NCBI GenBank assembly: GCA_001875345.1 | Contig: MIZA01000022.1 | Coordinates: 838-64,837, forward strand | Direction of reading: 5' to 3' | DNA length: 64,000 nt | Source of the DNA: Marine Group III euryarchaeote CG-Epi1 | GTDB lineage: Archaea; Thermoplasmatota; Poseidoniia; MGIII; CG-Epi1 | Shown here: piece by piece, positions 1 to 64,000 of the stretch | How positions within the stretch are numbered: the stretch's first letter is position 1 | How the letters are laid out: the number at the start of each line of letters is the position of its first letter | The notes under the pieces: model-generated | The model's input: the letters and a program-made list of their open reading frames with translations, nothing else | Told to the model about the DNA's origin: nothing | The model's database searches: none | Position numbers and translations under genes: made by a program

Positions 1-1
1 T

Positions 2-91
2 TTCATGCACTACACAGGATATGATATCAGAGATGAAGGGGCTGAAGGAGCTGCAAAACATATGCAGAGAGTTATGGGGATAAAACGATGA
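2..91 (+). CDS. ABC transporter ATP-binding protein, C-terminal fragment (5' end outside window)
   Basis: Frame 2 is open from the window edge to TGA 89-91 (FMHYTGYDIRDEGAEGAAKHMQRVMGIKR*). The HxTG..IRDE ending resembles C-termini of ABC-2/DrrA-type ATPases. Its stop overlaps the ATG of the downstream permease (ATGA). Confidence 0.5.
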   Translation, partial: FMHYTGYDIRDEGAEGAAKHMQRVMGIKR

Positions 92-873
92 ACCAATTAA
101 ACGGACTGTACGCTATTTGGCTTCGTGAAGTGAAAGTATACTTCAGAGAATATTCTCGCTTGATTGGATCAATACTTACACCGCTACTTTGGTTATTAGT
201 TTTAGGAAAAGGAATTGGAGCTTCTATTGATGAAGATGACGGTTTTGCTGGAGTTCCTTATGAATTATTTATTTTCCCAGGAATTTTAACAATGACGGTC
301 CTGTTTCAGTCTGTTTTTTATGGACTGTACATTGTCTGGGATAGAAAAATTGATTTCCTAAAAGAAGTTCTAGCTGCTCCTCTTAATCGTTCAACTGTTT
401 TTCTCGGAAAATGCTTGGGAGGAGTTACTGATTCAATGATCCAAGTAACTATCATTATTGTTCTAGGATTGTTTATTTTTCCAGAAATTGATTATACTTT
501 GCAGAGCCTCATGTTAGTTTATCTTTACCTCTTCTTGTTAGCCGTTATTATGACGTCGCTAGGACTCATAATTGGATCTCAAATGGATTCTCCAGAAGGA
601 TTTTCTTTGATAACTAGTTTAGTCGTTTTCCCTATGTATTTCCTCAGTGGGGCATTATTCCTAAAGAATAATTTGATTGAAGAGGCTCCGGTAATTTATT
701 GGTTAACTGCAATCAATCCTGCAAGTTATGCTGTAGATGCAATTAGATACACTATGATTCCAGAAGATATTTTTCTTGAGTTTGGATTAGCAAGAGATTT
801 TACCGTTCTAATCGGTTTTTGTATTTTTCTGTTGGCTTTAGGTACTCAATGTTTCAAAACTATGAGGCTCTAA
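88..873 (+). CDS. ABC-2 type transporter permease
   Basis: 261 aa with about 6 hydrophobic segments. The N-terminus (LYAIWLREVKVYFREYSRLIGSILTPLLWLLV) is typical of ABC-2 family permeases. Translationally coupled to the upstream ATPase fragment. Confidence 0.8.
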   Translation: MNQLNGLYAIWLREVKVYFREYSRLIGSILTPLLWLLVLGKGIGASIDEDDGFAGVPYELFIFPGILTMTVLFQSVFYGLYIVWDRKIDFLKEVLAAPLNRSTVFLGKCLGGVTDSMIQVTIIIVLGLFIFPEIDYTLQSLMLVYLYLFLLAVIMTSLGLIIGSQMDSPEGFSLITSLVVFPMYFLSGALFLKNNLIEEAPVIYWLTAINPASYAVDAIRYTMIPEDIFLEFGLARDFTVLIGFCIFLLALGTQCFKTMRL

Positions 874-906
874 GTTTAATTAAGCCTAATTTGTTCTGTC
901 AAAATC

Positions 907-1617
907 ATGACTAAAACTGCATTGGTTACAGGAGCATCTTCTGGCATAGGAAGAGGTATTGCTCACAAATTTGGACAAGAAGGATGGGAAGTTACTCTTG
1001 TTGCCCGTAGACAAGAAAATTTAGAAAAAGTCGCTAAAGAAGTAGAAGAAGCTGGCGGTAAAGTGCACATTTTTGCTACTGATTTGACCGTTGAAGGAAA
1101 CCCAGATAAGGCTGTAGAGTTTGCCATTGAGAAAATGGGGAAAATAGGAACTTTAGTCAATAATGCAGGGATGGGTCGTTTCGAAATGGTTCCTGATATT
1201 AAGGATGAATCTTACCAAGAACAATTCCAACTAAATGTCTGGGCTTGTATGGCAATGGTTAGAACTGCTGTACCTCACTTCAAGAAAAATGGAGGCGGAC
1301 AAATCGTCAATATTGGTTCAATCGTAGGGTACCTTGGAATATCAAAGGGATCTATCTATTCTAGCACTAAATGGGCTTTGAGGGGACTTAACGAAAGCTG
1401 GAGGGAGGAACTATATCCAGACAACATCAAAGTGTGCTATGTTGGTCCAGGCTTTGTTCTTACTGAATTTAATGGAAGGAAAGAAGGTGGAACGCCAGAA
1501 GAACAGGAATGGGCGATGGTCCCAGGTGACGTAGCTCACGCTGTCTATTGTGTTGCTACACAAGGACCAAATAGTGATATCAAAGAAATATCAATTCAAG
1601 TTTTAGATCGAAGTTAA
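907..1617 (+). CDS. Short-chain dehydrogenase/reductase (SDR) family oxidoreductase
   Basis: TGASSGIGRGIA cofactor motif, NNAG, and the catalytic YSSTK (YxxxK) motif. Confidence 0.85.
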   Translation: MTKTALVTGASSGIGRGIAHKFGQEGWEVTLVARRQENLEKVAKEVEEAGGKVHIFATDLTVEGNPDKAVEFAIEKMGKIGTLVNNAGMGRFEMVPDIKDESYQEQFQLNVWACMAMVRTAVPHFKKNGGGQIVNIGSIVGYLGISKGSIYSSTKWALRGLNESWREELYPDNIKVCYVGPGFVLTEFNGRKEGGTPEEQEWAMVPGDVAHAVYCVATQGPNSDIKEISIQVLDRS

Positions 1618-1619
1618 AT

Positions 1620-1901
1620 CTAAGCTTCGTGGTGGAAGAGAACGTCTCCGCTTTTAACATCAGGAGGGCCTGTCATGAAATCCTTCATTACTCCCATTAT
1701 CTTACCAAACTGTTCTTCTGATGCATCATAATCTTCTTTGGTATTAAAAAATCCAATTCCCATTGCTTCATTTTCACTGACTTGAACAATTCTACTTGAA
1801 ATCCAACCAGTCATTTCAGTCATCATATGTTTGTTTTCATTGATTCTTTCAACTGCTGCTTTTACATCTGTCATCTTGACATGCGTTATTCTTGCGTACA
1901 T
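1620..1901 (-). CDS. Hypothetical small protein (possibly ABM/Dabb-like alpha+beta fold)
   Basis: Only long ORF in this interval, 93 aa, with no recognisable catalytic motif. The fold guess rests only on size and alternating pattern. Confidence 0.45.
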   Translation of the reverse strand: MYARITHVKMTDVKAAVERINENKHMMTEMTGWISSRIVQVSENEAMGIGFFNTKEDYDASEEQFGKIMGVMKDFMTGPPDVKSGDVLFHHEA

Positions 1902-1958
1902 ACTTCAGGAAATAATCTGTAGATTTTAAAATTTACGATTGTATTCTATTGATTATTG

Positions 1959-2360
1959 CTACTTAGTTAATTCTTGAAAATTCCCGTGAACTATTCCACT
2001 CAAGGCAGTCATACCCCATAAAATTAGAGGAGGAATGCTGGTGCTAAGTTCGAATGTAAATGTTTCGCCTTCATAGTCAAGCGTATATCCCTGAACTGCA
2101 CATATAACAAACCAAACCCAAATTGGGCCGGCAATTACTGTAGCCAATCTAGCTTGTTGTTCACCTTCTGTGAAAAATGCAGCATATAGCATGGTGAAAG
2201 TTGTAAGCAGGAAAAAACCAGACACTACAACTTGGGTTTCATTATTCATATCTAATTCTAGTAAAACACCCACTACTGCATGTACTAATCCTGTAAGGAC
2301 CAACCAAATCTTGGGATTCAATATTGCTTTTATATCCATTGATTTTGCTTCCTTATCCAT
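1959..2360 (-). CDS. Hypothetical membrane protein (paralogue of 2360-2779)
   Basis: 133 aa with 4 hydrophobic segments. The N-terminus KAILNPKIWLV parallels KEILNPKTLMI of the adjacent gene. Junction with that gene is a 1-nt overlap. Confidence 0.6.
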   Translation of the reverse strand: MDKEAKSMDIKAILNPKIWLVLTGLVHAVVGVLLELDMNNETQVVVSGFFLLTTFTMLYAAFFTEGEQQARLATVIAGPIWVWFVICAVQGYTLDYEGETFTFELSTSIPPLILWGMTALSGIVHGNFQELTK

Positions 2361-2779
2361 TACTCGTCATCTCTGTGCAGATATCCTGCAACACCAAGAG
2401 CTAAAGTAAGCGCGATTGTTAGCAAAGGAAGTGCCATTACATTAAGTGGTGGAGTTTCTGAAGAATAACCACTTTCACCGGTTAAAATGCCCATACCTAC
2501 TGCAATAATCACAATAACTGAAGGAGCTAACATGGACATTTGAGCTAAAGCTCTACCTTTAACAAAAACTCCCGTTCCGATAGCCATTACACCTAGAGGC
2601 ATCATGTGTAAAGCCCACATTTTCTCGTAGTCTTCATCATGAGCGAGTACATTTTCTTTGCCCCAGCCATATTCTGCCCATTTGTCTCCGTTCATAATTC
2701 CCCAAAATGAAAGTACTATTACTAATACGCCTACAGCAATCATTAATGTTTTAGGGTTTAAGATTTCTTTTGCGTCCAT
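2360..2779 (-). CDS. Hypothetical membrane protein (paralogue of 1959-2360)
   Basis: 139 aa with 4 hydrophobic segments and the shared ILNPK N-terminal motif. Same-strand operon with 2788-3858. Confidence 0.6.
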   Translation of the reverse strand: MDAKEILNPKTLMIAVGVLVIVLSFWGIMNGDKWAEYGWGKENVLAHDEDYEKMWALHMMPLGVMAIGTGVFVKGRALAQMSMLAPSVIVIIAVGMGILTGESGYSSETPPLNVMALPLLTIALTLALGVAGYLHRDDE

Positions 2780-2787
2780 AATTCACC

Positions 2788-3858
2788 TTATAATGGTTGT
2801 GTAACAAAGTTTGCTATTAATAAAAGTACGGCGAAACCTGCTGTTACTGCTGGATACATCTTGTAAAAGAAATCATCACTGTTTCCAAAGTCTTCTCCTC
2901 CAAAGGTCATGCCTTCTTCGACTCCTTCCTCTCTCATCTTGTAATATGCAAAAATATTTAGAAGCATTACAAATCCGCTAACTACAATATTTGATGTTGC
3001 TGTACTAGTGTCTGGCGTGTAAGGTGAATTCTCGTCGCCTGGAATAACTTGATCGTTAATGGCGATATTTCCGAGAATAACAGAAAGGGCAAAAAAGGTA
3101 ATACCAAAAAGTAAAATATGTGCAACTGCCCAGTTTCCTTTAGCTCCATTTACCAATAAGATTAATCCCATTGAAACATAAATGACAAAGAATGCTGCCA
3201 ATACTCGATAATTTACTGGAGATGTAGCAATTGGATCGGTCCAGTAACTTCCTTCTTCAAATCCAGGAATCAAAGTTGAGCCACTTCCTCCTGCATATCC
3301 ATCTGCAAAAAAGAAATGATTTACTGTGTACAATGTACCAATAACAGAAGATATGATGACTGCATACTTTGCCTCATTCTCCAAACCTATTCCTAGTTTA
3401 AAGTTTTCAAGACCTTCATCAACTCCTTCATCCTTAAGCATAACATATGCTGCAGTGTACAATCCAAGAGCTACAATTGTAGCATAAAGTGGATTGCTAT
3501 TTGCTGAAACATAGTCACCTTGGAATGGAGGTGCAAGAACAATTGCTAAACATGTGAAACCTGCAATAGTTGGTATCATAATTGTCCATTTACCTCTGGC
3601 ACCTTCGTTCAGAATTAGAAGATTGCCCATAATCGATCCTGCCATGAGAGCACCTGCAACATACAAGGTTCCAGCCCCTCTTCCGTAGGCTTCATTTTCG
3701 GGAGTTGCTCCATTAGGAATCAAAGAAAAACAATCTCCGTCACCGTTGATTACTGAACACGATGAAAAGAATATGAAGTTTATTGAGTACAATATTCCAA
3801 TTAGGAATGAAAGACTCAAACAAACTTTAGCTGGCAAAGATTTGATGTTGTCAAACAT
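2788..3858 (-). CDS. Hypothetical polytopic membrane protein with internal tandem duplication
   Basis: 356 aa. The two halves align: IGILYSINFIFFSS/IGTLYTVNHFFFAD, LILNEGARGKW/LLVNGAKGNW, YVMLKDEGVDEGLENF/YYKMREEGVEEGMTFG. Confidence 0.65.
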   Translation of the reverse strand: MFDNIKSLPAKVCLSLSFLIGILYSINFIFFSSCSVINGDGDCFSLIPNGATPENEAYGRGAGTLYVAGALMAGSIMGNLLILNEGARGKWTIMIPTIAGFTCLAIVLAPPFQGDYVSANSNPLYATIVALGLYTAAYVMLKDEGVDEGLENFKLGIGLENEAKYAVIISSVIGTLYTVNHFFFADGYAGGSGSTLIPGFEEGSYWTDPIATSPVNYRVLAAFFVIYVSMGLILLVNGAKGNWAVAHILLFGITFFALSVILGNIAINDQVIPGDENSPYTPDTSTATSNIVVSGFVMLLNIFAYYKMREEGVEEGMTFGGEDFGNSDDFFYKMYPAVTAGFAVLLLIANFVTQPL

Positions 3859-4011
3859 AGTTTGCAGTGCAGTGATTAGTACTTAAACGTAACCCACGCT
3901 GCTGAGCACGAATTGTTCTTGGTTGTTTCACAAAAATAAACACTTGTTGAACTTAAAAAAGTAAGATTTTCTGGTGCGAACCTCTAATTAGCACAACTCC
4001 AGTATATATCT

Positions 4012-4866
4012 GTGAAGAAAACCTCACTCATAATTTTGACTGCGCTTCTGCTCGTCAGTGGAGCTAGCGCTTATGCTTACACTGAGGGAGTCTTTGACCA
4101 AATTTTAGAGCTAAATGAAGACGAAACTGAGGTTGTCGAATCTGTTGTAGAAGAAGAACCGGCCGTAATTGAATCAGATCTTTCTGCATTCATATCTGTA
4201 AATACAAACTTTGGAACTAATTTTTACTCAATGGAAGAAGTCGATGACGGAGACAATAATGAAGTTGAAGAAATTGTATGGGATAATTTTACTTTCCAAT
4301 TTGATGGTTCTGAATCTACAGGAAATATTGAAAATTATACTTGGGACTTTGGAGATGGAAATACGTTTTACGGTATTGAAGGAAGCCACAGCTACGAACT
4401 TCCCGGAAAATATCTAGCTACCCTAACCGTAATTTCGCCAATTGGAAATAGCGCTTCAATTCAAACTGAAATAATAGTTAACTTTGATGGTTTTGTTATT
4501 TCTGATAATATGGAATGTACATGCGCACCAACTGCAAAAGTTACTCAAATTGATTTGAAAATAGAACCTGAGGCTACTCTCGTAAATGGCGAAACAACTG
4601 TTACTCATGATGGAAGTACAGAAGACTGTACTCAACGGCTTATAGTACAACAATGCCATCTACGTGTTACAATACAAGAGTATAGTGGAGGGTCTGTAGT
4701 TTCAGAAGAGGTGATTTTTGATGAGACGTTCTCAACCAACACAAAGACAGTTGCTTTCTCATTTGTTCCTATGAACGATAATAATTACAAAATATTGTTG
4801 GAAACGGATCAAATTCGCGATTGGCACAAGCCAAATACTGAGTGGTTTGCAGAGTATAGACAATGA
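4012..4866 (+). CDS. Secreted PKD-domain protein
   Basis: GTG start and a signal-peptide-like N-terminus (KKTSLIILTALLLVSGASAYA). PKD signature WDFGDGNTFYGIEGSHSYELPGKYLATLTV. Confidence 0.75.
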   Translation: MKKTSLIILTALLLVSGASAYAYTEGVFDQILELNEDETEVVESVVEEEPAVIESDLSAFISVNTNFGTNFYSMEEVDDGDNNEVEEIVWDNFTFQFDGSESTGNIENYTWDFGDGNTFYGIEGSHSYELPGKYLATLTVISPIGNSASIQTEIIVNFDGFVISDNMECTCAPTAKVTQIDLKIEPEATLVNGETTVTHDGSTEDCTQRLIVQQCHLRVTIQEYSGGSVVSEEVIFDETFSTNTKTVAFSFVPMNDNNYKILLETDQIRDWHKPNTEWFAEYRQ

Positions 4867-5000
4867 TAATTTCTCTCATAACTAGCTCTATTAGTGCTGC
4901 TTTGGATATAATTTTAGCTGTAATTCCAAAGAAAGTTCTTTTGCTAATTATTATAGGGTTAATAGCTGCAATTTACATTGGATTCGACTTTAATCTGTAA
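4863..5000 (+). CDS. Candidate 45-aa small membrane protein (absent from the ORF track)
   Basis: ATG 4863-4865 overlaps TGA 4864-4866 of the PKD gene (ATGA). Translation is MIISLITSSISAALDIILAVIPKKVLLLIIIGLIAAIYIGFDFNL*: two hydrophobic stretches split by KK. Confidence 0.35.
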   Translation: MIISLITSSISAALDIILAVIPKKVLLLIIIGLIAAIYIGFDFNL

Positions 5001-5037
5001 AACCAACTAATATAAATCCGATTCTAGGGTTTTAGTT

Positions 5038-5904
5038 GTGAAAATCAACTATTGGTATCGAAAATTTCTCGGTAAAGAAGCTGATGATAAGGTAAGGGCA
5101 GGAGTTCTAGTCTTCTCTGTGTTAGCCTTCATGACACATCTTCTAATTTATTTTCTTTACCAAATTGAAGTAATCACTATAAATGGGGAGGCAAAATCCC
5201 TGGTAAACTCGCCACTTTCTTCTCTTTATACTCCATTTTCAATTTTACTTACTTATGAAACTTACCAGCTAATAAGAACTCTTCCATCCTCTTTCTCGAA
5301 TTCTGTTGGGAAGCAATACGAAGTTGTAACTCTTCTAGTTGTGAGGGATGTTTTCAAAAGATTAGCTGACTTCAGTACAGATGATGAGTGGGCTATCGAT
5401 GGTGAATTAGGTTTAATTTTACTAGAATGTATGGCCTTTTTGATTTTATTTTTTACAGCTTTAAGTTACAGGAGATCAAGTGATGTTTCTGAAATTAGTC
5501 GAGTAGATGATAGTGAATTAGATAGTTTTGTACATTCAAAGCGCATAATCTCACTGATGTTATTCGTAGCTTTTCTCGTTATGGCTGCATATTCTTTTGG
5601 AACATGGACAATTTCAGTCCTTGATGGAAAAGGAGGAGTTGATAGGGAAATTTTCTTTTCTGATTTCTTTACTATTTTGATTTTAGCAGATATTCTGATT
5701 CTACTATTGTCATACCGATTTACCGTAGATTTTGCAAATTTAGCAAGAAATACAGGTTTCATATTATCTACCGTTATTCTCAGAGTTGCAATAGGTGCTC
5801 CAGGGGTTTCAGCAGTCGTATTATTCACGTTAAGCGGAATATTAGGACTAGCAATTCTCAGAATATCTAGTGAATTTGTTAAAAATAAAAAGAATAATTC
5901 TTAA
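5038..5904 (+). CDS. Hypothetical polytopic membrane protein
   Basis: 288 aa, GTG start, 6 or more hydrophobic segments, no recognised motif. Confidence 0.55.
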   Translation: MKINYWYRKFLGKEADDKVRAGVLVFSVLAFMTHLLIYFLYQIEVITINGEAKSLVNSPLSSLYTPFSILLTYETYQLIRTLPSSFSNSVGKQYEVVTLLVVRDVFKRLADFSTDDEWAIDGELGLILLECMAFLILFFTALSYRRSSDVSEISRVDDSELDSFVHSKRIISLMLFVAFLVMAAYSFGTWTISVLDGKGGVDREIFFSDFFTILILADILILLLSYRFTVDFANLARNTGFILSTVILRVAIGAPGVSAVVLFTLSGILGLAILRISSEFVKNKKNNS

Positions 5905-8375
5905 TCTTCTAATTTGTGCATTGAGACCAATGCGTTCTCAATATCTTTTAAGGAATCAGGGACATTATGTCCAGAAATTGGAGCTGCCAAAGAAACTCCA
6001 GCATCCTTCTTTGCTTTCCAAACTACGGAATTGAAATCAATTAATGATTCTGTTATGTCAGTCCATGATTTAGTATTAGATATTGGAGATTCGGGAAATA
6101 CATCTATCTCTACTGAAGATTTTTCATACAAAGTAGTAGACAAATGATGAGTAAAGAAAGGGCACACTGGAGACAAAATAGACAATAAATCTCTGAATAT
6201 TCTGTGTAATGTCCAAGTAGCCGAAGCATCATCATTGTAAAGTCGCGTTTTGGCCATTTCTAACCAATGTGAAGCAAAAACTCCTGTACTGAAAGTCTTA
6301 ATTCCTTGTGCTGCAGTGTAAATATCTAGCTCAGAATATCCTGTCTTAGCTTTTTCCAATAAGTCTGAAAACTCAGCTAATATCCATTTATCTTCGTTTT
6401 CTAAATCTTCTGGAATTATATCTAAGTCTCCATCAAATTCAAATTGAGATGCAAATCTTCCTACGTTAAAAATCTTAGTTAAAACTCCAAAATAGCGTAA
6501 TTCAATTTGTTCAGGATTAATTTGGAAATCATCGCCTACTTGTGCGTCTGCTGCTTTCCAAAATCTAAAACATTCTGAACCTATTTTCTTAGCTTGTAGA
6601 GCTACTTGCTTACCTTCTGGACCTTTGATTTTCCAAGATCCTGTTCGCCCACCGAATCCACATTCTAAAACTGAACTAGCATCAATTCCATTCCCTAGTG
6701 ATTTAGACATTTTACGGCCCCAAGGGTCCATGCCAAGCCCATCAATCCAAACGTTTGCAAAACCGGGCTTGTCTAACAACAGTGTAGATTTCAATAATGT
6801 GTAATACAGCCAAGTTCGAACTATTTCTTTTCCTTGTGGTCTAACGCCTGTAGGAAATGCTCGTTGAAACAATTCTGGATTTGATAGATATCCTGAAACA
6901 TAAAGATTAGAATTTGAAGAGTCCATCCAAGTATCAAATACCTTCTCTTCTCCTTCCAGCTTACCTAATTCTGATTTTAAGTCTTCATAATTTCCTAATT
7001 CTTTTTGACTTTCTCTGTCTAAAACTATTGAATCTAAAGGTGGTGAATCTTTCCAAGGTTGCACATATTTTCCATGAGGAGGAGTAACTACTTTGGTTCG
7101 ATCTTCAGAATACCAAATTGGAATTTCTGTATGGTACCAACGGCGGCGACTAACTGGCCAATCTATAGTTATATTTTCCATCCAATCTAATAAAAATTGT
7201 TTATTTCTACTTGGAATAAAATTTATTTCGTTAGATAATTCCTTCATTCTTTCCTGAATGTGGGTTTGTCTAACGTACCACTCTTTGAGCAATATAATTT
7301 CAATCGGATTCTTACCGCGTTCTGATACTGGAATTTCTTGATCTCTCTCAATGATATTATCTATTTTATCTTCAGATTCAAGAATTTCAATAGCTTTCTT
7401 TCTAGCGTCTAGAACTGGCATTCCCGATAAAGATGATCCTAATTCTGTAATTTTTCCATCCAAGTCAATTGCTTGGAAGGGAGATAATCCTAATTCTCTA
7501 AAAACTGCCACATCATTTTGATCTCCAAAAGAACTGACCATTAAAACTCCTGAACCAAATTCCATGTTTACGCTCGGATGGGCCATAATCTCTACTGACT
7601 TTGAACGACCTTCCGTTGGCATCGGCAAGTCTAAACTTTTACCAACTAAATGTTGATAGCGAGAATCATCGGGATGAACTAAAACAATACCACATGCGCA
7701 GATAAGTTCAGGTCTTGTAGTTGAAATTATAACTGGATCATGGTCTGAATCGTCAGTAACTGACCATCGAACATCTAAAAGTTTAGATTTTCTTGATAAT
7801 CTTTCTACTTCTGCTTCCGCAATAGTAGTTCCCTCTACAGGATCGTACAAATTAGGTCTTAATTCTTCGACAATCGCGCCTTTTTTGAATAAGTCAATAA
7901 ATATTGATTGAGTAACTGAGCGATAGTCGGGTGCATCTGTCAAATACTCTTGATCGTAAGCACAAGATAGTCCTACTCTCTTCGCAATATTCCTCATTTC
8001 TTGTGTATATTTTTCTATTTCATCACGACACAAGTCAAGAAATTCAGCCCTATCATAAGTCTTCATTTTACGGCCAGTTTTTTTCTCAACTGTAAATTCA
8101 ATATTAATTCCGTTTCTGTCAACTCCCCAAGGAAAGTAAACTTCCTTACCAAGTAACCTTTGGCTTCGGGCAATTACGTCAATCATTGAATACTGAGCAA
8201 CGGCACCAATGTGCCAAGTTCCCGAGGGGTAAGGAGGCGGCGTATCTATAACAAAAATTTCTTTTTCAGAATTTGGATTAAAGGAATATCTATCTTTATT
8301 TGAAAAATGTTCCTCCTGGATTTTCTTTTCTAAATCTACTGTCCAGCGTTTCTCCTTAATTTTTGGTTTAGCCAT
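5901..8375 (-). CDS. valS: Valine--tRNA ligase (class I aaRS, Val/Ile/Leu subgroup)
   Basis: 824 aa. FVIDTPPPYPSGTWHIGA (HIGH-region) with downstream GVDRNGINIE, and KMSKS (GRKMSKSLGNGID). Size and N-terminal pattern fit archaeal ValRS better than LeuRS or IleRS. Confidence 0.75.
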   Translation of the reverse strand: MAKPKIKEKRWTVDLEKKIQEEHFSNKDRYSFNPNSEKEIFVIDTPPPYPSGTWHIGAVAQYSMIDVIARSQRLLGKEVYFPWGVDRNGINIEFTVEKKTGRKMKTYDRAEFLDLCRDEIEKYTQEMRNIAKRVGLSCAYDQEYLTDAPDYRSVTQSIFIDLFKKGAIVEELRPNLYDPVEGTTIAEAEVERLSRKSKLLDVRWSVTDDSDHDPVIISTTRPELICACGIVLVHPDDSRYQHLVGKSLDLPMPTEGRSKSVEIMAHPSVNMEFGSGVLMVSSFGDQNDVAVFRELGLSPFQAIDLDGKITELGSSLSGMPVLDARKKAIEILESEDKIDNIIERDQEIPVSERGKNPIEIILLKEWYVRQTHIQERMKELSNEINFIPSRNKQFLLDWMENITIDWPVSRRRWYHTEIPIWYSEDRTKVVTPPHGKYVQPWKDSPPLDSIVLDRESQKELGNYEDLKSELGKLEGEEKVFDTWMDSSNSNLYVSGYLSNPELFQRAFPTGVRPQGKEIVRTWLYYTLLKSTLLLDKPGFANVWIDGLGMDPWGRKMSKSLGNGIDASSVLECGFGGRTGSWKIKGPEGKQVALQAKKIGSECFRFWKAADAQVGDDFQINPEQIELRYFGVLTKIFNVGRFASQFEFDGDLDIIPEDLENEDKWILAEFSDLLEKAKTGYSELDIYTAAQGIKTFSTGVFASHWLEMAKTRLYNDDASATWTLHRIFRDLLSILSPVCPFFTHHLSTTLYEKSSVEIDVFPESPISNTKSWTDITESLIDFNSVVWKAKKDAGVSLAAPISGHNVPDSLKDIENALVSMHKLED

Positions 8376-8459
8376 GTTTTCTGTATTAACACCTCAGTAT
8401 GGCTTTTCTTAATACTTGCGAAGGCCTTTTACTAACCCCTTGACACTGTAAAGTTTACA

Positions 8460-9632
8460 ATGCAATATCCAAAAGATGTCGTAATCGTAGCTGGTGTGAG
8501 AACGGCACATGGAAAATTTAGAGGTTCTTTGTTTCATACATCTGCAGTCGATTTGGGTGCCCTTGCAATTAAAGAAACTCTGAAGCAAGTTGAACTAGAT
8601 GCTAGTCTTGTAGAGGAAGTTATCATGGGGAATGTTTTATCTGCTGGAATTGGGCAGCATCCTGCGCGACAATCTGCGATTAAAGCTGATATTCCTGAGG
8701 AAATTCCTGCACTTACTGTAAACAAAATGTGTGGTTCAAGTATGAAAGCAATCATGCTGGCTGCTAACGCGATTAGAGCTGGCGAATCTGAAATTTTAAT
8801 TGCTGGAGGTATGGAATCAATGTCTCAATCTCCGTTTACTGTTGCCAGATCTCAAGACGGTAAAGTCAGTATGGAAAAACCAGTCGATAGTATGATGCAC
8901 GATGGACTAATTGATCCATTTAATGGAATGGTAATGGCTCAAACTGGAAATCGTATTGCTGAACAATTCGGAATAACTAGAGATGAAGCTGATTTATTTG
9001 CAATTGAATCTCATATTCGTGCTCATAATGCGCACAAAAAAGGAAAATTTAAGGATTATCACGTTGCAGTAGAACACGATGACGGAATGCTAACGACCGA
9101 CGAGGGAATTAGACCTAATTCTAGTTTGGAAGGGTTGGCAAAATTGAAACCTGTTTTTGATGAAAATGGAATTGTCACTGCCGGAAATGCAAGTCAAATC
9201 TCAGATGGTGCCTCTGCTTGCTTGGTAATGTCAAGAAGAAAGGCGGAAGAACTAGAATTAGAGCCCTTGGCAACAATAACTGGATATTGTGCAACTGGCG
9301 TGAAATCTAAAGATGTTATGTCTGCACCAATTCCGACCGTTCAAAAACTATGGAAAATGAATAATCGTGAGGGTGAAAAAGATTATGATTTATATGAGCA
9401 TAACGAAGCATTTGCATCCGCTAGTTTAGGCGTCATGCAAGGTTTAGGTTTGAAACACGAAAAATTAAATGTTAATGGAGGTGCTGTTGCAATGGGCCAC
9501 CCATTAGGTGCTTCTGGATGTAGAATTGTACTGGCTTTGATTCACGCACTTCGTCAAAATGGGGGAAAGCGTGGATTTGCTACCGCGTGCTTAGGTGGCG
9601 GAATGGCTACTGCAATAGAAATTGAAATATGA
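8460..9632 (+). CDS. Acetyl-CoA C-acetyltransferase (thiolase II)
   Basis: 390 aa. VIVAGVRTAHGKFRGSL, active-site NKMCGSSMKAI, NEAFAS, and C-terminal HPLGASGCRI...CLGGGMATA. Confidence 0.9.
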   Translation: MQYPKDVVIVAGVRTAHGKFRGSLFHTSAVDLGALAIKETLKQVELDASLVEEVIMGNVLSAGIGQHPARQSAIKADIPEEIPALTVNKMCGSSMKAIMLAANAIRAGESEILIAGGMESMSQSPFTVARSQDGKVSMEKPVDSMMHDGLIDPFNGMVMAQTGNRIAEQFGITRDEADLFAIESHIRAHNAHKKGKFKDYHVAVEHDDGMLTTDEGIRPNSSLEGLAKLKPVFDENGIVTAGNASQISDGASACLVMSRRKAEELELEPLATITGYCATGVKSKDVMSAPIPTVQKLWKMNNREGEKDYDLYEHNEAFASASLGVMQGLGLKHEKLNVNGGAVAMGHPLGASGCRIVLALIHALRQNGGKRGFATACLGGGMATAIEIEI

Positions 9633-10408
9633 ACTCAGATTTAGAAGATAAAGTGGTCTTAGTAACTGGAGGTGCAGGAGGAATCGGAAGTGTAATCTCC
9701 AAATCTTTCGCCGATCAAGGTGCGAGAGTAATTGTCCATTATAATCATTCAAAAGAGAATGCTGAAAAGATTTCAAAAGAAATTGATGGATTAGCTGTTA
9801 ATGCTGATTTAACTGACTCTAAACAAACTAAAGAACTTTTCAAACATATTATTGAAAAAGAAGGGAAAATTGATGTTTGTATAGCTAACGCTGGCAAATA
9901 CCCTAAAGATTATGCTCCATTATGGGAAATTGAAAGTAGTCGATGGGATAATACTATTTCCACAAATTTGTCTTTAGCTTACAATACCTCTCGTTATTTT
10001 CTAAAACATGTAGCTCAAACAAAAAATGGCGCATTGGTTCTAATTGGGTCAACTGCTGGAATATATGGGGAAGCTGGTCATGCTGATTATGCTGCAGCTA
10101 AAGGCGCGATAACTTCAGGACTCTTACGTACTTTGAAAAACGATGCAGCTCAAATCGGAAATGGTGTTAGAGTTAATGCAATTGCACCTGGGTGGACTGT
10201 CAGTCAAAAAAGAATTGATGAGGGAATAGATCAAAGTCGTGTGAAACGAATTACTTCAACTATGTCTTTGAAAAAACTGGCTAGACCTGAAGATGTTGCA
10301 AATTCGGCGATAATGCTCGCTTCCGACTCCCTTTCTGGTCACATTACCGGCCAAGTCATAGAAATCGCAGGAGGGATGGAAGGACGGCTAGTGACTGGGA
10401 CAAAATAG
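9629..10408 (+). CDS. SDR family reductase (FabG/acetoacetyl-CoA reductase-like)
   Basis: VTGGAGGIGS, NAG, YAAAKGA (YxxxK). Start overlaps the thiolase stop (ATGA). Confidence 0.85.
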   Translation: MNSDLEDKVVLVTGGAGGIGSVISKSFADQGARVIVHYNHSKENAEKISKEIDGLAVNADLTDSKQTKELFKHIIEKEGKIDVCIANAGKYPKDYAPLWEIESSRWDNTISTNLSLAYNTSRYFLKHVAQTKNGALVLIGSTAGIYGEAGHADYAAAKGAITSGLLRTLKNDAAQIGNGVRVNAIAPGWTVSQKRIDEGIDQSRVKRITSTMSLKKLARPEDVANSAIMLASDSLSGHITGQVIEIAGGMEGRLVTGTK

Positions 10409-10600
10409 GATTTCGAAACTTATTCTTAGGAAGTATAATTCTATCAATAATTATTTCCTTAATTATTAACTTTGTTTACGGAATAGGATTTAATTTAGTT
10501 ATTTTTGTAGCGATACAAATCTTCGTTACAATTGCTACAACAATGATTTGGCCTGCTTTAAATTCAAAATAAGGTTAAATTAGAAGCTCTATAGGAAAGT

Positions 10601-11944
10601 GTGGAAGAACCTCCAAAAATAAGGCGCTACGACATCGATTGGCTTAGAGTTATCCTCTTTGCATTACTAATTCCATTTCACGTTGGAATCGGAGTTTACT
10701 GGGAAGCCTATGATTTTGTACAGCCTGAACATGAATTTGAAGGTGAAGCAAATCGAGAAGCTTTGAACAGCGATCTAGGTGAAGATGTAAATAATGTGTA
10801 TTCTTTCACTGGTGATGATTTTATTTCACATATTTTAACATGGATGCATGAGTGGAGGCTTGCTGCACTTTTCATGATTAGTGGAATGGGGACTGCATTT
10901 GCCTTCAAACGTAGAACGTGGAAATTATTTTTAAAAGAACGTTCAAAGCGCTTACTGATACCTATGTTTGTAGGAATTTGGACCATTACTCCTTTGACCT
11001 TGATGATCGCGACAAAATATTTTCCTGGTAGCTTTTTGGAGGGGATATTAGTTTACTTTGGAGGTGGGATTATGCTGACTTTACTCATGATTGTTCCACT
11101 TGTTTCTAGGTTGATTTCTCTTGGGCATCTATGGTTCATATGGAGTTTATTTCAATATTCACTATTTTTACTTCCAATATTTTACGTAGTACGAAATTAT
11201 CCTGAAGGAAAGATTGCGAGATTACTCAAAACTACTTTCAGAATACCGTTCAAACTTGGACCTTTACTAGTTCTTCCTGTAATTCTATCAATATCTGATG
11301 TCATTCTCAAACCAATTATGGGAGAAGCAATTGGATTTGGATATGAATGGTTTTGGTACTTGCTAATTTTCTTTTTTGGTTATCTCTTCATAATTGATAA
11401 AGAACGATATTTTCACTTTATTGACAACTCAAGAATACAAATTACTGTAGCTACCATTATCTCTACTTTGGCATTTATGTGGATTAAAGCTGAGGAAACA
11501 AAAAGTGGAGTTCCTTACATTGGAGGAGGATGGGCCGGAGATGAGTATACGCAATTGGGAATCGAGTACCATACAAATATGACTTTGATTTCATGCTTTA
11601 TAACAAGTTTTCACGCTTGGTTTTGGTGCTTATTTGTATTCACTTGGGGTGCTAAATATCTTAACAGGCCAAGTAAAAATTTAGCCTACCTTAACCAAGG
11701 AGTTTACCCTTTTTATATTGTTCACCAGCCTATCGTCTACGTGGTACTTTTAGTGCTACTAGGAAGCGGATACTCTAATCTCGTGATTTTAATTTTAGGG
11801 ACTGCTGTAGTTACTTTTGGATGTTGGATATTCTTTGAAATTATGAAAAGACATTGGATTACAAGAGCAATGTATGGAATCAAAGAACTTCCGATTAAAA
11901 ATGAAATAATGACTGAATCTACCTCTGCTGTCGAGGAAAAATAA
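10601..11944 (+). CDS. Acyltransferase family 3 membrane protein
   Basis: 447 aa, about 10 TM segments. The N-terminal RYDIDWLRVILFALLIPFHVG is typical of acyltransferase_3/OpgC-like proteins. GTG start. Confidence 0.7.
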   Translation: MEEPPKIRRYDIDWLRVILFALLIPFHVGIGVYWEAYDFVQPEHEFEGEANREALNSDLGEDVNNVYSFTGDDFISHILTWMHEWRLAALFMISGMGTAFAFKRRTWKLFLKERSKRLLIPMFVGIWTITPLTLMIATKYFPGSFLEGILVYFGGGIMLTLLMIVPLVSRLISLGHLWFIWSLFQYSLFLLPIFYVVRNYPEGKIARLLKTTFRIPFKLGPLLVLPVILSISDVILKPIMGEAIGFGYEWFWYLLIFFFGYLFIIDKERYFHFIDNSRIQITVATIISTLAFMWIKAEETKSGVPYIGGGWAGDEYTQLGIEYHTNMTLISCFITSFHAWFWCLFVFTWGAKYLNRPSKNLAYLNQGVYPFYIVHQPIVYVVLLVLLGSGYSNLVILILGTAVVTFGCWIFFEIMKRHWITRAMYGIKELPIKNEIMTESTSAVEEK

Positions 11945-11953
11945 TACTAGTCC

Positions 11954-11960
11954 TTATATA
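11954..11960 (+). promoter_or_regulatory. Candidate archaeal TATA box for the ribosomal-protein operon or leader
   Basis: TTATATA in ccTTATATAggg, about 190 nt upstream of the rpl3 ATG. It is the only strong TATA-like element in the gap. Confidence 0.4.
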
Positions 11961-12135
11961 GGGTCCCTTTGTGCGAGAGACCCTGCAATCACGCAACCAG
12001 ACGCTTAGGGCAATTATCCCTACACCTCTCGAGGCACTCGTTCTCGACGAGAAACGGCGTCACGGTACGATGTGCAACATGTAGGAACTACGCCTGATAT
12101 AGAACGCCGTTAGCAACGGTTAGCGATATCTGGAG
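11961..12135 (+). promoter_or_regulatory. GC-rich structured leader or candidate small RNA upstream of rpl3
   Basis: Locally GC-rich versus its AT-rich surroundings. Hairpins: GGGTC..GACCC, TAGGG-CAATTAT-CCCTA, CTCGT-TCTCG-ACGAG, AACGGCGT..(44 nt)..ACGCCGTT, CCGTT-AGC-AACGG. Several are mutually exclusive. Not coding, apart from a spurious antisense ORF. Confidence 0.45.
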
Positions 12136-12145
12136 AGAGTATAAA

Positions 12146-13156
12146 ATGCCAAAACACAACAAACCAAACCGCGGATCCATGGCTTTCAGTCCTCGCAAGA
12201 GAGCACGCTCTGAAACGCCTCATATCTCTAGTTGGGCTGCTGTAGAAGGAGATGATCCAAAAATTCTTGGTTTTGCAGGATATAAAGTAGGAATGAGCCA
12301 TATCATGGCAGTAGATTACCGCAAAAAATCTACCACTGCAGGACAAGAAATCAGGATGCCTGTAACCATAGTCGAAATTCCTCCAATGAAAGTAATTGGA
12401 GCAAGAGGCTACATTCAGGATACTTATGGATTAAGAACTTTAACTGAAGCTTGGGAAAAGAAAATTGATAAAGATTTAGAAAGAACATTACCTATTCCTA
12501 AAGGTCACAATGCGAAAGCTGCATGGAAGAAAATGTCTGATAGTGATTTGGAAGAAGTTAGACTTTTAGTCCACACACAACCACGAATGGTGACTGGAAT
12601 TCCAAAGAAAAGACCCGAAATTATGGAAATGGCTGTAGGTGGAGGATCTGTTGATGCACAAATCGAATTCGCAAAAGAAATGATGGGTAAAGAATTCACA
12701 ATGTCTGATTTTACACAAGATGGTGAAATGTTGGACGCTATTGCTGTAACAACAGGATATGGTTTCCAAGGACATGTTAAGCGATGGGGTGTGAAATTGT
12801 TGACACATAAAAACTCCAAACATCGTAGAATGATTGGAAATTTAGGTCCTTTCAGTCCAGGGTATGTTGTTTCCACTGTACCGCAAGCAGGTCAGACAGG
12901 ATACCACCAACGTACTGAATACAATAAAAGATTATTAAAAATTGGAGATAATCCAGACGAAATTAATCCGAAAGGCGGATTTTTGAATTATGGTTTAATT
13001 CGTGGAAATTATGCACTTCTACACGGTTCCTTACCTGGACCAAGTAAAAGACTAATTAGATTTAGAAAAGCAGTACGATTCCACGGAAAGAAAACTGATT
13101 CTGTCGTTGTACCTGAAATTACAATGATTTCACAGGAGAGCCAACAAGGAGTATAA
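12146..13156 (+). CDS. rpl3: 50S ribosomal protein uL3
   Basis: 336 aa. GFAGYKVGMSH and GYGFQGHVKRWGV motifs. First gene of the conserved L3-L4-L23-L2-S19-L22-S3 order. Confidence 0.95.
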   Translation: MPKHNKPNRGSMAFSPRKRARSETPHISSWAAVEGDDPKILGFAGYKVGMSHIMAVDYRKKSTTAGQEIRMPVTIVEIPPMKVIGARGYIQDTYGLRTLTEAWEKKIDKDLERTLPIPKGHNAKAAWKKMSDSDLEEVRLLVHTQPRMVTGIPKKRPEIMEMAVGGGSVDAQIEFAKEMMGKEFTMSDFTQDGEMLDAIAVTTGYGFQGHVKRWGVKLLTHKNSKHRRMIGNLGPFSPGYVVSTVPQAGQTGYHQRTEYNKRLLKIGDNPDEINPKGGFLNYGLIRGNYALLHGSLPGPSKRLIRFRKAVRFHGKKTDSVVVPEITMISQESQQGV

Positions 13157-13158
13157 TT

Positions 13159-13947
13159 ATGGAAGTACCAATTTATTCAATTAAGGGAAAGGCCTCAAAG
13201 AAATCGGCAAAATTGCCTGATGCATTTAGTGAGCCTGTACGTTTAGATTTAATTAGAAAAGCTGTGAGAGCTTCTCGAGCAAACCGAAGACAACCATATG
13301 GTGCCTCAAATGGTGCTGGATTCAGACATTCTGTTTCATGGCCAGGTAAAGGCCGCGGTATGGCAAGAACTCCTCGTAAAAACGGCGGAGGCGGTCGCGG
13401 TGCTCAAGCTCCAAACACAATTGGAGGAAGACGTGCTCATCCGCCAAAAGCTGAAAAAGACTGGACTCTAAAAATTAATTCGAAAGAAAATAAGAAAGCT
13501 TTCAAGTCCGCATTAGCTGCTACCTCACAGGAATCATATGTTCTCGCAAGAGGGCACCAAATCCCTGAAAAAGCTACATTGCCTTATGTGGTTGAAGATA
13601 AAATAGAAACCTTAGCCAAGGATAACGAAGGTGGGTCTCTCACTAAGAGAGCAACTTCACTATTGGAAGATCTTGGATTACTAGAAGATGTAAAGCGCGC
13701 ACGCGAAGGTAAAGGAATAAGGGCAGGTAAAGGAAAAAGTCGCGGAAGAAAATACCGCACACCTAAATCTGTACTGCTCGTTCTTTCTGAAGATAGTGAT
13801 TCTGAAAGGGCTTTCCGTAACTTATCTGGAGTTGACGTTACTACATCTAAAAACTTGAACACTGAATTGTTAGCTCCTGGTGGAGACCCAGGAAGATTAG
13901 TAATATTCAGTAAATCTGCAGTTTCTGCATTAGGAGAGCGATTATGA
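13159..13947 (+). CDS. rpl4: 50S ribosomal protein uL4
   Basis: 262 aa. RRQPYG...WPGKGRGMARTPR pattern, and operon position 2 nt after rpl3. Confidence 0.93.
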   Translation: MEVPIYSIKGKASKKSAKLPDAFSEPVRLDLIRKAVRASRANRRQPYGASNGAGFRHSVSWPGKGRGMARTPRKNGGGGRGAQAPNTIGGRRAHPPKAEKDWTLKINSKENKKAFKSALAATSQESYVLARGHQIPEKATLPYVVEDKIETLAKDNEGGSLTKRATSLLEDLGLLEDVKRAREGKGIRAGKGKSRGRKYRTPKSVLLVLSEDSDSERAFRNLSGVDVTTSKNLNTELLAPGGDPGRLVIFSKSAVSALGERL

Positions 13948-14198
13948 GTGATCACAAAGTAATTCTAAGTCCTCGCTCAAAAGAAAGGGCACTATACATG
14001 CTTGAACAAAATAAATTAGAATTTTATGTTGCAAGAACTGCTTCCAAATTGGACATTAAAGGTGCTGTTAGATCTTTATTCCAAGTAGAAGTGAGTAAAG
14101 TCAATACCCGAATTACCAAAGAAGGTAAGTTGGCTATTGTTAAATTAGCTGAAGGACATTCAGCCGAAGATTTGAGTAATAGATTAGGAATATTGTGA
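13944..14198 (+). CDS. rpl23: 50S ribosomal protein uL23
   Basis: 84 aa, ATGA overlap with rpl4, conserved position between L4 and L2. Confidence 0.9.
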   Translation: MSDHKVILSPRSKERALYMLEQNKLEFYVARTASKLDIKGAVRSLFQVEVSKVNTRITKEGKLAIVKLAEGHSAEDLSNRLGIL

Positions 14199-14202
14199 TA
14201 AA

Positions 14203-14901
14203 ATGGGAAAGAGAATAATACCTAGAAGACGCGGACGAGGACGTCGCTACAAGGCAGCTGATAATCGTTTCAAAGGTGATGCACGTCACCCAAGATCAAA
14301 GTCCTCCAGTGGAAAGGTCGTCGAATTATTGCATGACCCTGGTAGGACTGCGCCTGTGGCAAAAGTTGAAGATCAAAATGGAACATATACTATGATTGCG
14401 CATGATGGAATGCATGTCGGTCAAGAAGTAAGTGCAGGACATGGTGCTGAACTAGATACCGGAAATACAGCATACATCGGTTCTATACCAGAAGGTACTA
14501 AAATTTATAATATTGAAATGAAGCCTGGAGATGGTGGGAAGTTAGCAAGAGCTGCTGGAAATGCAGCTACAATTGTTTCCCACGGTAAAAAAACAATTGT
14601 TCGTTTACCTTCCAAGGCGCAAAAAGCATTCGATAATATGTGTAGAGCCACCATTGGCTCAGTTGCAGGCTCAGGAAGAGGTGAAAAACCTATTGCAAAG
14701 GCAGGAAAGAATTTCTACCGAAATAGAGCTAGACCAAAGATTTGGCCTAAGGTAAGAGGAGTTGCTATGAATGCTGTAGACCACCCACACGGAAGTGGAC
14801 GGAAACAGACCATTGGTATCAATTCTACAGTTTCTAGAAATGCTCCACCTGGAAGAAAGGTTGGACACATTGCTGCAAAGAGAACAGGAGCTAAACGTTA
14901 A
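14203..14901 (+). CDS. rpl2: 50S ribosomal protein uL2
   Basis: GSIPEGTKIYNIEMKPGDGGKLARAAG and MNAVDHPHGSG signatures. Confidence 0.95.
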   Translation: MGKRIIPRRRGRGRRYKAADNRFKGDARHPRSKSSSGKVVELLHDPGRTAPVAKVEDQNGTYTMIAHDGMHVGQEVSAGHGAELDTGNTAYIGSIPEGTKIYNIEMKPGDGGKLARAAGNAATIVSHGKKTIVRLPSKAQKAFDNMCRATIGSVAGSGRGEKPIAKAGKNFYRNRARPKIWPKVRGVAMNAVDHPHGSGRKQTIGINSTVSRNAPPGRKVGHIAAKRTGAKR

Positions 14902-15368
14902 TGGCCCGTAGAACGAAAGGTCTTGCTACGCCAAAAGCTGCAAGAAGGAGAGAGAGAAAAAGGAAGGCAGGTATTCAAGTCCGCAGAAAGAAAGAATTTA
15001 CCTACCGCGGAATGACTATAGATAAATTAAAAGAACTAACCTTCGAAGAATTTATTGCCATTGTACCTTCAAGACAACGAAGGTCCTTTAAGCGTGGCTT
15101 GAGCATGGAACAAGCAAAAATTATTAATGATTCAAATAATAAACCGGATAAAGTTATTCGAACACACCGTAGAGAAATGATTATCATTCCTCAATTTGTA
15201 GGAAGAAAATTTGGTGTATACAATGGCCGAGAATTTGTAGATCTTGAAATTCTCCCGGAAATGATTGGATTGTACTTTGGAGAATTGGCTCCTACAAGAA
15301 CATCCCCTACACACACAGGACCTGGTGTCGGTGCTACCAAGTCGTCTAAATTTATGCCGTTGAAGTGA
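14901..15368 (+). CDS. rps19: 30S ribosomal protein uS19
   Basis: THRREMIIIPQFVGRKFGVYNGREF...GELAPTR. Has a basic N-terminal extension. Confidence 0.93.
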   Translation: MARRTKGLATPKAARRRERKRKAGIQVRRKKEFTYRGMTIDKLKELTFEEFIAIVPSRQRRSFKRGLSMEQAKIINDSNNKPDKVIRTHRREMIIIPQFVGRKFGVYNGREFVDLEILPEMIGLYFGELAPTRTSPTHTGPGVGATKSSKFMPLK

Positions 15369-15372
15369 TATT

Positions 15373-15825
15373 ATGAAAGGATTCTCGTACCCATACAACC
15401 CCGAAATACATGCTGCTGCTCGCGGAAATGGATTGAATGTCTCTCCTAAAGCTGCTAGAGAAGTTTGTCATGCTCTTAAGGGAATGGAACTTGAAAAAGC
15501 TAAAAGTTACTTAGAAAGAGTAATGGATCTTGAACAAGCTGTACCATTCAAACGCCACGATGGTAAAGTTGGTCACAGAAAGGGTAAAGGAATCTCAAGT
15601 GGAAGATTCCCAGTGAAAACTGCTGCTGCAATCTTGAAAGTTATTGAATCTGCAGGAAATAACGGAGAAGCCCTTCATATTGATATTGAAAATTGGAGAA
15701 TAGTTCATATTGCCGCATCTCGTGGAGTTAGATTCGAAGGTAGATTCCCTAGAGCTCGAGGTAGGGCTACTCCAAAAATGCGCGAAAGTGCAAATGTTGA
15801 AGTTGTATTAGAGGAAGTTAAATGA
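15373..15825 (+). CDS. rpl22: 50S ribosomal protein uL22
   Basis: 150 aa. NVSPKAAREVCHALKGM...VPFKRH pattern, and operon position. Confidence 0.92.
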   Translation: MKGFSYPYNPEIHAAARGNGLNVSPKAAREVCHALKGMELEKAKSYLERVMDLEQAVPFKRHDGKVGHRKGKGISSGRFPVKTAAAILKVIESAGNNGEALHIDIENWRIVHIAASRGVRFEGRFPRARGRATPKMRESANVEVVLEEVK

Positions 15826-16580
15826 CCATCGTAAAAGAAATGATAAAAGAGCGTGTTCGCAGAGCACAAGTACATGATTATGTTCAAAAGAAAACCAGCA
15901 GAGCTGGCTTCGGCGGACTATCAATACAAAGAACTCCTTTAGGAACTCATGTTAGAATTGCAGCCGAAAGACCTGGTCTTGTTATAGGAAGAAAGGGCAG
16001 TGATATTCAAAGATTAACTGAAGAATTAGAAAGAAAATTCGGTTATGAAAATTTGCAAGTTGAAGCTGGTGAAGTTAATAATTTTGCTCTTAACCCATTA
16101 ATCATGGCTGCAAAAGTAGCAAATGCGCTTGAGAGAGGGTGGAATTACAGAAGAGCTGGAAATTCTATGTTGCAAAGAATTATGGATTCTGGAGCAAGAG
16201 GATGTCAGATTACAATTGCTGGTAAGTTAACTGGATTAAGACACCGAACTGAAAAGTTCTTATCTGGACACATTAAATTCTGTGGTGAAACTGCACTTGA
16301 ATTAATGGATGTTGGAATAGCTCAAGCTAAACTAAAACCCGGAACAATCGGAGTTAAGGTAGCGATAATGCGTCCTGACGCAAAACTACCTGACGAAATA
16401 GAAGTTACTCCAATTCCTGAACCTGTCGTAGAAGTCAAAGAAGAAGAATCTACCGATGAGGCTGAGGAAGAAACTACTGAAGAAGTCAAAGAAGAAAAGA
16501 CTGAAGATACTAAAGTAGAAAAGAAAGCTAAAACTGATAAAAAAGAAAAAAAGTCTGAAAAGAAAGGTGATGATAAATGA
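15822..16580 (+). CDS. rps3: 30S ribosomal protein uS3 with Lys/Glu-rich C-terminal tail
   Basis: KH-domain GLVIGRKGSDIQRL, and operon position. The last ~55 aa are E/K/T low complexity. Confidence 0.93.
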   Translation: MTIVKEMIKERVRRAQVHDYVQKKTSRAGFGGLSIQRTPLGTHVRIAAERPGLVIGRKGSDIQRLTEELERKFGYENLQVEAGEVNNFALNPLIMAAKVANALERGWNYRRAGNSMLQRIMDSGARGCQITIAGKLTGLRHRTEKFLSGHIKFCGETALELMDVGIAQAKLKPGTIGVKVAIMRPDAKLPDEIEVTPIPEPVVEVKEEESTDEAEEETTEEVKEEKTEDTKVEKKAKTDKKEKKSEKKGDDK

Positions 16581-16789
16581 GTTTGAAGAAACCTTTTGAA
16601 TTAAGAGAAATGCAACCTGAAGAAAGAGAATCTAGGTTGAGAGAATTGCGCTCTGAATTAATGAACGAAAGAGGCGTTGCATCAATGGGAGGGCAACCTA
16701 CGTCACCCGGAAGAATGAGAGCTTTGAAAAAGCAAATTGCACGATTAACTACCATTATGAGAGAAATTGAATTGGAGGAAGAAGCTTAG
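16577..16789 (+). CDS. rpl29: 50S ribosomal protein uL29
   Basis: 70 aa. LREMQPEERESRLRELRSELMNER pattern. ATGA overlap with rps3. Confidence 0.9.
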   Translation: MSLKKPFELREMQPEERESRLRELRSELMNERGVASMGGQPTSPGRMRALKKQIARLTTIMREIELEEEA

Positions 16790-17086
16790 ATGGTAGACAT
16801 TGATCCTCTAACTGGCCTTCCTAAAGAATTACTCGCAATGGAAGAGATAATTAGAGAACAACAATCAATTAAGGTTCATATTGAAAAGCGTAGATATGGA
16901 AAATTAGTTACTATCGTGGATGGTATTGGTAAAAGTGTAGACATTAGTGATTTGGCGAAACAGCTCAAAACTAAATGTGCTACTGGTGGAACTTCAAAAG
17001 GCGGTATTATTGAACTGCAAGGTGATCACACTAAAAAAGTTAATGAAGTTTTAACAGATATGGGATTCCCCGTGGAGGTACAATAA
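16790..17086 (+). CDS. Translation initiation factor aSUI1 (eIF1 homologue)
   Basis: 98 aa. IKVHIEKRRYGKLVTIVDGI...TKCATGGT...IELQGDH is the SUI1 signature. This is its usual archaeal position after L29. Confidence 0.9.
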   Translation: MVDIDPLTGLPKELLAMEEIIREQQSIKVHIEKRRYGKLVTIVDGIGKSVDISDLAKQLKTKCATGGTSKGGIIELQGDHTKKVNEVLTDMGFPVEVQ

Positions 17087-17329
17087 ATGGATGGAAGAGA
17101 TGAATTTATGGGTGAACAAGTGACTGTGTCCGAACATTCCGATCCAAGTATCCAAGGAATTTCAGGGGAGATTGTCGACGAAACTCGAGAGACGATTACT
17201 ATTTTCTCAAATGGGAAAGCTAAAATGGTCAGTAAGCGGCCAGGTAAATTCATGTTCAAAAATGGAGAACTTGAAGGAAATAAAATTGCTTACAGGTCTC
17301 AAGACCGAATTAAAAAGGTGAAAGCATGA
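17087..17329 (+). CDS. rnp1: RNase P protein component 1 (Rpp29/Pop4 homologue)
   Basis: 80 aa. GISGEIVDETRETITI matches the Rpp29 core. Conserved position between SUI1/L29 and S17. Confidence 0.8.
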   Translation: MDGRDEFMGEQVTVSEHSDPSIQGISGEIVDETRETITIFSNGKAKMVSKRPGKFMFKNGELEGNKIAYRSQDRIKKVKA

Positions 17330-17667
17330 GTAAAGATAAGCCACGTGACATAGGAGTTGATGTTATCGCTCCCGCCAACCCATGGGATGGAGACACTAAC
17401 GATCCTTTCTTTGGAACACTCTCTGTAAGGGGTCAAGTTCTACGAGGAATTGTTGTAAAAGCTAAAGCTCAAAAAACCGTTGTTGTTCAAATCAACAAAA
17501 TGAAATATGATTCTAAATATGAAAGATATGCTAGAAGTTCATCTAAAATAAGCGCTCACAGTCCTGCAAGTGTTGGAGCAAATGAAGGTGATGCTGTAAC
17601 TATAATGGAATGCAGACCTTTGTCTAAGACTAAGTCATTTGTTGTTATTGAAAGGAGAGATCCATGA
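17326..17667 (+). CDS. rps17: 30S ribosomal protein uS17
   Basis: 113 aa. GIVVKAKAQKTVVVQ...ECRPLSKTKSFVV. Confidence 0.92.
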   Translation: MSKDKPRDIGVDVIAPANPWDGDTNDPFFGTLSVRGQVLRGIVVKAKAQKTVVVQINKMKYDSKYERYARSSSKISAHSPASVGANEGDAVTIMECRPLSKTKSFVVIERRDP

Positions 17668-18062
17668 GAGCTGTTGCAGGAAGACAAATGAGAGGTTTGC
17701 CACAAGGTGCTAGAATCGATTGTGTCGATAATAGTGGAGCAAAAATTGTAGAAATTGTTACTGTTTTAAATTACAAAGGTGTACACCGAAGATCGCCTGC
17801 TGCTGGAGTTGGTGATATGGTGATTGCATCTGTCAAAAAGGGAAACCCTGAAATGCGAAGACAGCTTGTTAGAGCAGTCATCGTAAGATGCCGCAGGCCT
17901 TTCAGAAGGGCTGACGGTACGATGGTCCAATTTGAGGACAATGCTGCGGTTTTGACAAATGAACAAGGAGAAACTAAAGGGTCTGGAATCAAAGGGCCTG
18001 TATCAAGAGAAGCTGCCGAAAGATGGCCGCGTATAGCTGCTGCAGCAACAACGATAGTATGA
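17664..18062 (+). CDS. rpl14: 50S ribosomal protein uL14
   Basis: 132 aa. CVDNSGAK...GDMVIASVKKG...AVIVR signatures. Confidence 0.95.
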   Translation: MRAVAGRQMRGLPQGARIDCVDNSGAKIVEIVTVLNYKGVHRRSPAAGVGDMVIASVKKGNPEMRRQLVRAVIVRCRRPFRRADGTMVQFEDNAAVLTNEQGETKGSGIKGPVSREAAERWPRIAAAATTIV

Positions 18063-18069
18063 GGATCAA

Positions 18070-18729
18070 ATGAGTTCAAAACAACCACGAAAACAGAGAC
18101 TAGCCCATTATACGGCACCTTATCACAGGAGACACCGTGAAATGTCTTCTCCAATTGATAAAGGTCTTAGAGAAAGGCAACTATCAAGAGGATTCATGTA
18201 CCCAAGAGCTATGCCTGTGAAAAAAGGCGATAGGGTTATGATTGTTAGAGGTGAAGGAAAATCTAAATCTGCTACCGCTGTATCATTAGTTGATCGTAAA
18301 GCCAGAAAAGTCTATGTTGAAGGATTTACTTATTTCAAATCAGACGGAACTGAATTACAAAGACCTATTGATGCATCAAACTTAGTTATTATCAATCCTG
18401 ATTGGTCTGATATTAGAAGAAGAAAAGTATTGAACCGGATTAACGAATCTGTAGATTGGACTGATGAAGTTATATCAGATCTTGAAGCTGCAGAAGACGA
18501 GTATGAAGCTGAAAACGTAGAACCTTCTGAAGAAAAAGACGAAGGCAGTGAAGAAGAAGAAGTTACAGAGGAAGAAACTGATGACAGTAAAAAAGAAGAA
18601 GTTTCTGAAGAAACTGATTATTCAAAAATGTCCGTTGCTGAATTGAAGGACGTATTGAAAGAAAAAGGATTGCCAGTCAGTGGAAAGAAAGCCGATCTAA
18701 TTGAAAGATTGCAAGGAGATTCAAAATGA
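18070..18729 (+). CDS. rpl24: 50S ribosomal protein uL24 fused to an acidic linker and a C-terminal SAP-like domain
   Basis: N-terminal ~120 aa is uL24/KOW (VKKGDRVMIVRGEGKSKS). An E/D-rich linker follows, then MSVAELKDVLKEKGLPVSGKKADLIERLQG, which matches the SAP motif. Confidence 0.9.
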   Translation: MSSKQPRKQRLAHYTAPYHRRHREMSSPIDKGLRERQLSRGFMYPRAMPVKKGDRVMIVRGEGKSKSATAVSLVDRKARKVYVEGFTYFKSDGTELQRPIDASNLVIINPDWSDIRRRKVLNRINESVDWTDEVISDLEAAEDEYEAENVEPSEEKDEGSEEEEVTEEETDDSKKEEVSEETDYSKMSVAELKDVLKEKGLPVSGKKADLIERLQGDSK

Positions 18730-19430
18730 GTAGTGGACATCTTAAGAGACTAGTTGCCCCTCGTTCTTGGAATATAGCTAGAAAAGAACGAACTTGGACT
18801 ACAAAGCCTATGCCTGGAAAGCACTCTTTGGAAGGTGCATTACCTATCTCAACAATTTTGAGAGATTACTTGAAAGTCTGCGATAATAATCGTGAAGCTA
18901 AAATAATTTTACACAACGGAGAAGTATTGATTGATCAGCGTGTTGTACGTAAACCAAAATCTCCAGTAGGACTTATGGATGTTATTTCTCTGCCTAAAAT
19001 TAAAATGCACGTCAGAGCTATGCTCGATAAGCACGGTAGAATTGAATTTGTTCCAATTAAAGCTACTGAAGCAAAATGGAAACTCGTAAGAGTAGAAAAT
19101 AAAAGAAACATTAAAGGAGGCCACGTGCAAATTAATTTACACGATGGTACAAATATTTTATCAAAAGAAGAGGTTAAAACTGGAGATGTTTTACAACTAA
19201 ATCTTCCTGATCTAAAGGTAAAGAAAGTACTGAAATTTAAGAAAGGAGCCCAAACATTGATCATTGGTGGAAGTCACGTAGGTTCAATAGCTACAATTAA
19301 GGATGAAGAAACTACGAGAAGTACAAAGCCAAATCTTGTAATGTACGATGGATTCCAAACAATTAGACCATATTCGTTTGTAGTTGGGGAAAAGAAAGCA
19401 ATGGTTTCCCTTCCGGAGGTTAAAGTATGA
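18726..19430 (+). CDS. rps4e: 30S ribosomal protein eS4
   Basis: 234 aa. HLKRLVAPRSW...TKPMPGKH N-terminus is diagnostic of S4e. Confidence 0.95.
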   Translation: MSSGHLKRLVAPRSWNIARKERTWTTKPMPGKHSLEGALPISTILRDYLKVCDNNREAKIILHNGEVLIDQRVVRKPKSPVGLMDVISLPKIKMHVRAMLDKHGRIEFVPIKATEAKWKLVRVENKRNIKGGHVQINLHDGTNILSKEEVKTGDVLQLNLPDLKVKKVLKFKKGAQTLIIGGSHVGSIATIKDEETTRSTKPNLVMYDGFQTIRPYSFVVGEKKAMVSLPEVKV

Positions 19431-19939
19431 ATCCTATGAAAGAATTAAGAATCGCTAAAGTTGTTCTTAATATTGGAGTTGGAGAAGCTGGTGAAAGATT
19501 GGGTAAAGCTGAAACTGTTCTTGAAAAACTGAGTGGATGTAAGCCTGTTCGTACTTTATCAAAATCAACCAACCGTGATTTAGGAATTCGATTGGGAATG
19601 CCTATCGGATGTAAGGTTACTTTAAGAGGAGAAAATGCAATGAAATTCTTAAAAGAGTCATTATGGGTAAGAGAAAATAGATTACCTGCATACTGCTTCT
19701 CAAAAACCGGTGGAGTTAGTTTTGGTATACCTGATTACACTGGTTACAAAAATGAAAATTATGATCCCGATATTGGAATATTTGGATTAGATATCGCAGT
19801 TGCCTTTGAACGCCCTGGATATCGAGTTGCAAGAAGGAAAATTAAACATAATAAAATTGGTAAAACTCACCGTATTAACGCTGAAGAATGCCAAGAATAT
19901 ATGACAAAAAAATTCAACTTGGAGGTATTCAAGGTATGA
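19427..19939 (+). CDS. rpl5: 50S ribosomal protein uL5
   Basis: 170 aa. [14 protein letters not shown]...[12 protein letters not shown]. Confidence 0.95.
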
Positions 19940-20106
19940 ACATCGATGACGTAAAGATTAAGGTCAGAGAAGTTTATCGTGGACGCATTATTGGATGTGT
20001 TCTATGTGATAGAAAACGCGGACTTGTACGCAGACATGGACTAAATTTGTGTAGGCAATGTTTTAGAGACAAAGCTACCGAACTTGGTTTCAAAAAATAT
20101 GATTGA
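19936..20106 (+). CDS. rps14: 30S ribosomal protein uS14 (zinc-ribbon type)
   Basis: 56 aa from the ATG that overlaps the rpl5 TGA (ATGA), with GGAGG 11 nt upstream. [24 protein letters not shown]. The 19888 start in the ORF track would overlap rpl5 by 52 nt. Confidence 0.9.
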
Positions 20107-20113
20107 GGTATAA

Positions 20114-20500
20114 ATGAGACACGATTCACTATCTGATGCGCTAATAATAATCAAAAATGCTGACCACGTTGGTAAGGATTCAGCTGTTGTTCCAGCTTCT
20201 AGATTAATTGGAGATGTTCTAAAACAGTTAACTGAAAAAGGATATCTAAATAATTATGAATATGAGGATAATGGCAAAGGAGGAATTTTCAATATCTCCC
20301 TAAATGGTAGGATTAATGGTTGTGGTGCAATTAAGCCTAGATTCTCAGTTAAGTTAAAAGAAATGGAAAGGCATGAAGCTAGATATTTACCTGCAAAAGA
20401 TTTTGGTATTTTAATTCTTACAACACCTTTCGGAGTTATGAATAATGACGCTGCTAAAGAAGCATCAACAGGAGGGAAGCTACTAGCTTACGTTTATTAG
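20114..20500 (+). CDS. rps8: 30S ribosomal protein uS8
   Basis: 128 aa. DSLSDALIIIKNA N-terminus, and operon position. Confidence 0.93.
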   Translation: MRHDSLSDALIIIKNADHVGKDSAVVPASRLIGDVLKQLTEKGYLNNYEYEDNGKGGIFNISLNGRINGCGAIKPRFSVKLKEMERHEARYLPAKDFGILILTTPFGVMNNDAAKEASTGGKLLAYVY

Positions 20501-21043
20501 ATGTTAATTAAAGAATTAATTTACAATGTTGAATTGCCAGAAGGCGTTACTTTCTCTGTAAATAATCACGAAGCAAAGCTTTCAGGGCCTCGAGGAGACT
20601 TAAGCCGTATTTTCAAACACTCCATGATCTCTTTATCTGAAGATAATGGGAATATTAAATTGGTTGGAAAGAAACTACGAAGAAAAGAAAAGGCTCTAAT
20701 CGGAACTTGGAGAGCCCACTTGAAGAATATGGCTCAAGGTGTTTCTTCTGGATTCCTATATGAAATGAAGATTGTTTTTGCTCACTTTCCTATGAAAGTT
20801 GCCGTGAAAGGAAATGTTGTAGATATTGCTAATTTCTTAGGTGAAAAAACTACCAGACATGCAAATATCTGTGGAGATTCTAAAGTTATTGCTAAAGGCG
20901 ATAAAGTAACTATCGAAGGAAATAATGTTGAGGATGTTGGCCAGACTGCCGCTAATTTAGAACAGGCAACAGTCGTAAAAGGAAGAGATATCCGAGTTTT
21001 CCAAGATGGAATTTATGTTGTATCTAAAGGAGCTGCACAATGA
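20501..21043 (+). CDS. rpl6: 50S ribosomal protein uL6
   Basis: 180 aa. Two-domain L6 pattern (GTWRAHLKNMAQGVSSGF...KIVFAHFP). Confidence 0.93.
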   Translation: MLIKELIYNVELPEGVTFSVNNHEAKLSGPRGDLSRIFKHSMISLSEDNGNIKLVGKKLRRKEKALIGTWRAHLKNMAQGVSSGFLYEMKIVFAHFPMKVAVKGNVVDIANFLGEKTTRHANICGDSKVIAKGDKVTIEGNNVEDVGQTAANLEQATVVKGRDIRVFQDGIYVVSKGAAQ

Positions 21044-21465
21044 GCGATGAAGAATACAAACCAAGACAAAAACCTGTTTTGACTAAAGAACAGAAAACTG
21101 ACCTATCAAAAAGAAACCGTATGTCACATAAAAGACCTAATTTTAGAAGACAGAACTGGTTTAGATACAAAAGACTAGGACAAAAATGGAGACGCCCTCG
21201 TGGAATACACTCAAAAATGCGAAGGCACTTCAAGTATAGAATACCTGTAGTTCAAGTTGGCTTTAGAGGGCCTGCAAGTGTTAGAGGTTTACATCCTTCT
21301 GGCTTTGAAGAAGTTTTAGTTTACAATCCTAAAAATTTAGAAAATGTTGATCCTAAAGCTCAAGCTATTCGAATTTCAAGTAAAGTTGGCGATAAAAAAC
21401 GCGAAATGATTGTTCAAAAAGCTGATGAGCTGAAAATTCGTGTACTTAATAGGAGAGATCTATGA
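21040..21465 (+). CDS. rpl32e: 50S ribosomal protein eL32
   Basis: RPNFRRQNWFRYKRLGQKWRRPRGIHSKMR is the L32e signature. Confidence 0.93.
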   Translation: MSDEEYKPRQKPVLTKEQKTDLSKRNRMSHKRPNFRRQNWFRYKRLGQKWRRPRGIHSKMRRHFKYRIPVVQVGFRGPASVRGLHPSGFEEVLVYNPKNLENVDPKAQAIRISSKVGDKKREMIVQKADELKIRVLNRRDL

Positions 21466-21926
21466 ATTTATCATATCAGAGAAGGGTTGCCGCTACAGTC
21501 CTAAAATGTGGTGTAAATCGCGTTTGGATTGACGATCGTCCTGAAGTTCAAGAAAGAATTTCTGAAGCTGTAACAAGAGATGATGTAAGATTGCTCATTG
21601 TCCAACGCTTTATACGTAAACATCAGAAAAAAGGTATTTCCCGAGGTCGTGCAAAAGCTATGGCGGTTCAACGTTCTAAGGGACGTAGAAAAGGCCATGG
21701 ATCAAGAAAAGGACACGGTGGAGCAAGAACTCCAAAGAAAGAGGCATGGATGACTAAAGTACGTGCGTTACGCAGAGAATTAAATACTATGAGAGATGAA
21801 AACGTTATTGACGCTTCACAATATCGATTGTATTATCGCAGAGCGAAAGGTGGAGTTTACAATTCGAGAAACCATTTAAGATATAATATGGAAATCGATG
21901 GAATTAAATTAGGAGGTAAGAAATAA
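21462..21926 (+). CDS. rpl19e: 50S ribosomal protein eL19
   Basis: LSYQRRVAATVLKCGVNRVWID N-terminus is typical of L19e. Confidence 0.93.
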   Translation: MNLSYQRRVAATVLKCGVNRVWIDDRPEVQERISEAVTRDDVRLLIVQRFIRKHQKKGISRGRAKAMAVQRSKGRRKGHGSRKGHGGARTPKKEAWMTKVRALRRELNTMRDENVIDASQYRLYYRRAKGGVYNSRNHLRYNMEIDGIKLGGKK

Positions 21927-22417
21927 TGCCAAAAAGAATGCACTTTGCTCGCAGAAGAAAAGGCGTAACTAATTATCGTAAAAGATTAGCATTGCTCAAA
22001 TCTGGGCTTCCTAGAGCTGTAGTTAGATTTACAAATTCCAAAGTAATGGTTCAAATTAGTGACTTTGAAGGTAAAGGTGATCGCGTATTAGCTTCAGCTT
22101 CATCCGCAGATTTAGAAAAAATGGGTTGGAAAAACTCAAAAACAAACCTTCCTGCTTCATACTTGTCTGGAAAATTAGCCGCTAAAAATGCAATTAAAGC
22201 TGGAGTTTCTTCTGCTGTTTTAGATATTGGAAGAATTACTCCTATTTCAGGAAATCGAGCTTTTGCTGTTCTAAAAGGTCTTGTAGATGGCGGTTTAGAA
22301 ATTCCTCATTCTGAAAGTTCATACCCTTCTGACGATCGAATTAATGGAAGTCATATTTCTGAAAAAATCGTAAAAGATTTTGATAAAGTTTCTAAAAAAA
22401 TGGATGGTAAGAAATGA
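21926..22417 (+). CDS. rpl18: 50S ribosomal protein uL18
   Basis: 163 aa. RRRKGVTNYRKRLALLKSG...RFTNSKVMVQI. Confidence 0.93.
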   Translation: MPKRMHFARRRKGVTNYRKRLALLKSGLPRAVVRFTNSKVMVQISDFEGKGDRVLASASSADLEKMGWKNSKTNLPASYLSGKLAAKNAIKAGVSSAVLDIGRITPISGNRAFAVLKGLVDGGLEIPHSESSYPSDDRINGSHISEKIVKDFDKVSKKMDGKK

Positions 22418-23214
22418 GTGAAGAAGTAAAGAAAACAGAAGATAAAAAATCTGAATCTAAAAATACTAATTCTAGATATAAAGGTAAAGGGCCTAACAAA
22501 GATAATAGGCAAAAAAGAGGACCGCCTCTATCTCCGGCTCAACAACGTAGAAAGGCTGCTGAAGAAAGAATTTCAAATTGGACGCCAAAAACTGAATTAG
22601 GACGTAAAGTTGTATCTGGTGAAATCACTACTATTCAAGACGCACTTGCAACTGGATTGCCTCTAAGAGAAGCACCTATTGTTGATTTACTTATAACTGA
22701 TTTAATGGAAGAAGTAATTGATATTCACATGGTTCAAAGAATGTCTGATTCCGGTAGAAGAGTTCGCTTTGCTGTTACTACTATAGTTGGAAACGGTGAT
22801 GGTGTTGTTGGAATTGGCCGTGTATCTGGAAAATTAGTTAGACCTACAATAACAAAAGCACTAGATCGTGCAAAATTAAATATAATTGAAATTCGCAGAG
22901 GAAGTGGCTCATGGGAATGCTCTACTGCTGTTCCAAACTCACTTCCTTTTGAAGTCTCAGGACGAACTGGGTCTACAAGAGTTAGAATTAAGCCAGCTCC
23001 ACCAGGTGTTGGGCTTGTTACAAACCAAGTAGGTCAAATTATGCTGAAACTTGCTGGTGTCGAAGACGCATGGTCTTTCACGCGCGGTCAAACTCAAACC
23101 ATTTACAATTTCGCTAGTGCAATGTTTAAAGCATTAGAAAAAACGAGATCTACAAAGTTACTGCCAGGTCAGAAAGAGTTCCATAACATGATTAAAGGAG
23201 TGAAACAAGAATGA
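22414..23214 (+). CDS. rps5: 30S ribosomal protein uS5 with Lys-rich N-terminal extension
   Basis: 266 aa. Core VQRMSDSGRRVRFAVTTIVGNGDGVVGIG, preceded by a ~55-aa K/E/N-rich extension. Confidence 0.93.
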   Translation: MSEEVKKTEDKKSESKNTNSRYKGKGPNKDNRQKRGPPLSPAQQRRKAAEERISNWTPKTELGRKVVSGEITTIQDALATGLPLREAPIVDLLITDLMEEVIDIHMVQRMSDSGRRVRFAVTTIVGNGDGVVGIGRVSGKLVRPTITKALDRAKLNIIEIRRGSGSWECSTAVPNSLPFEVSGRTGSTRVRIKPAPPGVGLVTNQVGQIMLKLAGVEDAWSFTRGQTQTIYNFASAMFKALEKTRSTKLLPGQKEFHNMIKGVKQE

Positions 23215-23684
23215 GCTGGGCTGTTGTTAGAGTTAGAGGATCTGTTAACGTAAATCCTAAAATTAAAGAGACTATGAAATTAATGAAATTGAATAGAGTA
23301 AACCACTGTGTTATTATTCCTGAGAATGATACATACACAGGTATGCTGAATATCATTAAAGATTACGTAACTTGGGGTGAAATAGATGTTGAAACTACCG
23401 AACTTTTATTACAAAGTTCAGGTAAAAGTAGCGGAAATACCGAATTTGCTAAAGAGCACTTGAAAGAAACCTCTTTCAAAACAATGAAAGCTTTAGCAAA
23501 AGGATTAACAGAAGGAAAAACTGTCATGAGAGATGTTCCTGGTTTGAAACCATTGTTTAGATTACATCCTCCTCGAAAAGGATATGAAGGAATTAAACGT
23601 AGTTTCAAAGAGGGTGGAGCTTTAGGATACAGGGCTGAAAAAATCAATGCCCTACTAAGGAGGATGCAATATGCCCAGGCGTAA
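23211..23684 (+). CDS. rpl30: 50S ribosomal protein uL30
   Basis: 157 aa. AVVRVRGSVNVNPKIKETMKLMKLNRVNH. Confidence 0.92.
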   Translation: MSWAVVRVRGSVNVNPKIKETMKLMKLNRVNHCVIIPENDTYTGMLNIIKDYVTWGEIDVETTELLLQSSGKSSGNTEFAKEHLKETSFKTMKALAKGLTEGKTVMRDVPGLKPLFRLHPPRKGYEGIKRSFKEGGALGYRAEKINALLRRMQYAQA

Positions 23685-24093
23685 AGCATTGAAAACTGGA
23701 AGTCGAACTCGTGGTAGAGGCCACAAGAAAGGACGTGGAGCTGGACTAAGAGGTGGTCGTGGAAACGCAGGCTGCCATAAAACAAAACGCATAATGTATG
23801 AACGAGTTGGACGTGTATGGGGTGCTCATGGATTCAAAAGACCTCAAACCGTAGTCATGGCAAATAATGCAATTAATTTGAAAGTTATTGAAGAGAGTGC
23901 AGCTGAATGGGTCGACCAAGGAAATGCATCTAAAAAAGGAAAAACCGTATCTATTGATTTAAAGAAAATGGGATATGATAAATTATTAGGTACTGGTGTG
24001 CCTAGTCAAGCTTATAAAATTACTATAAGTGCTGCCTCTGCGAAGGCCGTGGAAAAAGTTGAGGCGGCTGGTGGAGAGATTATAAGTGGCTGA
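23671..24093 (+). CDS. rpl15: 50S ribosomal protein uL15
   Basis: 140 aa. SRTRGRGHKKGRGAGLRGGRGNAG N-terminus. Confidence 0.93.
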   Translation: MPRRKALKTGSRTRGRGHKKGRGAGLRGGRGNAGCHKTKRIMYERVGRVWGAHGFKRPQTVVMANNAINLKVIEESAAEWVDQGNASKKGKTVSIDLKKMGYDKLLGTGVPSQAYKITISAASAKAVEKVEAAGGEIISG

Positions 24094-25795
24094 AGAAGAG
24101 ATACCTAGAAACCCCGCACAGGCAATCATGCCTTGCTTATCTATGATATTTCTGTACCTACTATGGTACAACTGGAAATCTCCTGAAAGTGTTAGTGCTA
24201 CCCTCATGGGTGTTGGAACAATTGGAATTACTTGGCTTGTCTATATGGGAGCTTCTTACTCTGGTGAAGGATCTAAGCTACACGGATTAAAACCTATAAT
24301 TGGAAGAATGCCTACTGTGCAAAAACCAGAAGGACACGTTCATTTTAGAACAAAAATGACATGGACTTTGGCTATTCTTATTGTTTATTTTGCTATGACA
24401 AACGTAGCTTTGTATGGTCTCGGTGGAGAAACTATTGATCTGTTCAGTCAATATCGTGCAATTCTAGCGGGTGCAAGTGGAAGTTTGATGCACTTGGGTA
24501 TTGGGCCTATCGTTACAGGAAGCATTATCATGCAATTGTTCACCGGTGCAAAGATTATTAATTTAAATCTACAAGATCCACGTGATAAGGAGATATATCA
24601 AGGAACCCAAAAAGTATTGGTTATTGTAATGATTATAGTTGAGTCTGTACCTCAAGTATTTGGATTCTTGGAACCTAGTTCAGCTCTCGTTGCTGAAGTT
24701 GGCCTTAGCTGGGCCAGAATGACTATTATTACTCAATTAGCAATTGGTTCATATCTTGTATTCTTAATGGACGAAAGTGTGTCTAAATGGGGTATTGGAT
24801 CAGGTATTTCCCTGTTTATTGCTGCAGGAGTTTCTCAGGCTATATTTACCGGAACTTTGAATTGGGAACCAGCACCAGGAAGCGGTACTGAAACGCCTTC
24901 TGGAACTCTTCCTATGATTTTATGGTATCTTAAAAATTCTTCTACTTCAGATTTGAGTGGTGGTGGTTACGAAGCTATTTTGCTTGCCCCTCCTAATCCC
25001 TTAGTTGCCTTAATTGGAACTTTTATTGTATTTTTGATTGTGGTTTATGTAGAATCTTCAAGAATTGAATTACCTTTAGCTCATGGAAAAGTTAGAGGAG
25101 CAAGAGGTAGATATCCAATTAGATTAATCTACGCAAGTAACATTCCTGTGATTTTGATGGCTGCACTATTGGCAAACGTAAACATGTTTGCTCTTTTATT
25201 CTGGTCACATCCTAGTATGTCAAAATGGCCTATTTTGGGCCACAATTGGAGACTAGGGGCTTTTGATACTACTGATGGAAGTAATCCTGTACCTACAATG
25301 GGTCTAGCTTACTACGTTAATCGGCTAGCTGGTCTTCAAGACTGGTTCTTACCTTTAGTAAGTCCCGATAAATATGGTGCATACATGGGTGACCATGAAC
25401 CATGGCAGCTTGTTGCCCACATTGTCATTTACATGTCCATTATGGTCTTTGGATCTATTGTTTTTGCTAAGTTTTGGATTGAGACTACAAATATGGGACC
25501 TGAAGCTGTAGCTAAGCAAATTCAAGGTTCAGGTATGCAAATTCCAGGATTCCGAAGAGACCCAAGAATTGTTGAAAAAGTTTTGGAAAGATACATTCCT
25601 ACTGTTACCGTTTTCAGTGGTGCTGTTGTTGGATTTTTAGCTGCTGGAGCTGACATGATTGGTACCGTCGGACAGTCGTCAGGTACAGGGGTGCTACTTA
25701 CTGTCGGAATTATGATACGTATGTATGAACAAATTGGAAAAGAACAAATGATGGAAATGCATCCTGTTCTTCGAAGTTTCTTCGGCGAGGATTAA
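24086..25795 (+). CDS. secY: Preprotein translocase subunit SecY (start uncertain; possible ~60-aa N-terminal extension)
   Basis: HLGIGPIVTGSIIMQLFTGAKII plug/TM2 signature and 10 TM core. The canonical SecY N-terminus aligns from about LHGLKPIIGRMPTVQKP. The ORF begins 8 nt inside rpl15, and in-frame ATGs also occur in the 24.20-24.25 kb region. Confidence 0.9.
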   Translation: MAEEEIPRNPAQAIMPCLSMIFLYLLWYNWKSPESVSATLMGVGTIGITWLVYMGASYSGEGSKLHGLKPIIGRMPTVQKPEGHVHFRTKMTWTLAILIVYFAMTNVALYGLGGETIDLFSQYRAILAGASGSLMHLGIGPIVTGSIIMQLFTGAKIINLNLQDPRDKEIYQGTQKVLVIVMIIVESVPQVFGFLEPSSALVAEVGLSWARMTIITQLAIGSYLVFLMDESVSKWGIGSGISLFIAAGVSQAIFTGTLNWEPAPGSGTETPSGTLPMILWYLKNSSTSDLSGGGYEAILLAPPNPLVALIGTFIVFLIVVYVESSRIELPLAHGKVRGARGRYPIRLIYASNIPVILMAALLANVNMFALLFWSHPSMSKWPILGHNWRLGAFDTTDGSNPVPTMGLAYYVNRLAGLQDWFLPLVSPDKYGAYMGDHEPWQLVAHIVIYMSIMVFGSIVFAKFWIETTNMGPEAVAKQIQGSGMQIPGFRRDPRIVEKVLERYIPTVTVFSGAVVGFLAAGADMIGTVGQSSGTGVLLTVGIMIRMYEQIGKEQMMEMHPVLRSFFGED

Positions 25796-26409
25796 TGCCC
25801 ATTTACGGCGAATCCATTATCGAAGATGATTGTTTTATTGATTCAGATGCTTTAATTGGTTATCCTCACTCAAAAGAATTAGAGAAAGAATCTAAAGAAA
25901 TTGCAGGATGTGAGATCGGAGCCGGATCAATCATAAGGCCTGGGTCCGTATATTCTACCGCTAAATTAGGTAAAAAAACTAGAACTGGGCACAACTTTCT
26001 TGTTCGTGAAAATACTACAATAGGAGATGGATGCTTAATAGGAACTAATGTTGTTGTAGATAATAATTGTACCATTGGGAATTATTGTAGTTTTCAAACT
26101 GGAGCATACATTCCCACTGGAACTGTCATTGGAGATAGAGTATTTCTTGGTCCAAATGCATCTCTAACAAATGATAAAATGCCTTTAAGAACAGAATATC
26201 ATTGTGACCCTATTACTATTGAAGACGATGTTTCTGTTGGGTCTAATGCAACTATAATGCCTGGATTAACAATTGGAGAAGGTGCATTCATTGCTGGAGG
26301 AGCTGTTGTTACCAAAGACGTTCCTGCTTGGCATATGGCAAAAGGATGTCCTGCAGTTTTTAGTAAACTACCAGATAATTTAAAAAAACCTAATAGGTTG
26401 GGACCGTAG
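25795..26409 (+). CDS. Hexapeptide-repeat (left-handed beta-helix) acyltransferase
   Basis: 204 aa. Repeated [LIV]-G-x4 hexads (IGDGCLIGTNVVVDNNCTIGNYCSFQTGAYIPTGTVIGDRVFLGPNA...VGSNATIMPGLTIGEGAFIAGGAVV). TAATG overlap with secY. Confidence 0.8.
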   Translation: MPIYGESIIEDDCFIDSDALIGYPHSKELEKESKEIAGCEIGAGSIIRPGSVYSTAKLGKKTRTGHNFLVRENTTIGDGCLIGTNVVVDNNCTIGNYCSFQTGAYIPTGTVIGDRVFLGPNASLTNDKMPLRTEYHCDPITIEDDVSVGSNATIMPGLTIGEGAFIAGGAVVTKDVPAWHMAKGCPAVFSKLPDNLKKPNRLGP

Positions 26410-26410
26410 A

Positions 26411-26947
26411 ATGAGTATTGTAATCGTAACTGGAGTTCCTGGCGTTGGAAAAAGTACCGTCATGAATGCTGCAAAAGATTTTGGTTATAATATTGTTAAC
26501 TTTGGAACGACTATGTTCGAAGAAGCTCAAAAAGAAGGTGTTTCTAATCGAGATGATTTGAGAAAACTCCCTGTTGACGTTCAAAAAAGATTACAAAAAC
26601 AAGCTGGTGAAAAAATAGGCCAGATGGATAATGTAATAGTTGATACTCATGCTTCTATACTCACACCTTCGGGATACCTTCCTGGACTCCCTGAATGGAC
26701 CGTTAAGGCGATTATGCCTAATACAATTGTACTCGTTGAGGCCCTTCCTGAAGAAATTGAAAATAGACGTTCTAAAGACACTTCAAGAGCTCGAGACAAA
26801 GATGATATTGGGTTACACCAAAGAATCAATAGAGAGTATGCCATTGCTGCAGCTTTTATGACTGGAGCAACGGTTGGATTTGTGCCTAATAATGACAATA
26901 AAATAGAAATTGCTGTTGAAAAATTCAAAAAAATTCTTAATAAATGA
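26411..26947 (+). CDS. adkA: Archaeal-type adenylate kinase
   Basis: 178 aa. IVIVTGVPGVGKSTV P-loop and overall pattern of AdkA. Conserved position after secY. Confidence 0.88.
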   Translation: MSIVIVTGVPGVGKSTVMNAAKDFGYNIVNFGTTMFEEAQKEGVSNRDDLRKLPVDVQKRLQKQAGEKIGQMDNVIVDTHASILTPSGYLPGLPEWTVKAIMPNTIVLVEALPEEIENRRSKDTSRARDKDDIGLHQRINREYAIAAAFMTGATVGFVPNNDNKIEIAVEKFKKILNK

Positions 26948-27603
26948 GTGAAGAAAAAGTAGATGCTGAAGAAGAATTGCAACCTCCTGCAATCGGAGGA
27001 ACTTTTCTAACAATGATGTTTATGCTTTGGATAATTATTAATCCTGATTTAAGAGATTTTATGGGAGAATCTGCTGGTACTGTGTTAGAACCTAGAATAA
27101 CATTTGACCATCAATACCCTGTACTTACTTTTCTCTTTGCAGGAATTATTATGATTTCATTTACAACTATCATTCGTCACTTCATTATTGACTGGGAAAA
27201 GATGGCTGAAATCCAAACCAAAATGGCAGCGTACAATAAAGCAATGGGGGAAGCAAGACAAAGTGGTAACGAAGCCAAAATGAAGAAACTATTTGCGATG
27301 CAACCTCAAATTATGCTATTACAAAGTGAAATGATGTCTAATCAAATGAAACCAATGGCTTTCACAATGATAATAGCAATACCTATCATTATGTGGCTAC
27401 GAATATTTGTCAACGGTTTAGACTTACAAGTAATTTCTTTACCTTGGGAACCAAATTATAGTTTAGATGATGATTTATGGATTTTACCGCATTGGATCTT
27501 GGTTTACTCTGGATTATCCTTACCTTTCGGGCAAATAATTATGCGTATCTTGAAAATTGGCTCAAACCGTGGAAGTGGTTCAGTAACTGAAATCATTAAT
27601 TAA
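26944..27603 (+). CDS. DUF106/EMC3-like membrane protein (archaeal YidC/Oxa1-superfamily insertase candidate)
   Basis: 219 aa. 3 TM segments plus an amphipathic coiled segment (KMAAYNKAMGEARQSGNEAKMKKLFAMQPQIMLLQSEMMSNQMKP). Conserved secY-adk-DUF106 synteny in archaea. Confidence 0.7.
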   Translation: MSEEKVDAEEELQPPAIGGTFLTMMFMLWIIINPDLRDFMGESAGTVLEPRITFDHQYPVLTFLFAGIIMISFTTIIRHFIIDWEKMAEIQTKMAAYNKAMGEARQSGNEAKMKKLFAMQPQIMLLQSEMMSNQMKPMAFTMIIAIPIIMWLRIFVNGLDLQVISLPWEPNYSLDDDLWILPHWILVYSGLSLPFGQIIMRILKIGSNRGSGSVTEIIN

Positions 27604-27606
27604 CTT

Positions 27607-28164
27607 CTATTTCCAAAACCTTTCTAAAGTAAGTCTTTCAAAAAAGAACTTTTCTTCACGTATAATTTCCCTTTTCCAATTTACATTTAAATTTTTCATC
27701 TTACTTGAAATTATAAGATATATATTTCCGCCAGTCTTAAGATATTCTTCGGCTTTAGACAATAATTCGATTGTAAATTCTGAACCTGTAGGGCCTCCTT
27801 CTACTGCCAAGGCTAATTCTGGATCATTGTACTCTTCTGTTGGAGGTAAATAGGGAGAGTTACAAACTATGAAGTCAAATTTACGGCCTTTAACTTTTTC
27901 AAACATATCTCCTTCTAAAACTTCAATATTTACTTGATTTTGGTTTGCATTATATTTTGTAGCCTTTACGGCTTTGCGATTGATATCAACGGAAGTTACA
28001 GTGTTTCCTCTTTTAGCTAAATGTATAGAGATTATTCCTGAACCGCAGCCTATTTCTAACGCTGAGCCTAATTCTTCTGGAAGGTAATTACAGACCATCC
28101 AGGAATCTTCTGCAGGTTCATAAACTCCTTCAAAATTTTCTATTTTAATCTCTTCCATAATCAA
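27607..28164 (-). CDS. HemK/Mtq2-family SAM-dependent methyltransferase
   Basis: 185 aa. EIGCGSGIISI (motif I) and the NPPY-type motif as VCNSPYLPP. Confidence 0.75.
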   Translation of the reverse strand: MIMEEIKIENFEGVYEPAEDSWMVCNYLPEELGSALEIGCGSGIISIHLAKRGNTVTSVDINRKAVKATKYNANQNQVNIEVLEGDMFEKVKGRKFDFIVCNSPYLPPTEEYNDPELALAVEGGPTGSEFTIELLSKAEEYLKTGGNIYLIISSKMKNLNVNWKREIIREEKFFFERLTLERFWK

Positions 28165-28172
28165 CCATAAGA

Positions 28173-28188
28173 AAGGTTATATAACCTT
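28173..28188. promoter_or_regulatory. Perfect 16-bp palindrome AAGGTTATATAACCTT in a divergent promoter region
   Basis: Read directly from the sequence. It lies in the 45-bp gap between divergent genes 27607-28164(-) and 28210-28980(+), and contains a symmetric TTATATAA TATA-like core. Confidence 0.5.
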
Positions 28189-28209
28189 ATATTTAAACAT
28201 ATATAACTT

Positions 28210-28980
28210 ATGGCGTGGAAGAAGGGAAAAAAACCAGAACAATATCTGTTCACAATCACTGATGAATTCTCTGATAATTGGAAATCTTTCAAAGAAGAGG
28301 CCAAAGATAATAACCAAAATATTAGCGAACTATTAAGAAATACTGTAAGTTCAAAATTAAAAAATAATGCAGCTAAAAAAGCCTTAGTCCTTAGTCCCCA
28401 TACTGACGATGCAGAATTAGGTTGTGGAGGGACTATTGCCAAACTTATTGAAGAAGGCTGGAAAGTCCATGTAATCTATTTTAGTGCTGTAGCTGAAAGA
28501 TATCCTAATTTAGTGGAAGAAGCTGCAAATTCAGGCAAAATATTAGGAATTACGCATGAGGTTCTAGATTTTCATACTAGGTTTTTTCCAAGAGATAGAC
28601 AAGAAATTCTTCAAGCACTCTACGATCATTCTAGAAGTATAAATTATGATTTAGTTTTCACTCCCACTACTACCGATATTCACCAAGATCATGGAGTGGT
28701 AACAGCTGAAGCGAAAAGAGCTTTTAGGAATTGTACTTTACTTGGATATGAGCTGCCTTGGAATAACTTATCTGTTTCACTAAATTGCTTTATTCCGCTT
28801 GAAGAAAGACACATAAAGAAAAAAATATTAGCATTGGATTGCTATGATAGTCAGAAACACAACCCTTATTTTAGTGAGAAATTTTTTAGATCTGTAGTGA
28901 AAATGAGAGGTATACAATTATCAAGTCCTTTTGCTGAAGGATTTGAGACGATTAAAGTGAGGTTAGATCAACTGTTATGA
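28210..28980 (+). CDS. PIG-L/LmbE-family deacetylase with N-terminal ribbon-helix-helix-like extension
   Basis: LVLSPHTDDAELGCGGTIAKL (PIG-L signature) and later HQDH. The first ~50 aa (YLFTITDEFSDNWKSFKEEAKDNNQNISELLRNTVSSKL) fit the strand-helix-helix pattern of the CopG/Arc family. Confidence 0.8.
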   Translation: MAWKKGKKPEQYLFTITDEFSDNWKSFKEEAKDNNQNISELLRNTVSSKLKNNAAKKALVLSPHTDDAELGCGGTIAKLIEEGWKVHVIYFSAVAERYPNLVEEAANSGKILGITHEVLDFHTRFFPRDRQEILQALYDHSRSINYDLVFTPTTTDIHQDHGVVTAEAKRAFRNCTLLGYELPWNNLSVSLNCFIPLEERHIKKKILALDCYDSQKHNPYFSEKFFRSVVKMRGIQLSSPFAEGFETIKVRLDQLL

Positions 28981-30119
28981 CGAAAATTGCGATGGTTTTG
29001 GGTCATGATTTGTTAATTCCTAATGAAGATACTAGAGTTTATCGAGAAGCTTTAGCTCTAATTAAAGCTGGATACGAAGTAACTGTTTTTTGTTGGTCTA
29101 GAAGATTAGAGAAATATGATACAAAATGGGAAGTCGAGAGAGACGGGATTAAAGTCATTCGTATTTTTGAAGATTTGAAAGGAGGGTTCTTTTCCAAAGT
29201 TAAAAGTTTTAGAAAAGCACTAAAAAAGCTTGAGGAAAAAGTTACTGAGTATGAACCAGATCTTATTCATGCTCACGATTTGGAAGTTCTTGATGTGGCT
29301 GTAAATATTAAAAATAAAACTGGTACTAAGATTATCTTTGATTCTCATGAAGATTGGCCAATGATGGAAAGTGTTCAAAACTGGTTTATTGGAAAATATT
29401 ATGAAAGAAAACAGAAAAAATTAATTGGAAAAGTAGATGCAATGTTAACTGTTTCAGATGAACTGGCTCTTAGATTAGGTGGCGGTACTGTTTTGTATAA
29501 TTCTGAACTATTGGAGACTGTCAAAAAACCGGTTTTACATGATAGGTTCGGTTTGGATGGTATAGTTGCAGGCTATATTGGAGGGTTAAGAAAGCCTATT
29601 CTAGAAGAAATACTAGATGCTGCGTCTAAAGTTAATGCATTGAGTATTTTGATTGTTGGAGGGCCTCCTAAAGGACATTCAGGATATACGGACATGATTT
29701 CTGAGCTTGAAGAGTTAGCCTTAGAAAAAGGTGCTAATGCTAAGTTTACTGGACCTTTACCATATAGTATGATGAATGAATGCTACGCTGCATGTGATAT
29801 TCTGATGGTAGGGCATTATGTTGATGAAAGAATGAGAGGCTATGCTTTACCAAAGAAATTATTAGATTCCATGGCTTACAAAGTTCCTGTTATTGTAGGG
29901 CCTTATGAAGCTCGTCAAAAAATAGTTGAAAGATATGAATGTGGCCTTGTAACTGAAGATTGGACTGATGCCTTGACTACTCTAGCTAATGATAAAGAAC
30001 TTAGGAAAAAAATGGGCGAGAATGGCTATAAAGCATTTAAAATGAATTACTCATGGGAACTTCAAGAGAAAAAAATGCTCGAAGTATACGACGAATTATT
30101 GAAAGAGGAAGGACAATGA
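28977..30119 (+). CDS. Glycosyltransferase family 4 (GT-B fold)
   Basis: 380 aa. The N-terminal half has the typical IHAHD...FDSHE pattern. The C-terminal half has a GT1/GT4 nucleotide-sugar binding pattern (LPKKLLDSMAYKVPVIV...ECGLV). ATGA overlap with the deacetylase. Confidence 0.8.
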   Translation: MTKIAMVLGHDLLIPNEDTRVYREALALIKAGYEVTVFCWSRRLEKYDTKWEVERDGIKVIRIFEDLKGGFFSKVKSFRKALKKLEEKVTEYEPDLIHAHDLEVLDVAVNIKNKTGTKIIFDSHEDWPMMESVQNWFIGKYYERKQKKLIGKVDAMLTVSDELALRLGGGTVLYNSELLETVKKPVLHDRFGLDGIVAGYIGGLRKPILEEILDAASKVNALSILIVGGPPKGHSGYTDMISELEELALEKGANAKFTGPLPYSMMNECYAACDILMVGHYVDERMRGYALPKKLLDSMAYKVPVIVGPYEARQKIVERYECGLVTEDWTDALTTLANDKELRKKMGENGYKAFKMNYSWELQEKKMLEVYDELLKEEGQ

Positions 30120-31126
30120 GAGTTCTGTTAACAGGGGTGGGATGTCCCGGTGCACATGCCTTAATTTCGAACTTAAAATTGCAAGATGAAAGTATCTTCA
30201 TATTAGGCACAAATGCAAATGAGCAAGCTATCGGTAGGTGGCTATGTGACGATTTTGCAGTTGTTCCTTGGGCTTACGAAGAAAATTATATTGATTCTAT
30301 AATTGATTTGGTCAGAAAAAACAATATTGATATTGTATTTCCACAGACTTCATGGGAGATGTTTCATCTTTCGAAAGCCTCCAAAGAAATTGAAAAATAC
30401 TGTAGACTGCTGGCTTCAAAACATGAACTAGTAGCCATTTGTGAAAATAAGTATCTAATGTACAAACACTTCGAAGGGAAAATTGATGTCCCTCAATTTT
30501 ACTTGGTTAAAACAATGGCTGAACTAGTTAAAGCTGCTGAAAAATTAGGATATCCTGAGAAGGATGTTGTATTCAAACCTCCAGAAGGAAAAGGTGCTCG
30601 AGGGGTGAGAGTTCTAACCGAGAAATCTGATAGATATGATCTTTTGTTTAATGGAAGGCCTTTTGCAAAATATATCTCGATTGATGAACTAAAGTCTACG
30701 GTTGGCAAAAACGAAATACCTGAACTAATGGTAATGGAATATTTAGAGGGCGTGGAGTTAAAAATTGATCCTGTTCTGAAGAATGGAGAAATGCTAACCT
30801 GCTCTGTTAAAAATAGATTAAACTTTGCATCTGGTTTAGCAATGGGGTTTGAAATGATTGATGATAATGAAGCTATTAACTATGCTAGAAGTTTATTGAA
30901 ACATCTTCCAATGGATTATTGTATTGACATCTCAACTAGAGGAGGAGTTCTCATGGAAATTAATCCACGAGTTTCTACATACATTTATAGTAAAAATTAT
31001 TGTGCCCCTTATCTCGCTTTGAAACTAGCAATGGAAGAGATGTCTGCCGATGAAGTTAAAGATTACCAAACGAAACTTCCAATTGGCAAAAAAATGTTTA
31101 GGTACTACGGCCAGATAGACTATTAG
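30116..31126 (+). CDS. ATP-grasp domain ligase
   Basis: 336 aa from the ATG that overlaps the GT4 TGA (ATGA). MRVLLTGVG pre-ATP-grasp start, KPPEGKGARGVRV, MEYLEGVE, MEINPRVS motifs. Confidence 0.8.
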   Translation: MRVLLTGVGCPGAHALISNLKLQDESIFILGTNANEQAIGRWLCDDFAVVPWAYEENYIDSIIDLVRKNNIDIVFPQTSWEMFHLSKASKEIEKYCRLLASKHELVAICENKYLMYKHFEGKIDVPQFYLVKTMAELVKAAEKLGYPEKDVVFKPPEGKGARGVRVLTEKSDRYDLLFNGRPFAKYISIDELKSTVGKNEIPELMVMEYLEGVELKIDPVLKNGEMLTCSVKNRLNFASGLAMGFEMIDDNEAINYARSLLKHLPMDYCIDISTRGGVLMEINPRVSTYIYSKNYCAPYLALKLAMEEMSADEVKDYQTKLPIGKKMFRYYGQIDY

Positions 31127-31141
31127 TCGGTAACTATATTT

Positions 31142-31267
31142 CTAACAGCTTGCGCAAGTATACATCAAGCTATTATCTGTTAGAACAAGTTCCGTAGTTG
31201 CTTCTTTCTGCATGCACTTTTCGCAAAGTACAGTCAAGCTATTTGTAGTAGTTAGTGACTCAGACAT
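31142..31267 (-). CDS. Candidate 41-aa zinc-ribbon protein (absent from the ORF track)
   Basis: MSESLTTTNSLTVLCEKCMQKEATTELVLTDNSLMYTCASC*, giving CxxC-19-CxxC. A TTTATATA box sits 22 nt upstream of the ATG on the same strand, consistent with a leaderless mRNA. Confidence 0.5.
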   Translation of the reverse strand: MSESLTTTNSLTVLCEKCMQKEATTELVLTDNSLMYTCASC

Positions 31268-31288
31268 AATAAATTTTTATTTTAGGCA

Positions 31289-31296
31289 TATATAAA
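31289..31296 (-). promoter_or_regulatory. TATA box (TTTATATA on the minus strand) for the zinc-ribbon ORF
   Basis: Consensus-like archaeal TATA. Its spacing to the ATG at 31267 places the predicted transcription start at or next to the start codon. Confidence 0.5.
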
Positions 31297-31376
31297 CATT
31301 AAATTCTAGTGGGTAAATAAATTATCAACATTTTACGATTAGTGCACTACATTACTGCAATGAAAATATAAAATCC

Positions 31377-31463
31377 TGGCGCCAGGGGAGAGATTTGAAC
31401 TCCCGAGGGATTGCTCCCAGTGGCTTTCGAGGCCACCGCAATACCGGACTATGCGACCCTGGC
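31377..31463 (-). tRNA. tRNA-Ser (anticodon CGA), CCA encoded
   Basis: Manual cloverleaf: acceptor GCCAGGG/CCCTGGC, anticodon stem GTGGC/GCCAC with loop CTCGAAA, long variable arm TGGGAGCAATCCCTC, T arm GGGAG-TTCAAAT-CTCTC, discriminator G plus CCA. 87 nt. Confidence 0.9.
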
Positions 31464-31534
31464 TGTTTATCTCCAGATGTGTTAGAACTTAATGTTCACG
31501 GTAACTATTTTGAAGTCTCTCTAAATGAAAGGAT

Positions 31535-31741
31535 ATGGAATGGCAAGTAACTATTGATGACAAAATAGAAACTATTGTTTTACCCGATGGAAGTACTGCT
31601 AATGATCTTGTCAATCATTTAAATTTACATCCAGATGGTGTTTTGGTTGTCACTGATGAAGAGAAAATGAAGCCTATTCCCTTAGTCATAGCCTTACCTA
31701 AAAAACCGATTAGAATTATTCTAGTTGCTTCTGGCGGATAA
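31535..31741 (+). CDS. ThiS/MoaD-family ubiquitin-like protein (SAMP-like) with C-terminal Gly-Gly
   Basis: 68 aa ending ...ILVASGG*. The size and the V-NG/D-like middle (LHPDGVLVVTDEE) fit beta-grasp sulfur-carrier or modifier proteins. Confidence 0.65.
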   Translation: MEWQVTIDDKIETIVLPDGSTANDLVNHLNLHPDGVLVVTDEEKMKPIPLVIALPKKPIRIILVASGG

Positions 31742-31795
31742 CAAACGATATTATTTATTAGTCTGGAATATAAGGCTGCGAAGACTTACTAAATT

Positions 31796-34700
31796 ATGGC
31801 AAAGAAATCTGTGAAAAAAGAAACGGCGTCGAAAAAAAGTACGCCTAAGAAATCTCCTGCCAAAAAAAGCCCTACTGCGAAAAAAACTCAAACAAAAAAA
31901 GCGGTTGCAAAGAAAACTTCTACTAAACAAACTAAATTACAAGACAATCAAAAGAAAGGTAAATTAACAGTAAGTCAAAGAGAAAGAGACGAAATTGATG
32001 CAGTTATGGATACTTTGTGGGCTTTTGTAGGGGCTCTAAAAAATTCATGGAAAAATACGAGAGCTATTTTGTTAGCTGGTATTTTCATTGGACTAATCGG
32101 CGTAACTTTCTCTGGCTATGGTCAAGAGTTGGTTGGTGTTGAACAGTCTGGAATTTGGTACGCAATTACTGAAAATCCTGAAGATTTAGAAGCTTCTTTT
32201 GATCCTGTATTCAATAATCGACAATATCTAGAATATTCTTCTGGGGATGAAATTAGAATAGAAGGAAAATTAACTGATATTAGATACTATGGAGATATTG
32301 AAGATGGGTTATATCCTATCCCTCCCAGTGGTTTAGATCCTGCGGTTGCACCAGGGGACAGCTTCAAAATTCTACAGCCTGGGACTACTGACTCTTTATT
32401 TCCAGTACTCTCTGAAAATAATAGTGAAATGAATATTAATTTTGCCAGTGGATTGGAATTTCAAAGAGTGCATTTCAATAATACTGACTTAACCGCAGCA
32501 GTTTTCACCAACGTAAAATTTACCGATGTTTTATTTTCAGAATATTCCTTTACAGATTCTTTCTTTATAGATTGTAGTTTTGAAAGAGTTACTTTTGCAG
32601 ATGTCGATTTTAGTAAGTCTGTGATGTCGAATGTGACTTTTGATGCTGTACTATTCAACAATGTCACTATGGATTCAAATAGAATTGAAAAGAGCGTATT
32701 GGATACCTTTTTGGTTAGAAGCTCTACATTTAATTCTGTTACATTTGATAAGACTGAAATTACAGGAACTAAGTGGTCACAGTCTGCTTTAAACGACGGA
32801 ATTTTCCAAAGAAGCTCAATGGATGTAGTCATCTTTAGAGATCTGGAAGTCAATGATTTTTATCTGATAGACTCAAAAATCAATTATAATTTTGATGTTC
32901 CTCTTACTTCAACTTTTGATCATACGTTTATTGAACTTGGAGAAGCTACTGTAGTCGTAGGAGGAAATGTCGAAGATGAATACGCTGCCGGAGCTCATCT
33001 TTATTTTGGAAATGCTAAAGTAAAATTGGGTGGATTAGCTGCCGGAACTGCTCCAACATACGGCGGTTGGGAGCCTGGAAGTGTAACTGGTCAAGGTTTT
33101 CAAAAATTAAATTCAGGTAACTTATCTGTAAATTTAAATTATGAATACATTTATTCTGATTCTAAGGATATTGACATTACTTTCTGGTGGAATATTGCCT
33201 TTGATTGTATTGCGGTATTGGGTCTTGGAATTCTGATATATGCTATAGGTGGACCTAGCGCAATGCTTGGACTTTTCAAGTTTCTTTCACCATTCATAAT
33301 GACTGGCGCTTTCTTCGTTGTAATGTTTTTGAGCATGGGACAAAGAGAATTCTTAATTCTTTCTCAACTAATGCTTGTTTATTTTGTTCCACCGTTTGGT
33401 AAAGGTACTGTGGTTCCGCTTGGAATTGCAGGCGGAGTTGATCCTTGGGCTATCGCAATTTGTACTGCATTTGTCGATATTGCAGTAGGTGTTTTCCTAA
33501 CTTGGAATTTTGACTTGGCAAAGAAAATACCCTTCATTGGTAGCGGAATTAATCGAATTCAGATTAAAGGAAAAGCTATGTTGAAAGATTTACCATGGTT
33601 GGAAAGAGCTTCTTTTGTAGGTATTGTTGTATTTGTTATGTTCCCATTCCAAGGTTCAGGTGCAGTTGGAGGAACCATCTTAGGAAGAGCTATTGGTTTA
33701 TCACCAAATAGGAATTTGAGTGCTGTTGCTATTGGAGCTATAAGTGGGTCACTAATTCTATCTGCTTCTGTAGTTTATGGATTAGGTGTCTTGGCTATCT
33801 TAGCTCCTCTACAAATTGCAGTAACTGTAATGTTTATTGGACTGTGTCTTGTTATCTATTATTTGTATCAACATTGGGAAGAGATCAAGTTGGAAGATGT
33901 TTCACAAACGATTGGAGGCGTTTCACAAACTCTTGGCCTTCACAAGGAAGGACTCATCGGAGCACCAATCAATGCTAGCGTTGGGGCGCTTGGAACTGCC
34001 GGTGGAACTGTTCTAAAGGTTACTGGAGATACAAGTCGTACTGTTCTTGGAGCTGTTGGACAAACTGGTAAAAACATAACTAAAACCACCGGTGATTTCA
34101 TAGGTTCTTTAGCTGGATCTTTTGCTGATGATAAATCTGACTATGCAGATAGTACTAAACCCACTGAGTTAGACTCAGGAGTATTGGTTTCCATGGCAGA
34201 ACAAAAAACAAAGAATAGAGTTGTAGTTACTGGCGGTGCAGGATTTATTGGATCTCACCTAGTAGATCGCTTAGTAAAAAGAGATGAAGAAGTTGTAGTT
34301 TTAGATAATTTTTCTTCTGGCCAATTAGAATTCCTCGAAGAATCAATTGAAAATATTACCTTGATTGATATTGACCTACTTAATGAGGACTTTGCAGGAT
34401 ATTTAGAGGGAGCGAAAATCGTATACCATTTAGCTGCTAACCCTGAAGTTCAACTAGGAATTACTAAGCCTGAAGTCATGCAGGAACAAAATGTAGACGT
34501 TACAAAGCGCGTTTTAGAAGCTATGAAATTAGCTGGATGTGAAAATATTGTCTTTACTTCTACTTCAACAGTTTATGGAGATGCAGAGAAGATTCCAACA
34601 CCAGAAACTGCAGAACTAAAACCAATTTCTGCGTATGGAACTAGTAAACTAGATGCTGAAAAATTAATCGAAAAGTATTGTAAAGAGAATAACTTCCGAG

Positions 34701-35161
34701 GAGTTTCTTACCGATTTGCAAATTGTGTAGGTCCTCGTAGTAACCATGGAGTTACCTTTGACTTTGTGAATAAATTAAGGAAAGATAACAATAATTTAGA
34801 AATTTTAGGAGATGGAAAGCAAAAGAAATCTTATTTCCATGTTGAAGATTGTATTTCAGGTATGCTAAATATGGCTCCAGGTGAACTCTGTGAAAAAGGG
34901 GAAATGGCTGCCCTTAACGTAGGCTCGAAAGATGCAATTGATGTTATTACTTTAGCTGATCAAGTTTGTAAAGCAATGAAATTAGATGATGTAGAATATT
35001 CCTTTACTGGTGGAGTTGATGGAGGAAGAGGCTGGAAAGGAGATGTTAAATTTATGCGATTGGATATTAAGGCATTGATGAAACATGGATGGACTCCTCA
35101 ATATACCAGTCGAAGAGCCATTAAGGAAACTGCAACCTGGCTTCACAAAAACTCTGAATAA
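31796..35161 (+). CDS. Multidomain membrane protein: Lys-rich tail, pentapeptide-repeat domain, polytopic membrane domain, C-terminal NAD-dependent epimerase/dehydratase
   Basis: Single 1121-aa ORF. aa 1-55 are KKSxxKK repeats, followed by a TM segment. aa 222-361 are 28 consecutive pentapeptide repeats. aa ~465-700 form a multi-TM domain resembling the 'small multidrug export' family (PLGIAGGVDPW..., FPFQGSGAVGGTILGRAIGL). A Gly-rich linker follows. aa 800-1121 are an SDR epimerase (VVVTGGAGFIGSHLVDRL, YGTSKLDAE). Confidence 0.7.
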   Translation: MAKKSVKKETASKKSTPKKSPAKKSPTAKKTQTKKAVAKKTSTKQTKLQDNQKKGKLTVSQRERDEIDAVMDTLWAFVGALKNSWKNTRAILLAGIFIGLIGVTFSGYGQELVGVEQSGIWYAITENPEDLEASFDPVFNNRQYLEYSSGDEIRIEGKLTDIRYYGDIEDGLYPIPPSGLDPAVAPGDSFKILQPGTTDSLFPVLSENNSEMNINFASGLEFQRVHFNNTDLTAAVFTNVKFTDVLFSEYSFTDSFFIDCSFERVTFADVDFSKSVMSNVTFDAVLFNNVTMDSNRIEKSVLDTFLVRSSTFNSVTFDKTEITGTKWSQSALNDGIFQRSSMDVVIFRDLEVNDFYLIDSKINYNFDVPLTSTFDHTFIELGEATVVVGGNVEDEYAAGAHLYFGNAKVKLGGLAAGTAPTYGGWEPGSVTGQGFQKLNSGNLSVNLNYEYIYSDSKDIDITFWWNIAFDCIAVLGLGILIYAIGGPSAMLGLFKFLSPFIMTGAFFVVMFLSMGQREFLILSQLMLVYFVPPFGKGTVVPLGIAGGVDPWAIAICTAFVDIAVGVFLTWNFDLAKKIPFIGSGINRIQIKGKAMLKDLPWLERASFVGIVVFVMFPFQGSGAVGGTILGRAIGLSPNRNLSAVAIGAISGSLILSASVVYGLGVLAILAPLQIAVTVMFIGLCLVIYYLYQHWEEIKLEDVSQTIGGVSQTLGLHKEGLIGAPINASVGALGTAGGTVLKVTGDTSRTVLGAVGQTGKNITKTTGDFIGSLAGSFADDKSDYADSTKPTELDSGVLVSMAEQKTKNRVVVTGGAGFIGSHLVDRLVKRDEEVVVLDNFSSGQLEFLEESIENITLIDIDLLNEDFAGYLEGAKIVYHLAANPEVQLGITKPEVMQEQNVDVTKRVLEAMKLAGCENIVFTSTSTVYGDAEKIPTPETAELKPISAYGTSKLDAEKLIEKYCKENNFRGVSYRFANCVGPRSNHGVTFDFVNKLRKDNNNLEILGDGKQKKSYFHVEDCISGMLNMAPGELCEKGEMAALNVGSKDAIDVITLADQVCKAMKLDDVEYSFTGGVDGGRGWKGDVKFMRLDIKALMKHGWTPQYTSRRAIKETATWLHKNSE

Positions 35162-35170
35162 TTTGGAAAA

Positions 35171-35248
35171 GCTCCTGTAGTGTAGTCCGGCCCATCATTT
35201 CGGCTTCTCGAGCCGAGCACCCGGGTTCAAATCCCGGCGGGAGCACCA
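35171..35248 (+). tRNA. tRNA-Glu (anticodon CUC), CCA encoded
   Basis: Acceptor GCTCCTG/CGGGAGC (one G-U pair), anticodon stem TCGGC/GCCGA with loop TTCTCGA, T arm CCGGG-TTCAAAT-CCCGG, discriminator A plus CCA. Closely resembles archaeal tRNA-Glu. Confidence 0.9.
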
Positions 35249-35284
35249 AATTATTTCCATGGAGAAAGTTTAAGTGTAGCTTGA

Positions 35285-35989
35285 ATGTTTTTGACTATGG
35301 GTAGAAATCTTACACCGATTATGCTAGCTCTTGGGCCTCTGCTATTGCTTGTAGCTTTTGCTATGTTTCCGTTGCAGGACCAGATAGGACAAAATGCGAT
35401 GGATGCGCTTGTTGATGAAGACAGGTCCTTCATGATGATGTTATTGGTTGTTGGAACCTTTGGAGTTACATTGATATTTGGTGGATTGAATTTACTTATC
35501 AAGGATATGAAGAAAAATACTGATGGAATGAATGCTCAACTCTTATCCTATGCTAAAGTTTTGATGATTGTTGCCTTGGTATGTTTCTTTCAAGGATTTG
35601 GAGGGTATGTTGCAGCGATTAATGCCTTTGAAACTGAAATAGACGAAAACGAAGTTGCGTATTATCCAACTGAAGCTGATAGAGAAACATCTGCAAGAGC
35701 TGCATGGGAAGCTGGGAACGCAGGATGGGCTTTACTGACTGTTGCATGGGGAATAGGTCTCATCGTAATTGGTCTGACTGCGTACTTAATGCAACGTCCT
35801 GAACAACCTGCAGAATATCTTTTCACTGCCCTAATGCCTTTGGGAACTATACTAACTATTCTACCAATTTTAAACGATAGCGAAGTTTTTGGAGGAATTT
35901 TCCCAATAGCATTGATTATACATCTTGCAATAGGTGGATTGATGCTTTCAGGAAATTTAGAAGTCCCAGGATCTAAGAAAAACGAGTAA
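35285..35989 (+). CDS. Hypothetical polytopic membrane protein
   Basis: 234 aa, about 6 hydrophobic segments, no recognised motif. Confidence 0.55.
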   Translation: MFLTMGRNLTPIMLALGPLLLLVAFAMFPLQDQIGQNAMDALVDEDRSFMMMLLVVGTFGVTLIFGGLNLLIKDMKKNTDGMNAQLLSYAKVLMIVALVCFFQGFGGYVAAINAFETEIDENEVAYYPTEADRETSARAAWEAGNAGWALLTVAWGIGLIVIGLTAYLMQRPEQPAEYLFTALMPLGTILTILPILNDSEVFGGIFPIALIIHLAIGGLMLSGNLEVPGSKKNE

Positions 35990-36051
35990 GTAAATCCGAT
36001 TTTAACAAATTCGGAAGTTTGACTTAAATAGGATTAGAAAAAATAAGGGTT

Positions 36052-37896
36052 ATGTTAGAAGCAATTATTGTTGCTAATGTGGCCCTCTGCATAATCTTTG
36101 GCACTACATTAATAATTCGAAATTATGATGTTCCTAGAATTCTAGGAAAAGAAACTAAAACTTTAGGAATTGTGATTCTCCTAATCCTCGCTTTCGCTCT
36201 CAATTTTACACCTTTAGTATCGGCAGAAGATAGTGATGGAGACGGAGTTGAGGATGCTCTTGATGAATGTCCTGATAATCTAACTGGTGAAAACTTTACA
36301 GTTGCTGCAAACGGGTGCTCTTATCCTTCCTATTTGGACAATGTTTGGATGTGTATAGGGGGTGGAGTTATGGTTCAAGACCTAAGTGGTAACGATGAAG
36401 AAGAATGTAGCGTTACAATTAGTTCTGATGGTGTCTATATGACAATTTCAACTCCTGGTATTGCTAATCACGATATGGAAGGTGGAACTGCTGGAAATAT
36501 TGTAGCTCAAGACTTTGATTGGAAATTGCCTTTGACTCCAACAAATAATACAAATTGTAATCCTAGTGTATCAATAGATGGATGTGATATAGCTCCGGAT
36601 CGTGGGCCTGTTGCTGTTGCAGTTAATGGTGTTCCTTTCTACGGGCCTGAAGACGGTCCTGGAGGAGATGCTGTAGCACATGAGATAGGCATATACGATG
36701 AGGACCGCCAAGAAATTGATTTAGGAATTTGTGGAGCACATACGGGACCTGGTGGATACCACTACCATTTTGATGGAAATTGTATGCACTGGCATAATGA
36801 AACCAATGAACATTCTGACTACGAATTTAGTAAAATAGATAACAGTACTCACTCCCCGATTATTGGGTTTGCATTTGATGGATATCCTATTTACGGTTCT
36901 TACGGGCATGTAGACGGGGATGTTACTTTGATGAGAAGTAATTACATTCTAAAGGAAAATAGCGGAATGGGATACAATGGAATTGACGATTATGAATATA
37001 GTCCGGATAACGGAGGACATCTTGATGCATGTAATGGAAGATTTAGCCCTACCCCAGAATTCCCTGATGGAATTTACCACTACTATTCAACAATGCCTGA
37101 CATGGGAGATAATCCCAATGCAAACAATGCCTTTCCATACTTCATAAATTGCTACCGCGGAATCTCAGAAACTTCTAACGAAGATGGGGGCGCACTAGAC
37201 GGAGGTGGTGAAGAACCAGGTCAAAATGGACCTCCTGATGATGATGGTGATCACGTGGGTAACGGTTGGGATATGTGCGCGGACACCGGAGACACAACCT
37301 ATCCTGATGGCGATCCTATCTATCCCCGAGGGTGTACAGAGGAACAATTTAACTTACTAAGCTCAGATGATAAAAATATTACTAAAATTGCATATGCTGG
37401 CGACAGTCCTCCGGCACCTCCTGACGAAGATGGTGATGGAATACCTGATCCTTTAGATGATTGTGAAAATACTGAAGCTGGAAATCTAGTATATGCCGAT
37501 GGATGTGCACACCTAGAATCCTCTGGAAACGAAACTGCGCCTGACGGCGATAATGATGGAATCCCAGACGACGAAGATAACTGTCCTAATGAGAATGCTT
37601 CTGGTTACGATGCTGATGCTGATGGTTGTGTGGATGACTCTGATAATGATGGCGTAAAAGACATTGAAGATATTTGCCCATTCGATCCTGCCGATGGATG
37701 TCCTGCAGCATTACAGGATGTAGAAGGTAACATGACTGAAGAAATTCCTGGCTGTGTACACCAAAGTGCCGAAAATTACAACCCTGATGCTACAGAAGAT
37801 GATGGGTCTTGTACATATGAAGAAGATACTCCTGGATTTGGATTGTTGGTTGCTTTGATCGGCGTTATCGGTGTTGCTTTTAGAAGAAGAAATTAA
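36052..37896 (+). CDS. Surface protein with YHYH-motif domain, thrombospondin type-3-like Ca-binding repeats and PGF-CTERM anchor signal
   Basis: 614 aa. GGYHYHFDGNC and GIYHYYS motifs. DxDxDGxxDxxDxC repeats (DSDGDGVEDALDECPD, DEDGDGIPDPLDDCEN, DGDNDGIPDDEDNCPN, DSDNDGVKDIEDICPF). C-terminal TPGFGLLVALIGVIGVAFRRRN. Confidence 0.75.
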   Translation: MLEAIIVANVALCIIFGTTLIIRNYDVPRILGKETKTLGIVILLILAFALNFTPLVSAEDSDGDGVEDALDECPDNLTGENFTVAANGCSYPSYLDNVWMCIGGGVMVQDLSGNDEEECSVTISSDGVYMTISTPGIANHDMEGGTAGNIVAQDFDWKLPLTPTNNTNCNPSVSIDGCDIAPDRGPVAVAVNGVPFYGPEDGPGGDAVAHEIGIYDEDRQEIDLGICGAHTGPGGYHYHFDGNCMHWHNETNEHSDYEFSKIDNSTHSPIIGFAFDGYPIYGSYGHVDGDVTLMRSNYILKENSGMGYNGIDDYEYSPDNGGHLDACNGRFSPTPEFPDGIYHYYSTMPDMGDNPNANNAFPYFINCYRGISETSNEDGGALDGGGEEPGQNGPPDDDGDHVGNGWDMCADTGDTTYPDGDPIYPRGCTEEQFNLLSSDDKNITKIAYAGDSPPAPPDEDGDGIPDPLDDCENTEAGNLVYADGCAHLESSGNETAPDGDNDGIPDDEDNCPNENASGYDADADGCVDDSDNDGVKDIEDICPFDPADGCPAALQDVEGNMTEEIPGCVHQSAENYNPDATEDDGSCTYEEDTPGFGLLVALIGVIGVAFRRRN

Positions 37897-37898
37897 TC

Positions 37899-39380
37899 TT
37901 AAACTAAAGGAATTAAGTCAATATCAGATTCGTACAAGCTAGGGCCTGCTTCAAGGTAATAGACCGAACCCAATCTATCTCTTGAATTTGATGAAGAAGT
38001 ATCCTCTCCAGAGGCGCAAGTTCCTGTACATCCATCTGCAAATGCAATGTATACTCTTCCTTCTAAGTCAATGTGTAGGTCGTTAAAGTCTAGCAGATTA
38101 CGGTTGGAACCGCCTTCGTTAGAGCGACAGTCTCCACTATTTAGACAAATACTTCCGACTTGAACTGGATCTGTAGTGAGTCTTTGAGTGTGAAAAATAG
38201 GATTTTCATCAAGAGCATTCAGGCTGTATGTAACGTACAAGTGGTGACTGACATTTGTAGTAGCATAATGTGCATTACCATTCCAGGGATTTCCATCTAT
38301 ATCTGGCTGACCTAGTGCACTAGCGTTTTCACTTCCAAGATAGGCTATAGCTATTCTCCCAGGATCTCCAGCTGAAGTGTGTGGGAAAGTAGCAGAAATC
38401 ACTTCAATTGGACTGACTCTGATGCTTGTTTGGTCCCATGTATTGCCTGAATCTATACTTCTGGACATGTAGACTCCCTGATCTCCGCCTACCCATACAT
38501 TGTAAGCATTAGATTCGGTATCTGTGGCTATTTCGCCATTCTTACGAGGATTTGGAGTTCCTACGTCTTGACCCATAGTCCTTTCTTCCCAAGTAAGGCC
38601 ATTATCTTTAGAAAAAATAATTGCAGGAGTTGCTACTCTAGGTGGAAGATAAACAGTACCGTCAGGTGCACTTGTGATTGCTCCATGCAAGCCTCCATTT
38701 GCTGTTGCTATTCCAACTAAGTTACCTCCTACTTCGAAAGAAGCACCTCCATCATAACTAGTGTAACATGAAATGTAAGCTAACTTATTGTAACAAAAGT
38801 AAACTGCAGTTTCATAAAAACTTGAGGATGCTCCACCTCCAATTCCATACCCTGCATTTGTCCAAGGTCCTGAACCTAGTTTGATATGGTCATTAACCGG
38901 GGCTCCAGAATCGTGAGGGTTAGCTTCCCAACTTTCACCGTCATTATCGGTCCATCCGATCCATGTTGTCCAAAGTCCCATCATATGGATATTGAAAACT
39001 CGGTCAGTAATTGGATCTACCCAACCGTAAGGATCATTTGTGAAAAATGCTTGAGAAGCATCTGCCGTATTTTCCCAAGTAAGGCCACCATCACATGATC
39101 TCATTGGTTTTTCAAATGCAATAAAGAAAATACAGCCGCTAGAAGTAACGCCCAAACTAGGTTCTGCGCCTTGCTCCCCTACATTACTGAAGTAAAATTG
39201 CATTTCTAATGGTGCTACATCTGTATAGTTACCAGTTGAATCTGTAACAAAAAAACCGTCAGGAAGTCCTGCTTCTACGATGATAGGAGAATTATCTGAA
39301 GAATCTTCATTTAAACAGCCTGACAGCGATGTTGCCATCACAAAAATGACTGCGAAAAATGAGTTCCACTCTTTGCCCAT
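37899..39380 (-). CDS. BNR/Asp-box repeat (sialidase-like beta-propeller) lipoprotein
   Basis: 493 aa. N-terminal signal with lipobox-like LSGC. Asp-boxes SCDGGLTWEN, TDNDGESWEA, SYDGGASFEV, SKDNGLTWEE, SIDSGNTWDQ. Confidence 0.75.
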   Translation of the reverse strand: MGKEWNSFFAVIFVMATSLSGCLNEDSSDNSPIIVEAGLPDGFFVTDSTGNYTDVAPLEMQFYFSNVGEQGAEPSLGVTSSGCIFFIAFEKPMRSCDGGLTWENTADASQAFFTNDPYGWVDPITDRVFNIHMMGLWTTWIGWTDNDGESWEANPHDSGAPVNDHIKLGSGPWTNAGYGIGGGASSSFYETAVYFCYNKLAYISCYTSYDGGASFEVGGNLVGIATANGGLHGAITSAPDGTVYLPPRVATPAIIFSKDNGLTWEERTMGQDVGTPNPRKNGEIATDTESNAYNVWVGGDQGVYMSRSIDSGNTWDQTSIRVSPIEVISATFPHTSAGDPGRIAIAYLGSENASALGQPDIDGNPWNGNAHYATTNVSHHLYVTYSLNALDENPIFHTQRLTTDPVQVGSICLNSGDCRSNEGGSNRNLLDFNDLHIDLEGRVYIAFADGCTGTCASGEDTSSSNSRDRLGSVYYLEAGPSLYESDIDLIPLV

Positions 39381-39428
39381 ACTAGTTATCCTGCAAGCTG
39401 CCTGATATACTTTACTAATTTTTAAGTA

Positions 39429-41750
39429 TTAACTACTGAACGAACGGCGACCCCAGAATACTAATGCCAAAGCACCACCTGCAAATCCGCCTGCTCCAGC
39501 TAAGAGAGCTACGTTTCTAATTGTCCAGACTGATTCTTCAATTTCCTGAATTGTTTCAACTTCCATTTGTAATCTACTTAGATTAAATGCATTGAAATTC
39601 ATTTCAATAAAATTAGTACCATTGTAAGCTGATGAAGGCTCTCCAAATTCTAATTTAGAGATACATGCTTGATTTGCTGTGTTCATATTAACTCCATCAG
39701 TAGAACATGCATAATCTCCATAATTTGTCATATTTTCATCAACATAATGATCTCCGGTTCCCATGATTAATCGAACATTTACATCATACGGGACACGCGG
39801 TTCCCAGAATTCTTCAAGTGTTGCCCCTTGATTTGGTTTAATTCCTACTGCAGTTCCTTCAATACCAAACACCCAAAGGTGTCCGCTGCTTGAATCGTCT
39901 ACTGCTATTGAATACTCTTTAGCATTAGTGTTGGTTCCGAGACTTTGAGAATTGTCGTTTGAACCATCGCTGTTAATGTCTATTGATAATTCTAAATCTG
40001 CAACTGTAAATCTATCTGTATTAACTTGCGGATAAGAGAGTACAATTTCAGCACTTACTGTTCCTTCTGGAACATGTAAGTAGTGGGTAGAATCTGTAAC
40101 ATAAGTTCCGCTACTGCCGACAAAGTATGCCCACTCCCCTTTCCAATCTGCTTTTAACGTATCTGTGAACTGTTTTGCCTTGTGAATGTGAGATATGCCT
40201 AACATTGCATCTCTAGCATCAAAAACGGTAACCATTTCATTATCCGGCATACCGTCGCCATCCTCATCTGCATTTCTCATGCTTTCTAGAGTCAATGCCA
40301 TTTGAATTGCATATTTTGTATCAATTAGTCCATGACCTTGTCCCCAATCGTGTGTCATTCCTGTTTTACTTACAGTTCCATTAGCATTTGATTGTCCGCC
40401 CTGGATATATTTCCCAGAAAGCTCCATGATTAATTCTGCTTCAGAAACAAAAGTATCGATTCTATCTCCATACCACTCACCTTCAAGGGTTTCATGGTCT
40501 TCATAGAGATAATCTGCAACTCCTAGTGATGGTGCTGCTTGGTACAATAGAGTTGCTACTCCAGCAATGTGTGGTGTTGCCATTGAAGTACCTGAAATTG
40601 CCATGTAGTACAAGTCATCATCTGATGGACGTTGAATAATATCAATTAGAGTTGCACGAGGGGCTGTTGCCCATATCTCAACACCTGGAGCGCCGATATC
40701 TGGCCATGTTTGTGGTTTGGTCATGTCTCCTCTAGATGAGAATCCTGCTATTCCAGAACCATCATGTTCAAGAGCTGCAACTCCAATTACTAGAGGAATA
40801 CTTGCATACGGATTTGTTTGTAAATCACTACCGTCTCCTCCTGAATTTCCTGCTGCAAATACTGAAACCACATTGTTATCGTATTGTAAATTTAGAACCG
40901 CTTGAGAAACTGCATTAGATGGATCATATTCTGAACCTGAACTTCCCCATGAATTGGATGTGACTCGAATATTCAACGGATTTGCATCAGGCCTTGAATT
41001 GTCGTAAACCCATTGGAAAGCTTCAACTGCATTATCGATGAATGCGATATCTCCGACTCCCATTCCAACCAATGTTGCGCCTGGAGCTACTCCTTTCTTA
41101 GCTCCTGCAGATGCATCACCATTACCTCCAACGGTTCCTGCACAGTGAGTACCATGCCCGCTAGATGTGTCTGAGTTTTCTGCTTCTATCCAAGTTCTAG
41201 TGGCTCTATCAAATTTGTAAGAAACCGTTTTACCTTCATCGTAGTCAAAATCTGGGTGGCCAGCATCGACACCTGTGTCAATAATTACTGCGGCTACTCC
41301 TGTCCCATCAATGTATGTGTGTTGATCTGCTTGATCTGCAATTACTTGCTCATCCTCGTTAATAATAACAGTCTGCCAAGTTTCTACTGCATTGATAACT
41401 CTTGTAGTATCTTGCATGTAATATTCCATTTGTGAATTATGCTCTATCCAAAAGATATCATCTTGTTTGCTTAGATCTCTAATTTGAGATGCCGTAGCTT
41501 TTCCAAAGAATCCATCAATAAATTCAAAAATACTAATAACTTCAATACCAATTCCCTCTGCTGTTTGTAAGTGCTGATTTGTAAGTTCAGGTCGATATTG
41601 AACGATAAATTCAATTTGTGTATTAGCGTCTGCATCGTCCATAGCTCTAACTATATTCGGGTGTAAAACGTTCTCATTAGCTGGTGCTGATGCGCCAATA
41701 TTACTGATAAGTAAAATGGCAAACATAGCTAAGGCTACCTTTTGTTGCAT
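39429..41750 (-). CDS. Subtilisin-like serine protease (S8 family) with C-terminal membrane anchor
   Basis: 773 aa. Catalytic triad motifs IDTGVDAGHPDF (Asp), HGTHCAGTVGG (His), SGTSMATPHIAG (Ser). Signal peptide present. C-terminal VALLAGAGGFAGGALALVFWGRRSFSS. Confidence 0.9.
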   Translation of the reverse strand: MQQKVALAMFAILLISNIGASAPANENVLHPNIVRAMDDADANTQIEFIVQYRPELTNQHLQTAEGIGIEVISIFEFIDGFFGKATASQIRDLSKQDDIFWIEHNSQMEYYMQDTTRVINAVETWQTVIINEDEQVIADQADQHTYIDGTGVAAVIIDTGVDAGHPDFDYDEGKTVSYKFDRATRTWIEAENSDTSSGHGTHCAGTVGGNGDASAGAKKGVAPGATLVGMGVGDIAFIDNAVEAFQWVYDNSRPDANPLNIRVTSNSWGSSGSEYDPSNAVSQAVLNLQYDNNVVSVFAAGNSGGDGSDLQTNPYASIPLVIGVAALEHDGSGIAGFSSRGDMTKPQTWPDIGAPGVEIWATAPRATLIDIIQRPSDDDLYYMAISGTSMATPHIAGVATLLYQAAPSLGVADYLYEDHETLEGEWYGDRIDTFVSEAELIMELSGKYIQGGQSNANGTVSKTGMTHDWGQGHGLIDTKYAIQMALTLESMRNADEDGDGMPDNEMVTVFDARDAMLGISHIHKAKQFTDTLKADWKGEWAYFVGSSGTYVTDSTHYLHVPEGTVSAEIVLSYPQVNTDRFTVADLELSIDINSDGSNDNSQSLGTNTNAKEYSIAVDDSSSGHLWVFGIEGTAVGIKPNQGATLEEFWEPRVPYDVNVRLIMGTGDHYVDENMTNYGDYACSTDGVNMNTANQACISKLEFGEPSSAYNGTNFIEMNFNAFNLSRLQMEVETIQEIEESVWTIRNVALLAGAGGFAGGALALVFWGRRSFSS

Positions 41751-41796
41751 AATAATACCCCAATGATGTTCTTAAAAAAAGTTCACTTCTAATATT

Positions 41797-42156
41797 TTAT
41801 TCTTTTTGAGTGTTATCTTCATTCATAATTACGATGTGAGGTTCCCAATTATCTGCTTTTTCTGAATCTATTTCAGCAAAAGTAGCTAGTATAACTCTGT
41901 CGCCTGGATTTGCTCTGTGTGCTGCAGCCCCATTTACGCAAATTGTTCCTTTTTCATCTCCATCATATTCCATTATATACGTGATTAATCGAGTACCCTG
42001 AGTTATATTCCACAAATGTACTTGTTCATGCATTGAAAATTTTCCCAATTTAATTAATTCAGGACTTAATGCTACTGAACCTTCATAGTCCTTCAATGCA
42101 TGTGTAACTTTTGCATTGTGCAACTTAGATTTCAATACGGTTATGCTGTGAGACAC
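41797..42156 (-). CDS. panD: Aspartate 1-decarboxylase, pyruvoyl-dependent (PanD)
   Basis: 119 aa, GTG start. LKSKLHNAKVT, self-processing site YEGSVAL (Gly-Ser), NGAAAHRANPGDRVIL. Confidence 0.88.
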   Translation of the reverse strand: MSHSITVLKSKLHNAKVTHALKDYEGSVALSPELIKLGKFSMHEQVHLWNITQGTRLITYIMEYDGDEKGTICVNGAAAHRANPGDRVILATFAEIDSEKADNWEPHIVIMNEDNTQKE

Positions 42157-42221
42157 TATTGTTTACTAAGGAGGCGGTAAATATTGATAATCTTGAAATA
42201 GTATCGCTTTGTTTACGATTT

Positions 42222-42614
42222 GTGAAAATAAGACACATTGGCATCGCTGTAGATTCTATCGAGGAAAGATTGCCTATGTGGGAATCTCTAGGTCTAAAAC
42301 TAGATCATACTGAGGAAGTTGAATCTGAAGGTGTAACTACTGCACACATCAAAGTCGGTGGTTACGAAATTGAATTACTAGAACCAATGGGAAAAGATAC
42401 TCCGGTTGGTAAATTTGTTGATAAAAAAGGCCCTGGGATCCATCATTTAGCTTTGGAAGTTGATGATATTGAAGAATCCTTAGCAAAAGCAAAAAAGAAC
42501 GGTCTAGAACCTATTGGAGAAGCTCCACGTCCTGGTGCTGATAATACACTAGTTGCCTTTTTCCACCCTAAAGATACTGGTGGTGTCCTGCTTGAAATTG
42601 TTCAATGTGAGTAA
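42222..42614 (+). CDS. Methylmalonyl-CoA epimerase (VOC/glyoxalase fold)
   Basis: IRHIGIAVDSIEE...IELLEP...PVGKFVDKKGPGIHHLALEVDDIEE...GGVLLEIVQ. The GTG at 42222 gives the usual ~130 aa; the ORF track's TTG at 42159 is an alternative start. Confidence 0.85.
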   Translation: MKIRHIGIAVDSIEERLPMWESLGLKLDHTEEVESEGVTTAHIKVGGYEIELLEPMGKDTPVGKFVDKKGPGIHHLALEVDDIEESLAKAKKNGLEPIGEAPRPGADNTLVAFFHPKDTGGVLLEIVQCE

Positions 42615-42635
42615 TTTATTGGCTCTGTGAAACCG

Positions 42636-45600
42636 TTAGTTATCGATCCGTATTCTTCGTCCAATAAATGCGACAATGAGTAAGGTGCTCAAACTTGCAA
42701 ACATTCCAATGCCTGAAAGAGAACCTCCTCCGGATGAAGATGCCTGTGAACTTACTACAAAACATGTCGAGACATCATCTAACTGCGGATAATTTGCTTC
42801 AGTTAAATAAACCTCGACACAATATACATCAGCATCTAAATCAATATGAATTTCATCAATAGCTTCAGAAAGGGATGAGGCTACAATCGAATATTCTTGC
42901 ACACTAATAACTTCGTTATTTGATGCGCGAGTGGTCGTTGCTTTGAGCGTGTAGTTAGTTGGTTCAACGGCGCAATTTATTGCGTAAGTAACTGTCACAT
43001 CATCTCCAACTTCATAGAATGGCATGTCAGTACTAACTGATAAATCTGAGAGTGCAACATCAGTACCGCAATTTTGAGAGCCTCTATTAGGTTCATCGTC
43101 AGGCCCAGTTGAAGGCGCGCAGAATTTGGAGAAATCTCCAACTCTTTTTACCGATGTTGATATATTCATACGATCATCTGAATCGTTTCGTGATTCTTTT
43201 CCAAGATAGAACTGGTCCTTCACAGGATCTGAGGCAATGTAACACTCTCCTCCGCCATCTTGGGAAACGTTCTTTTCAAGATCTTCAACAAGAACTGAAA
43301 TGCAGGCGTCTTCTTCCGAAAGGAAATCCATGGTGGTTAACAATGTGTGACACACATCGGTAATGTCCTCTGAATTGACCTGAGTGGCCCATTCTGACTT
43401 GATTCCTTCCAGTAAATGCGATGCATCGTCGACAACATATCCATTCCCATCTCCGGCTTCTTTAACTCCCCAAGCAACAACACCCATTTCCGTTGGTTCG
43501 CCTGTGTCAACGCCTCGATTTGTTTTTCGAATATAGACGTAGCCCTTGATTGGTTTGCGTGCTTTTTCTACCTCTTCATCTGATGAATCTCCATTTTTCT
43601 CTTCACCTTCAAAAATAGGGAAAATCCCGCTTTCAATCAATTCTTGCAATGTATTAGCTTTTTCAGTAAAATTTTCATTTTTGGAAAATGAATCTGAAGA
43701 TACTGAGACTAAAGTGATTCCATAATCTGAAAAATCATCGATGGGATATGTAGCATCGATCAATGCTTGCGAGGAGAGATCATCACCTGCGTCAACGATT
43801 ATCAGTTTACTCAGAGTGCCTTTTATCGGAACTCCATAATCGCTGCCATGGTGTCTTGCAGAGGCTTCTGCAGTAATGGCAACACCATAACTTCCGTATG
43901 ACTTTACGGAGACTGTAACCAATTTACCTGCAAAATTAAAATCTGTTACCGGTTCTTTTGAGTAATTTGTGAATTTGGAAAGAAGACGGACATCATCCCT
44001 GTTGATGTATGACAATGCAATGTGCTGAGGGACTGGTTGCGGGTCTGCGCAAAATGCTGATGGTTTAGCAATGTAGGTGGACTTGAGGCCTTCTCCGTCC
44101 GGGGTTTCGGAGATGTAATCTTTGTCAAATTTGACACTGCTCTCAAAATATCCTGTAATAATTGGAATTCCCTGCGGATCTAACGCCATGCCACTAAATG
44201 TTCGATAATACCAACCTGTAAAATCTTCAGTACCGTACCCGTCCACTCGCCCAGCCTGGCAAGCCCACATCCAATCAAGCTCTTGCGTAACGCCATCTGC
44301 TGAAAGAATTGGGTCACTGCTAGCTTTGGCCACAAAATAATTAGGTCCTTGCGGCGTATTAGGCAAATGGTCAAGGCCTAGGTAAAGATGGTTCACAAAC
44401 AATCCCATCACGTACAAATTATCACTACTGTCAAGAGTAATCGATCGAAGATAATCTGATGATCCAATGCCATCATTGTTTACGCCAGCAAATGAATCTG
44501 CAAACATCCAATCACCGTCGCTAGAAATTTTTGCCACGAACATGTCATAATCTCCGGTGCTGTAAAATCTGAGGCATTGATTAGTTGTGTAAGCTGTACT
44601 CTGAGGTGAGCAATTCTCACCAGGTGTTTCAAAACTCACATTATTAAGGTGATTTCCAGCAATCAAAGCATCATATTCACTATCAATAGCGATATCGCTG
44701 ATTCTATCTCTATTGAATCCTGTAATCCTGCGAACCCAATCCCAATCTCCTGTTAATGGATCAACTGTAGCAATGAATGCTTCCTCTCCCACAGAACTAG
44801 TTGCGCCGCTTGGGTGAGCATAATAATGGTCTGTGTAAGTTTGATGTCCTATTGTTCCACCCTGATAATATCCTCCCCCGACAAACAGTTTACTATTGTC
44901 TCTAACAGCAACTGCGTTAATCCACGTATCACATCCACCGGTTTGTTGAGTAAATCGATGATCTCCTCCTGTAGTGAACGCAGCAACAAATCCCATTTGT
45001 GCCTGTCCGGAGCATGTATTCAATACTCTATTCCAAATTTCGTTTCCGGATTTATCCACGCTAGAGAATGCAAGCGATTCACTGTATCGCCCTCCTATGT
45101 AGATACTGTTGTCTCCGTCGAATGCGATATCCCTCATGCCTGCCTTCATTCCCAAACCTTTACCGAGTTTTGCCCATTCCCAAGCACCTGCCGAGGAAAT
45201 CTTTGCAACAAATGGAGCAACTGTTGCATTCGAGGTGTAATTCAGTTCATCACCGAAATGTATGTTATATTGAATGAGGGACTGATTCTGGTCAACATCT
45301 CGTGTTTCCAATTGCCCTGTCACGAAGATTAACACATTTCCATTGCTGTCTTCATCTACGATAATGCCCTTTCCATAGTCATCACCGTTCCCACCTGCAT
45401 TAGCAAACCAAACGAGGTTTCCACTGGGGTTAAATTTTGCAACGTAGAGATTTTTCCCAGATTGCGATTGATCGCCTATGAATGCGCTGGAATCTTTGAT
45501 ATCGGGTCGCCCTTCTGTAGTGCCTACAATGTAGGAATTTCCCTGTGAATCCGTACCCATGTCATCCGATTCAATATTCATGCGATTAGAGAGAACAGAT

Positions 45601-45725
45601 GACCATTCCCAACTGGCTTCAATGGTTTGTGCGTTAGATGCGCTTCCTAATCCAATTGCCATTCCAAAATTCCCCATTAAGGGCGAAAGAAGCAAGCATA
45701 CTGTCAACAAGAAAACCTTGTACAT
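42636..45725 (-). CDS. Large secreted beta-propeller repeat (SBBP-like) protein with C-terminal TM anchor
   Basis: 1029 aa with a signal peptide. Recurrent D-x-x-G-N-x-Y-[IV]-x-G blades (DSQGNSYIVGTTEG, DSNGNVLIFVTGQ, DGDNSIYIGGRY, DSSDNLYVMGLF). C-terminal GIGMFASLSTLLIVAFIGRRIRIDN. Confidence 0.7.
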   Translation of the reverse strand: MYKVFLLTVCLLLSPLMGNFGMAIGLGSASNAQTIEASWEWSSVLSNRMNIESDDMGTDSQGNSYIVGTTEGRPDIKDSSAFIGDQSQSGKNLYVAKFNPSGNLVWFANAGGNGDDYGKGIIVDEDSNGNVLIFVTGQLETRDVDQNQSLIQYNIHFGDELNYTSNATVAPFVAKISSAGAWEWAKLGKGLGMKAGMRDIAFDGDNSIYIGGRYSESLAFSSVDKSGNEIWNRVLNTCSGQAQMGFVAAFTTGGDHRFTQQTGGCDTWINAVAVRDNSKLFVGGGYYQGGTIGHQTYTDHYYAHPSGATSSVGEEAFIATVDPLTGDWDWVRRITGFNRDRISDIAIDSEYDALIAGNHLNNVSFETPGENCSPQSTAYTTNQCLRFYSTGDYDMFVAKISSDGDWMFADSFAGVNNDGIGSSDYLRSITLDSSDNLYVMGLFVNHLYLGLDHLPNTPQGPNYFVAKASSDPILSADGVTQELDWMWACQAGRVDGYGTEDFTGWYYRTFSGMALDPQGIPIITGYFESSVKFDKDYISETPDGEGLKSTYIAKPSAFCADPQPVPQHIALSYINRDDVRLLSKFTNYSKEPVTDFNFAGKLVTVSVKSYGSYGVAITAEASARHHGSDYGVPIKGTLSKLIIVDAGDDLSSQALIDATYPIDDFSDYGITLVSVSSDSFSKNENFTEKANTLQELIESGIFPIFEGEEKNGDSSDEEVEKARKPIKGYVYIRKTNRGVDTGEPTEMGVVAWGVKEAGDGNGYVVDDASHLLEGIKSEWATQVNSEDITDVCHTLLTTMDFLSEEDACISVLVEDLEKNVSQDGGGECYIASDPVKDQFYLGKESRNDSDDRMNISTSVKRVGDFSKFCAPSTGPDDEPNRGSQNCGTDVALSDLSVSTDMPFYEVGDDVTVTYAINCAVEPTNYTLKATTTRASNNEVISVQEYSIVASSLSEAIDEIHIDLDADVYCVEVYLTEANYPQLDDVSTCFVVSSQASSSGGGSLSGIGMFASLSTLLIVAFIGRRIRIDN

Positions 45726-45749
45726 AACGGCACAGGTAAATTCTAATAT

Positions 45750-47207
45750 TTATTGATTTCTAAACGGTAGAAAAGATTTTGCTAATTTAATCTCGTTTTC
45801 ACCAATTAATTTTAGCTTGTAGGAAAGTGCTAAAAACATAATTGCAAACGAAATTATGGATAAAACTAAAGTTAAAGGATTGGATAATTCAAATGCTGAC
45901 AACAGAATAACAGGTAAAACAGATAATGCTGAAACTGATGCTATTTTCCACATCTCTTTTACTGGAAATGTTTCAAAGAAATTAGATTCTATAGTTGCTA
46001 GAGATCTATTCATAACCAGTATTGTCGATATCCAGGTTACCAATACAGTAGAAAATGGAATTCCTAACAATCGATTATCTCCTTCTAAAGTTGTCAATAA
46101 CCAATAACTCAAAATTATATTAACAATAGACATCGAAAGCGCTAACTTTAACAAAAATTTAGTTTGCCCACTTGCCATCAAAATCCAACCTAAATTAAGA
46201 GAATATGTCGGTACCAAAATCAGATAAATCATGAATATTGGAATCGAATCTCTGTAAGTTTCTGTAAACATTGTTAATATCAATGGTTCCGCAATAAAAA
46301 TTAGTAAAATCGTTGCAGGTAAAAATACGAACGCCAATTTACTGATACTATTTTGATACAGTTCTTTGATTTCAGATAAATTTCCATCCTTGTGTGCCTT
46401 TGACATCATTGGCGTAACAACTTGAGACGCCGACTGAGTTATCCATCCGAAAATAGGCGCCCAGAGTGAACCTAAATAGTAAACCGCAAACACTGAACTT
46501 GAGAAAAATAAACCTACCAAGTACTTGTCAACGTTCACGTTTATGACGTAAACCATTGCCGTCAAACCTACTGGTATTCCGTAAGCCAATTGTTCCTTAA
46601 GATAAGAGGTTCCTGAAATTTCCTTTGTTAAATATGTTGAATATACGTGAAACAAGACCATTACAACTTTTAGAGAGGCTGCAAAAATAATTCCATGTAA
46701 TATTCCGAGAGTTGTTGGATTTAGCCACGCTGCAGTAGGAAGGATTGCGATATCTATTACTGTAAAAAATATCATTGACCACATTGCCGTAGAAGTTTTT
46801 CCCTCTAGAATTAACAAATTCTGAATAGGCATTACAAATATCATTAATGAGGTGTAAATTCCTAATAAAATTAGATACTCTTTCAAATGATGGTTATCAA
46901 TGATTTGGGACCCTAGCCAAAACAAACTCATTACAATTAAAGCTGAAAAAAGTAAAATCATCCACGTTTGTCTGACTAATAGAGGGTGCTCACCCATCTC
47001 TTTTCTTGGATAATAATAGAGAAGTGATTGTGGCATTCCAAACAGTAATATTGCTTGAACTATCGTGTAAATCATCACTAATTGCTGATAGGATCCGTAA
47101 TCTTCTTTCAATAAAATACGTGTCAAAAAGAATGGAATTAAGAGACTTAAAAGAAAAGAAGATGCTCTTCCGTAGATGAGCATTATGATTTTTCGCGACG
47201 GTTCCAT
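45750..47207 (-). CDS. Polysaccharide/oligosaccharide flippase (Wzx/MOP superfamily)
   Basis: 485 aa, about 12-14 TM segments. The N-terminal pattern (GRASSFLLSLLIPFFLTRILLKEDYGSYQQ) is typical of polysaccharide biosynthesis (PST) proteins. Confidence 0.7.
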   Translation of the reverse strand: MEPSRKIIMLIYGRASSFLLSLLIPFFLTRILLKEDYGSYQQLVMIYTIVQAILLFGMPQSLLYYYPRKEMGEHPLLVRQTWMILLFSALIVMSLFWLGSQIIDNHHLKEYLILLGIYTSLMIFVMPIQNLLILEGKTSTAMWSMIFFTVIDIAILPTAAWLNPTTLGILHGIIFAASLKVVMVLFHVYSTYLTKEISGTSYLKEQLAYGIPVGLTAMVYVINVNVDKYLVGLFFSSSVFAVYYLGSLWAPIFGWITQSASQVVTPMMSKAHKDGNLSEIKELYQNSISKLAFVFLPATILLIFIAEPLILTMFTETYRDSIPIFMIYLILVPTYSLNLGWILMASGQTKFLLKLALSMSIVNIILSYWLLTTLEGDNRLLGIPFSTVLVTWISTILVMNRSLATIESNFFETFPVKEMWKIASVSALSVLPVILLSAFELSNPLTLVLSIISFAIMFLALSYKLKLIGENEIKLAKSFLPFRNQ

Positions 47208-47266
47208 CTATTTTTTGAGAAAGGAGTAGGTTATAAACTCACATGTTATGGATTTAATATTCATTT

Positions 47267-48340
47267 ATGGGTTCTAAACTGCGCATCGCTGTAGTCGCTA
47301 ATGCAAATAGCATTCATACAATCAGGTGGGTAAAATGGCTACGCAAAAAGAAACACGAAGTGACTGTTTTTTCATTAAATGAAGGGGAAGATTGCGTTTA
47401 TTTTGGACCTGAACCGGCTCTTGACCGAAGTTTGATTTTTAATCTTGGAAAAAATGTTAGAAAAACAACGAGTGAGTTACAGGCAAAAATTGATGAGTTT
47501 AAACCTGATCTTGTCCACGGCTTTTTTCTAGTCAATCATGGAATGTATGCCTCGAGAATCAAAGGCTATCCCAAGGTGGTAACTGCGTTAGGATCAGATG
47601 TATTAATAGCTCCAAACGAATCTAAATTAATGTCGTGGATTGTTAAAAAGACCGTGAAAGATTCTGATTTAATTATTTCCGTAGCTGACCACCTTAATAG
47701 CGTTGTATCGCCTTGGAAAAAGAATCATGTAGAAAGTATTAGCTCTCCTCTAGGTATAGATGTTAAGAAATTTAAGCCTTTGAAAAAAGAAAATCTTATC
47801 GTTTTTAATCGAGGATTCAAGAAAGTTTACTCTCCGCTAACACTTGTTGAGGCAATCTCTGAAATTTCAGATGAGATTAAGGATTACAAGGTAATTATGT
47901 GTGGGGAAGGACCATTGCTCGAAGCATGTAAAAATTATGTAAATAAACAATCCTTAAATGATTTAATTTCGTTCTCAGGATTTATTCCAAATGAGGACCT
48001 TGTTGACCTATTAGGTCGAGCAAAAATATTGGTTTCACCTGCATTAAGCGATGGAACGCCTGTTTCAATTCTTGAAGGACTTGCTTCTGGATGTATTATT
48101 CTTTCAAGTCAAATTCCTGCGAATAAATTTTGGACTGTGGAAAATAAGACAGGTTTAAGTTTTGATGCAAAAAATAGTTTGCAACTATCGGATTGTATTC
48201 TTAAAGCTGTAAATGACAAAAGTATTGAGCAGAATGCACTGATTCATGGTCCAGAGATGGTTGAAAAATATGCTGACTGGAATACTGAAATGTTACGGAT
48301 TGAAGAAAAATACTATAATTTAGTTAAAATTGCAAAATAA
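47267..48340 (+). CDS. Glycosyltransferase family 4/1 (GT-B)
   Basis: 357 aa. The N-terminus KLRIAVVANANSIHTIRWVKWL is typical of GT4. The C-terminal half has SPALSDGTPVSILEGLASGCIIL. Confidence 0.75.
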   Translation: MGSKLRIAVVANANSIHTIRWVKWLRKKKHEVTVFSLNEGEDCVYFGPEPALDRSLIFNLGKNVRKTTSELQAKIDEFKPDLVHGFFLVNHGMYASRIKGYPKVVTALGSDVLIAPNESKLMSWIVKKTVKDSDLIISVADHLNSVVSPWKKNHVESISSPLGIDVKKFKPLKKENLIVFNRGFKKVYSPLTLVEAISEISDEIKDYKVIMCGEGPLLEACKNYVNKQSLNDLISFSGFIPNEDLVDLLGRAKILVSPALSDGTPVSILEGLASGCIILSSQIPANKFWTVENKTGLSFDAKNSLQLSDCILKAVNDKSIEQNALIHGPEMVEKYADWNTEMLRIEEKYYNLVKIAK

Positions 48341-48373
48341 GTTAATACCCTCTCTCCTTGAATATTTAATCGT

Positions 48374-50479
48374 ATGAGTAAAGTTAGGACCTCTGCATAT
48401 CGCCAAACTCCTACTCCTGAAGGTCTAAAAGCTATTGAAAATGGAACTCTCGATTACTTTGATACCGAAATGTATGCTAACTTCAATACTGAAGTTCTAG
48501 AAGAATATCTAGAAGAAAAAAATAGAGGAGATGGCTTTGGTACAACCAAATGGAAATGGAACCAAATGTTACTAGGATTAGGTATCGGTATTATTTTTGC
48601 TATAATAAATCAGTATGTCGGGCTAAAAGTTGGAATGATTGTATCCGGATCATGGTACGTTGCCTACCTTTCTGCAATGGCGTTAAGGTGGACTCCTGGA
48701 GAAGTTAATCTTTCGGCATCGGCATCTACAGGTGCATCGATGGTTTGTACTGGATTTGTGTTTACTTATCCTGCAATTTATTTGTTAGCTTATTCTCCAA
48801 AATATGAGATGAATGGGGAGCAACTAATTGATTCCTCATTACTACTGCCTGACTCGTGGGCTCTGGCTGGAGTTGCAATGGTTGCCTCTATATTGGGTGG
48901 ATTCCTTGGATGTTTATACTTCATAATTTTTAGAAGAGTTTGGTTGGTGGAAGACCCACTACCTTTGCCTGGCTTTGAAGCAAATATCAAATTAATGGAT
49001 ATTGCCGGAGAGACTGCCAAAGAAGGTGGAATGGAGAGTGCTATGCATTCTATTCGTTTAGTTGGTATTTCAACAGCAATTGTTATGTTTTTCACATTTT
49101 TGAGAGATTGGCCATTATTAGGAACCGGTTCTAACGACGCTGCCGGAGAGGAAATCAAAACTTCTGTTCTAAGTTCTGCACTAGAAGGAACTGAATGGTA
49201 TGATGGTGGAGATTTGACTGTTCCTATGAGTAATTCCTTGACAAACTACACATGGCTTGGATTTGGATTAACTCCAATGATGATTGCTATTGGATGGTTC
49301 ATGAAATTTAGAGTTGCTCTCTTAGTCAGTTTGGGAACATTCTTCACATGGTTTGTAGTTACTCCATTAGCATATCAATACGATTATCCTTTCTATTATC
49401 CACTAGATGGTAACTATCATTCGATCAGCCAATATTCTCCAATGGGATCTATCATGTCATACAGTTATGTTGCAAGACCTATGGCAATTGGAGCAATTTT
49501 AGGCGGCGGAATTACTGGATTATTGAAAATGGCACCTGTGTTCAGAACTACCGCTTCTGACGTAATTGATATTTTCAAAGGAGAAGGTGATGATGCTTCT
49601 AGAAAAGATTACGTAAAAGGAAAAGGATGGTACGAATGGCCAATTAGTCACATTCCTGTTTTACTTCTTGTTTCTCTTGTAGGAATAACAATTACTTTTG
49701 CAACTCAATTTGGATTTTTAGCATCTTTTATTTTTTCTTTAGTTTTGTGTTTGACTACTTTTGCACTAGGTGCAATTGCAGTGAAGGTAATGGGTGAAAC
49801 TAGTATAGAACCTGTGTCTGGAACTAGCTTTATTGTCCTGTTAATGCTTGTTTTAGTTTTCAAAGCAATTGGGCTAAACGAAAGCGATACTGCAATTCTT
49901 GCATTGGTAGGAACAACCGTTTTTGGAGGTGCAATCTCAATGTCTGGTACTGTAATTGGTGATTACAAACCTGGGTTATATGTTGGAAATCGACCAATGC
50001 ATATTATGAAAACCGAATTAGTAGGAATTGTTCCTGGAACTATTGTTGCTGCTCTTTTTGCTGGCCTACTTTCGCTTGCTTTAGCAAGAGGAGACTTAAT
50101 CTTGTATGCTCCTCAAGCAAATGCCTTTGCTGCTTTTGCACAAATTATGTTAGGAGGTCAAACTCCATGGGGGTTGTTGGCCGTTGGTATTGTTATTGGA
50201 GTATTCATGGAACTGCTTACTGGAATGGGAACTGCTTTTGGACTTGGAATGTATTTACCAATGGTAGTTACACTCCCAATGGTTGTTGGCGGGGCATTGA
50301 GAGATTATTGGGAAGCTCGATTCCTCGATGTAGCCGTTGAAAAAGAGGGATTGAGTGAGAAACAAAGAACTATGAGATTGCTAAACACTTACATGATCGC
50401 AACTGGGTGTATTGTAGGTGAAGCTCTACTAGGAACTTTCTTAGCTATTTACTATGTTCTTCCTCTAGTAACAGGATAA
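48374..50479 (+). CDS. OPT-family oligopeptide transporter
   Basis: 701 aa, about 16 TM segments. IINQYVGLKVGMIVSGS near the N-terminus and GETSIEPVSGTS resemble prokaryotic OPT-family proteins. Confidence 0.65.
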   Translation: MSKVRTSAYRQTPTPEGLKAIENGTLDYFDTEMYANFNTEVLEEYLEEKNRGDGFGTTKWKWNQMLLGLGIGIIFAIINQYVGLKVGMIVSGSWYVAYLSAMALRWTPGEVNLSASASTGASMVCTGFVFTYPAIYLLAYSPKYEMNGEQLIDSSLLLPDSWALAGVAMVASILGGFLGCLYFIIFRRVWLVEDPLPLPGFEANIKLMDIAGETAKEGGMESAMHSIRLVGISTAIVMFFTFLRDWPLLGTGSNDAAGEEIKTSVLSSALEGTEWYDGGDLTVPMSNSLTNYTWLGFGLTPMMIAIGWFMKFRVALLVSLGTFFTWFVVTPLAYQYDYPFYYPLDGNYHSISQYSPMGSIMSYSYVARPMAIGAILGGGITGLLKMAPVFRTTASDVIDIFKGEGDDASRKDYVKGKGWYEWPISHIPVLLLVSLVGITITFATQFGFLASFIFSLVLCLTTFALGAIAVKVMGETSIEPVSGTSFIVLLMLVLVFKAIGLNESDTAILALVGTTVFGGAISMSGTVIGDYKPGLYVGNRPMHIMKTELVGIVPGTIVAALFAGLLSLALARGDLILYAPQANAFAAFAQIMLGGQTPWGLLAVGIVIGVFMELLTGMGTAFGLGMYLPMVVTLPMVVGGALRDYWEARFLDVAVEKEGLSEKQRTMRLLNTYMIATGCIVGEALLGTFLAIYYVLPLVTG

Positions 50480-50482
50480 ATA

Positions 50483-52582
50483 ATGGATATTGCAGTAATA
50501 CTTTCTTTCATATTTTTTATGTCTATTTTTGCAGGGGTTGGACTTGCTTCTGTTAGAGTAAAAAAAGATACAACTGATGATTATTTGGTTGCAGGTAGAG
50601 GCATGAGTCCTCCTCTCGCTGCATTATCTGCAGTTAGTACTTGGAATTCTGGATATATGTTCATTGGTTTCATCGGGTTTACCTATACTCTAGGATATCC
50701 TGTTGCATTTTTGGCTTTCATGTCAACTATCGGACAGTTTGTTGCATGGATGTGGTTGTACAAGTTTATACAGAAAGAAGGAAACGAAAGAGGTGTTCGC
50801 TCACTATCCTCGCTGGTTGCAGAAAAAGCAGGAGCGCCTGAAGCTAAACTTGCAGGAGTATTATCTGTTTTATTCTTGAGTATTTACGCTGCAGCTCAGC
50901 TTACCTCTGGGGGAAAAGCCCTCTTCGTAATGATGGGGTGGCCTGAGGTTATTGGAATCTTAATCGGATTTGTGTTAGTTGTAGCTTACTGTTATGCTGG
51001 AGGAATTAGGGCTTCAATTTGGACAGATGCTGCACAATCATGTGTTATGCTTGTTGGCTCAACGATATTGTGCTGGATTAGTATCCAGGAAGTAGGTGGT
51101 TTTTCTGGACTTAAGGATGGTCTAAATCAACAAGATCCAGCTTTGACTAATTTCTTACCTCCAGATTTAATGTTCGGACTAACTCTTTGGATTGCTGCTT
51201 TCTTTCTAGGCGGATTGAGTGTTGCTGGACAGCCTCAGGTAGTTTCAAGAGTTATGACTTTGGGAGATGATAAAGATCGAAGAGAAGCTATGATTTGGTT
51301 TTTCGTTTGGCAAACACCTTTCATTGTTCTAATGTTGATTATCGGCCTTGCTAGTCGAGTACTATTTACTGAGAGTGATTTTGATGCTGAACTTGGCTTA
51401 CCTATGATGGCTATGGAAACCATGCCTGCAATAGGAGTTGGAATGATTTTAGCGTCAATTTTTGCAGCTACGATGTCAACTGCTGATAGTCAGGTTTTAG
51501 CTTGTACGGCCGCAATTACTGACGACATTAAACCTGAGTGGAATCAAGATCATAAAACAACAAAGCAGGTTACGATTGCTGTAGCTGCTTTTGCTACTCT
51601 GATTTCAATTGGTGGTTTGTATGTTCCGGGTGGAGATTCTGTTTTTCAACTAGTCGTATTTGCAGTATATGGCCTAGGAGGCGTTTTTGTTCCTCTTCTT
51701 ATCATTCGATGGGCAGGTTACAAACCCGACACTACTCATTCTGTATCGATGATGGTTGCTGCATTTAGTGGCGTTTTCATTTGGACTGTTTTAGGACTAG
51801 ATGGAGCCGACGGAGTATTTCCTTCTGTTCCAGGAATGGGTGCTGCATTTGCTACACACTTTACATTAAATTACATTAGAAGTCCAAAAATTGCTCCTCT
51901 GGGACGATTCAAATTGCCTAAAAAAAGCCAGTATGGTGCTGTTGCTGCAGCAATTTTGATTCCATTTGGAGCTGCCGAAGCCGTATATCTAGTTGGAGCG
52001 CCAGAATCAACTGAAGGTAGTGGTGGTGTTGGAAATTATTCTATTTCTGGAGATATCTCTTATGAAATGCTAGGAAATAATACTGAATATGTTAACGACG
52101 GTGAAACTATCCTAATAGATCTAAATACCAATAATATCCAATGGACTTCTGATAATCGAAATGTTGTTGGAGTTAGAGTTTTACTTACATACAGTGAGGA
52201 TGAAACTAGTAACGGGGCTGGATGTGCTGCTCCTGGTGCTTCCCAACCTGATCCAGATACAATTACTGGAACTGTAACTCATGATGATTTTAATGGAACT
52301 GAGAGTGGACAAAATCAGGGACAAGGTAGTTCGTCTCATGAAATTTTAGTTGAATGGTACAATTCTTCCTTGTATTTTTCAGGCAACGCTACAAACATGT
52401 CTGAATCTGAAATTAAAAATGAGCTCGATTCAATGGGTGCCGGATTGGGTGCTTATTTTCTAGAAATAAATGTGGAAGCGGAAAGTGGAAATGCTCTTGG
52501 ATGTAACCATACTGACAATGGTGAAGAAGTCGAATATTTAGTTGAAGTCGTGCTCCTTGACTATGAAATTACGCCTGCTTAA
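50483..52582 (+). CDS. Sodium:solute symporter (SSS) family transporter with ~200-aa C-terminal extracytoplasmic domain
   Basis: 699 aa. DYLVAGRGMSPPLAALSAVSTWNSGYMFIG and a 13-14 TM core typical of the SSF family. After the last TM (AAAILIPFGAAEAVYLVG) comes a soluble Asn/Ser/Thr-rich domain with many NxS/T sequons. Confidence 0.75.
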   Translation: MDIAVILSFIFFMSIFAGVGLASVRVKKDTTDDYLVAGRGMSPPLAALSAVSTWNSGYMFIGFIGFTYTLGYPVAFLAFMSTIGQFVAWMWLYKFIQKEGNERGVRSLSSLVAEKAGAPEAKLAGVLSVLFLSIYAAAQLTSGGKALFVMMGWPEVIGILIGFVLVVAYCYAGGIRASIWTDAAQSCVMLVGSTILCWISIQEVGGFSGLKDGLNQQDPALTNFLPPDLMFGLTLWIAAFFLGGLSVAGQPQVVSRVMTLGDDKDRREAMIWFFVWQTPFIVLMLIIGLASRVLFTESDFDAELGLPMMAMETMPAIGVGMILASIFAATMSTADSQVLACTAAITDDIKPEWNQDHKTTKQVTIAVAAFATLISIGGLYVPGGDSVFQLVVFAVYGLGGVFVPLLIIRWAGYKPDTTHSVSMMVAAFSGVFIWTVLGLDGADGVFPSVPGMGAAFATHFTLNYIRSPKIAPLGRFKLPKKSQYGAVAAAILIPFGAAEAVYLVGAPESTEGSGGVGNYSISGDISYEMLGNNTEYVNDGETILIDLNTNNIQWTSDNRNVVGVRVLLTYSEDETSNGAGCAAPGASQPDPDTITGTVTHDDFNGTESGQNQGQGSSSHEILVEWYNSSLYFSGNATNMSESEIKNELDSMGAGLGAYFLEINVEAESGNALGCNHTDNGEEVEYLVEVVLLDYEITPA

Positions 52583-52635
52583 TCGCTAGGCTAAGTATCT
52601 TATAAGGCCCCAGCTTGAAACTGTAGGGATAATTA

Positions 52636-53061
52636 ATGGCAAAGGAAGAATATGAAACTCCGCTTATTGATGTTTACAACCGAACTCACATGGATGCACT
52701 CCATGAGGACGGAAGCTGGTATCACCGATATTTACCAGAGGGCGTTTTCCTAGAAGACTTAGGACAAATTATAGAAGAGGAATTGATCAAGGCCTATAAC
52801 GAAGTAGAAAGAGAGGCTGATGAATTCTTTGAGAAACAAATTAGAGAACGCTTTGAGAAGATATTTGCACAAGCAAATCCAAAAGATCTTCGTGGACTGT
52901 TACCAAAGAAACCGCCTGTTAACTGGGCAGAATTACCTGTAGAAATTCAACGCGAAATGCAAATTATGCATGATAACGCAGATAGTGAAGGCATTACAGA
53001 GAGAACATTGAAAAAGAGGGTTCGACAATACCTTGTTGACCAATTTATCATAGACGAGTGA
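52636..53061 (+). CDS. Hypothetical charged helical protein, first gene of the KaiC-like operon
   Basis: 141 aa, E/K/R-rich, no recognised motif. Ends 5 nt before the next gene. Confidence 0.55.
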   Translation: MAKEEYETPLIDVYNRTHMDALHEDGSWYHRYLPEGVFLEDLGQIIEEELIKAYNEVEREADEFFEKQIRERFEKIFAQANPKDLRGLLPKKPPVNWAELPVEIQREMQIMHDNADSEGITERTLKKRVRQYLVDQFIIDE

Positions 53062-53066
53062 TTTAA

Positions 53067-53879
53067 ATGGCTAAAAAAGACGTAACAAAACCAATCAGCC
53101 TAGACCCCCGCGGAGGACGTCCTAGAGAAAAATGTGTGACGTACATCGAGGGAATTGACCGTATTTTAAACGGTGGACTTCCAATTGGAAATATTGTATT
53201 ATTGGCCGGAACTGTGGGTTCAGGAAAAACTACTTTGGCTATGGAATATTTGATTAACGGAGCTAAAAATGGAGAAACATGCTGTTACATCTCGGTCACT
53301 GAGCCTTCGTCAAAGATGTTATCAAACTTGCAGACCTATGGATTCTTCGACGATGCTTTGGTTAAAGATGGTCGATTAAATATTTTTGATTTAACAGTTA
53401 TTAACGATCGATTAGGTGTAGAAAGGCTTGATGGTACTTATTCATCAAAAGATATGGAAGCTTTACTAGGTGCATTCGAAGATATCGTAGATGAACTTGG
53501 TGTTACAAGACTAGTCATTGATTCTATTACTGCAATTTGTTATCAATTACCTGACAAGGGAAGTATTCGTAATTTCATATTTAGATTAAGTCAGTTTTTG
53601 AGTACTTTCGGATGTACTACTATGCTAATTTCAGAAACGGTGGTTGATTCCAATACTCAAACATATTCTATTTTTGGAGTGGAAGAAGCTGTTGCAGATG
53701 GTGTAATTCTTATGGGTAACATCATACGCCAAGGTGATTTGTTGAGAAGTTTACAAGTTGTAAAAATGCGAGGGACTAAACACTCTCGTGCCAGACATCT
53801 TATTGAGTTAACTCCAGTTGGCTTAGCTGTTGTTCCTCTTCTCAAGTGGGGTCAAGACGGAGGACAGGCGTTTACATGA
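53067..53879 (+). CDS. KaiC/RadA-like single-domain ATPase (intact Walker A)
   Basis: 270 aa. IEGIDRILNGGLPIGNIVLLAGTVGSGKTTLAMEYL, Walker B-like TRLVIDS, TMLISE, and C-terminal QVVKMRGTKHS, all typical of KaiC-family domains. Confidence 0.8.
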   Translation: MAKKDVTKPISLDPRGGRPREKCVTYIEGIDRILNGGLPIGNIVLLAGTVGSGKTTLAMEYLINGAKNGETCCYISVTEPSSKMLSNLQTYGFFDDALVKDGRLNIFDLTVINDRLGVERLDGTYSSKDMEALLGAFEDIVDELGVTRLVIDSITAICYQLPDKGSIRNFIFRLSQFLSTFGCTTMLISETVVDSNTQTYSIFGVEEAVADGVILMGNIIRQGDLLRSLQVVKMRGTKHSRARHLIELTPVGLAVVPLLKWGQDGGQAFT

Positions 53880-54433
53880 GCATCAAAGATACTGCTCAAT
53901 CTATTATCAAAAGTATCAACGGTGGGGACACATTAACTAGTATTAGTTTAAGCGCTGAAAATTTTCATGAAGACACGGTAAAGTTAGTTTCAGTATTGGT
54001 TGGTAAAAAATTAGGAGGAATCTACGTTACTACTTCTAGACCTTCCTCACATATTAGAGCTGAACTAGAAGAAGCTGGAGCTGATTTATCTGACTTATAT
54101 TTTGTTGATCTTGTATCTATGACTGTCGGTGGAAACACCTCTGATGCTCGAACTTTATTCATTGAATCCCCAACTATGTTAGAATCTATTCTTTTGAATA
54201 TCACTCTTTTAGAAAGGCGTCTAAAATCAAAAAGGCGTTTTGTAATGTTTGACTCTGTAAATGGACTCAGTATTTATTCCGAACCAAAAGTTTTGAGAGA
54301 ATTTATTAACGTTTTAGGAAATTCTATGAGGATTAAAGAAATTTACAGTATGTTAATGACTGTTAAAGAACAAACTGACGAGGAATTATCGTCTGCATTA
54401 AATTTATTATCTGATAAAATGATAGGAGAATAA
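53876..54433 (+). CDS. KaiC-like pseudo-ATPase lacking a P-loop
   Basis: 185 aa from the ATG that overlaps the upstream TGA (ATGA). It aligns with its neighbour (GGIYVTTSRPSSHIRAELEEAG vs CCYISVTEPSSKMLSNLQTYG; RRFVMFDSVNGL vs TRLVIDSITAI) but has no GxxxxGK[ST]. Confidence 0.6.
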   Translation: MSIKDTAQSIIKSINGGDTLTSISLSAENFHEDTVKLVSVLVGKKLGGIYVTTSRPSSHIRAELEEAGADLSDLYFVDLVSMTVGGNTSDARTLFIESPTMLESILLNITLLERRLKSKRRFVMFDSVNGLSIYSEPKVLREFINVLGNSMRIKEIYSMLMTVKEQTDEELSSALNLLSDKMIGE

Positions 54434-54435
54434 GT

Positions 54436-55200
54436 ATGGCTGAAAAAATAGTTTCAACTGGAATCGAGCGTTTAGACGAGGCATTAATCAATGGAGAAGG
54501 TGTCGTATTGGGTAGTTCTATCTTGATAGAAGGTAGTTCAGGTTCTGGAAAAGAGTTATTATCGAAACAATTTGCTTCGGCAGGCGTTGGATCTGAAACT
54601 GTTGTTTATTTTTCAACTGATGAAACATCAGATGAGCTTATCGATGTCTTTGAACAATACAGGTGGGCTACTGACTTACGTATTGTCAATGTAGGGACCC
54701 AATACTTTGAAAAGGTTCTATCTCGTGAACTACAAGCTTCACGTTTCAAACAAGAAGGTCTTTCTGTCTCTGAACTTAGAAATTTAGGATCTTATGGTTC
54801 AACCTCTGATCAAATTAATTTCGTTGCAGATATGACCTATGAAATTTCAAAATTAAAATCACCTTTCCGTGTTGTTATTGACTCTTTAGATTTCTTTTTA
54901 CAATACTACAACCCTCTCGAGGTATTGTCTGCTGTAAGAACAATTAAGGAATATGCACAGGCGAATGGTGGAACTGTAATGTATACCATTTCTGAAGGTG
55001 CCCATGAACATAAAATTCACAGCCAGCTTGAAGCTATTTGTGACTTAGTTATTCAACTAGAAGTCGGAAGAATGGCTGCAGAGTTTGAAAACCGTTTAAT
55101 TATCAAAAAGATACGAAATCATCCTGAGAAAGCTGCTGTTATGATTTATGCTGTAACAGATAGTGGACTAACCCCAGAAATGATTACACGTGTTGCTTGA
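54436..55200 (+). CDS. KaiC/RecA-like protein with degenerate Walker A (GSSGSGKE)
   Basis: 254 aa. TGIERLDEALINGEGVVLGSSILIEGSSGSGKELLSKQF, FRVVIDSLD, and C-terminal IIKKIRNHP in place of the KMRG motif. Starts 2 nt after the previous gene. Confidence 0.7.
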   Translation: MAEKIVSTGIERLDEALINGEGVVLGSSILIEGSSGSGKELLSKQFASAGVGSETVVYFSTDETSDELIDVFEQYRWATDLRIVNVGTQYFEKVLSRELQASRFKQEGLSVSELRNLGSYGSTSDQINFVADMTYEISKLKSPFRVVIDSLDFFLQYYNPLEVLSAVRTIKEYAQANGGTVMYTISEGAHEHKIHSQLEAICDLVIQLEVGRMAAEFENRLIIKKIRNHPEKAAVMIYAVTDSGLTPEMITRVA

Positions 55201-55216
55201 TGGTTAAGTAATTAAG

Positions 55217-56101
55217 TTGAACGACTCCCAAATTACGGAATCACAGAAGAAAGGGACTGAAGTATTCTACAGATTGCCCAAATGGCTCTCAATTTCTGTA
55301 AAACTTCTAAATCTAATTTCGACAAAATTAACTACAAGGTTCCTTTGGAACGTATTCACAAAACCGCTAGACTTTAGAATGCAAGATGTTGAAAATAAGT
55401 TTTACAAGGAACATACCTCTATCGATTTTTTCTCAGAAACTGCCAATAAAACTGTTAAAATTTATAATGTAAAAGGAAAAGGCTCTAAGATTCTGTTTGT
55501 CCACGGATGGAGTAGTAGAGCTAGTAAATTTCATAAGATCATTAGTGAGTTTAAATCTAAGAATTTTGATATTACAGCAGTTGACATGCCTGCTCATGGC
55601 CAATCTTTGTCAAAAAGAAGCCACTTACCTGAATTTTGTGACGTTGTTTACGACCTATCAAAGAATAATGGGCCGTATGATACTATAATTGGTCATTCAA
55701 TAGGGGCGGTTGCCGCACTAAATGCTGTAAAAATGGGTCAAAATTTTAGAAATATTGTTCTTATTAGCCCAGGAGCGTACAAAATTGAACCCATTTTTAG
55801 AAATTTTGTCTCTCTTTTTGGATTATCGGAGGACTTTTATGTCAAAAGTATGTTCGATTCCTTTGAAGCTAAGGATGGTCGAAAACCTCCAAACTATGGG
55901 CCAGATAAATTCGCTACAGAAATCGAATCAAGATGCCTTATCATTCATTCTGAAGACGACGCGCAAGCTAACCCCAAAGTTGCCGAAAAAATTCATGAAG
56001 ATATTAAAAATAGTAAATTAATGATGGCTACAAATTTGGGTCATATGAGAACGCTAACTGATGATAAAGTCATTGAAACTATAGAAGAGTTTATTTCATG
56101 A
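55217..56101 (+). CDS. Alpha/beta-fold hydrolase
   Basis: 294 aa, TTG start. HGWSSRASKF, nucleophile elbow GHSIGA, C-terminal GHMRTL (His). Confidence 0.75.
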   Translation: MNDSQITESQKKGTEVFYRLPKWLSISVKLLNLISTKLTTRFLWNVFTKPLDFRMQDVENKFYKEHTSIDFFSETANKTVKIYNVKGKGSKILFVHGWSSRASKFHKIISEFKSKNFDITAVDMPAHGQSLSKRSHLPEFCDVVYDLSKNNGPYDTIIGHSIGAVAALNAVKMGQNFRNIVLISPGAYKIEPIFRNFVSLFGLSEDFYVKSMFDSFEAKDGRKPPNYGPDKFATEIESRCLIIHSEDDAQANPKVAEKIHEDIKNSKLMMATNLGHMRTLTDDKVIETIEEFIS

Positions 56102-57408
56102 TGAAAATAATTCTATCGTTAATTACTGTTTTAACTCTTGCAATGTCTGGTTGTACCGGGCCCGGGAATTTTTTTGATGAAGATAAACCTGTAGAAGAGC
56201 CATATGTATTTGATTTGACTTTGGAGGACATGTGGAATGACATTCCGATAAATCAAACGTCTACTTCAGACATACTAAATTGGACATATGAATTTAGTAA
56301 AAGTCCTCGGGTAACGAATTTAACAGAAATAGGCTATAGTATGAACGGTCAGCCGTTACTACTCGTAGAATTTGGCGATTATGATCCTAACATTCCTACC
56401 GTTTATTTTGTAGCTGCCCAGCACGGTAACGAACCTGCGTCGGTAGATTCAGCATATTTACTTGCTAGACATTTTGCTAGAGGAGTTCCAGAAGAAGTGG
56501 ATCCTATTCTAGAAAAAATCAATCTGGCCGTATTTGTTATGGTAAATCCAGACGGTAGAGATGCTGGTTCACGAGGAAATGCAAACGGCACTGACTTGAA
56601 TCGAGATCATATGAAACTATTGGAACCTGAAGGGATTATTATGCAAAAAGCATTTCAAAAAATTCACCCCTCTGTGACTGTAGATATGCATGAATTTGGA
56701 GGCGCAGGAACAATAATTTTTCAAGTTGCAGCTCCTCAAAACCCTACAACTCATCCGGACGTGTTAGCAGCTTCATATGTTTTAGAAACTGACGTTATTG
56801 AAGCTGTCAATGAAGAATGGGGGTTTGGGAGTGTTACCAATTATCCGCCAACTACTAGTTCTCAAGACTCAAGTATTCATCGAAACCATTTTGCAGTCCA
56901 TGGGTCTGTAAGTTTACTATTTGAATCTGCCGTTTCCGAAGAATATTCTGAGAGAGTAAGGCTTCAGAGTTGGGCTGCAATTGCAGTTATAGACGAAGTG
57001 GTGGATGATCCTGGATATTATCTAGATGCAAGACAGTCTTCAGACGAAGAAGGCCAAGAGGGTAATGATATTGTACATGCTTATTTGTTTGAATGTAATG
57101 ACCCTGCAACTAAAGAAACTCTTCGAATTTTAAAAGATCACGGATTCAAAGTTGGCTACAAATCTGGTGATGAAAGTGTAACTTCCATACATTATGAAAC
57201 ATTTCTACCAATGACAAATTTTCCAAATGGAACTGCGTTAGTTCCGATGGATCAAATTGGATGGAGAATGATCAGTGAGCTAATGGAATATACTTCAACT
57301 AAAGATCAGCATTACACTAATTCTCCTAAAGATAGAGGCCAAGATGCGTGGAGGGCGCTGGAATCTGTCAATTATGAGATTGATAATGATGTATGTAAAA
57401 TTGAATAG
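56098..57408 (+). CDS. M14-family zinc carboxypeptidase, lipoprotein-type signal
   Basis: 436 aa. Signal with LAMSGC. QHGNEPAS (HxxE zinc site), VNPDGRD, DLNRDH, DMHEFG. Confidence 0.8.
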   Translation: MMKIILSLITVLTLAMSGCTGPGNFFDEDKPVEEPYVFDLTLEDMWNDIPINQTSTSDILNWTYEFSKSPRVTNLTEIGYSMNGQPLLLVEFGDYDPNIPTVYFVAAQHGNEPASVDSAYLLARHFARGVPEEVDPILEKINLAVFVMVNPDGRDAGSRGNANGTDLNRDHMKLLEPEGIIMQKAFQKIHPSVTVDMHEFGGAGTIIFQVAAPQNPTTHPDVLAASYVLETDVIEAVNEEWGFGSVTNYPPTTSSQDSSIHRNHFAVHGSVSLLFESAVSEEYSERVRLQSWAAIAVIDEVVDDPGYYLDARQSSDEEGQEGNDIVHAYLFECNDPATKETLRILKDHGFKVGYKSGDESVTSIHYETFLPMTNFPNGTALVPMDQIGWRMISELMEYTSTKDQHYTNSPKDRGQDAWRALESVNYEIDNDVCKIE

Positions 57409-57443
57409 ATAGGGCTTAAATAACGCAGATATCGTCAAATCTT

Positions 57444-57848
57444 ATGGAAGAAAGTCTAGCTTTACTTATTGTTGGCGGAGTTTTATCATTTATGGGTGTT
57501 ATGATGAATGCTATACCTGTGAAATTTGATGAGGATATCTTAGGCGCACTAGGTGCTCTCGAAAGTGATGCAAGTGAAAAAGAAAGAACACTTAGGAATT
57601 TCATTGCGCAGCTTAGGATTGTCATAGGTGGTTTGGCTCTTACTCTTGGATTCATTGCAATTTACAATAGAGATTTACCAACTGGAGATGCAGAAAATTT
57701 ACTGGTTTCTATGGGCGTTGGATTTATTTTAACAATGGGAATAATTGTTTCGGGATTATTTAGAGGATTTGTAGACAGGCTCATAGTTCCTCCTATGGTT
57801 ATTTTTAGTGTATTAAGTGCAATTTGTTTTTACGCCGGATTAATGTAA
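57444..57848 (+). CDS. Hypothetical membrane protein
   Basis: 134 aa, 4 hydrophobic segments. Confidence 0.5.
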
Positions 57849-57852
57849 ACTA

Positions 57853-58560
57853 ATGGTTTTACCTCCTAAAGATCACCCAAGATACAAATCGCTTCTAGCT
57901 CGTGAAAAGTTAGTTGACGCTTCCGAATTTGTAGCTAAACAAGGATTAATCGCTCACGGCAGAGGAGAAGCTTTTGACTATTTGCTGGGTGAACAAACTT
58001 GTTTACCGGCATTAAGTGCCATTAAAGCTGCATCTTCTGCTTTGATTGAAGCTAAAAATCCGGTTATTTCTGTAAACGGAAATGTTGTCGCATTAGCTGC
58101 AAGGGAAGTGGCGAGACTTTCCGAAATAAGTGGAGCAAAAGTCGAAGTTAACTTGTTTCATAGAACTCCAGAGAGAGTCGCTGGACTGACCAAAATGATG
58201 AAAAAAGTGGGAATTGATGCTCTTGGTGTAAATGCAGATGATAAAATTCCTGGATTAAGTTCAGAAAGGGCCAAATGTTGCTCTGACGGAATTGGTTCTG
58301 CAGACGTTGTCCTCGTTCCATTAGAGGACGGAGATCGCTGTGAAGCATTAGTGAAAATGGGGAAAAAAGTGATCACCATAGATTTGAATCCTCTATCAAG
58401 AACGGCCCAAACGGCTCACATTACTATTGTCGATGAATTAACTCGATGTTTGCCTTTACTTTCTGATTTTGTTAAAGAAAAAAACGGTTTAGATTCTTTC
58501 AATAACAAACAGTGCCTTACAGATGTTCTAAACTATATGGCTGAGAGAATAAGTTCATGA
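57853..58560 (+). CDS. Archaeal 4-phosphopantoate--beta-alanine ligase (phosphopantothenate synthetase, COG1701-like)
   Basis: 235 aa. [16 protein letters not shown]...[19 protein letters not shown] matches my recollection of the archaeal PPS family signature. Needs confirmation by HMM search. Confidence 0.7.
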
Positions 58561-59534
58561 GTGTTCTGAATATTTTATTTGTTGGAAGTGATGAAGTTGC
58601 GCGTTCAATTGCAAAAAAATCTGACTCTAGAGATGTAGACAATTATATTTACAAAGATTTGAAAGAAGGAGGGTTATTTTCAACAATTTCAATATTAAGG
58701 CCAAATAATTATCCTGATAAGCCTAAGCCATTCTTTACCTCCCTTACTGTTTCAGATTTTGGAATAATTGAAATTAACAAAGTTGACGGTGTTTTTGGTG
58801 AAGTTATAGTTTCAATGGCTTCTGCTGGAATTAAAGAAGGTCTTGTCATTCTGAATGCTTCAGAAGGAGAATGGGTCGATGATTCTCAAGTTAAAGCCTT
58901 GTTACAACAGGCTGGACTTTCTAACTGGGAATTTATTGAAAATGATGGCATCCTGATAAGGGAAAAGCTAATTGAAGTTCTGAATCAAATTAAACCAAAT
59001 GAAGATGAAGGTTTTGTGGTGGCAGTTGATCAGGCCTTTACTGTGAAAGGTGTTGGACTAGTTGCTATCGGCCATGTACAATCTGGAAAAGTCAATAAAC
59101 ATGATGAATTGATTCTGGCCGGCTCAGAAGGCAATGCGATTGCTCGCTCTTTGCAAGTAATGGACTTAGACGTTGAGGTGGCAAACGTAGGTGATAGAGT
59201 TGGTTTAGCAATGAGAACTGCTGGACCATTTAGAGAAGATTTGTTGGGTAAAGGATCAATTTTAGCAGATTCCAATGAAAGATTTACTGTCGAATCAAAA
59301 TCCAAATTTAAATTAGATAAAGCTGCATTTCAAAAAAATGATTTGGCTAAAGGCGATGTTATACATCTTTGTTGTGATTTGCAATTCGTTGTCGGTAGAA
59401 TCTCTGAAGTTAGTGATTTTATTCATATTGATTGGGATTTTCCCATAGTATTGAATAAGACATCTAAGAGAAATCCTCTAATTGTACAACTAGAAGCCAA
59501 TCCTAGAATTATGGGTTTTGCTAAATTCAATTAG
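58557..59534 (+). CDS. EF-Tu/SelB-like protein with degenerate G domain
   Basis: 325 aa. Domain-II beta-barrel signature [32 protein letters not shown]...[10 protein letters not shown]. The N-terminal domain has [16 protein letters not shown] where the GxxxxGK[ST] P-loop should be. ATGA overlap with the PPS gene. Confidence 0.7.
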
Positions 59535-59571
59535 CTTTAAAACCCTGCATCGGGTAATTAATCGGTGTGTT

Positions 59572-60228
59572 ATGAACAATAGGTTAATTTTTAGAGCAGT
59601 TGCATTTACGCTAGCTTTTTACTTTTTTGTTAGAAACATTATCTATGGTTCCTATGTTATTCAGATTGAAGGAGCTACTTGGGGAGGAGGTTTACGATTT
59701 CTAACAAATTGGAATTTATTGTTAAATTTTATAATTGCAACATGTGCGTTAGTGAATGAAAGAGATCGTAACTTTATTTCTTACTATTTTCTCCTACCTG
59801 GGTCGATGGTCCTTAATGTCTTGGTATTCTTACTATACTGGTTAATCCGATTATTTGGAGGGTTTGGAGTTCAAACTGAAGACTGGAGTATTTTCCAAAT
59901 TCTAAGTGACTACTATGCACATTTCGGAACCTCTGCGTTTTTATTCTACGAAGTAATACTTTACTCTAAAGCTTTCAAAAACCCATCAAAAGAATTACCT
60001 GTTTTTGCAGGCATTTTCATTGGATATATCACATGGATGGAATTTTTCGTTCAAATCAATAATACCGCTCCATGTGGAGCTGTCTCGTGTGGTTTTCCAT
60101 ATGAATTTTTAAACGATTTAGATTACATTGGAAGATTGATTTTCTACGGTATTGTACTGTTTATGGGTGTTTCATCGTGGATTGGATGTAAGAAATTAGT
60201 CAAAGGTCCTGGCCATTCTTTATTTTAG
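59572..60228 (+). CDS. Polytopic membrane protein (Pr6Pr/FAR-17a/AIG1-like)
   Basis: 218 aa from the ATG at 59572; the earlier start in the ORF track overlaps the upstream gene. 6 TM segments. The LRFLTNWNLLLNF motif resembles the FAR-17a/AIG1 family. Confidence 0.55.
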   Translation: MNNRLIFRAVAFTLAFYFFVRNIIYGSYVIQIEGATWGGGLRFLTNWNLLLNFIIATCALVNERDRNFISYYFLLPGSMVLNVLVFLLYWLIRLFGGFGVQTEDWSIFQILSDYYAHFGTSAFLFYEVILYSKAFKNPSKELPVFAGIFIGYITWMEFFVQINNTAPCGAVSCGFPYEFLNDLDYIGRLIFYGIVLFMGVSSWIGCKKLVKGPGHSLF

Positions 60229-60924
60229 ATTATAAGCTATAATCTCTTCCCAACTATCTGGTTTAGCGGGCCAACCGTCAGTCATATATGTGTAAAATTT
60301 CTTTATGTCTTTTACTTGTAGTGCTTCGTTGTTTTTCATTTCCTTAGATATTGTAGAAAATGTGTCTTCGGAATCGATTGCGTGGACGGCTCCAACATGA
60401 TTAGGATAAACTTTTGTTTCTCCGGGTAATTTCTCTAATTTTCTTAAGCTATTGTAAAGCATCTCTGTTTTTTCACGAGGATCTCCCCCTAAATCAATCC
60501 TACCTACATCTCCTATAAACAAACAATCTCCAGATAATAAATTACCTTCGACTAAGTAGCAATTGTGATCATACGTGTGTCCTGGTGTGTAAAGCACTTC
60601 TAACTCTGCATTACCAATTTTTAAAATGTCTCCATCTTTAGTATTGATTTTTTTACCTTTATATTTTGTCATTTCACTTTTTACTACTCCATCCAATCCA
60701 TTTTCTCCAGCGAAATAACTTGATGCGGATTTACGATCTGCATGAGTATGAGTATCGATTACATACTTTACAATCGGGAATCCTAACCTTTTAAGCTCTT
60801 CATGAATATCTTCTTCAAATCCTTCAAATGAATCAATAATAGCGCATTCTCTTTTTTTCTTACAAACAACTACGTAACTCACACAACCTGTATCTCCAAG
60901 AATTAGTTGGGAAATGTGAACCAT
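60220..60924 (-). CDS. MBL-fold metallo-hydrolase (glyoxalase II/ETHE1-like)
   Basis: 234 aa from MVHISQLILGDTGCVSYVV. THTHADR (HxHxDH variant), TPGHT, GDCLFIGDVGR. The upstream extension in the ORF track is Cys/Tyr/Phe-rich and unlikely to be coding. Confidence 0.8.
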   Translation of the reverse strand: MVHISQLILGDTGCVSYVVVCKKKRECAIIDSFEGFEEDIHEELKRLGFPIVKYVIDTHTHADRKSASSYFAGENGLDGVVKSEMTKYKGKKINTKDGDILKIGNAELEVLYTPGHTYDHNCYLVEGNLLSGDCLFIGDVGRIDLGGDPREKTEMLYNSLRKLEKLPGETKVYPNHVGAVHAIDSEDTFSTISKEMKNNEALQVKDIKKFYTYMTDGWPAKPDSWEEIIAYNLK

Positions 60925-61164
60925 ACAACAATAAAAATAGAAAGGTATATAATATAATAAGTCACATACACCTTTATTTCCACTGGAACTAATAAACAAT
61001 TCGACGGATTATTTTGACATTTTTGTTTTACGTTAAAAAGATGTTTTATTTTGCAGTGGAAATGATGGTCTCCCTCTGTAGACTAATTATTTCACGTTTT
61101 CAATACCTTTAAATAATTGGCTACCGGTAAAACTATACTTACTGCTTAGCAGTAAAGGTGAAAA

Positions 61165-63345
61165 ATGTATCAAAAAACAACGTTTGCTATATTGGTTGCA
61201 TTGTGCTTCTTAGGAGCTCAAGCATCTAATGCGGTTGAAGAAGGACCTACTTTCTCTACAGGAGACACATGGGCATTTGGTCAAGAAATTGATCTTATGG
61301 AAGAAGTAAACTCTGAAATACAAGAGCTCGAAAACACGATTACACAAGAGATTATCGAGAGTGATAATTTTACTCAAATTAGAAATTGGACCGGATTAGG
61401 CTTAGATTCTTTTGAACTTAACAACGAAGCAGTATTAGGATTTTTCTATACTGGGGAAATAGTTGATGATTTTGACAACATGATCCATATGCAAACCGAA
61501 CAATCATTGTATTCACACACAGTGGTTGGAACTAAATTCACAAGCATGTTACCACCTGCAGGTACACACGATTTAAAAATTAGAGCATATTGTGCTGATG
61601 AAGACTGGAATGATGATACCGAAGAGTGTGGAGAAGATGGCGACGCTGGTCAATTTGAGTTGCTAGATAATAACACAGGCGAACCAATAGTAATGGAAGA
61701 AGTCAATACGGAATTGAGCGGTGGCATGCATTACATTGCTAAAATCACTCAAGACACTTGGTGGACGCAAGATACACATGAATTAGTAAAAACGCAAATT
61801 ACAGTTGCGCTTGGTGCTTCTGCAGATTTAACACTTAGAAATGTTCCTAATCTGACCTATGAAGGTGAAAGTATTTTGACAGCAATTTCAGGCCCTCAGT
61901 TTGAATGTGATGACGGTCAAACCATTGCATTCGAAGACGCAAATAACGGTTGGGAAGATTGTGAAGATGGAAGTGACGAACCACGAGATGACGACGGCGA
62001 CGGGTCTACTGATCAGAGATTTGAATGCGATAATGGAGATACATATCCACTCGATTATGTAAATGACGGAGAATGGCACTGTGAAAACGGTGAAGATGAA
62101 GGAGAGGGAGGAGTATCTCCTTGTTCTGACTGGGAAGAAAACGAAGAAGAGAAAGAAGCCATTTGTTACGAAACAATTAATGTTCTTTACGAAACAGCAG
62201 TAGTATCTATGGATGCAGAATTAAGCATAAACTTACTATTTGACTTCGGAGATAACCCAATGAACGCCATGAACCTTCCTTTGGAAGAAAATAAGTATTG
62301 GGAAGGCGAACTAGACAGGTTAACAATCAGCGGAGATTTAGGTGGAAAGATTGATATCGCAAAGCCAGAGATGTCCATATGTCCGGATTTAGACTGTGAT
62401 CAGTTACCAGAGATGCAGGAATTATATTCAGGAATAACAGATGCACTTCAAGAACTTCATGATAATGAAACATTTAGTATCACTGTTGACAGAAACGATG
62501 ACGGCCTTCCAGACGTAATTACAGAGTGGAATGATATGTTCCCAATGTACATTCCAGAAACATGGATGGACGAAGTATTCCAAGAAATTGCAGACCAAGC
62601 ATTCTGTGATGACCAAGAATCTGCAGAGGAAGGAGAAGAGTGTGACGAGACCGCAGAAGAAGAATATGAAAAATTAAATCTAAGAATTGAAAACAACAGA
62701 TTTGCCTTTGGACCATACAACTTACACGATATTGAAGACTTCTCACCAATACCTTATGCATTTGAAACTGGAGAAAAAGAAAGCATTCAGTCTAGTACTG
62801 GAGAATCTTATGAGGGTTACCAAGTGTTCCCAACGGATAGATGTTCAGAAAACAATCCAGACAGAAATGAAGATGACTGTAATGAAGAAGATGAAGAGGA
62901 CGACGGACGTGATGACGATGAAGATAATGATGACGACAATGATGACGACGACATAATAATCATAGACGACGGACAGGCCAGATCAAGTCACGATGACGAT
63001 GAGCATGGTGATGAAGACCATGATGAAGAAGACTCTGAAGGACCATTCGACGACTCTGAGATTATCTGGTTCCACGATGCAGAGACTGGACATCCGGCAT
63101 ACATCAACATGGACATGCCAAACTTACGTGAAGATGGTTACACAATTGAGATGGAGCCAATATCACATACAGTTGCAGTAGAGAAAGTTGAAGACAATGC
63201 AGATCCAGAAAACCCTGAGAAAACAGAATTGATTGACTTTGGAACTACTGAAGTAACAGACGAAGCCTCAGATGAATTGCCAGGATTCGGTATTCTTGCA
63301 GCTGGCGCATCTTTACTATTCGTAAGTCGCAGATTCAGGAATTAG
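61165..63345 (+). CDS. Highly acidic surface protein with two LDL-receptor-class-A-like Ca-binding modules and PGF-CTERM signal
   Basis: 726 aa with a signal peptide. FECDDGQTIAFEDANNGWEDCEDGSDE and FECDNGDTYPLDYVNDGEWHCENGEDE. A long Asp/Glu tract (EEDEEDDGRDDDEDNDDDNDDDD). C-terminal LPGFGILAAGASLLFVSRRFRN. Confidence 0.75.
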   Translation: MYQKTTFAILVALCFLGAQASNAVEEGPTFSTGDTWAFGQEIDLMEEVNSEIQELENTITQEIIESDNFTQIRNWTGLGLDSFELNNEAVLGFFYTGEIVDDFDNMIHMQTEQSLYSHTVVGTKFTSMLPPAGTHDLKIRAYCADEDWNDDTEECGEDGDAGQFELLDNNTGEPIVMEEVNTELSGGMHYIAKITQDTWWTQDTHELVKTQITVALGASADLTLRNVPNLTYEGESILTAISGPQFECDDGQTIAFEDANNGWEDCEDGSDEPRDDDGDGSTDQRFECDNGDTYPLDYVNDGEWHCENGEDEGEGGVSPCSDWEENEEEKEAICYETINVLYETAVVSMDAELSINLLFDFGDNPMNAMNLPLEENKYWEGELDRLTISGDLGGKIDIAKPEMSICPDLDCDQLPEMQELYSGITDALQELHDNETFSITVDRNDDGLPDVITEWNDMFPMYIPETWMDEVFQEIADQAFCDDQESAEEGEECDETAEEEYEKLNLRIENNRFAFGPYNLHDIEDFSPIPYAFETGEKESIQSSTGESYEGYQVFPTDRCSENNPDRNEDDCNEEDEEDDGRDDDEDNDDDNDDDDIIIIDDGQARSSHDDDEHGDEDHDEEDSEGPFDDSEIIWFHDAETGHPAYINMDMPNLREDGYTIEMEPISHTVAVEKVEDNADPENPEKTELIDFGTTEVTDEASDELPGFGILAAGASLLFVSRRFRN

Positions 63346-63558
63346 ATGGAAATATTAGGAATTGCACGCCTTATACTGGGTGTAATTCTAATAATTTATT
63401 CGGCCAATTGCTGGCTAAAGCAAAAGTATTGGAGCAGAAAGCATTTTGATTGGAGGCCTAAAGAGCATTGGCCTTCCGTTTTCTGGATGAATGTAATTGG
63501 CTCAGCGTTAGGAGGGGCTGTAATCCTATTTATGGAATTAATAGGGTTTGAAAGCTGA
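63346..63558 (+). CDS. Small membrane protein
   Basis: 70 aa with 2 hydrophobic segments. The ATG immediately follows the TAG of the upstream gene. Confidence 0.45.
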   Translation: MEILGIARLILGVILIIYSANCWLKQKYWSRKHFDWRPKEHWPSVFWMNVIGSALGGAVILFMELIGFES

Positions 63559-63571
63559 TCTGATTGTAAGA

Positions 63572-64000
63572 ATGGAAATAAAAGGTCCAAAGAGAATCAT
63601 TTGCCTCACTGAGGAGCCTACGGAAATATTGTATCTCTTGGGAGAACAACACCGAATAGTTGGAATTAGTAGATACACCGTAAGGCCCGAGGAAGCAAAG
63701 AAAAACCATCCAATAGTATCCGCGTTTGTTGATGGAAGCGTTAAAAAAATTAGTGAATTAAAGCCAGATTTAGTAATAGGCTTTAGTGATATTCAAGGCG
63801 ATTTAGCTGCTAAATTAATCAAAGCTAATTTGCAAGTCTTAATTTTTAATCAAAGAAGTATTGAAGAAATACTAGAAGTAATTTTGACTATTGGCCGAAT
63901 AGTATCAGCTGAAGACAAAGCACAGAAATTGGTCGACGGCTACAAAAAACGATTAAATTTACTTCGAGAGAAATCGGATAAAATTCAAAATAAGCCTAAA
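63572..64000 (+). CDS. Periplasmic-binding-protein-type (BtuF/FhuD-like) ABC substrate-binding protein, 3' end outside window
   Basis: Open from ATG 63572 to the window edge. PKRIICLTEEPTEILYLLGEQHRIVGIS...LKPDLVIGFSD is typical of cobalamin/siderophore-type binding proteins. Confidence 0.7.
   Translation, partial: MEIKGPKRIICLTEEPTEILYLLGEQHRIVGISRYTVRPEEAKKNHPIVSAFVDGSVKKISELKPDLVIGFSDIQGDLAAKLIKANLQVLIFNQRSIEEILEVILTIGRIVSAEDKAQKLVDGYKKRLNLLREKSDKIQNKPK

Follow-up and report, generated by a model that had tools for sequence, protein, structure and literature searches.

A conserved, covarying RNA structure precedes the rpl3 ribosomal-protein operon of Marine Group III archaea and other Thermoplasmatota and probably forms its leader

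The 201-nt gap at positions 11945-12145 of the window (the whole 64,000-nt stretch of Marine Group III euryarchaeote CG-Epi1 DNA that was analysed) appears, judging from a conserved promoter, to contain that promoter and a structured 5′ untranslated leader of ~165 nt belonging to a large ribosomal-protein operon led by rpl3. A structured leader RNA of this operon, one of two possibilities raised by an earlier reading of the sequence (the original prediction), is strongly supported by conservation and covariation and reaches far beyond this genome; in much of the phylum Thermoplasmatota, each genome with the core of the element has a single copy, invariably upstream of rpl3. Through it a ribosomal protein probably regulates the operon that encodes it.

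The gap begins after the stop codon that ends an Acyl_transf_3 gene (10601-11944) and extends to the rpl3 ATG at 12146. Its GC content, correctly picked out in the original prediction, is 0.53-0.54 compared with 0.32-0.38 upstream and ~35% in the flanks generally; the first ~100 nt of rpl3 are likewise GC-rich. The rpl3 gene (uL3; 12146-13156, + strand; Pfam L3, 2.8e-84) is the first of the operon, which runs rpl3-rpl4-rpl23-rpl2-rps19-rpl22-rps3-..., with matches to Pfam L4 (2.1e-40) and then to L23, L2, S19, L22 and S3. In an alignment of the genus (Marine Group III, CG-Epi1) the gap is more conserved than rpl3 itself, with a column identity of 0.90-0.96 compared with 0.82-0.88 for most of rpl3 and 0.6-0.8 for the upstream gene. 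Contigs of metagenome-assembled genomes often break at the element because its conservation is so high among co-occurring strains. A small open reading frame of 42 codons (11969-12097) was considered and rejected, since 1-nt indels within the genus break the frame.

The TATA-like box that had been placed at 11954-11960 was found there as TTATATA (+ strand) and is invariant in 19 genus copies, marking the rpl3-operon promoter. Its equivalent in all MGII/MGIII leaders is TCATATA following CCGAnnC, at an equal distance from the structure, and in all Poseidoniia the outermost helix, P1, begins 20-24 nt from the TATA box. Since MGII 23S rRNA genes and rpl3 leaders have a promoter block in common, the transcription start was placed at the P1 5′ strand (~11978-11982); that transcription begins there and runs on through the leader into rpl3 mRNA is predicted from sequence. 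Between the TATA box and this predicted start lies a promoter-proximal block (11961-11979, + strand) that is probably not fully transcribed. Its MGII equivalent, GGTAAGTCGGRGGG, recurs upstream of 23S rRNA, and no covarying partner for the block was found in the genus and MGII/MGIII leader alignments. The GGGTC/GACCC stem of the original prediction falls within this block, shows an uncompensated G-to-A change and has no evolutionary support. A relationship to RNase P, prompted by the GGAGGUAAGUCGG block, was also rejected; the block is promoter DNA as in the 23S rRNA promoter, and RNase P models gave no match to the element.

The supported fold (all coordinates on the + strand) consists of a 5′ domain, in which P1 and P2 lead through an internal loop and P3 to a three-way junction with P4 and P5, followed by a 3′ domain of P6 and P7. 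P1 closes the 5′ domain (11982-12085) by pairing CCUGCA (11982-11987) with UGUAGG (12080-12085); it is paired in 88-93% of cells, with double changes present. P2 (11992-12074) is an 8-bp helix in which CGCAACC (11992-11998) pairs with GGU (12064-12066) and UGUG (12071-12074) around a bulge at 12067-12070. Compensatory change in P2 is extensive phylum-wide, with variants that include GAGAUACC/GGUAUCUC, GGGCAGCC/GGCCGCCC, UUCGACC/GGUCGAA and GUUUAUACC/GGUAUAAAC. Between P2 and P3 the sequence hardly varies. The 5′ strand, ACC-A-GACGCU (11996-12005), runs from the end of P2 through the unpaired A11999 into the P3 5′ strand (12000-12005); its C, C, A, A and C do not vary among 52 sequences representing at least 12 families. 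The facing strand, GGCGUC-AC-GGU (12056-12066), consists of the P3 3′ strand (12056-12061) followed by the unpaired AC (12062-12063) and the first bases of the P2 3′ strand; of 71 Poseidoniia regions, 69 have the corresponding RYGUCAYGG motif upstream of rpl3, and this motif is invariant or nearly so across the phylum. Within P3 one position has GC and AU pairs at 18-19:34-52, and the first pair varies among G-C, U-A and A-U.

The two hairpins of the junction behave differently. P4 (12006-12022; UAGGG 12006-12010 with CCCUA 12018-12022, loop CAAUUAU) is the TAGGG/CCCTA stem of the original prediction. It is paired in 100% of cells, shows an A-U to U-A double change in three genus members, and keeps its GGGCAAU signature phylum-wide. 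P5 (12026-12051; CUC and UCGAGGC with GUCUCGA and GAG, loop ACUC) is a hairpin in every lineage, with a stem sequence that differs between them, a CAYUCG loop in MGII, and double changes in 8 of 8 modelled pairs. A stem proposed in this region had two versions, CTCGT/ACGAG or alternatively TCTCG/CGAGA, and the second is a rough equivalent of the covarying P5. In the 3′ domain, the proposed CCGTT/AACGG stem corresponds to P7 (12106-12120; GCCGUU with AACGGU, loop AGC), in which two genus members carry a C-G to U-A double change. At the P7 position Poseidoniia leaders have a GC-rich hairpin of other sequence, P7 being unaligned in g13 and G223. P6 (12091-12135) encloses P7 by pairing CGCCUGAU (12091-12098) with AUCUGGAG (12128-12135).

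The minimum-free-energy fold of the single sequence 11980-12165, the predicted transcript, is the same as the consensus fold and includes P6. The structure is beyond chance by conservation and covariation and not by folding energy, which alone does not exceed chance (z = -1.32 for the + strand, -0.35 for the - strand). Among Poseidoniia, 86.6% of cells are paired compared with 71.5 ± 0.5 after shuffling and 33-45% in slid controls; 34 of 42 pairs have double changes, and the double-change cells number 439 compared with 154 ± 10 shuffled. The phylum-wide figures are similar: 86.2% paired (69.0 shuffled), 35 of 42 pairs with double changes, and 354 double-change cells (129 shuffled). The original prediction had suggested aligning relatives to look for compensatory substitutions, and both these and conservation were found. 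An RNA on the minus strand was rejected on the basis of its z of -0.35 and the C-G/U-G/U-A series, which would become A-C mismatches on that strand; the G-U intermediates are consistent with the + strand.

A covariance model of the element matched the 64-kb window exactly once (11963-12148; 69.8 bits, E 9e-16), with a single match per genome elsewhere, never away from rpl3. The full element is present in essentially all sampled Poseidoniia (MGII/MGIII), and all of these matches adjoin rpl3. For the phylum-wide survey a 108-position core model was used, which was positive in 231 of 351 Thermoplasmatota genomes, representing 84 of 147 genera. The core (ACCAGAC...GGGCAAU...GUCACGGU) is found in Ferroplasma, Methanomethylophilaceae, Methanomassiliicoccales and other Thermoplasmatota, and the 16 matches checked outside Poseidoniia all share the strand of rpl3 and precede it by 100-250 nt. 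The core lies 8 nt from the AUG in Ferroplasma, 60-85 nt in MGII and CG-Epi1, and as much as ~200 nt in the other MGIII family.

Most Poseidoniia leaders have GGAG or GGAGG 7-15 nt before the AUG; in the window the Shine-Dalgarno (SD) sequence is GGAG (12132-12135, + strand), 10 nt before the AUG. P6 is here an anti-SD helix, and the predicted probability of being unpaired is 0.01 for both G12132 and G12133. All 18 genus sequences pair the SD in P6, with C12093-G12133 and C12094-G12132 paired in every one, and the remaining P6 pairs change only to wobble. In MGII the P6 helix around P7 has compensatory changes and leaves the SD outside. In Ferroplasma, where the core ends so close to the AUG, the P2 3′ strand (GGUUGGUGAU) overlaps the SD GGUGAU. 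General SD sequestration is not supported, SD pairing across 68 Poseidoniia leaders being no greater than with shuffled upstream sequence (0.33 vs 0.32, p = 0.43).

Ribosomal-protein feedback is the most likely reading of the element, with modest confidence. In its favour, ribosomal-protein leaders are the established kind of cis-acting RNA at such a position, and other archaea have one known candidate for this operon (PMC7247131). The invariant loop (CC-A-GAC / GUC-AC-GG) and the junction would together form a putative site recognised by one of the operon's own proteins; bacterial S10/L4 leaders, by analogy, make uL4 or uL3 the first candidates. When in excess of free rRNA, this protein would bind the leader and translation of rpl3 would fall, as would that of translationally coupled downstream genes. 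Binding might stabilise the fold next to the ribosome-binding site or block the site directly; contact with the SD could be made through P6 pairing in this genus and through the P2 3′ strand overlap in Ferroplasma. The range of core-AUG distances is awkward for a purely steric block, and SD pairing at the shuffled level across Poseidoniia also counts against feedback. Autoregulatory leaders frequently, but not obligatorily, resemble the rRNA binding site of their protein. BLAST-short comparison with 16S and 23S rRNA returned only 8-12-mers with no leader-rRNA co-variation, and covariance models R1 and R2 found nothing in 16S/23S loci. These searches gave no convincing mimicry of rRNA, which counts against feedback, although small local mimicry may exist.

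A small but real chance is given to a leader concerned with processing and stability, in which an endoribonuclease cuts the folded 5′ UTR, freeing the ribosome-binding site and stabilising the mRNA with no ribosomal-protein sensor, so that ribosomal-protein output would follow growth. There is precedent in Methanolobus psychrophilus, where long structured 5′ UTRs (mean 154 nt) precede most ribosomal-protein operons and cleavage 20-30 nt upstream of the start raises both translation and half-life (PMC5499594). The pairing of the SD in P6 in this genus agrees with such a role, and the variable core-AUG distance fits a removable module more easily. However, a generic cut-away structure has no need of unpaired nucleotides invariant across the phylum or of a fixed three-way junction, SD occlusion is no general property of the leaders, and a conserved U-rich cleavage motif between P7 and the SD is absent from the leader alignments.

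Invariant junction and internal-loop nucleotides amid variable helices are typical of ligand-binding RNAs, and these, together with the negative rRNA mimicry searches, would suit a core that is an aptamer for a small molecule or for another trans-factor setting ribosome production. It is usual for metabolite riboswitches to control several genes of transport or biosynthesis. The element has one copy per genome, only before rpl3, a single-locus pattern unlike theirs, and it matches no Rfam riboswitch; a sensor of something other than a ribosomal protein is clearly improbable. More doubtful still is its fuller form, in which a riboswitch-like aptamer or dedicated trans-factor site would let a growth signal set the synthesis of more than 20 ribosomal proteins in Thermoplasmatota, the abundant marine MGII/MGIII archaea among them.

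Archaeal ncRNA genes classically stand out as GC-rich islands in AT-rich genomes. The gap is such an island, the closed 5′ domain (P1-P5) would give a compact RNA of ~105 nt, and the variable core-AUG distance also speaks for an RNA of its own. The second possibility of the original prediction, an independent or processed stable small RNA, co-transcribed or encoded just upstream and acting in trans, for example in ribosome biogenesis, is nevertheless very improbable. No conserved terminator or oligo-U tract follows P1 or P7 in the genus and MGII/MGIII leader alignments, and these show just one promoter signal, the conserved BRE/TATA at a fixed distance 5′ of P1, with no second conserved one before rpl3. 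Moreover, the Ferroplasma core runs straight into the SD and AUG, and the element is never found away from rpl3.

Scarcely credible is an attenuator-type switch of mutually exclusive helices, whose logic the original prediction likened to that of bacterial leaders such as S10/L4, and in which GGCGU pairs with either of two ACGCC copies and a AACGGCGU/ACGCCGUU stem competes with the CCGUU/AACGG hairpin. The complementary segments are present in this sequence, as literally are all the stems and repeats originally named (GTTAGC at 12109 and 12119, ACGCC at 12090 and 12104), and most leaders could form a short local hairpin rivalling P1/P2, three core pairs of which are ~90% paired. However, the ACGCC at 12104 and the 8-bp long-range stem (AACGGCGT/ACGCCGTT), whose 3′ arm is freely variable, are unconserved even within the genus, and GGCGUC is committed instead to upstream GACGCU in P3, which covaries phylum-wide. 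The local alternative hairpins are 67.5% paired and show no excess of compensatory change (26 double-change cells vs 25.6 shuffled), and the "loop" of the short local hairpin covaries with the distal P1 strand (e.g. CAUAU/GUAUG, CGUAACGA/UCGUUACG). From these alignments the switch model appears largely refuted.

Taken together, the data describe a well-supported structured leader, present in single copy with 34-35 covarying pairs, at the head of the largest ribosomal-protein operon. Its hosts include MGII/MGIII, the dominant planktonic archaea in surface waters of the ocean, as well as gut methanogens (Methanomethylophilaceae) and acidophiles that can be cultured (Ferroplasma). The element provides databases and genome annotation with a new RNA family, and offers a testable route to how archaea balance ribosomal-protein and rRNA synthesis.

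The Rfam covariance search that had been suggested with the original prediction identified no known RNA family that explains the element: Rfam 15, at gathering and permissive thresholds, gave no family matches in the window and 28 related loci, stand-alone archaeal ncRNAs (RNase P, SRP, C/D and H/ACA sRNAs) and riboswitches included. The statement that a leader was undescribed for this archaeal operon is nonetheless outdated, since a borderline ("?") "L4" leader candidate upstream of rplC-rplD-rplW-rplB was reported by Eckert & Weinberg 2020 (PMC7247131) and is now Rfam RF03135 (L4-Archaeoglobi leader), though it does not match this element. RF03135 had no match in the window at its gathering score of 34.5 bits, none in 11700-12400 at E<=10, none at E<=1 in 12 Poseidoniia and 16 other Thermoplasmatota loci, and none above cut-off in any of the 351 phylum genomes; haloarchaeal loci, as a positive control, scored 57-79 bits. 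Its only sub-threshold match in the phylum (G367, 27 bits) does not adjoin rpl3 and looks like chance. Reciprocally, core model R2 with filters off had no leader-position match at E<=1 in 18 haloarchaeal loci, and a joint MAFFT alignment with RF03135 aligned only the 3′ strands. With covariance searches negative in both directions, membership of RF03135 was rejected.

The two elements are nevertheless alike in several respects. Both lie upstream of the same operon, rplC(rpl3)-rplD(rpl4)-rplW-rplB, and comparison by eye, with no statistic, of the published SS_cons and alignment with the covariation-supported fold shows in each a closing helix, an internal loop, a ~6-bp helix and a three-way junction bearing one GGG...CCC hairpin and another that is variable. 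The short strings GGG(U)CAAU, GCA..CCC and GCGUCAC are also common to both. RF03135, however, has a conserved CUGAN/NUCAG closing stem and a variable internal loop, whereas here the closing helix P2 is variable (GAGCAGCC, UUCGACC, GUUUAUACC) and the loop ACC-A-GAC / GUC-AC-GGU invariant. The outer helix P1 and the 3′ domain P6/P7 are found in this element and not in RF03135, which often overlaps a methyltransferase gene (PMC7247131), whereas this element is cleanly intergenic. Descent of both from one ancestral rpl3-operon leader is a tentative proposal, the balance leaning slightly against it; if true, no cis-regulatory RNA known in Archaea would have a wider distribution. The present element independently supports the RF03135-like architecture as a real regulatory device.

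The S10-operon leader bound by L4 in E. coli is likewise structured and heads an operon with rpl3 and rpl4, and feedback from free ribosomal protein would be expected here as in bacterial ribosomal-protein leaders. Archaeal transcription and termination differ from those of bacteria. Unlike the S10-operon leader, this element has no attenuator-terminator hairpin and U-tract, the two have no similarity in sequence or structure, and Rfam gave no match. The processed UTRs of methanogen ribosomal-protein operons (Qi et al. 2017, PMC5499594) are likewise long and structured and precede archaeal ribosomal-protein operons, with the ribosome-binding site within the structure as in this genus. Those UTRs were not described as a conserved, covarying RNA family, whereas here a three-way-junction motif is kept phylum-wide.

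The 201-nt gap (11945-12145) that separates rpl3 (12146-13156), the first gene of an operon ordered rpl3-rpl4-rpl23-rpl2-rps19-rpl22-rps3-..., from an Acyl_transf_3 membrane-protein gene (10601-11944) had been singled out in the original prediction as a GC-rich stretch of about 200 nt, and its GC content is 0.53-0.54 compared with 0.32-0.38 upstream; GC richness continues into the first ~100 nt of rpl3. The predicted TATA-like box (TTATATA, 11954-11960) and repeats of GTTAGC (12109 and 12119) and ACGCC (12090 and 12104) were likewise found. The folding energy of the gap is unremarkable (z = -1.32 on the plus strand, -0.35 on the minus strand). Rfam 15 gave zero matches to the window at the gathering threshold or E<=10. 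A 42-codon ORF in the gap was excluded by 1-nt indels among the genus sequences.

About 21 of the 24 congeneric (CG-Epi1) genomes carry the element, at 87-96% identity. Since column identity across the genus falls from 0.90-0.96 in the gap to 0.82-0.88 for most of the rpl3 gene and 0.6-0.8 for the gene upstream, the non-coding gap is the best-conserved part of the locus. The first ~90 nt of rpl3 (12146-12235) reach ~0.95 nucleotide identity across the genus, where the remainder of the gene has 0.82-0.88; constraint here seems to extend to synonymous sites, and this 5′ coding region may have a role in leader structure or initiation control. Contigs of several CG-Epi1 MAGs stop inside the leader or rpl3 5′ end, or less than a few hundred bases away (G002:C24/C27, G004:C57, G007:C89, G011:C25/C28, G018:C34 and G019:C39; loci L004, L017, L019-L021 and L067), with the leader present on two contig ends in G011; these are probably assembly-graph breaks caused by the near-identity of co-occurring strains.

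BLAST returned no matches beyond the genus. When the rpl3 upstream regions of other Poseidoniia were compared by reading, one common layout was seen throughout: BRE/TATA (CCGAnnC..TCATATA) and, after ~20 nt, a helix; then ACCAGACRC, two hairpins (GGGC..CCC and a variable one) and GYGUCACGG; and finally a GC-rich hairpin, the Shine-Dalgarno (SD) sequence and AUG. The CCAGAY / RYGUCAYGG pair occurs in 69 of the 71 regions that were fetched (29 genera, 5 families). A full-length covariance model of 190 positions and 42 pairs, built from 68 leaders, gave a single match in the window (11963-12148, 69.8 bits, E 9e-16) and one match per genome across the phylum. Beyond Poseidoniia its matches are limited to the core (helices P2-P5), and all 16 of those fetched are on the strand of rpl3, 100-250 nt upstream of it. 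A core model of 108 positions matched 231 of 351 genomes and 84 of 147 genera of the phylum, again once per genome, including lineages named via L3 protein clusters as Ferroplasma (the L3 of F. acidiphilum is in the same cluster as that of the Ferroplasma match), Methanomethylophilaceae and Methanomassiliicoccales. The distribution is thus far broader than the original prediction could show. In the 3′ part of the CG-Epi1 leader (12117-12139), GUUAGCG is followed by purine-rich GAGAG or AAGAGAG; the same motif lies about 40-70 nt before rpl3 in Methanomethylophilaceae and Methanomassiliicoccales (L155-L157, L163-L167), is absent from Marine Group II (MGII) and may be an ancestral 3′ module. In the other, high-GC Marine Group III family (L094 and L095, from G025 and G026) the P4 and P5 hairpins are enlarged, and ~200 nt of extra GC-rich sequence separates the core from rpl3.

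The unconstrained minimum-free-energy fold of the predicted transcript is the consensus fold. P1 pairs 11982-11987 with 12080-12085, and P2 pairs 11992-11998 with 12064-12066 and 12071-12074; an internal loop (A11999 opposite A12062 and C12063) leads to P3 (12000-12005 with 12056-12061), followed by P4 (12006-12010 with 12018-12022) and the P5 hairpin within 12026-12051. Downstream are P6 (12091-12098 with 12128-12135), whose 3′ strand includes the SD GGAG (12132-12135), and P7 (12106-12111 with 12115-12120). In alignments of relatives, which the original prediction had proposed searching for compensatory substitutions, 86.6% of cells were paired across 74 Poseidoniia sequences vs 71.5 ± 0.5 in shuffles (0/500 reached 86.6%; slid controls, 33-45% at most), with double changes in 34 of 42 pairs and 439 double-change cells vs 154 ± 10. 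The phylum-wide alignment (55 sequences) gave 86.2% vs 69.0 for controls, with double changes in 35 of 42 pairs (354 vs 129 cells). P2 is a textbook case, with compensatory variants GAGAUACC/GGUAUCUC, GGGCAGCC/GGCCGCCC, UUCGACC/GGUCGAA and GUUUAUACC/GGUAUAAAC; the first pair of P3 varies phylum-wide among G-C, U-A and A-U, and the P6 pairs C12093-G12133 and C12094-G12132 form in 18/18 genus sequences. Covariation thus establishes the fold, and the element is real and under functional constraint.

All stems originally named are literally present as sequence. Three of them are supported: TAGGG/CCCTA, which is P4 and shows double changes from A-U to U-A; CCGTT/AACGG, which is P7 and shows double changes from C-G to U-A; and TCTCG/CGAGA, which approximately matches P5. 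Others are not supported. GGGTC/GACCC sits in the promoter and shows an uncompensated G-to-A change, and the 8-bp AACGGCGT/ACGCCGTT stem has a 3′ arm that varies freely in the genus. Nor is the proposed pairing of GGCGT with either ACGCC copy supported: GGCGUC is the P3 3′ strand, and for the conserved ACGCC copy at 12090 a place in P6, which pairs with the SD region, is the better explanation. As for mutually exclusive helices, many leaders can form local hairpins that compete with P1/P2, without compensatory excess (26 vs 25.6 cells).

Transcription probably starts at ~11978-11982, at the P1 5′ strand, because the TATA-P1 spacing is fixed (20-24 nt in all Poseidoniia), the intervening nucleotides have no covarying partner, and the MGII rpl3 promoter block TCATATA-N-GGTAAGTCGGRGGG-WTGCT also lies upstream of the 23S rRNA gene and is therefore promoter DNA common to ribosomal genes. 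MGII rRNA and rpl3-operon promoters have a long conserved block in common, CCGAnnC-N-TCATATA-N4-GGTAAGTCGGRGGG-WTGCT (upstream of 23S at L174 4468-4510, minus strand, in G029; L173 1305-1340 in G074; both compared with the rpl3 promoters of these or related genomes). It looks like a 'ribosomal' promoter type conserved from TATA box to start site, the conserved sequence possibly being a factor-binding or initiation element. Several MGII genera have a conserved palindrome, CACCCCGUAGGGGUG, about 30-45 nt upstream of the rpl3 TATA box (L070, L076, L078, L079 and other MGIIb loci), which could either bind a regulator or terminate transcription of the divergent gene upstream. In the complete MGII genome G029 (G029:C1) the 16S (863482-864951) and 23S (1377648-1380506) rRNA genes are not linked but lie about 0.5 Mb from each other; from the start of the rpl3 operon (847643) downstream to 16S is only ~16 kb.

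Given its position at the operon head, its single copy per genome, the invariant unpaired nucleotides inside covarying helices and the involvement of the SD, which is paired in CG-Epi1 and overlapped by the P2 3′ strand in Ferroplasma, we infer that the element is a ribosomal-protein feedback leader. The loop and junction, which are invariant, would be the binding site of an operon protein (uL4 or uL3 being the first candidates), and its binding would reduce translation of rpl3 and coupled genes. In Ferroplasma (L158, L159; ~100 nt before rpl3) the leader has no parts beyond the core; its P2 3′ strand GGUUGGUGAU is directly continuous with AUAAAAUG, so the SD (GGUGAU) belongs to the closing helix. 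This version is the most compact of all and would lend itself well to experiments. Across Poseidoniia, SD pairing was no stronger than in controls (0.33 vs 0.32 shuffled, p = 0.43), and core-to-AUG spacing varies between 8 nt and about 200 nt, both of which may count against feedback. The element might instead act in processing or stability, as shown for leaders of methanogen ribosomal-protein operons (PMC5499594). It might also sense another ligand; comparison with 16S and 23S found no rRNA mimicry, which may likewise count against feedback. A processed stable RNA is a further, unlikely alternative; neither a second conserved promoter nor an oligo-U terminator is present between the structure and rpl3.

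The original prediction knew of nothing of this kind described for this archaeal operon, yet the four archaeal r-leaders listed by Eckert and Weinberg (PMC7247131) include an 'L4' motif, rated borderline and now RF03135, that precedes rplC-rplD-rplW-rplB; its published alignment is mostly haloarchaeal, and RF03135 itself has no match here. Compared by eye, its SS_cons and alignment show the same architecture as the element, with GGG(U)CAAU, GCA..CCC and GCGUCAC common to both. The RF03135 model scored 57-79 bits on haloarchaeal controls but matched none of the Thermoplasmatota leaders searched and exceeded the cut-off in 0 of 351 phylum genomes; conversely, the core model detected none of 18 haloarchaeal RF03135 members. 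RF03135 conserves a CUGAN/NUCAG stem; in the element it is the ACC-A-GAC / GUC-AC-GGU loop that is invariant, and P1 and P6/P7 are additional. By every test run the two are not one family, and because of this mutual non-detection and the different conserved features the element is filed apart, possibly as a distant homologue of RF03135.

Follow-up and report, generated by a model that had tools for sequence, protein, structure and literature searches.

A 64,000 nt stretch from the Marine Group III (MGIII) euryarchaeote CG-Epi1 (assembly GCA_001875345.1, contig MIZA01000022.1, positions 838-64,837, forward strand) was analyzed and is referred to here as the window. The lineage in GTDB is Archaea; Thermoplasmatota; Poseidoniia; MGIII; CG-Epi1. 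MGIII archaea are uncultured and, to our knowledge, nothing is known of their envelope chemistry or small-molecule cofactors. Three genes on the same strand, in the order PIG-L/LmbE, GT4 and ATP-grasp, were found at 28210-31126 of the window, with the following features at and around them.

27607-28164, minus strand: MTQ2/HemK2-like methyltransferase, divergent upstream neighbour
28165-28209, plus strand: presumed operon promoter region, 45 nt, A/T-rich, divergent intergenic (read from sequence only)
28210-28980, plus strand: PIG-L/LmbE-family metal-dependent de-N-acetylase, 256 aa (Pfam PIG-L, HxDD+H motif)
28977-30119, plus strand: GT4-family (GT-B fold) glycosyltransferase, 380 aa (Pfam Glyco_transf_4 and Glycos_transf_1)
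30107-31373, no strand: exchangeable cassette slot, 1.27 kb, ATP-grasp A and 250-nt spacer (blastn against L079)
30116-31126, plus strand: ATP-grasp carboxylate-amine ligase type A, 336 aa (Pfam and NCBIfam, AlphaFold/Foldseek)
31377-31463, minus strand: tRNA-Ser (CGA), right boundary of operon and cassette (ARAGORN and breakpoint mapping)
31796-35161: 1121-aa ORF, membrane fusion protein with a C-terminal SDR domain (aa 806-1120)

Both gene junctions are ATGA start/stop overlaps, TTATGACG at 28977 between the PIG-L and GT4 genes and CAATGAGA at 30116 between the GT4 and ligase genes. The sequence-only reading of this DNA had described three co-directional genes joined in this way, which the ORFs and junction sequences confirm, and the domain classes it had named (PIG-L, GT4, ATP-grasp) all score above the Pfam gathering thresholds. 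Since the overlaps recur at both junctions, as ATGA or GTGA, across the MGIII type A loci (L007-L019), translational coupling has been maintained and is not accidental. Judged by these junctions, the three genes are one translationally coupled operon, whose limits are the divergent gene on the 5' side and the opposite-strand tRNA-Ser on the 3' side. TTTAAA/TATATAA-like elements could be read from the sequence approximately 10-25 nt 5' of the PIG-L ATG.

The neighbourhood of the operon is conserved housekeeping DNA which adjoins the ribosomal/SecY cluster and is not a glycosylation island. No flippase, polymerase, chain-length regulator, initiating transferase or oligosaccharyltransferase was found in the operon or its immediate flanks; the nearest Wzx/MurJ-like gene, together with a second GT4, is at 45750-48340, 14.6 kb from the operon. 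An epimerase had also been noted 3 kb downstream. The SDR domain is present there, but in a separate transcription unit beyond the tRNA-Ser, and in other MGIII clades aIF5B occupies the position of the fusion ORF.

The three encoded proteins

All three operon proteins are soluble. The first matched Pfam PIG-L at 66.2 bits (gathering cutoff 28.2) over aa 59-171, within a catalytic core of aa 58-256; the N-terminal extension before the core (residues 1-57) is specific to MGIII and had no significant Pfam match. Its HxDD+H motif, H64-T-D66-D67 with H161 (HQDH), aligns to H10/D13/H111 of TT1542 and is invariant in 56/56 aligned members of the subfamily. HxD1D2 with the further His is the metal-binding and general-base motif of LmbE-like enzymes, and the spacer within the motif is 94 residues compared with 97-148 for characterised members (PMC4101496). 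With its metal motif intact the predicted enzyme looks active. Every LmbE-like enzyme so far characterised frees an amine by hydrolysing a substrate that contains GlcNAc (PMC4101496), and by this family-wide rule the substrate of the window enzyme probably contains GlcNAc. The match to the BshB structure 6p2t (E=1.7e-6) does not surpass those to TT1542 or the chitobiose deacetylases, and the protein lies as far from TT1542 as from BshB.

The second protein matched Pfam Glyco_transf_4 (50.6 bits, cutoff 28.5) and Glycos_transf_1 (44.9 bits, cutoff 26.4) and is presumed to be a GlcNAc transferase. GT4 glycosyltransferases have the GT-B fold and are retaining. The nearest solved structures by profile were 6kih, PimB', MshA and GlgM, with matches spanning mainly the donor-binding half. 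When the E-x7-E motif of MshA ('NESFGLVAMEAQA') was aligned with the window GT4 ('DERMRGYALPKKLLDSMA'), the canonical pattern was not found in the latter: E284 keeps the first acidic position, there are six additional residues, and an invariant D297 stands in place of the second Glu. This variant motif alone does not mean that the enzyme is inactive. No hydrophobic segment was found in the GT4 (maximum 19-residue hydropathy 1.25); soluble or peripheral GT4s acting on lipid substrates are common.

The third protein matched Pfam ATPgrasp_Ter (47.9 bits, cutoff 29.1), PylC-like_N (35.3 bits, cutoff 27) and ATP-grasp_3 (28.3 bits, cutoff 23.2). Its AlphaFold model has a pLDDT of 90.2, and Foldseek returned probability 1.0 to 2pn1, RizA, PurK, PurT, biotin carboxylases and PylC. 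K154, E208, E281, N283 and R285, which are typical ATP-grasp nucleotide/Mg-site residues, were invariant in 49 sequences. With these residues and a confident fold, the predicted enzyme looks active. Its closest family in both sequence and structure is the PRK12767 'carbamoyl-phosphate-synthase-like' ATP-grasp group (2pn1; profile E-value 8.5e-18, Foldseek E-value 3.6e-18). NCBIfam PRK12767.1-1 was matched at 90.7 bits, under the equivalog cutoff of 218, and this match gives the fold of the window ligase, not its chemistry. In trees, type A is a Poseidoniia-specific clade. The ligase could also be read as a longer ORF from a start at 30053, but almost every homologue has a length of exactly 336 aa.

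Ligase exchange in MGIII and a pair conserved across phyla

When the window was compared by blastn with its close relative L079, homology stopped at 30106, at the GT4 stop codon, and restarted at 31374, at the tRNA-Ser. In L079 the slot is 3.04 kb long and contains a SerA-like dehydrogenase, an ATP-grasp ligase of a second type (B) and a CysK/CBS-like PLP enzyme. Loci with cassette B are 79%-93% identical to the window in PIG-L and 75%-84% in GT4, while their ligase is only about 35% identical, and charged residues differ between ligases A and B. Ligase types A and B are distributed patchily on trees of the flanking genes and of PIG-L. The MGIII ligase is a swappable cassette, exchanged between close relatives with clean breakpoints, and by analogy such swapping between near relatives would be typical for diversification of surface structures. 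The CysK-like gene of cassette B gave comparable scores to the cysteate-synthase and SbnA models, and no decarboxylase is present in the cassette. The SerA-like and CysK/CBS-like genes are plausibly a route to a β-substituted alanine (cysteine or cysteate) and, because cassette B carries them, the ligated acid is plausibly an amino acid.

The GT4 orthologues within MGIII are 74%-97% identical whichever ligase type accompanies them. Conservation of the complete trio did not extend outside MGIII, where the best GT4 match was only 28% identical, and on this comparison the GT4 is an MGIII-specific lineage. The PIG-L and ligase genes behave differently. We defined a module as a PIG-L of the ~200-aa subfamily within three genes of a PRK12767-type ATP-grasp ligase, and the window contains it, with the GT4, in a single operon. 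PIG-L was within three genes of the ligase in 47/75 loci, and near it in 26 of the 51 loci outside MGIII (counted from tags); these loci are phylogenetically non-independent, and the crude ORF caller failed in five high-GC loci. The pair was found in Asgard, Bathyarchaeia, Hadarchaeota, Thermoplasmatales, Planctomycetia, Verrucomicrobia, Thermoleophilia and others, and the two genes overlap in a Bathyarchaeote. Ligase-adjoining PIG-L proteins of other phyla are 39%-55% identical to that of the window and the ligases, which are less conserved, 33%-41%. On these identities the ancient, co-inherited core is PIG-L with ATP-grasp, and the GT4 is lineage-specific, each lineage having its own glycosyltransferase (GT). 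A carboxylate-amine ligase requires a free amine, which LmbE-like enzymes yield; on this ground and on their conserved pairing we take the two proteins to be functionally coupled.

In bacterial loci the pair was found among Wzy, Wzz, Bac_transf, DegT, AsnB-type amidotransferases and several GTs, and in archaeal loci alongside GT2/GT4, WecB and WecC. Some loci adjoin sulfonate supply genes (cysteate synthase, sulfopyruvate decarboxylase, ComA, SsuA-type importers). A full-text literature search returned no paper mentioning ATP-grasp together with PIG-L or LmbE. The pair is widespread in archaea and bacteria and uncharacterised, and its chemistry, once assigned, would annotate thousands of genes.

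Proposed pathway and alternatives

We propose that the operon builds an N-acylated, probably aminoacylated, glucosaminide which most likely belongs to a cell-envelope glycoconjugate, and we hold this reading with about even confidence. We infer its donor sugar, step order, ligation polarity, acyl group, acceptor and cellular destination as follows. GT4 would move GlcNAc from UDP-GlcNAc onto an acceptor, PIG-L would take off the N-acetyl group to expose the C2 amine, and the ATP-grasp ligase would activate a carboxylic acid as acyl phosphate and join it to that amine. PIG-L and ATP-grasp would then be a module which replaces the acetyl with another acyl group. In cassette A, where the ligase is alone, the substrate is presumably a common cellular acid or amino acid, while in cassette B a distantly paralogous ligase would come with genes that supply a β-substituted alanine (cysteine or cysteate). 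The envelope product would be the precursor of a glycan or the head group of a glycolipid. The operon is conserved throughout MGIII and, being small, could be expressed heterologously to test directly what it makes. Its single GT, soluble proteins, housekeeping locus and lack of an adjacent flippase, polymerase or oligosaccharyltransferase would fit a soluble metabolite equally well.

A more specific form of the proposal is tentative and less likely than not. Here the pair would swap the N-acetyl of glucosamine for another acid, which in a large clade (Asgard, Bathyarchaeia, Hadarchaeota, Thermoplasmatales, MGIII cassette B and several bacterial phyla) would be sulfonated and cysteate-derived, and MGIII would switch acids by cassette exchange at one fixed site beside a tRNA gene. 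Adjacent genes (cysteate synthase, ComA, sulfopyruvate decarboxylase and SsuA-type transporters) would make or import the acid. A new class of glucosaminides, sulfonated or aminoacylated, would result, and these would be charged envelope glycoconjugates or else a Cys/cysteate-GlcN cofactor. The clean limits of the cassette exchange and the repeated proximity of sulfonate supply genes point to an unrecognised means of diversifying or charging glycoconjugates.

The sequence-only reading had preferred a soluble thiol or compatible solute and given an amino-acid-decorated envelope sugar as its alternative. The latter is now the better supported, because of the Wzy/Wzz and GT2/GT4/WecB/WecC contexts and the surface-antigen-like exchange of the ligase. 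We consider it unlikely that the product is instead a cytoplasmic aminoacyl-glucosaminide (a Cys-GlcN-X thiol or an anionic compatible solute), made by analogy with mycothiol or bacillithiol using an ATP-grasp ligase, which as a thiol would be the first mycothiol-like one in archaea. The compact operon, the lack of adjacent export or polymerisation genes, its retention at a housekeeping locus throughout MGIII and the presence of small-molecule-acceptor GT4s (6kih, MshA, GlgM) among the GT4 profile relatives all agree with such a product; the CysK-family enzyme of cassette B could supply cysteine, and the two cassettes could reach one and the same compound by non-orthologous routes. However, the GT4 matches are mainly in the donor-binding half, the CysK-like scores fit cysteate-synthase and SbnA models comparably, homologous pairs are found in polysaccharide and multi-GT clusters, and for a core redox cofactor it would be surprising if close relatives made it with ligases that are only 35%-identical paralogues and differ in charged residues.

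The expected HMM kinship with MshA, BshA and BshB was also not obtained. The MshA model TIGR03449 matched GT4 at 38.8 bits (cutoff 462.5) in the C-terminal domain only, the BshB1 model TIGR04001 matched PIG-L at 53.6 bits (cutoff 182.5), and for BshA no NCBIfam model match was found at E<=0.01. Pfam and NCBIfam gave the ligase no homology to MshC or BshC, which the sequence-only reading had not claimed. Mycothiol (MshA/MshB/MshC) and bacillithiol (BshA/BshB/BshC) synthesis have in common with the window the retaining GT4 and PIG-L/LmbE classes and, as proposed here, the use of GlcNAc to mask a glucosamine, with an ATP-dependent ligase that later acylates the unmasked amine. MshC is Cys-tRNA-synthetase-like, whereas the window ligase is neither an MshC nor a BshC but an ATP-grasp protein, and the window proteins are non-orthologous to the Msh/Bsh enzymes. 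In both known pathways the acid is cysteine and the acceptor is inositol phosphate or malate; no feature of the window operon indicates this acid or these acceptors. What survives of the earlier comparison is the logic of deacetylation followed by ligation, supported by the PIG-L/ATP-grasp pairing in both domains and by the supply genes of cassette B; a specific Msh/Bsh kinship is not supported.

Somewhat less probable is that the same chemistry takes place on a nucleotide sugar (or a universal lipid-linked precursor), from UDP-GlcNAc to UDP-GlcN and UDP-GlcN-acyl, with GT4 then transferring the N-acyl sugar. The conservation of PIG-L across phyla (39%-55%) beside unrelated GTs argues for the same deacetylase substrate everywhere and could mean that the pair acts before glycosyl transfer, and PIG-L is first in gene order. 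On the other hand, a PIG-L recognising mainly the GlcNAc moiety could stay conserved despite varied aglycones, and characterised LmbE-like enzymes use GlcNAc glycosides, the review of the family naming no nucleotide-sugar substrate (PMC4101496).

It is doubtful that ligation has the opposite polarity, in which ATP-grasp would activate a uronic-acid (or other) carboxylate and amidate it with an amino acid or taurine while PIG-L acts on a separate residue. The precedent is the C-terminal amidoligase of Campylobacter jejuni Cj1438, an ATP-grasp enzyme which forms an amide bond on capsule GlcA and is encoded with glycosyltransferases (PMC11800379). As proposed for the window, it forms an amide on a glycan building block; unlike the window ligase, it is of the TupA-like family, activates the carboxylate of the sugar to add an amine and has no PIG-L partner. 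Some relatives adjoin WecB/WecC (UDP-ManNAcA makers), and others adjoin sulfopyruvate decarboxylase, aminotransferases and SsuA/TauA-type importers, consistent with taurine supply; ComDE with aminotransferases in some of them hints at taurine, an amine, as the partner, which would imply this polarity. However, the tight co-inheritance of PIG-L and ligase would be left without a reason, Pfam and NCBIfam revealed no uronic-acid-forming enzyme in the operon, and cassette B, which has no decarboxylase, provides an amino acid whose carboxylate is free.

That PIG-L is a catabolic or salvage deacetylase of chitobiose or GlcNAc oligomers, as in chitin degradation by Thermococcales, with unrelated neighbours, is very improbable: diacetylchitobiose deacetylases are among its PDB matches (E about 1e-5 to 1e-6), but it is no closer to TT1542 than to BshB, overlapping start/stop codons tie it to the GT and ligase, and the ORFs and Pfam gave no glucosaminidase, kinase or sugar transporter in the operon.

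The envelope glucosaminide that we favour can also be set beside two glycolipid pathways. In Pseudomonas the small gpgSDF operon uses a GT and a deacetylase to produce a glucosaminyl lipid head group, GlcN-phosphatidylglycerol (PMC12713373). Like this operon and PIG-A/PIG-L of the GPI anchor, the window combines a GT with a deacetylase, but the ligase step is absent from both of those pathways; compared with GlcN-lipid pathways the window operon has no flippase gene, and the GpgS model matched its GT4 at 17.4 bits (cutoff 480). In the tailoring of teicoplanin/A40926 and in similar systems, a GlcNAc residue is added, an LmbE-like enzyme removes its N-acetyl group (PMC4101496) and the nitrogen is acylated again, which are the same three steps as proposed for the window. 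There the transferase is acyl-CoA-dependent and acts on a secondary-metabolite scaffold, whereas in the window an ATP-grasp ligase would use the free acid within a core archaeal operon.

Operon structure and encoded enzymes

The operon consists of three open reading frames on the forward strand, each of a domain class that exceeded its Pfam gathering score:

28210-28980, +, PIG-L
28977-30119, +, GT4
30116-31126, +, ATP-grasp ligase

The sequence-only reading had these three frames and the start/stop ATGA overlaps at 28977 and 30116 exactly right. The ligase start was placed at 30116 and not at the upstream ATG at 30053 because close homologues are nearly all exactly 336 aa long. Both junctions again carried an ATGA or GTGA overlap in the MGIII loci L007-L019, which hold a ligase of the window's kind (type A). 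Upstream the operon is bordered by a divergent MTQ2/HemK2-type methyltransferase gene, while 3' of the ligase a spacer of 250 nt is followed by an opposite-strand tRNA-Ser gene. Around it lies an archaeal cluster with ribosomal-protein, SecY, adenylate kinase and EMC3 genes, and the best-matching contigs for the ligase were MGIII MAGs (84-90% identity). A hydrophobic segment was absent from all three proteins.

The HxDD+H motif which defines the LmbE-like family (PMC4101496) is complete in PIG-L (H64/D66/D67 plus H161) and was invariant in 56 of 56 members of the PIG-L subfamily. TT1542 (a PIG-L/LmbE-family protein), BshB and archaeal chitobiose deacetylases were at equal sequence distance from the window protein. 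Residues 1-57 (28210-28380) form an MGIII-specific N-terminal extension, missing in L001 (a 60%-identical relative) and in all non-MGIII homologues, which are about 200 aa in length; a Pfam search with this extension gave no significant match, and an RHH-like reading made by eye was unsupported.

Both GT4 domains were found in the glycosyltransferase, with an atypical E-x7-E region. Profile matches were to 6kih, PimB', MshA and GlgM, mostly via the donor-binding half, and the predicted structure was poor (pLDDT 64; shallow alignment, orthologues at least 74% identical). Since all of the 120 matches listed in a homology search were MGIII orthologues, this search was uninformative on distant relatives.

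The predicted ligase model (pLDDT 90.2) was matched by Foldseek with probability 1.0, first to 2pn1, a PRK12767-type ATP-grasp structure, and then to the L-amino-acid ligase RizA, PurK, PurT and PylC. Residues typical of nucleotide/Mg sites were invariant. Assignment of a substrate from solved structures was abandoned, as the closest, 2pn1, is uncharacterised and the rest are generic ATP-grasp enzymes.

The conserved pair and exchange of the ligase

Scanning a single genome from each species for relatives of the ligase, we obtained 80 loci and searched them with profiles of the window's three proteins after our own ORF calling; the caller failed in five high-GC loci. Of 75 loci, 47 had PIG-L and 49 had GT4 no more than three genes away from the ligase, the loci not being phylogenetically independent. 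Outside MGIII, 26 of 51 loci carried PIG-L by count of context tags, in archaea (Promethearchaeota, Heimdallarchaeota, Bathyarchaeia, Hadarchaeota, Thermoplasmatales) and in bacteria (Planctomycetia, Verrucomicrobia, Bacteroidota, Marinimicrobia, Fidelibacterota and many Thermoleophilia). These ligase-linked PIG-Ls are one tight subfamily of about 200 aa with 39-55% identity to the window PIG-L; the ligase is less conserved (33-41%). In a Bathyarchaeote the two genes overlap. The GT4s beside the pair were unrelated to the window GT4, the best reaching 28% identity in a Hadarchaeote, which indicates that the ancient co-inherited unit is PIG-L plus ATP-grasp and that the glycosyltransferase is lineage-specific. 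Conservation of all three genes as one unit was not supported beyond MGIII. Two further observations were artefacts: GT4 seemed missing from L010 and L021 owing to the ORF filter and was recovered in both by tblastn, and PIG-L "fusions" of 570-590 aa in Thermoleophilia resulted from ORF calling in high-GC DNA.

A surface-polysaccharide gene set surrounds the pair in Thermoleophilia and other Actinomycetota: Wzy and Wzz, an initiating sugar transferase, aminotransferases of the DegT type, several GT4s and additional PRK12767-type ATP-grasps. Archaeal loci had the pair with GT2, GT4, WecB and UDP-ManNAc dehydrogenase. The sister clade of the window ligase (L004, L005, L024, L025; 41-46% identity) had neither PIG-L nor GT4 nearby, and here the order was always proteasome-activating nucleotidase, ligase and then RNA 3'-phosphate cyclase RtcA.

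At the same site in seven MGIII loci we found PIG-L, GT4, a 2-hydroxyacid dehydrogenase, ATP-grasp and an opposite-strand PLP enzyme. PIG-L (79-93%) and GT4 (75-84%) of these loci are ordinary orthologues of the window proteins, whereas the ligase (type B) is only about 35% identical. In a distance tree the type-A ligase formed a Poseidoniia-specific clade, and type B nested inside the broad PIG-L-linked family. As A and B loci were interspersed on the flanking-gene trees and on the PIG-L tree, exchange occurred more than once. Nucleotide homology between the window and L079, a close type-B relative, stops at 30106, some 10 nt short of the GT4 stop codon, and picks up again at 31374, the beginning of the tRNA-Ser gene, with 1.27 kb between these breakpoints in the window and 3.04 kb in L079. 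The extra genes of cassette B encode a SerA-like phosphoglycerate dehydrogenase without an ACT domain and a CysK/CBS-family beta-replacement enzyme, the latter with comparable scores, all below cutoff, for cysteine synthase, cystathionine beta-synthase, cysteate synthase (CapA) and SbnA. The sequences of these two genes suggest that ligase B has its own source of a beta-substituted alanine; cassette A, in the window, has no supply genes.

An unexpected result was a recurrent sulfonate theme. Cysteate synthase (519 bits, cutoff 325) occurred in Promethearchaeota, as did a fused sulfopyruvate decarboxylase and PAPS reductase; both sulfopyruvate decarboxylase subunits were above cutoff in Bathyarchaeota, ComA and an XcbC-like lyase were each just below cutoff in Heimdall/Promethearchaeota, and six phyla contributed at least eight loci with SsuA-family ABC importers. 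Of the 59 non-type-A loci, 18 had a sulfonate-type gene at most six genes away from the ligase; all 18 belong to the clade containing type B, and no such gene was seen in the 19 type-A loci. No sulfonate-supply gene was found among the 36 annotated ORFs of the window, a set which leaves out about 25 others of at least 120 aa, mostly from the ribosomal cluster at 12-24 kb. Comparison of type A with the sulfonate-linked ligases (336-aa numbering) showed A238 against an Arg conserved in the sulfonate-linked clade, K216 against Thr, D271 against Asn and R275 against Ile, and these differences at charged positions are consistent with a different acid for type A.

Proposed route and destination of the product

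The best-supported mechanism is one in which GT4 would install GlcNAc, PIG-L would take off its acetyl group and the ATP-grasp enzyme would acylate the liberated amine with a free acid; we infer the donor sugar, step order, ligation polarity, acid and acceptor. This chemical logic, which had already been put forward from the sequence, draws support from three sides: every LmbE-like enzyme characterised so far de-N-acetylates a GlcNAc-containing substrate (PMC4101496), co-inheritance of PIG-L with a carboxylate-amine ligase is simplest if one makes the substrate of the other, and cassette B would supply an amino acid. Use of GlcNAc as masked glucosamine would be common to the operon, mycothiol, bacillithiol and teicoplanin tailoring, and the same logic is found in the GPI and GlcN-phosphatidylglycerol head-group (PMC12713373) pathways. 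The operon is nevertheless a member of none of these, and its third step falls to an ATP-grasp from an unassigned family. Orthology to MshA, BshA or BshB was dropped, as scores were far under the NCBIfam equivalog cutoffs (MshA, 38.8 bits, cutoff 462.5 bits; BshB1, 53.6 bits, cutoff 182.5 bits) and the BshA model gave no match, so the mycothiol/bacillithiol analogy holds at the level of logic and not of family membership. Full-text searches of the literature turned up no paper that combines ATP-grasp and PIG-L or LmbE, and none that combines AglU and threonine. Among the papers listed for ATP-grasp combined with cysteate, sulfopyruvate decarboxylase and taurine, none ties the ligase to sulfonates.

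As destination we favour an envelope glycoconjugate, since homologous pairs lie in glycan clusters and the cassettes are exchanged in an antigen-like manner. A soluble metabolite would fit equally well with the compactness of the operon, its soluble proteins, its single GT and its housekeeping location. Overall, we consider a soluble thiol or solute, the product preferred by the sequence-only reading, unlikely and less probable than the envelope-sugar decoration which it offered as its alternative. A variant of the proposed chemistry acting at the nucleotide-sugar level appears rather improbable. Opposite polarity, in which a carboxylate is amidated with an amine such as taurine, has a precedent in Cj1438, which amidates glucuronate (PMC11800379), and is the most doubtful of these readings. 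Three features stand out: the wide spread of an uncharacterised core pair, an unusually clean exchange of ligase cassettes, and an operon size that would allow a decisive expression test.

Other genes near the operon and in related loci

Further features of the window were:

25795-26409, +, left-handed beta-helix acetyltransferase, NeuD/PglB/VioB sugar N-acetyltransferase type (89 bits, below cutoff)
31142-31267, -, 41-aa ORF with two CxxC pairs (zinc-ribbon-like), in the ligase/tRNA-Ser spacer
31535-31741, +, 68-aa ORF ending in VASGG at the stop, a ubiquitin-like (SAMP/ThiS/MoaD-type) C-terminus
31796-35161, +, 1121-aa fusion ORF, conserved in the closest MGIII relatives only
53067-53879, +, KaiC-family ATPase gene
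54436-55200, +, KaiC-family ATPase gene

The acetyltransferase gene, with SecY on one side and adenylate kinase on the other, precedes the operon by about 2 kb, and its synteny is kept in all MGIII loci. The 41-aa ORF was 51-53% conserved in L009 and L010; the 68-aa ORF was 85-96% conserved in L007, L009 and L079 and had no match in Pfam. The fusion is unusual in combining a Lys-rich N-terminus, pentapeptide repeats, an Sm_multidrug_ex membrane domain and a C-terminal GalE-like SDR epimerase/dehydratase domain; a link of the operon to this epimerase domain was rejected, as it belongs to a separate unit past the tRNA gene without synteny in other MGIII clades. At 45750-48340, 14.6 kb off the operon, a Wzx/MurJ-type flippase gene (-) is divergent from a second GT4 gene (+), and between lie genes for secreted proteins (a YHYH/PGF-CTERM protein, a BNR-repeat protein, a subtilase and a beta-propeller protein). 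The KaiC-family genes are separated by an unannotated 195-aa ORF (53846-54433) and followed by an alpha/beta hydrolase and an M14 carboxypeptidase.

In L001 (1138-4742) EMC3 and the methyltransferase are separated by an inserted AbiEii/AbiEi toxin-antitoxin pair, and an opposite-strand Methyltransf_24 gene inserted between PIG-L and GT4 breaks the translational coupling. Locus L042 and proteins P0264 and P0360, labelled Chloroflexota or Marinimicrobia yet with MGIII archaeal synteny (EMC3, MTQ2, PIG-L, GT4), are probably mis-binned. Asgard/Bathyarchaeal ligase relatives in L026/L038 (about 4.9-11 kb), L034/L061 (about 8.7-14.2 kb) and L006 (4.5-9.7 kb) appear to share operons with sulfonate enzymes of the coenzyme-M type (cysteate synthase, sulfopyruvate decarboxylase, ComA, XcbC-like lyase, PAPS reductase), which may represent an undescribed sulfonate-conjugate or CoM-related pathway.

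What the first reader, a model, noticed from the sequence alone, without database searches (positions are those of the whole stretch)
31796..35161. 1121-aa single ORF combining a Lys-rich tail, pentapeptide-repeat solenoid, polytopic membrane domain and a cytoplasmic NAD-epimerase
I do not recognise this domain order in a described protein:
1. KKSxxKK repeats.
2. A TM helix.
3. About 110 aa of unknown sequence.
4. 28 pentapeptide repeats.
5. A Gly-rich segment.
6. About 6-7 TM helices resembling the uncharacterised 'small multidrug export' family.
7. A Gly-rich linker.
8. A full-length UDP-sugar 4-epimerase/dehydratase-type SDR.

Tethering a nucleotide-sugar enzyme to a membrane domain and an outward-facing solenoid suggests coupled sugar activation, export or surface assembly. 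The gene lies next to other glycan genes.
Basis: partly seen in the sequence, partly recalled or inferred. Interest (0 to 1): 0.7.

Follow-up and report, generated by a model that had tools for sequence, protein, structure and literature searches.

The report
Archaeal membrane-tethered sugar epimerase fusion
This 1121-residue gene is a real, conserved fusion in Marine Group III archaea: an outward-facing pentapeptide-repeat rod, a DedA-type (PF06695) membrane domain and a cytoplasmic GDP-sugar 4-epimerase that are separate but adjacent genes in related archaea, which gives the uncharacterised PF06695 family its first functional context.

Summary
The ORF at 31796-35161 has all eight described segments.

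The fusion is not an artefact. Of 66 related Marine Group III (MGIII) loci that show both domains, 65 keep one reading frame at 52-100% membrane-domain identity. The exception is a frameshifted contig.

In a higher-GC sister lineage, 12 of the 13 split loci hold two genes whose stop and start overlap by 4 nt (ATGA). One gene is the ectodomain plus PF06695, the other is the epimerase. Methanomassiliicoccales-type genomes carry a bare PF06695 gene directly followed by the same epimerase type. This is a Rosetta-stone fusion.

The SDR domain is 48% identical to the Pyrococcus GDP-sugar 4-epimerase PhGal4E_1 and keeps its catalytic residues. The literature places PF06695 in the DedA superfamily of lipid and polyprenyl-phosphate translocators. 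A confident model shows two re-entrant hairpins.

A 68-aa ubiquitin-like gene ending in GG lies directly upstream in 70 of 71 loci.

The most likely function is inferred, not shown: a membrane module coupling NDP-hexose 4-epimerisation to translocation of a lipid-linked sugar or its carrier.

Public records name the protein only "NAD-dependent epimerase/dehydratase family protein". I rate it a new variant of known kinds, of moderate interest.

The parts
31535..31741 (+). 68-aa ubiquitin-like (SAMP2/ThiS-type) gene ending ...LVASGG, 54 nt upstream. It is the constant upstream partner of the cassette.
   Evidence: ORF. It is 69-91% identical in four other MGIII loci. BLAST finds it upstream in 70 of 71 loci, and 68 of those end VASGG. 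The window copy gives weak SAMP2/ThiS hits; the L022 orthologue passes the SAMP2 cut-off at 31.4 bits against 27. Sources name it 'sulfur carrier protein ThiS' or 'TGS domain-containing protein, Marine Group III euryarchaeote CG-Epi1'.
31796..35161 (+). The whole 1121-aa fusion gene, stop codon included.
31796..31969 (+). Res 1-58: Lys-rich, low-complexity tail, inferred cytoplasmic. Length and composition vary between lineages.
   Evidence: 21 Lys of 58, net +19. Variable in the alignment. Across the family the tail region (res 1-87) has net charge from -12 to +18. AF2 pLDDT is below 50.
31970..32056 (+). Res 59-87: invariant juxtamembrane helix (VSQRERDEIDAVxD..W.F).
   Evidence: Invariant columns V59-D72. 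The motif is kept in the split orthologues P0105, P0106 and P0113.
32057..32119 (+). Res 88-108: TM helix 0, running in to out.
   Evidence: Hydropathy peak 2.02. Helix in the AF2 model.
32120..32434 (+). Res 109-213: acidic pre-repeat ectodomain of unknown fold with the conserved motif EPGDxIxIEG..I.YYG.
   Evidence: No Pfam match. Net charge -15 for res 110-213. Conserved in distant orthologues. Some lineages carry Cys-containing insertions.
32435..32893 (+). Res 214-366: pentapeptide-repeat beta-helix of about 29 pentads (about 7 coils), inferred extracellular.
   Evidence: Perfect 5-residue register. Pentapeptide_4 is above its cut-off and LD_SV2 is weak. pLDDT 85-93 with a regular strand pattern. 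Sequon density is 3.0 per 100 aa against 0.67 in the SDR.
32894..33175 (+). Res 367-460: Gly-rich, beta-rich stalk between the repeat rod and the membrane.
   Evidence: 14 Gly in res 376-460. Beta strands with pLDDT about 40-70.
33176..33340 (+). Res 461-515: two TM helices joined by the invariant tight turn YAIGG. The first is absent from stand-alone PF06695 proteins and returns the chain to the cytoplasmic side.
   Evidence: Hydropathy. The stand-alone homologue aligns only from res 493. Y482, A483 and G485 are invariant.
33341..33880 (+). Res 516-695: PF06695 (DedA-superfamily) core. Order: re-entrant hairpin 1 (tip FVPPFGK), TM, cytoplasmic amphipathic helices (NFDLAKKIPFIGSG...), re-entrant hairpin 2 (tip FPFQGSG), then two TM helices.
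   Evidence: PF06695 at 43.9-48.2 bits against a cut-off of 30.7. AF2 pLDDT 89.5, pTM 0.73. Model helices 62-75/82-91 and 146-161/168-178 correspond to res 516-529/536-545 and 600-615/622-632. The hairpin tips are invariant. The 573-604 loop carries 6.4 K+R on average.
33881..34213 (+). Res 696-806: cytoplasmic Gly/Thr-rich linker. It holds the invariant LGLHxEGxIGAP motif, 4-5 tandem 11-residue units and the MGIII-specific junction.
   Evidence: Invariant linker columns. 11-residue periodicity, and deletions of exactly 11 residues. The first half is present at the C-terminus of the split orthologues. M800 is not conserved, so there is no conserved internal start.
34214..35158 (+). Res 807-1121: NAD-dependent extended SDR of the archaeal GDP-sugar 4-epimerase (GDP-Gal4E) subgroup.
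   Evidence: Pfam Epimerase 167 bits. Best PDB matches are 8RDG/8RDH PhGal4E_1 (4.5e-84), 3EHE and 3ICP/3AW9, against 3e-34 for the next group. 48% identical to PhGal4E_1, with P883, S922-T925, Y947, K951, N976, H984 and W1080 conserved and R83 replaced by Q886. Enzyme data are from PMC12171764.

Best explanation
**What it is (shown).** The gene encodes one polypeptide of Marine Group III archaea. It arose by fusion of two adjacent, translationally coupled genes that remain separate in sister lineages.

**Topology (inferred).** The evidence is hydropathy, charge distribution, comparison with stand-alone homologues and the requirement that an NAD/NDP-sugar enzyme be cytoplasmic.
- The Lys-rich tail and a conserved helix lie in the cytoplasm.
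- TM0 crosses outward.
- An acidic ectodomain of about 350 residues lies outside. Its core is a 7-coil pentapeptide-repeat beta-helix.
- A second TM helix returns the chain inward.
- A PF06695 (DedA-superfamily) domain follows, with both ends in the cytoplasm and two re-entrant hairpins.
- An 11-mer-repeat linker leads to a cytoplasmic GDP-Gal4E-type 4-epimerase.

**Mechanism (inferred).**
- The epimerase makes the C4-epimer of an NDP-hexose, probably a GDP-sugar, at the membrane surface.
- A separate glycosyltransferase loads that sugar onto a lipid, either dolichyl phosphate or a membrane glycolipid.
- The DedA-type domain moves the lipid-linked sugar outward, or returns the free carrier inward.
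- The extracellular rod acts as a rigid spacer or docking surface for the outside step, and may itself be N-glycosylated.

The fusion enforces 1:1 stoichiometry and proximity of the two activities. The upstream ubiquitin-like GG protein belongs to the conserved cassette, but its role is open.
For: **The fusion is real.**
- 41 full-length cluster representatives, down to 53% identity, share the architecture.
- 65 of 66 loci are fused.
- No conserved internal start codon exists.

**The gene order is ancestral.**
- 13 split loci were found. 12 have an ATGA overlap and one an 11-nt gap.
- Their SDRs are 57-63% identical to the fused domain.
- In three Methanomassiliicoccales-type loci a bare PF06695 gene (46-50% identical) is followed 15-25 nt later by an SDR that is 47-49% identical, including the GGVDxGRGWKGDV motif.
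- Those pairs are followed by giant PKD/He_PIG/CARDB surface proteins in two of the three loci.

**The SDR looks active.** The catalytic triad and the subgroup residues P80, N174, H182 and W277 are kept (residue roles from PMC12171764).

**The membrane domain.**
- PF06695 scores above its cut-off.
- The confident model shows two helix-turn-helix hairpins with invariant Pro/Gly tips. This is the defining feature of the DedA domain (10.1101/2020.12.18.423352 and PMC7818093).
- DedA members are proposed flippases for undecaprenyl phosphate and phosphatidylethanolamine. [quoted passage not shown]

**Topology.**
- The tail is net +19 in this protein.
- The ectodomain is net -32 on average, the 573-604 loop carries 6.4 K+R, and sequon density is 1.88 per 100 aa in the ectodomain against 0.67 in the SDR.
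- Some lineages carry Cys-pair insertions in the ectodomain.
Against: - No activity, substrate, localisation or expression has been measured.
- The link from PF06695 to DedA could not be reproduced here. hhalign against YdjX/YdjZ sequences and a shallow profile gave probability 1% or less. The internal-repeat test gave E=0.18. Foldseek found no solved structure at E<1. The link therefore rests on two papers and on helix topology read from secondary structure, without coordinates.
- No member of PF06695 has a demonstrated function.
- The PF06695-SDR adjacency is absent from Methanomicrobiales-type loci, from L014 and from L023. It may be clade-specific.
- No glycosyltransferase or AglB is a conserved neighbour.
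- Fibrillarin lies two genes upstream in two lineages. Part of the synteny may therefore be inherited gene order rather than function.
- The full-length AF2 model is poor (pLDDT 53.8), so nothing is known about contacts between domains.
- The loci are not phylogenetically independent. They represent roughly five identity bands.
Confidence: 0.45

Rival explanations
1. Anchor-only reading. The membrane module merely tethers a promiscuous NDP-sugar 4-epimerase to the membrane. PF06695 transports something unrelated to lipid-linked glycans, such as a solute, an ion or a phospholipid for general membrane homeostasis, as has been proposed for several bacterial DedA proteins.
For: No PF06695 member has a known substrate. 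Bacterial DedA phenotypes include pH, ion and drug sensitivity (abstracts). Many PF06695 genes have no sugar-gene neighbour.
Against: Independent conservation of the pair as adjacent, overlapping or fused genes across three lineages argues for a shared pathway, not just an anchor. These lineages have 40-52% membrane-domain identity to the window protein. A single TM helix would be enough to anchor the enzyme.
Confidence: 0.2
2. The SDR acts on a lipid-linked sugar rather than a nucleotide sugar. It would epimerise a dolichyl-phosphate hexose held by the DedA-type domain. This is analogous in logic to DprE1/DprE2 epimerisation of decaprenyl-phosphoryl-ribose (my recollection, not checked here).
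For: The enzyme is physically fused to a putative lipid-binding domain. The phosphate-contacting R83 is replaced by an invariant Gln in MGIII.
Against: The domain is 48% identical to a soluble GDP-sugar epimerase, and the sugar, phosphate and Trp contacts are retained (N976, H984, P883, W1080). R83 is kept as Arg or Lys in the split orthologues. In PhGal4E_1 the R83A mutant still works on GDP-sugars.
Confidence: 0.1
3. Sensor or regulatory module. The extracellular repeat rod senses an envelope or environmental cue and regulates the cytoplasmic epimerase through the membrane domain, possibly with modification of the Lys-rich tail by the upstream ubiquitin-like protein.
For: The ectodomain is the fastest-evolving part, at 35-49% identity against 76-81% for the SDR in the deeper MGIII lineages. 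The Ubl-GG gene is always upstream. The MGIII tail is very Lys-rich.
Against: Methanomassiliicoccales-type pairs lack both the ectodomain and the Ubl yet keep the PF06695-SDR pair. The tail is not Lys-rich in other lineages. No E1-like gene is conserved nearby.
Confidence: 0.1
4. Artefact. The long ORF results from a sequencing or assembly error that removed a stop codon between two genes.
For: Sister-lineage loci have a stop there. One MGIII contig (L038) shows a break in the linker.
Against: 65 loci keep a single frame. They come from many assemblies and several MGIII lineages with 52-100% membrane-domain identity to the window protein. The junction and linker contain invariant residues. The L038 break is a frame change inside the linker, not a gene boundary.
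Confidence: 0.01

Closest known systems
Archaeal GDP-sugar 4-epimerase subgroup (PhGal4E_1 of Pyrococcus horikoshii, PDB 8RDG/8RDH; Archaeoglobus GalE-1 3EHE; Pyrobaculum 3AW9/3ICP)
   Same: The C-terminal 315 residues are 48% identical to PhGal4E_1. They keep the Rossmann motif, the S/T-Y-K triad and P80, N174, H182 and W277, and they show the same top-ranked PDB relatives.
   Different: The known enzymes are soluble proteins of about 310-326 aa. Here the domain is the C-terminus of a polytopic membrane protein. R83 is replaced by an invariant Gln. The substrate has not been tested.
PF06695 'Sm_multidrug_ex' / DedA superfamily (UptA, PetA, YqjA, TMEM41B, VMP1), including the dedA-pap2 fusions
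   Same: The Pfam match is above its cut-off. There are two re-entrant hairpins with Pro/Gly tips, each followed by a TM helix. Fusion or adjacency to an enzyme acting in a lipid-linked glycan pathway follows the same logic as the dedA-pap2 fusions.
   Different: The fusion partner is a nucleotide-sugar epimerase, not a lipid phosphatase. An extra TM hairpin carries a large ectodomain. No PF06695 member has a shown function. Homology to PF09335 was not reproduced with my shallow profiles.
Membrane-anchored pentapeptide-repeat proteins: HglK of Nostoc (glycolipid localisation) and the luminal domain of SV2A/B/C
   Same: A long pentapeptide-repeat beta-helix is attached to a polytopic membrane protein. 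As in SV2, it sits on the non-cytoplasmic side as a loop between TM helices and carries N-glycosylation sequons (weak LD_SV2 Pfam hits). HglK links such a protein to the placing of glycolipids outside the cell.
   Different: No sequence relationship exists beyond the repeats. The membrane domains differ: 4 TM helices in HglK and a 12-TM domain in SV2. Neither carries an enzyme domain. The mechanisms of HglK and of the SV2 domain are themselves unknown.
Split orthologues: a 742-767-aa 'pentapeptide repeat-containing protein' plus a 316-aa epimerase in high-GC marine Thermoplasmatota, and a 263-270-aa PF06695 protein plus a 318-aa epimerase in Methanomassiliicoccales-type genomes
   Same: Same modules, same order, same strand. 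The Ubl-GG gene is upstream in the marine lineages.
   Different: They are two polypeptides rather than one. The Methanomassiliicoccales version lacks the ectodomain, the extra TM helices, the linker and the Ubl.

Membership tests
Extended SDR, NDP-sugar 4-epimerase (GDP-Gal4E subgroup) | N-terminal Rossmann motif GxxGxxG and a Pfam Epimerase match above its cut-off | tested here: met
   TGGAGFIGS at res 812-820. PF01370 scores 167.3 bits against a cut-off of 20.9.
Extended SDR, NDP-sugar 4-epimerase (GDP-Gal4E subgroup) | Catalytic triad [S/T]xnYx3K | tested here: met
   S922-T925, Y947 and K951 align to S119-T122, Y145 and K149 of PhGal4E_1. All are invariant in 29 sequences.
Extended SDR, NDP-sugar 4-epimerase (GDP-Gal4E subgroup) | Subgroup residues that position the sugar and diphosphate (P80, R83, N174, H182), and Trp W277, which I take to be the Trp that PMC12171764 reports stacking on the guanine | tested here: inconclusive
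   P883, N976, H984 and W1080 are conserved. R83 is replaced by Q886, invariant in MGIII. Residue roles are from PMC12171764.
Extended SDR, NDP-sugar 4-epimerase (GDP-Gal4E subgroup) | Closest relatives are subgroup members rather than canonical UDP-GalE | tested here: met
   8RDG 4.5e-84, 3EHE 5.6e-84, 3ICP 4.6e-75 and 3AW9 3.7e-68, against 3e-34 for the next structure. The TIGR01179 galE equivalog is not reached, at 138.6 bits against 262.3.
Extended SDR, NDP-sugar 4-epimerase (GDP-Gal4E subgroup) | C4-epimerase activity with preference for GDP-sugars | not testable with these tools
   Needs an enzyme assay of the domain at res 800-1121.
PF06695 / DedA superfamily | Match to the PF06695 profile above the gathering score | tested here: met
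   43.9 bits in the full protein and 48.2 bits for the isolated domain, against 30.7. 61 homologues came back at E<=1e-3; most of those with a full-length gene are stand-alone proteins of about 200-315 aa, at 34-57% identity.
PF06695 / DedA superfamily | Two re-entrant helical hairpins that turn at conserved Pro/Gly, each followed by a TM helix (the DedA domain as defined by Okawa et al. and Mesdaghi et al.) | tested here: met
   AF2 pLDDT 89.5. Hairpins at res 516-529/536-545 (tip PPFGK) and 600-615/622-632 (tip PFQGSG). The tips are invariant.
PF06695 / DedA superfamily | Detectable remote homology to PF09335 (DedA/VTT) proteins | tested here: inconclusive
   hhalign of my profiles (Neff about 2.7) against YdjX, YdjZ and a YdjZ-family profile gave probability 1% or less. 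Published HHpred and HHsearch report 98-99% probability. My inputs were too shallow to count as a fair test.
PF06695 / DedA superfamily | Translocation of a lipid or polyprenyl phosphate | not testable with these tools
   No PF06695 member has been assayed.
Pentapeptide repeat proteins | [quoted passage not shown] | tested here: met
   29 contiguous pentads. Pentapeptide_4 scores 48.4 bits against 38. A regular short-strand pattern with pLDDT 85-93. The definition is from PMC8145042 (abstract).
SAMP/ThiS-type ubiquitin-like proteins (upstream 68-aa gene) | Small beta-grasp protein with a C-terminal Gly-Gly and a family profile match | tested here: inconclusive
   The C-terminal GG is invariant. 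The window copy scores 16.3 bits on SAMP2 against 27. The orthologue in L022 scores 31.4 bits and passes. The fold was not modelled. No E1 gene is adjacent in the window.
Small multidrug exporters (the legacy name of PF06695) | Demonstrated drug efflux, or relationship to the SMR/EmrE family | not tested
   None of the papers I read reports drug efflux for a PF06695 protein. The DedA-superfamily paper describes the functions of the family as unknown. The name should not be read as a function.

The most novel reading that the evidence does not exclude
PF06695 is the missing archaeal translocase for dolichyl phosphate or for lipid-linked sugars. In planktonic Thermoplasmatota it forms a self-contained envelope-glycosylation machine. 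The machine would comprise a cytoplasmic GDP-hexose 4-epimerase, a DedA-type lipid translocase and an extracellular pentapeptide-repeat rod that hands the sugar to the surface layer. It would be controlled or modified by a dedicated ubiquitin-like GG protein encoded immediately upstream.
Probability: 0.15. Interest if true: 0.8.

Novelty: new variant of a known kind. Interest (0 to 1): 0.55.

Why it matters
PF06695 is a widespread family in bacteria, archaea and plastids with no known function. The DedA superfamily has only recently been tied to recycling of lipid carriers.

A conserved fusion or operon linking PF06695 to a nucleotide-sugar epimerase gives a concrete, testable hypothesis for this family. 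It also bears on which protein moves dolichol-linked sugars or dolichyl phosphate across archaeal membranes, which the polyprenyl-phosphate transporter preprint still treats as speculation.

It also provides an example from abundant, uncultured marine archaea of an extracellular pentapeptide-repeat domain tied to a specific pathway. The function of such domains is still obscure, including in SV2 and HglK.

If the function is instead mundane membrane tethering, the finding remains a clean example of gene fusion that improves annotation of MGII/MGIII genomes.

Tried and rejected
1. **Assembly artefact.** Rejected by 65 of 66 fused loci. P0042 is a frameshifted fragment (its contig L038 breaks inside the linker), and P0043 also ends in mid-linker and is most likely a fragment.
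2. **The 216-aa ORF upstream of PF06695 in Methanomassiliicoccales (L011) as a detached counterpart of the ectodomain.** No similarity.
3. **Conserved glycan-gene context.** The PIG-L/GT4/ATP-grasp trio is next to the gene only in the closest sublineage (against 44, 45).
4. **Full-length AF2 model.** Mean pLDDT 53.8, usable only for the repeat region. The Foldseek run on it merely recovered SDR structures.
5. **Reproducing the DedA link.**
   - hmmsearch of a family profile against PDB found nothing at E<=10.
   - Pfam scans of 20 members hit only PF06695.
   - hhalign against YdjX/YdjZ found nothing. The YdjZ search returned only relatives at 72% identity or more, so the profile was shallow.
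   - Foldseek of the good membrane model found no hit at E<1.
   - The internal-repeat hhalign aligned the two hairpins in register, but at E=0.18.
6. **HalA (Hailong anti-phage) NCBIfam hit.** 39 bits against a cut-off of 250, explained by the pentapeptide repeats alone.
7. **Taxon of the split lineage.** It could not be named. NCBI labels both MGIII and other bins 'Candidatus Poseidoniales' or 'Thermoplasmatota'. I call it only a high-GC (55-62%) marine sister lineage, possibly MGII.

Full report
**1.

ORF 31796..35161 (+) is an uninterrupted 1121 codons. The window is 38% GC, so a chance ORF of this length is effectively impossible.

- A Lys-rich tail: 21 Lys in res 1-58, net +19.
- A TM helix at res 88-108.
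- About 105 residues with no family match.
- 29 pentads in perfect register at res 222-366. Pentapeptide_4 is above its cut-off and the AF2 pLDDT is 85-93.
- A Gly-rich beta segment.
- A PF06695 'Sm_multidrug_ex' match at 43.9 bits against a cut-off of 30.7.
- A Gly/Thr-rich linker.
- A complete extended SDR: Epimerase 167 bits, GDP_Man_Dehyd profile covered end to end.

tRNA-Ser(CGA) and tRNA-Glu(CUC) genes flank the unit.

**2. The organism and the reality of the fusion**

Genome-collection hits at 93-97% identity come from bins labelled MGIII-CG-Epi1, Thermoplasmata or Methanobacteriota. The upstream small protein is recorded in UniRef under 'Marine Group III euryarchaeote CG-Epi1'.

A word-indexed protein search returned 41 full-length representatives (1087-1144 aa) down to 53% identity, all with the same Pfam architecture.

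A metagenome scan, followed by my own ORF and BLAST analysis, gave these counts for loci where both domains are visible:
- 65 loci carry the membrane domain and the SDR in one ORF.
- 1 locus has a break, which is a frame change inside the linker (L038, the contig of fragment P0042).

The linker and junction contain invariant residues. The Met eight codons before the SDR is not conserved, so there is no conserved internal start. The assembly-artefact explanation is excluded.

**3. Where the fusion came from**

An exhaustive HMMER search with residues 1-800 found proteins of 601-767 aa. They carry the tail, TM helix, ectodomain, pentapeptide repeats and PF06695 domain, but no SDR.

*High-GC sister lineage.* In L022 the gene order is as follows:
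- an 80-aa SAMP2-like gene;
- a 767-aa membrane protein;
- a 316-aa epimerase whose ATG overlaps the upstream TGA (ATGA).

The parts are 46%, 39% and 61% identical to the window's counterparts. Twelve loci of this type show the same 4-nt overlap. A more distant locus, L024, has an 11-nt gap. Its epimerase is 57% identical and its 71-aa upstream protein ends IASGG.

*Methanomassiliicoccales-type loci.* In three loci a 263-270-aa PF06695 protein without an ectodomain (46-50% identical) is followed 15-25 nt later by a 318-aa SDR that is 47-49% identical. In two of these loci very large PKD/He_PIG/CARDB surface proteins come next.

*Other lineages.* Methanomicrobiales-type loci instead have tandem PF06695 paralogues with a low-molecular-weight phosphatase and no SDR. 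L014 and L023 also lack an adjacent SDR.

The PF06695-epimerase partnership is therefore conserved across several Thermoplasmatota lineages and became a single gene in MGIII. This is a classical Rosetta-stone fusion, most simply produced by loss of the stop in an ATGA overlap (inference).

**4. The epimerase domain**

The best solved relatives are PhGal4E_1 of Pyrococcus horikoshii (8RDG/8RDH), Archaeoglobus GalE-1 (3EHE) and the Pyrobaculum enzymes (3ICP, 3AW9). Their E-values run from 1e-84 to 1e-68, against 3e-34 for the next group. Foldseek on the weak full-length model ranks the same entries first.

These enzymes form the recently defined, promiscuous archaeal GDP-sugar 4-epimerase subgroup (PMC12171764).

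The domain is 48% identical to PhGal4E_1. It keeps the triad (S922-T925, Y947, K951), P883, N976, H984 and W1080. R83 is replaced by an invariant Gln in MGIII, but is Arg or Lys in the split orthologues. In PhGal4E_1 the R83A mutant retains most activity on GDP-sugars but loses activity on UDP-glucose.

The canonical GalE equivalog threshold is not reached. I conclude that this is a probably active NDP-hexose 4-epimerase, most likely with a preference for GDP-sugars. The substrate is not shown.

**5. The membrane domain**

An AF2 model built on 51 diverse homologues is confident (pLDDT 89.5, pTM 0.73). In order, it shows:
- two TM helices (res 461-513), joined at the invariant YAIGG turn;
- a helix-turn-helix hairpin with tip FVPPFGK;
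- a TM helix;
- cytoplasmic amphipathic helices (NFDLAKKIPFIGSG...);
- a second hairpin with tip FPFQGSG;
- two TM helices.

The hairpin tips are invariant across the family. This is the architecture two independent papers describe for the DedA domain, and both place PF06695 in the DedA superfamily.

My own attempts to reproduce that remote homology failed with shallow profiles. No solved structure resembles the model. The superfamily link therefore rests on the literature plus topology.

Bacterial DedA proteins are proposed flippases for undecaprenyl phosphate and phosphatidylethanolamine. Some are fused to the PAP2 phosphatase that acts in the sequential step of the lipid II cycle. That is a direct precedent for fusing a DedA-type domain to a pathway enzyme.

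**6. Topology (inferred)**

- Stand-alone homologues start with a short charged N-terminus followed by the helix that aligns to res 493-515. That helix therefore runs from inside to outside.
- The extra helix at res 461-484 must bring the chain in from outside.
- TM0 (res 88-108) takes it out from a tail of net charge +19.
- The ectodomain is strongly acidic (mean -32). It has 1.88 sequons per 100 aa against 0.67 in the SDR. In some lineages it carries Cys-pair insertions.
- The 573-604 loop is K/R-rich.
- Six crossings plus two re-entrant hairpins place both the tail and the SDR in the cytoplasm and the repeat rod outside.

**7. The upstream ubiquitin-like gene**

A 68-aa ORF (31535-31741) ends ...LVASGG. 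It lies 26-62 nt upstream in nearly all loci and is found in 70 of 71 loci by BLAST. It is 69-91% identical within MGIII and 46% identical to the L022 orthologue.

The window copy gives only weak SAMP2/ThiS hits. The L022 orthologue passes the SAMP2 cut-off.

It is the only constant neighbour; other neighbours differ between lineages. Its role is unexplained. It is absent from the Methanomassiliicoccales-type pairs.

**8. Mechanism**

The best-supported reading is a membrane module for a surface glycan or glycolipid pathway:
- The epimerase supplies the C4-epimer of an NDP-hexose at the membrane.
- The DedA-type domain translocates the resulting lipid-linked sugar, or recycles its carrier.
- The extracellular beta-helix is a rigid spacer or docking element, with HglK and the SV2 luminal domain as loose precedents.

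What is shown is the architecture, its conservation, the gene-order history and the catalytic-residue conservation. The topology, the lipid substrate and any coupling are inferred.

The rivals are listed separately with their tests: anchor-only, a lipid-linked substrate for the SDR, and a sensor function.

**9. Novelty and verdict**

Each domain belongs to a known family. The proteins are already in public databases under generic names: 'NAD-dependent epimerase/dehydratase family protein', 'pentapeptide repeat-containing protein' and 'small multi-drug export protein'.

Full-text searches on PF06695/DedA, the legacy family name and Marine Group III returned no paper whose title or abstract describes the architecture or the PF06695-epimerase association.

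It is a new variant of known kinds. Its main value is the functional lead it gives for PF06695 and for lipid-linked sugar handling in archaea. Interest is moderate (0.55).

Noticed in passing
window 31535-31741 (+); also L002 7741-7947, L018 6216-6422, L020 6737-6943, L022 117-359, L024 5620-5835: A 68-aa SAMP2/ThiS-like ubiquitin-like gene ending in Gly-Gly is always directly upstream of the membrane gene: 70 of 71 loci, with 68 of 70 ending VASGG. Public sources name it 'ThiS', 'TGS domain-containing protein' or 'hypothetical protein'. No E1-like gene was seen beside it in the window.
   Followed up: partly
window about 33974-34135 (res 727-780): The cytoplasmic linker is built of 4-5 tandem 11-residue Gly/Thr-rich units (TVLKVTGDTSR / TVLGAVGQTGK / NITKTTGDFIG ...). 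Alignment gaps of exactly 11 residues occur at three different positions (in seven of the 29 aligned sequences). The first half of the linker (LGLHxEGxIGAP...) is also the C-terminus of the split orthologues. It could be a membrane-surface amphipathic repeat or a docking site for the epimerase.
   Followed up: partly
window 31970-32029 (res 59-78): The juxtamembrane motif VSQRERDEIDAVxD..W.F, just before the first TM helix, is nearly invariant. A recognisably related motif is kept in the distant split orthologues P0105, P0106 and P0113. It is the best-conserved part of the N-terminal region and its role is unknown.
   Followed up: no
window 28210-31126 (+): Three consecutive genes lie upstream, the first two overlapping by 4 nt: a PIG-L-type de-N-acetylase, a GT4 glycosyltransferase and an ATP-grasp ligase. 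The combination recalls mycothiol/bacillithiol-type pathways of glycosyltransferase, deacetylase and ligase (my recollection, untested). It sits next to the fusion gene only in the closest MGIII sublineage.
   Followed up: no
L038 (2597/2604), L062, L094: A few metagenome contigs carry frame breaks inside the gene, in the linker, the membrane domain or the ectodomain. They are probably sequencing errors or pseudogenes. One of them produced the 723-aa 'protein' P0042 in the database.
   Followed up: partly
alignment A1, ectodomain columns about 215-235 and 485-500 (for example P0016-P0032): Some MGIII lineages carry ectodomain insertions with paired cysteines (DDCSE...LCEKYP and GEIFCFKCDEAE). 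They have 3-5 Cys where the window protein has 1. This is consistent with an extracytoplasmic location.
   Followed up: no
window 45750-48340: A MOP-family (Wzx/MurJ-like, Polysacc_synt_3) flippase gene on the minus strand is divergent from a GT4 glycosyltransferase, about 10 kb downstream of the fusion gene. This is a second, separate glycan-related pair in the window.
   Followed up: no
window 36052-41750: Downstream genes encode probable surface proteins: a YHYH-domain protein with a thrombospondin type-3 repeat and a PGF-CTERM archaeosortase signal, a BNR/Asp-box protein and an S8 subtilase.
   Followed up: no
L012 5001-7550, L013 5001-6862, L017 1582-3429: In Methanomicrobiales-type genomes PF06695 occurs as two tandem paralogues followed by a low-molecular-weight phosphotyrosine-phosphatase-family gene (LMWPc). 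This is a different conserved context for the family.
   Followed up: no
L023 3826-8184: In one distant lineage the pentapeptide-repeat/PF06695 gene has no adjacent epimerase. It lies divergent from a DsbD_2 membrane protein, with a ThiF-family (E1-like) gene two genes further on. This may bear on the ubiquitin-like partner seen elsewhere.
   Followed up: no
window 12146-27603: A ribosomal-protein/SecY cluster is followed by an EMC3/TMCO1-like (Oxa1-superfamily) membrane insertase gene at 26944-27603.
   Followed up: no
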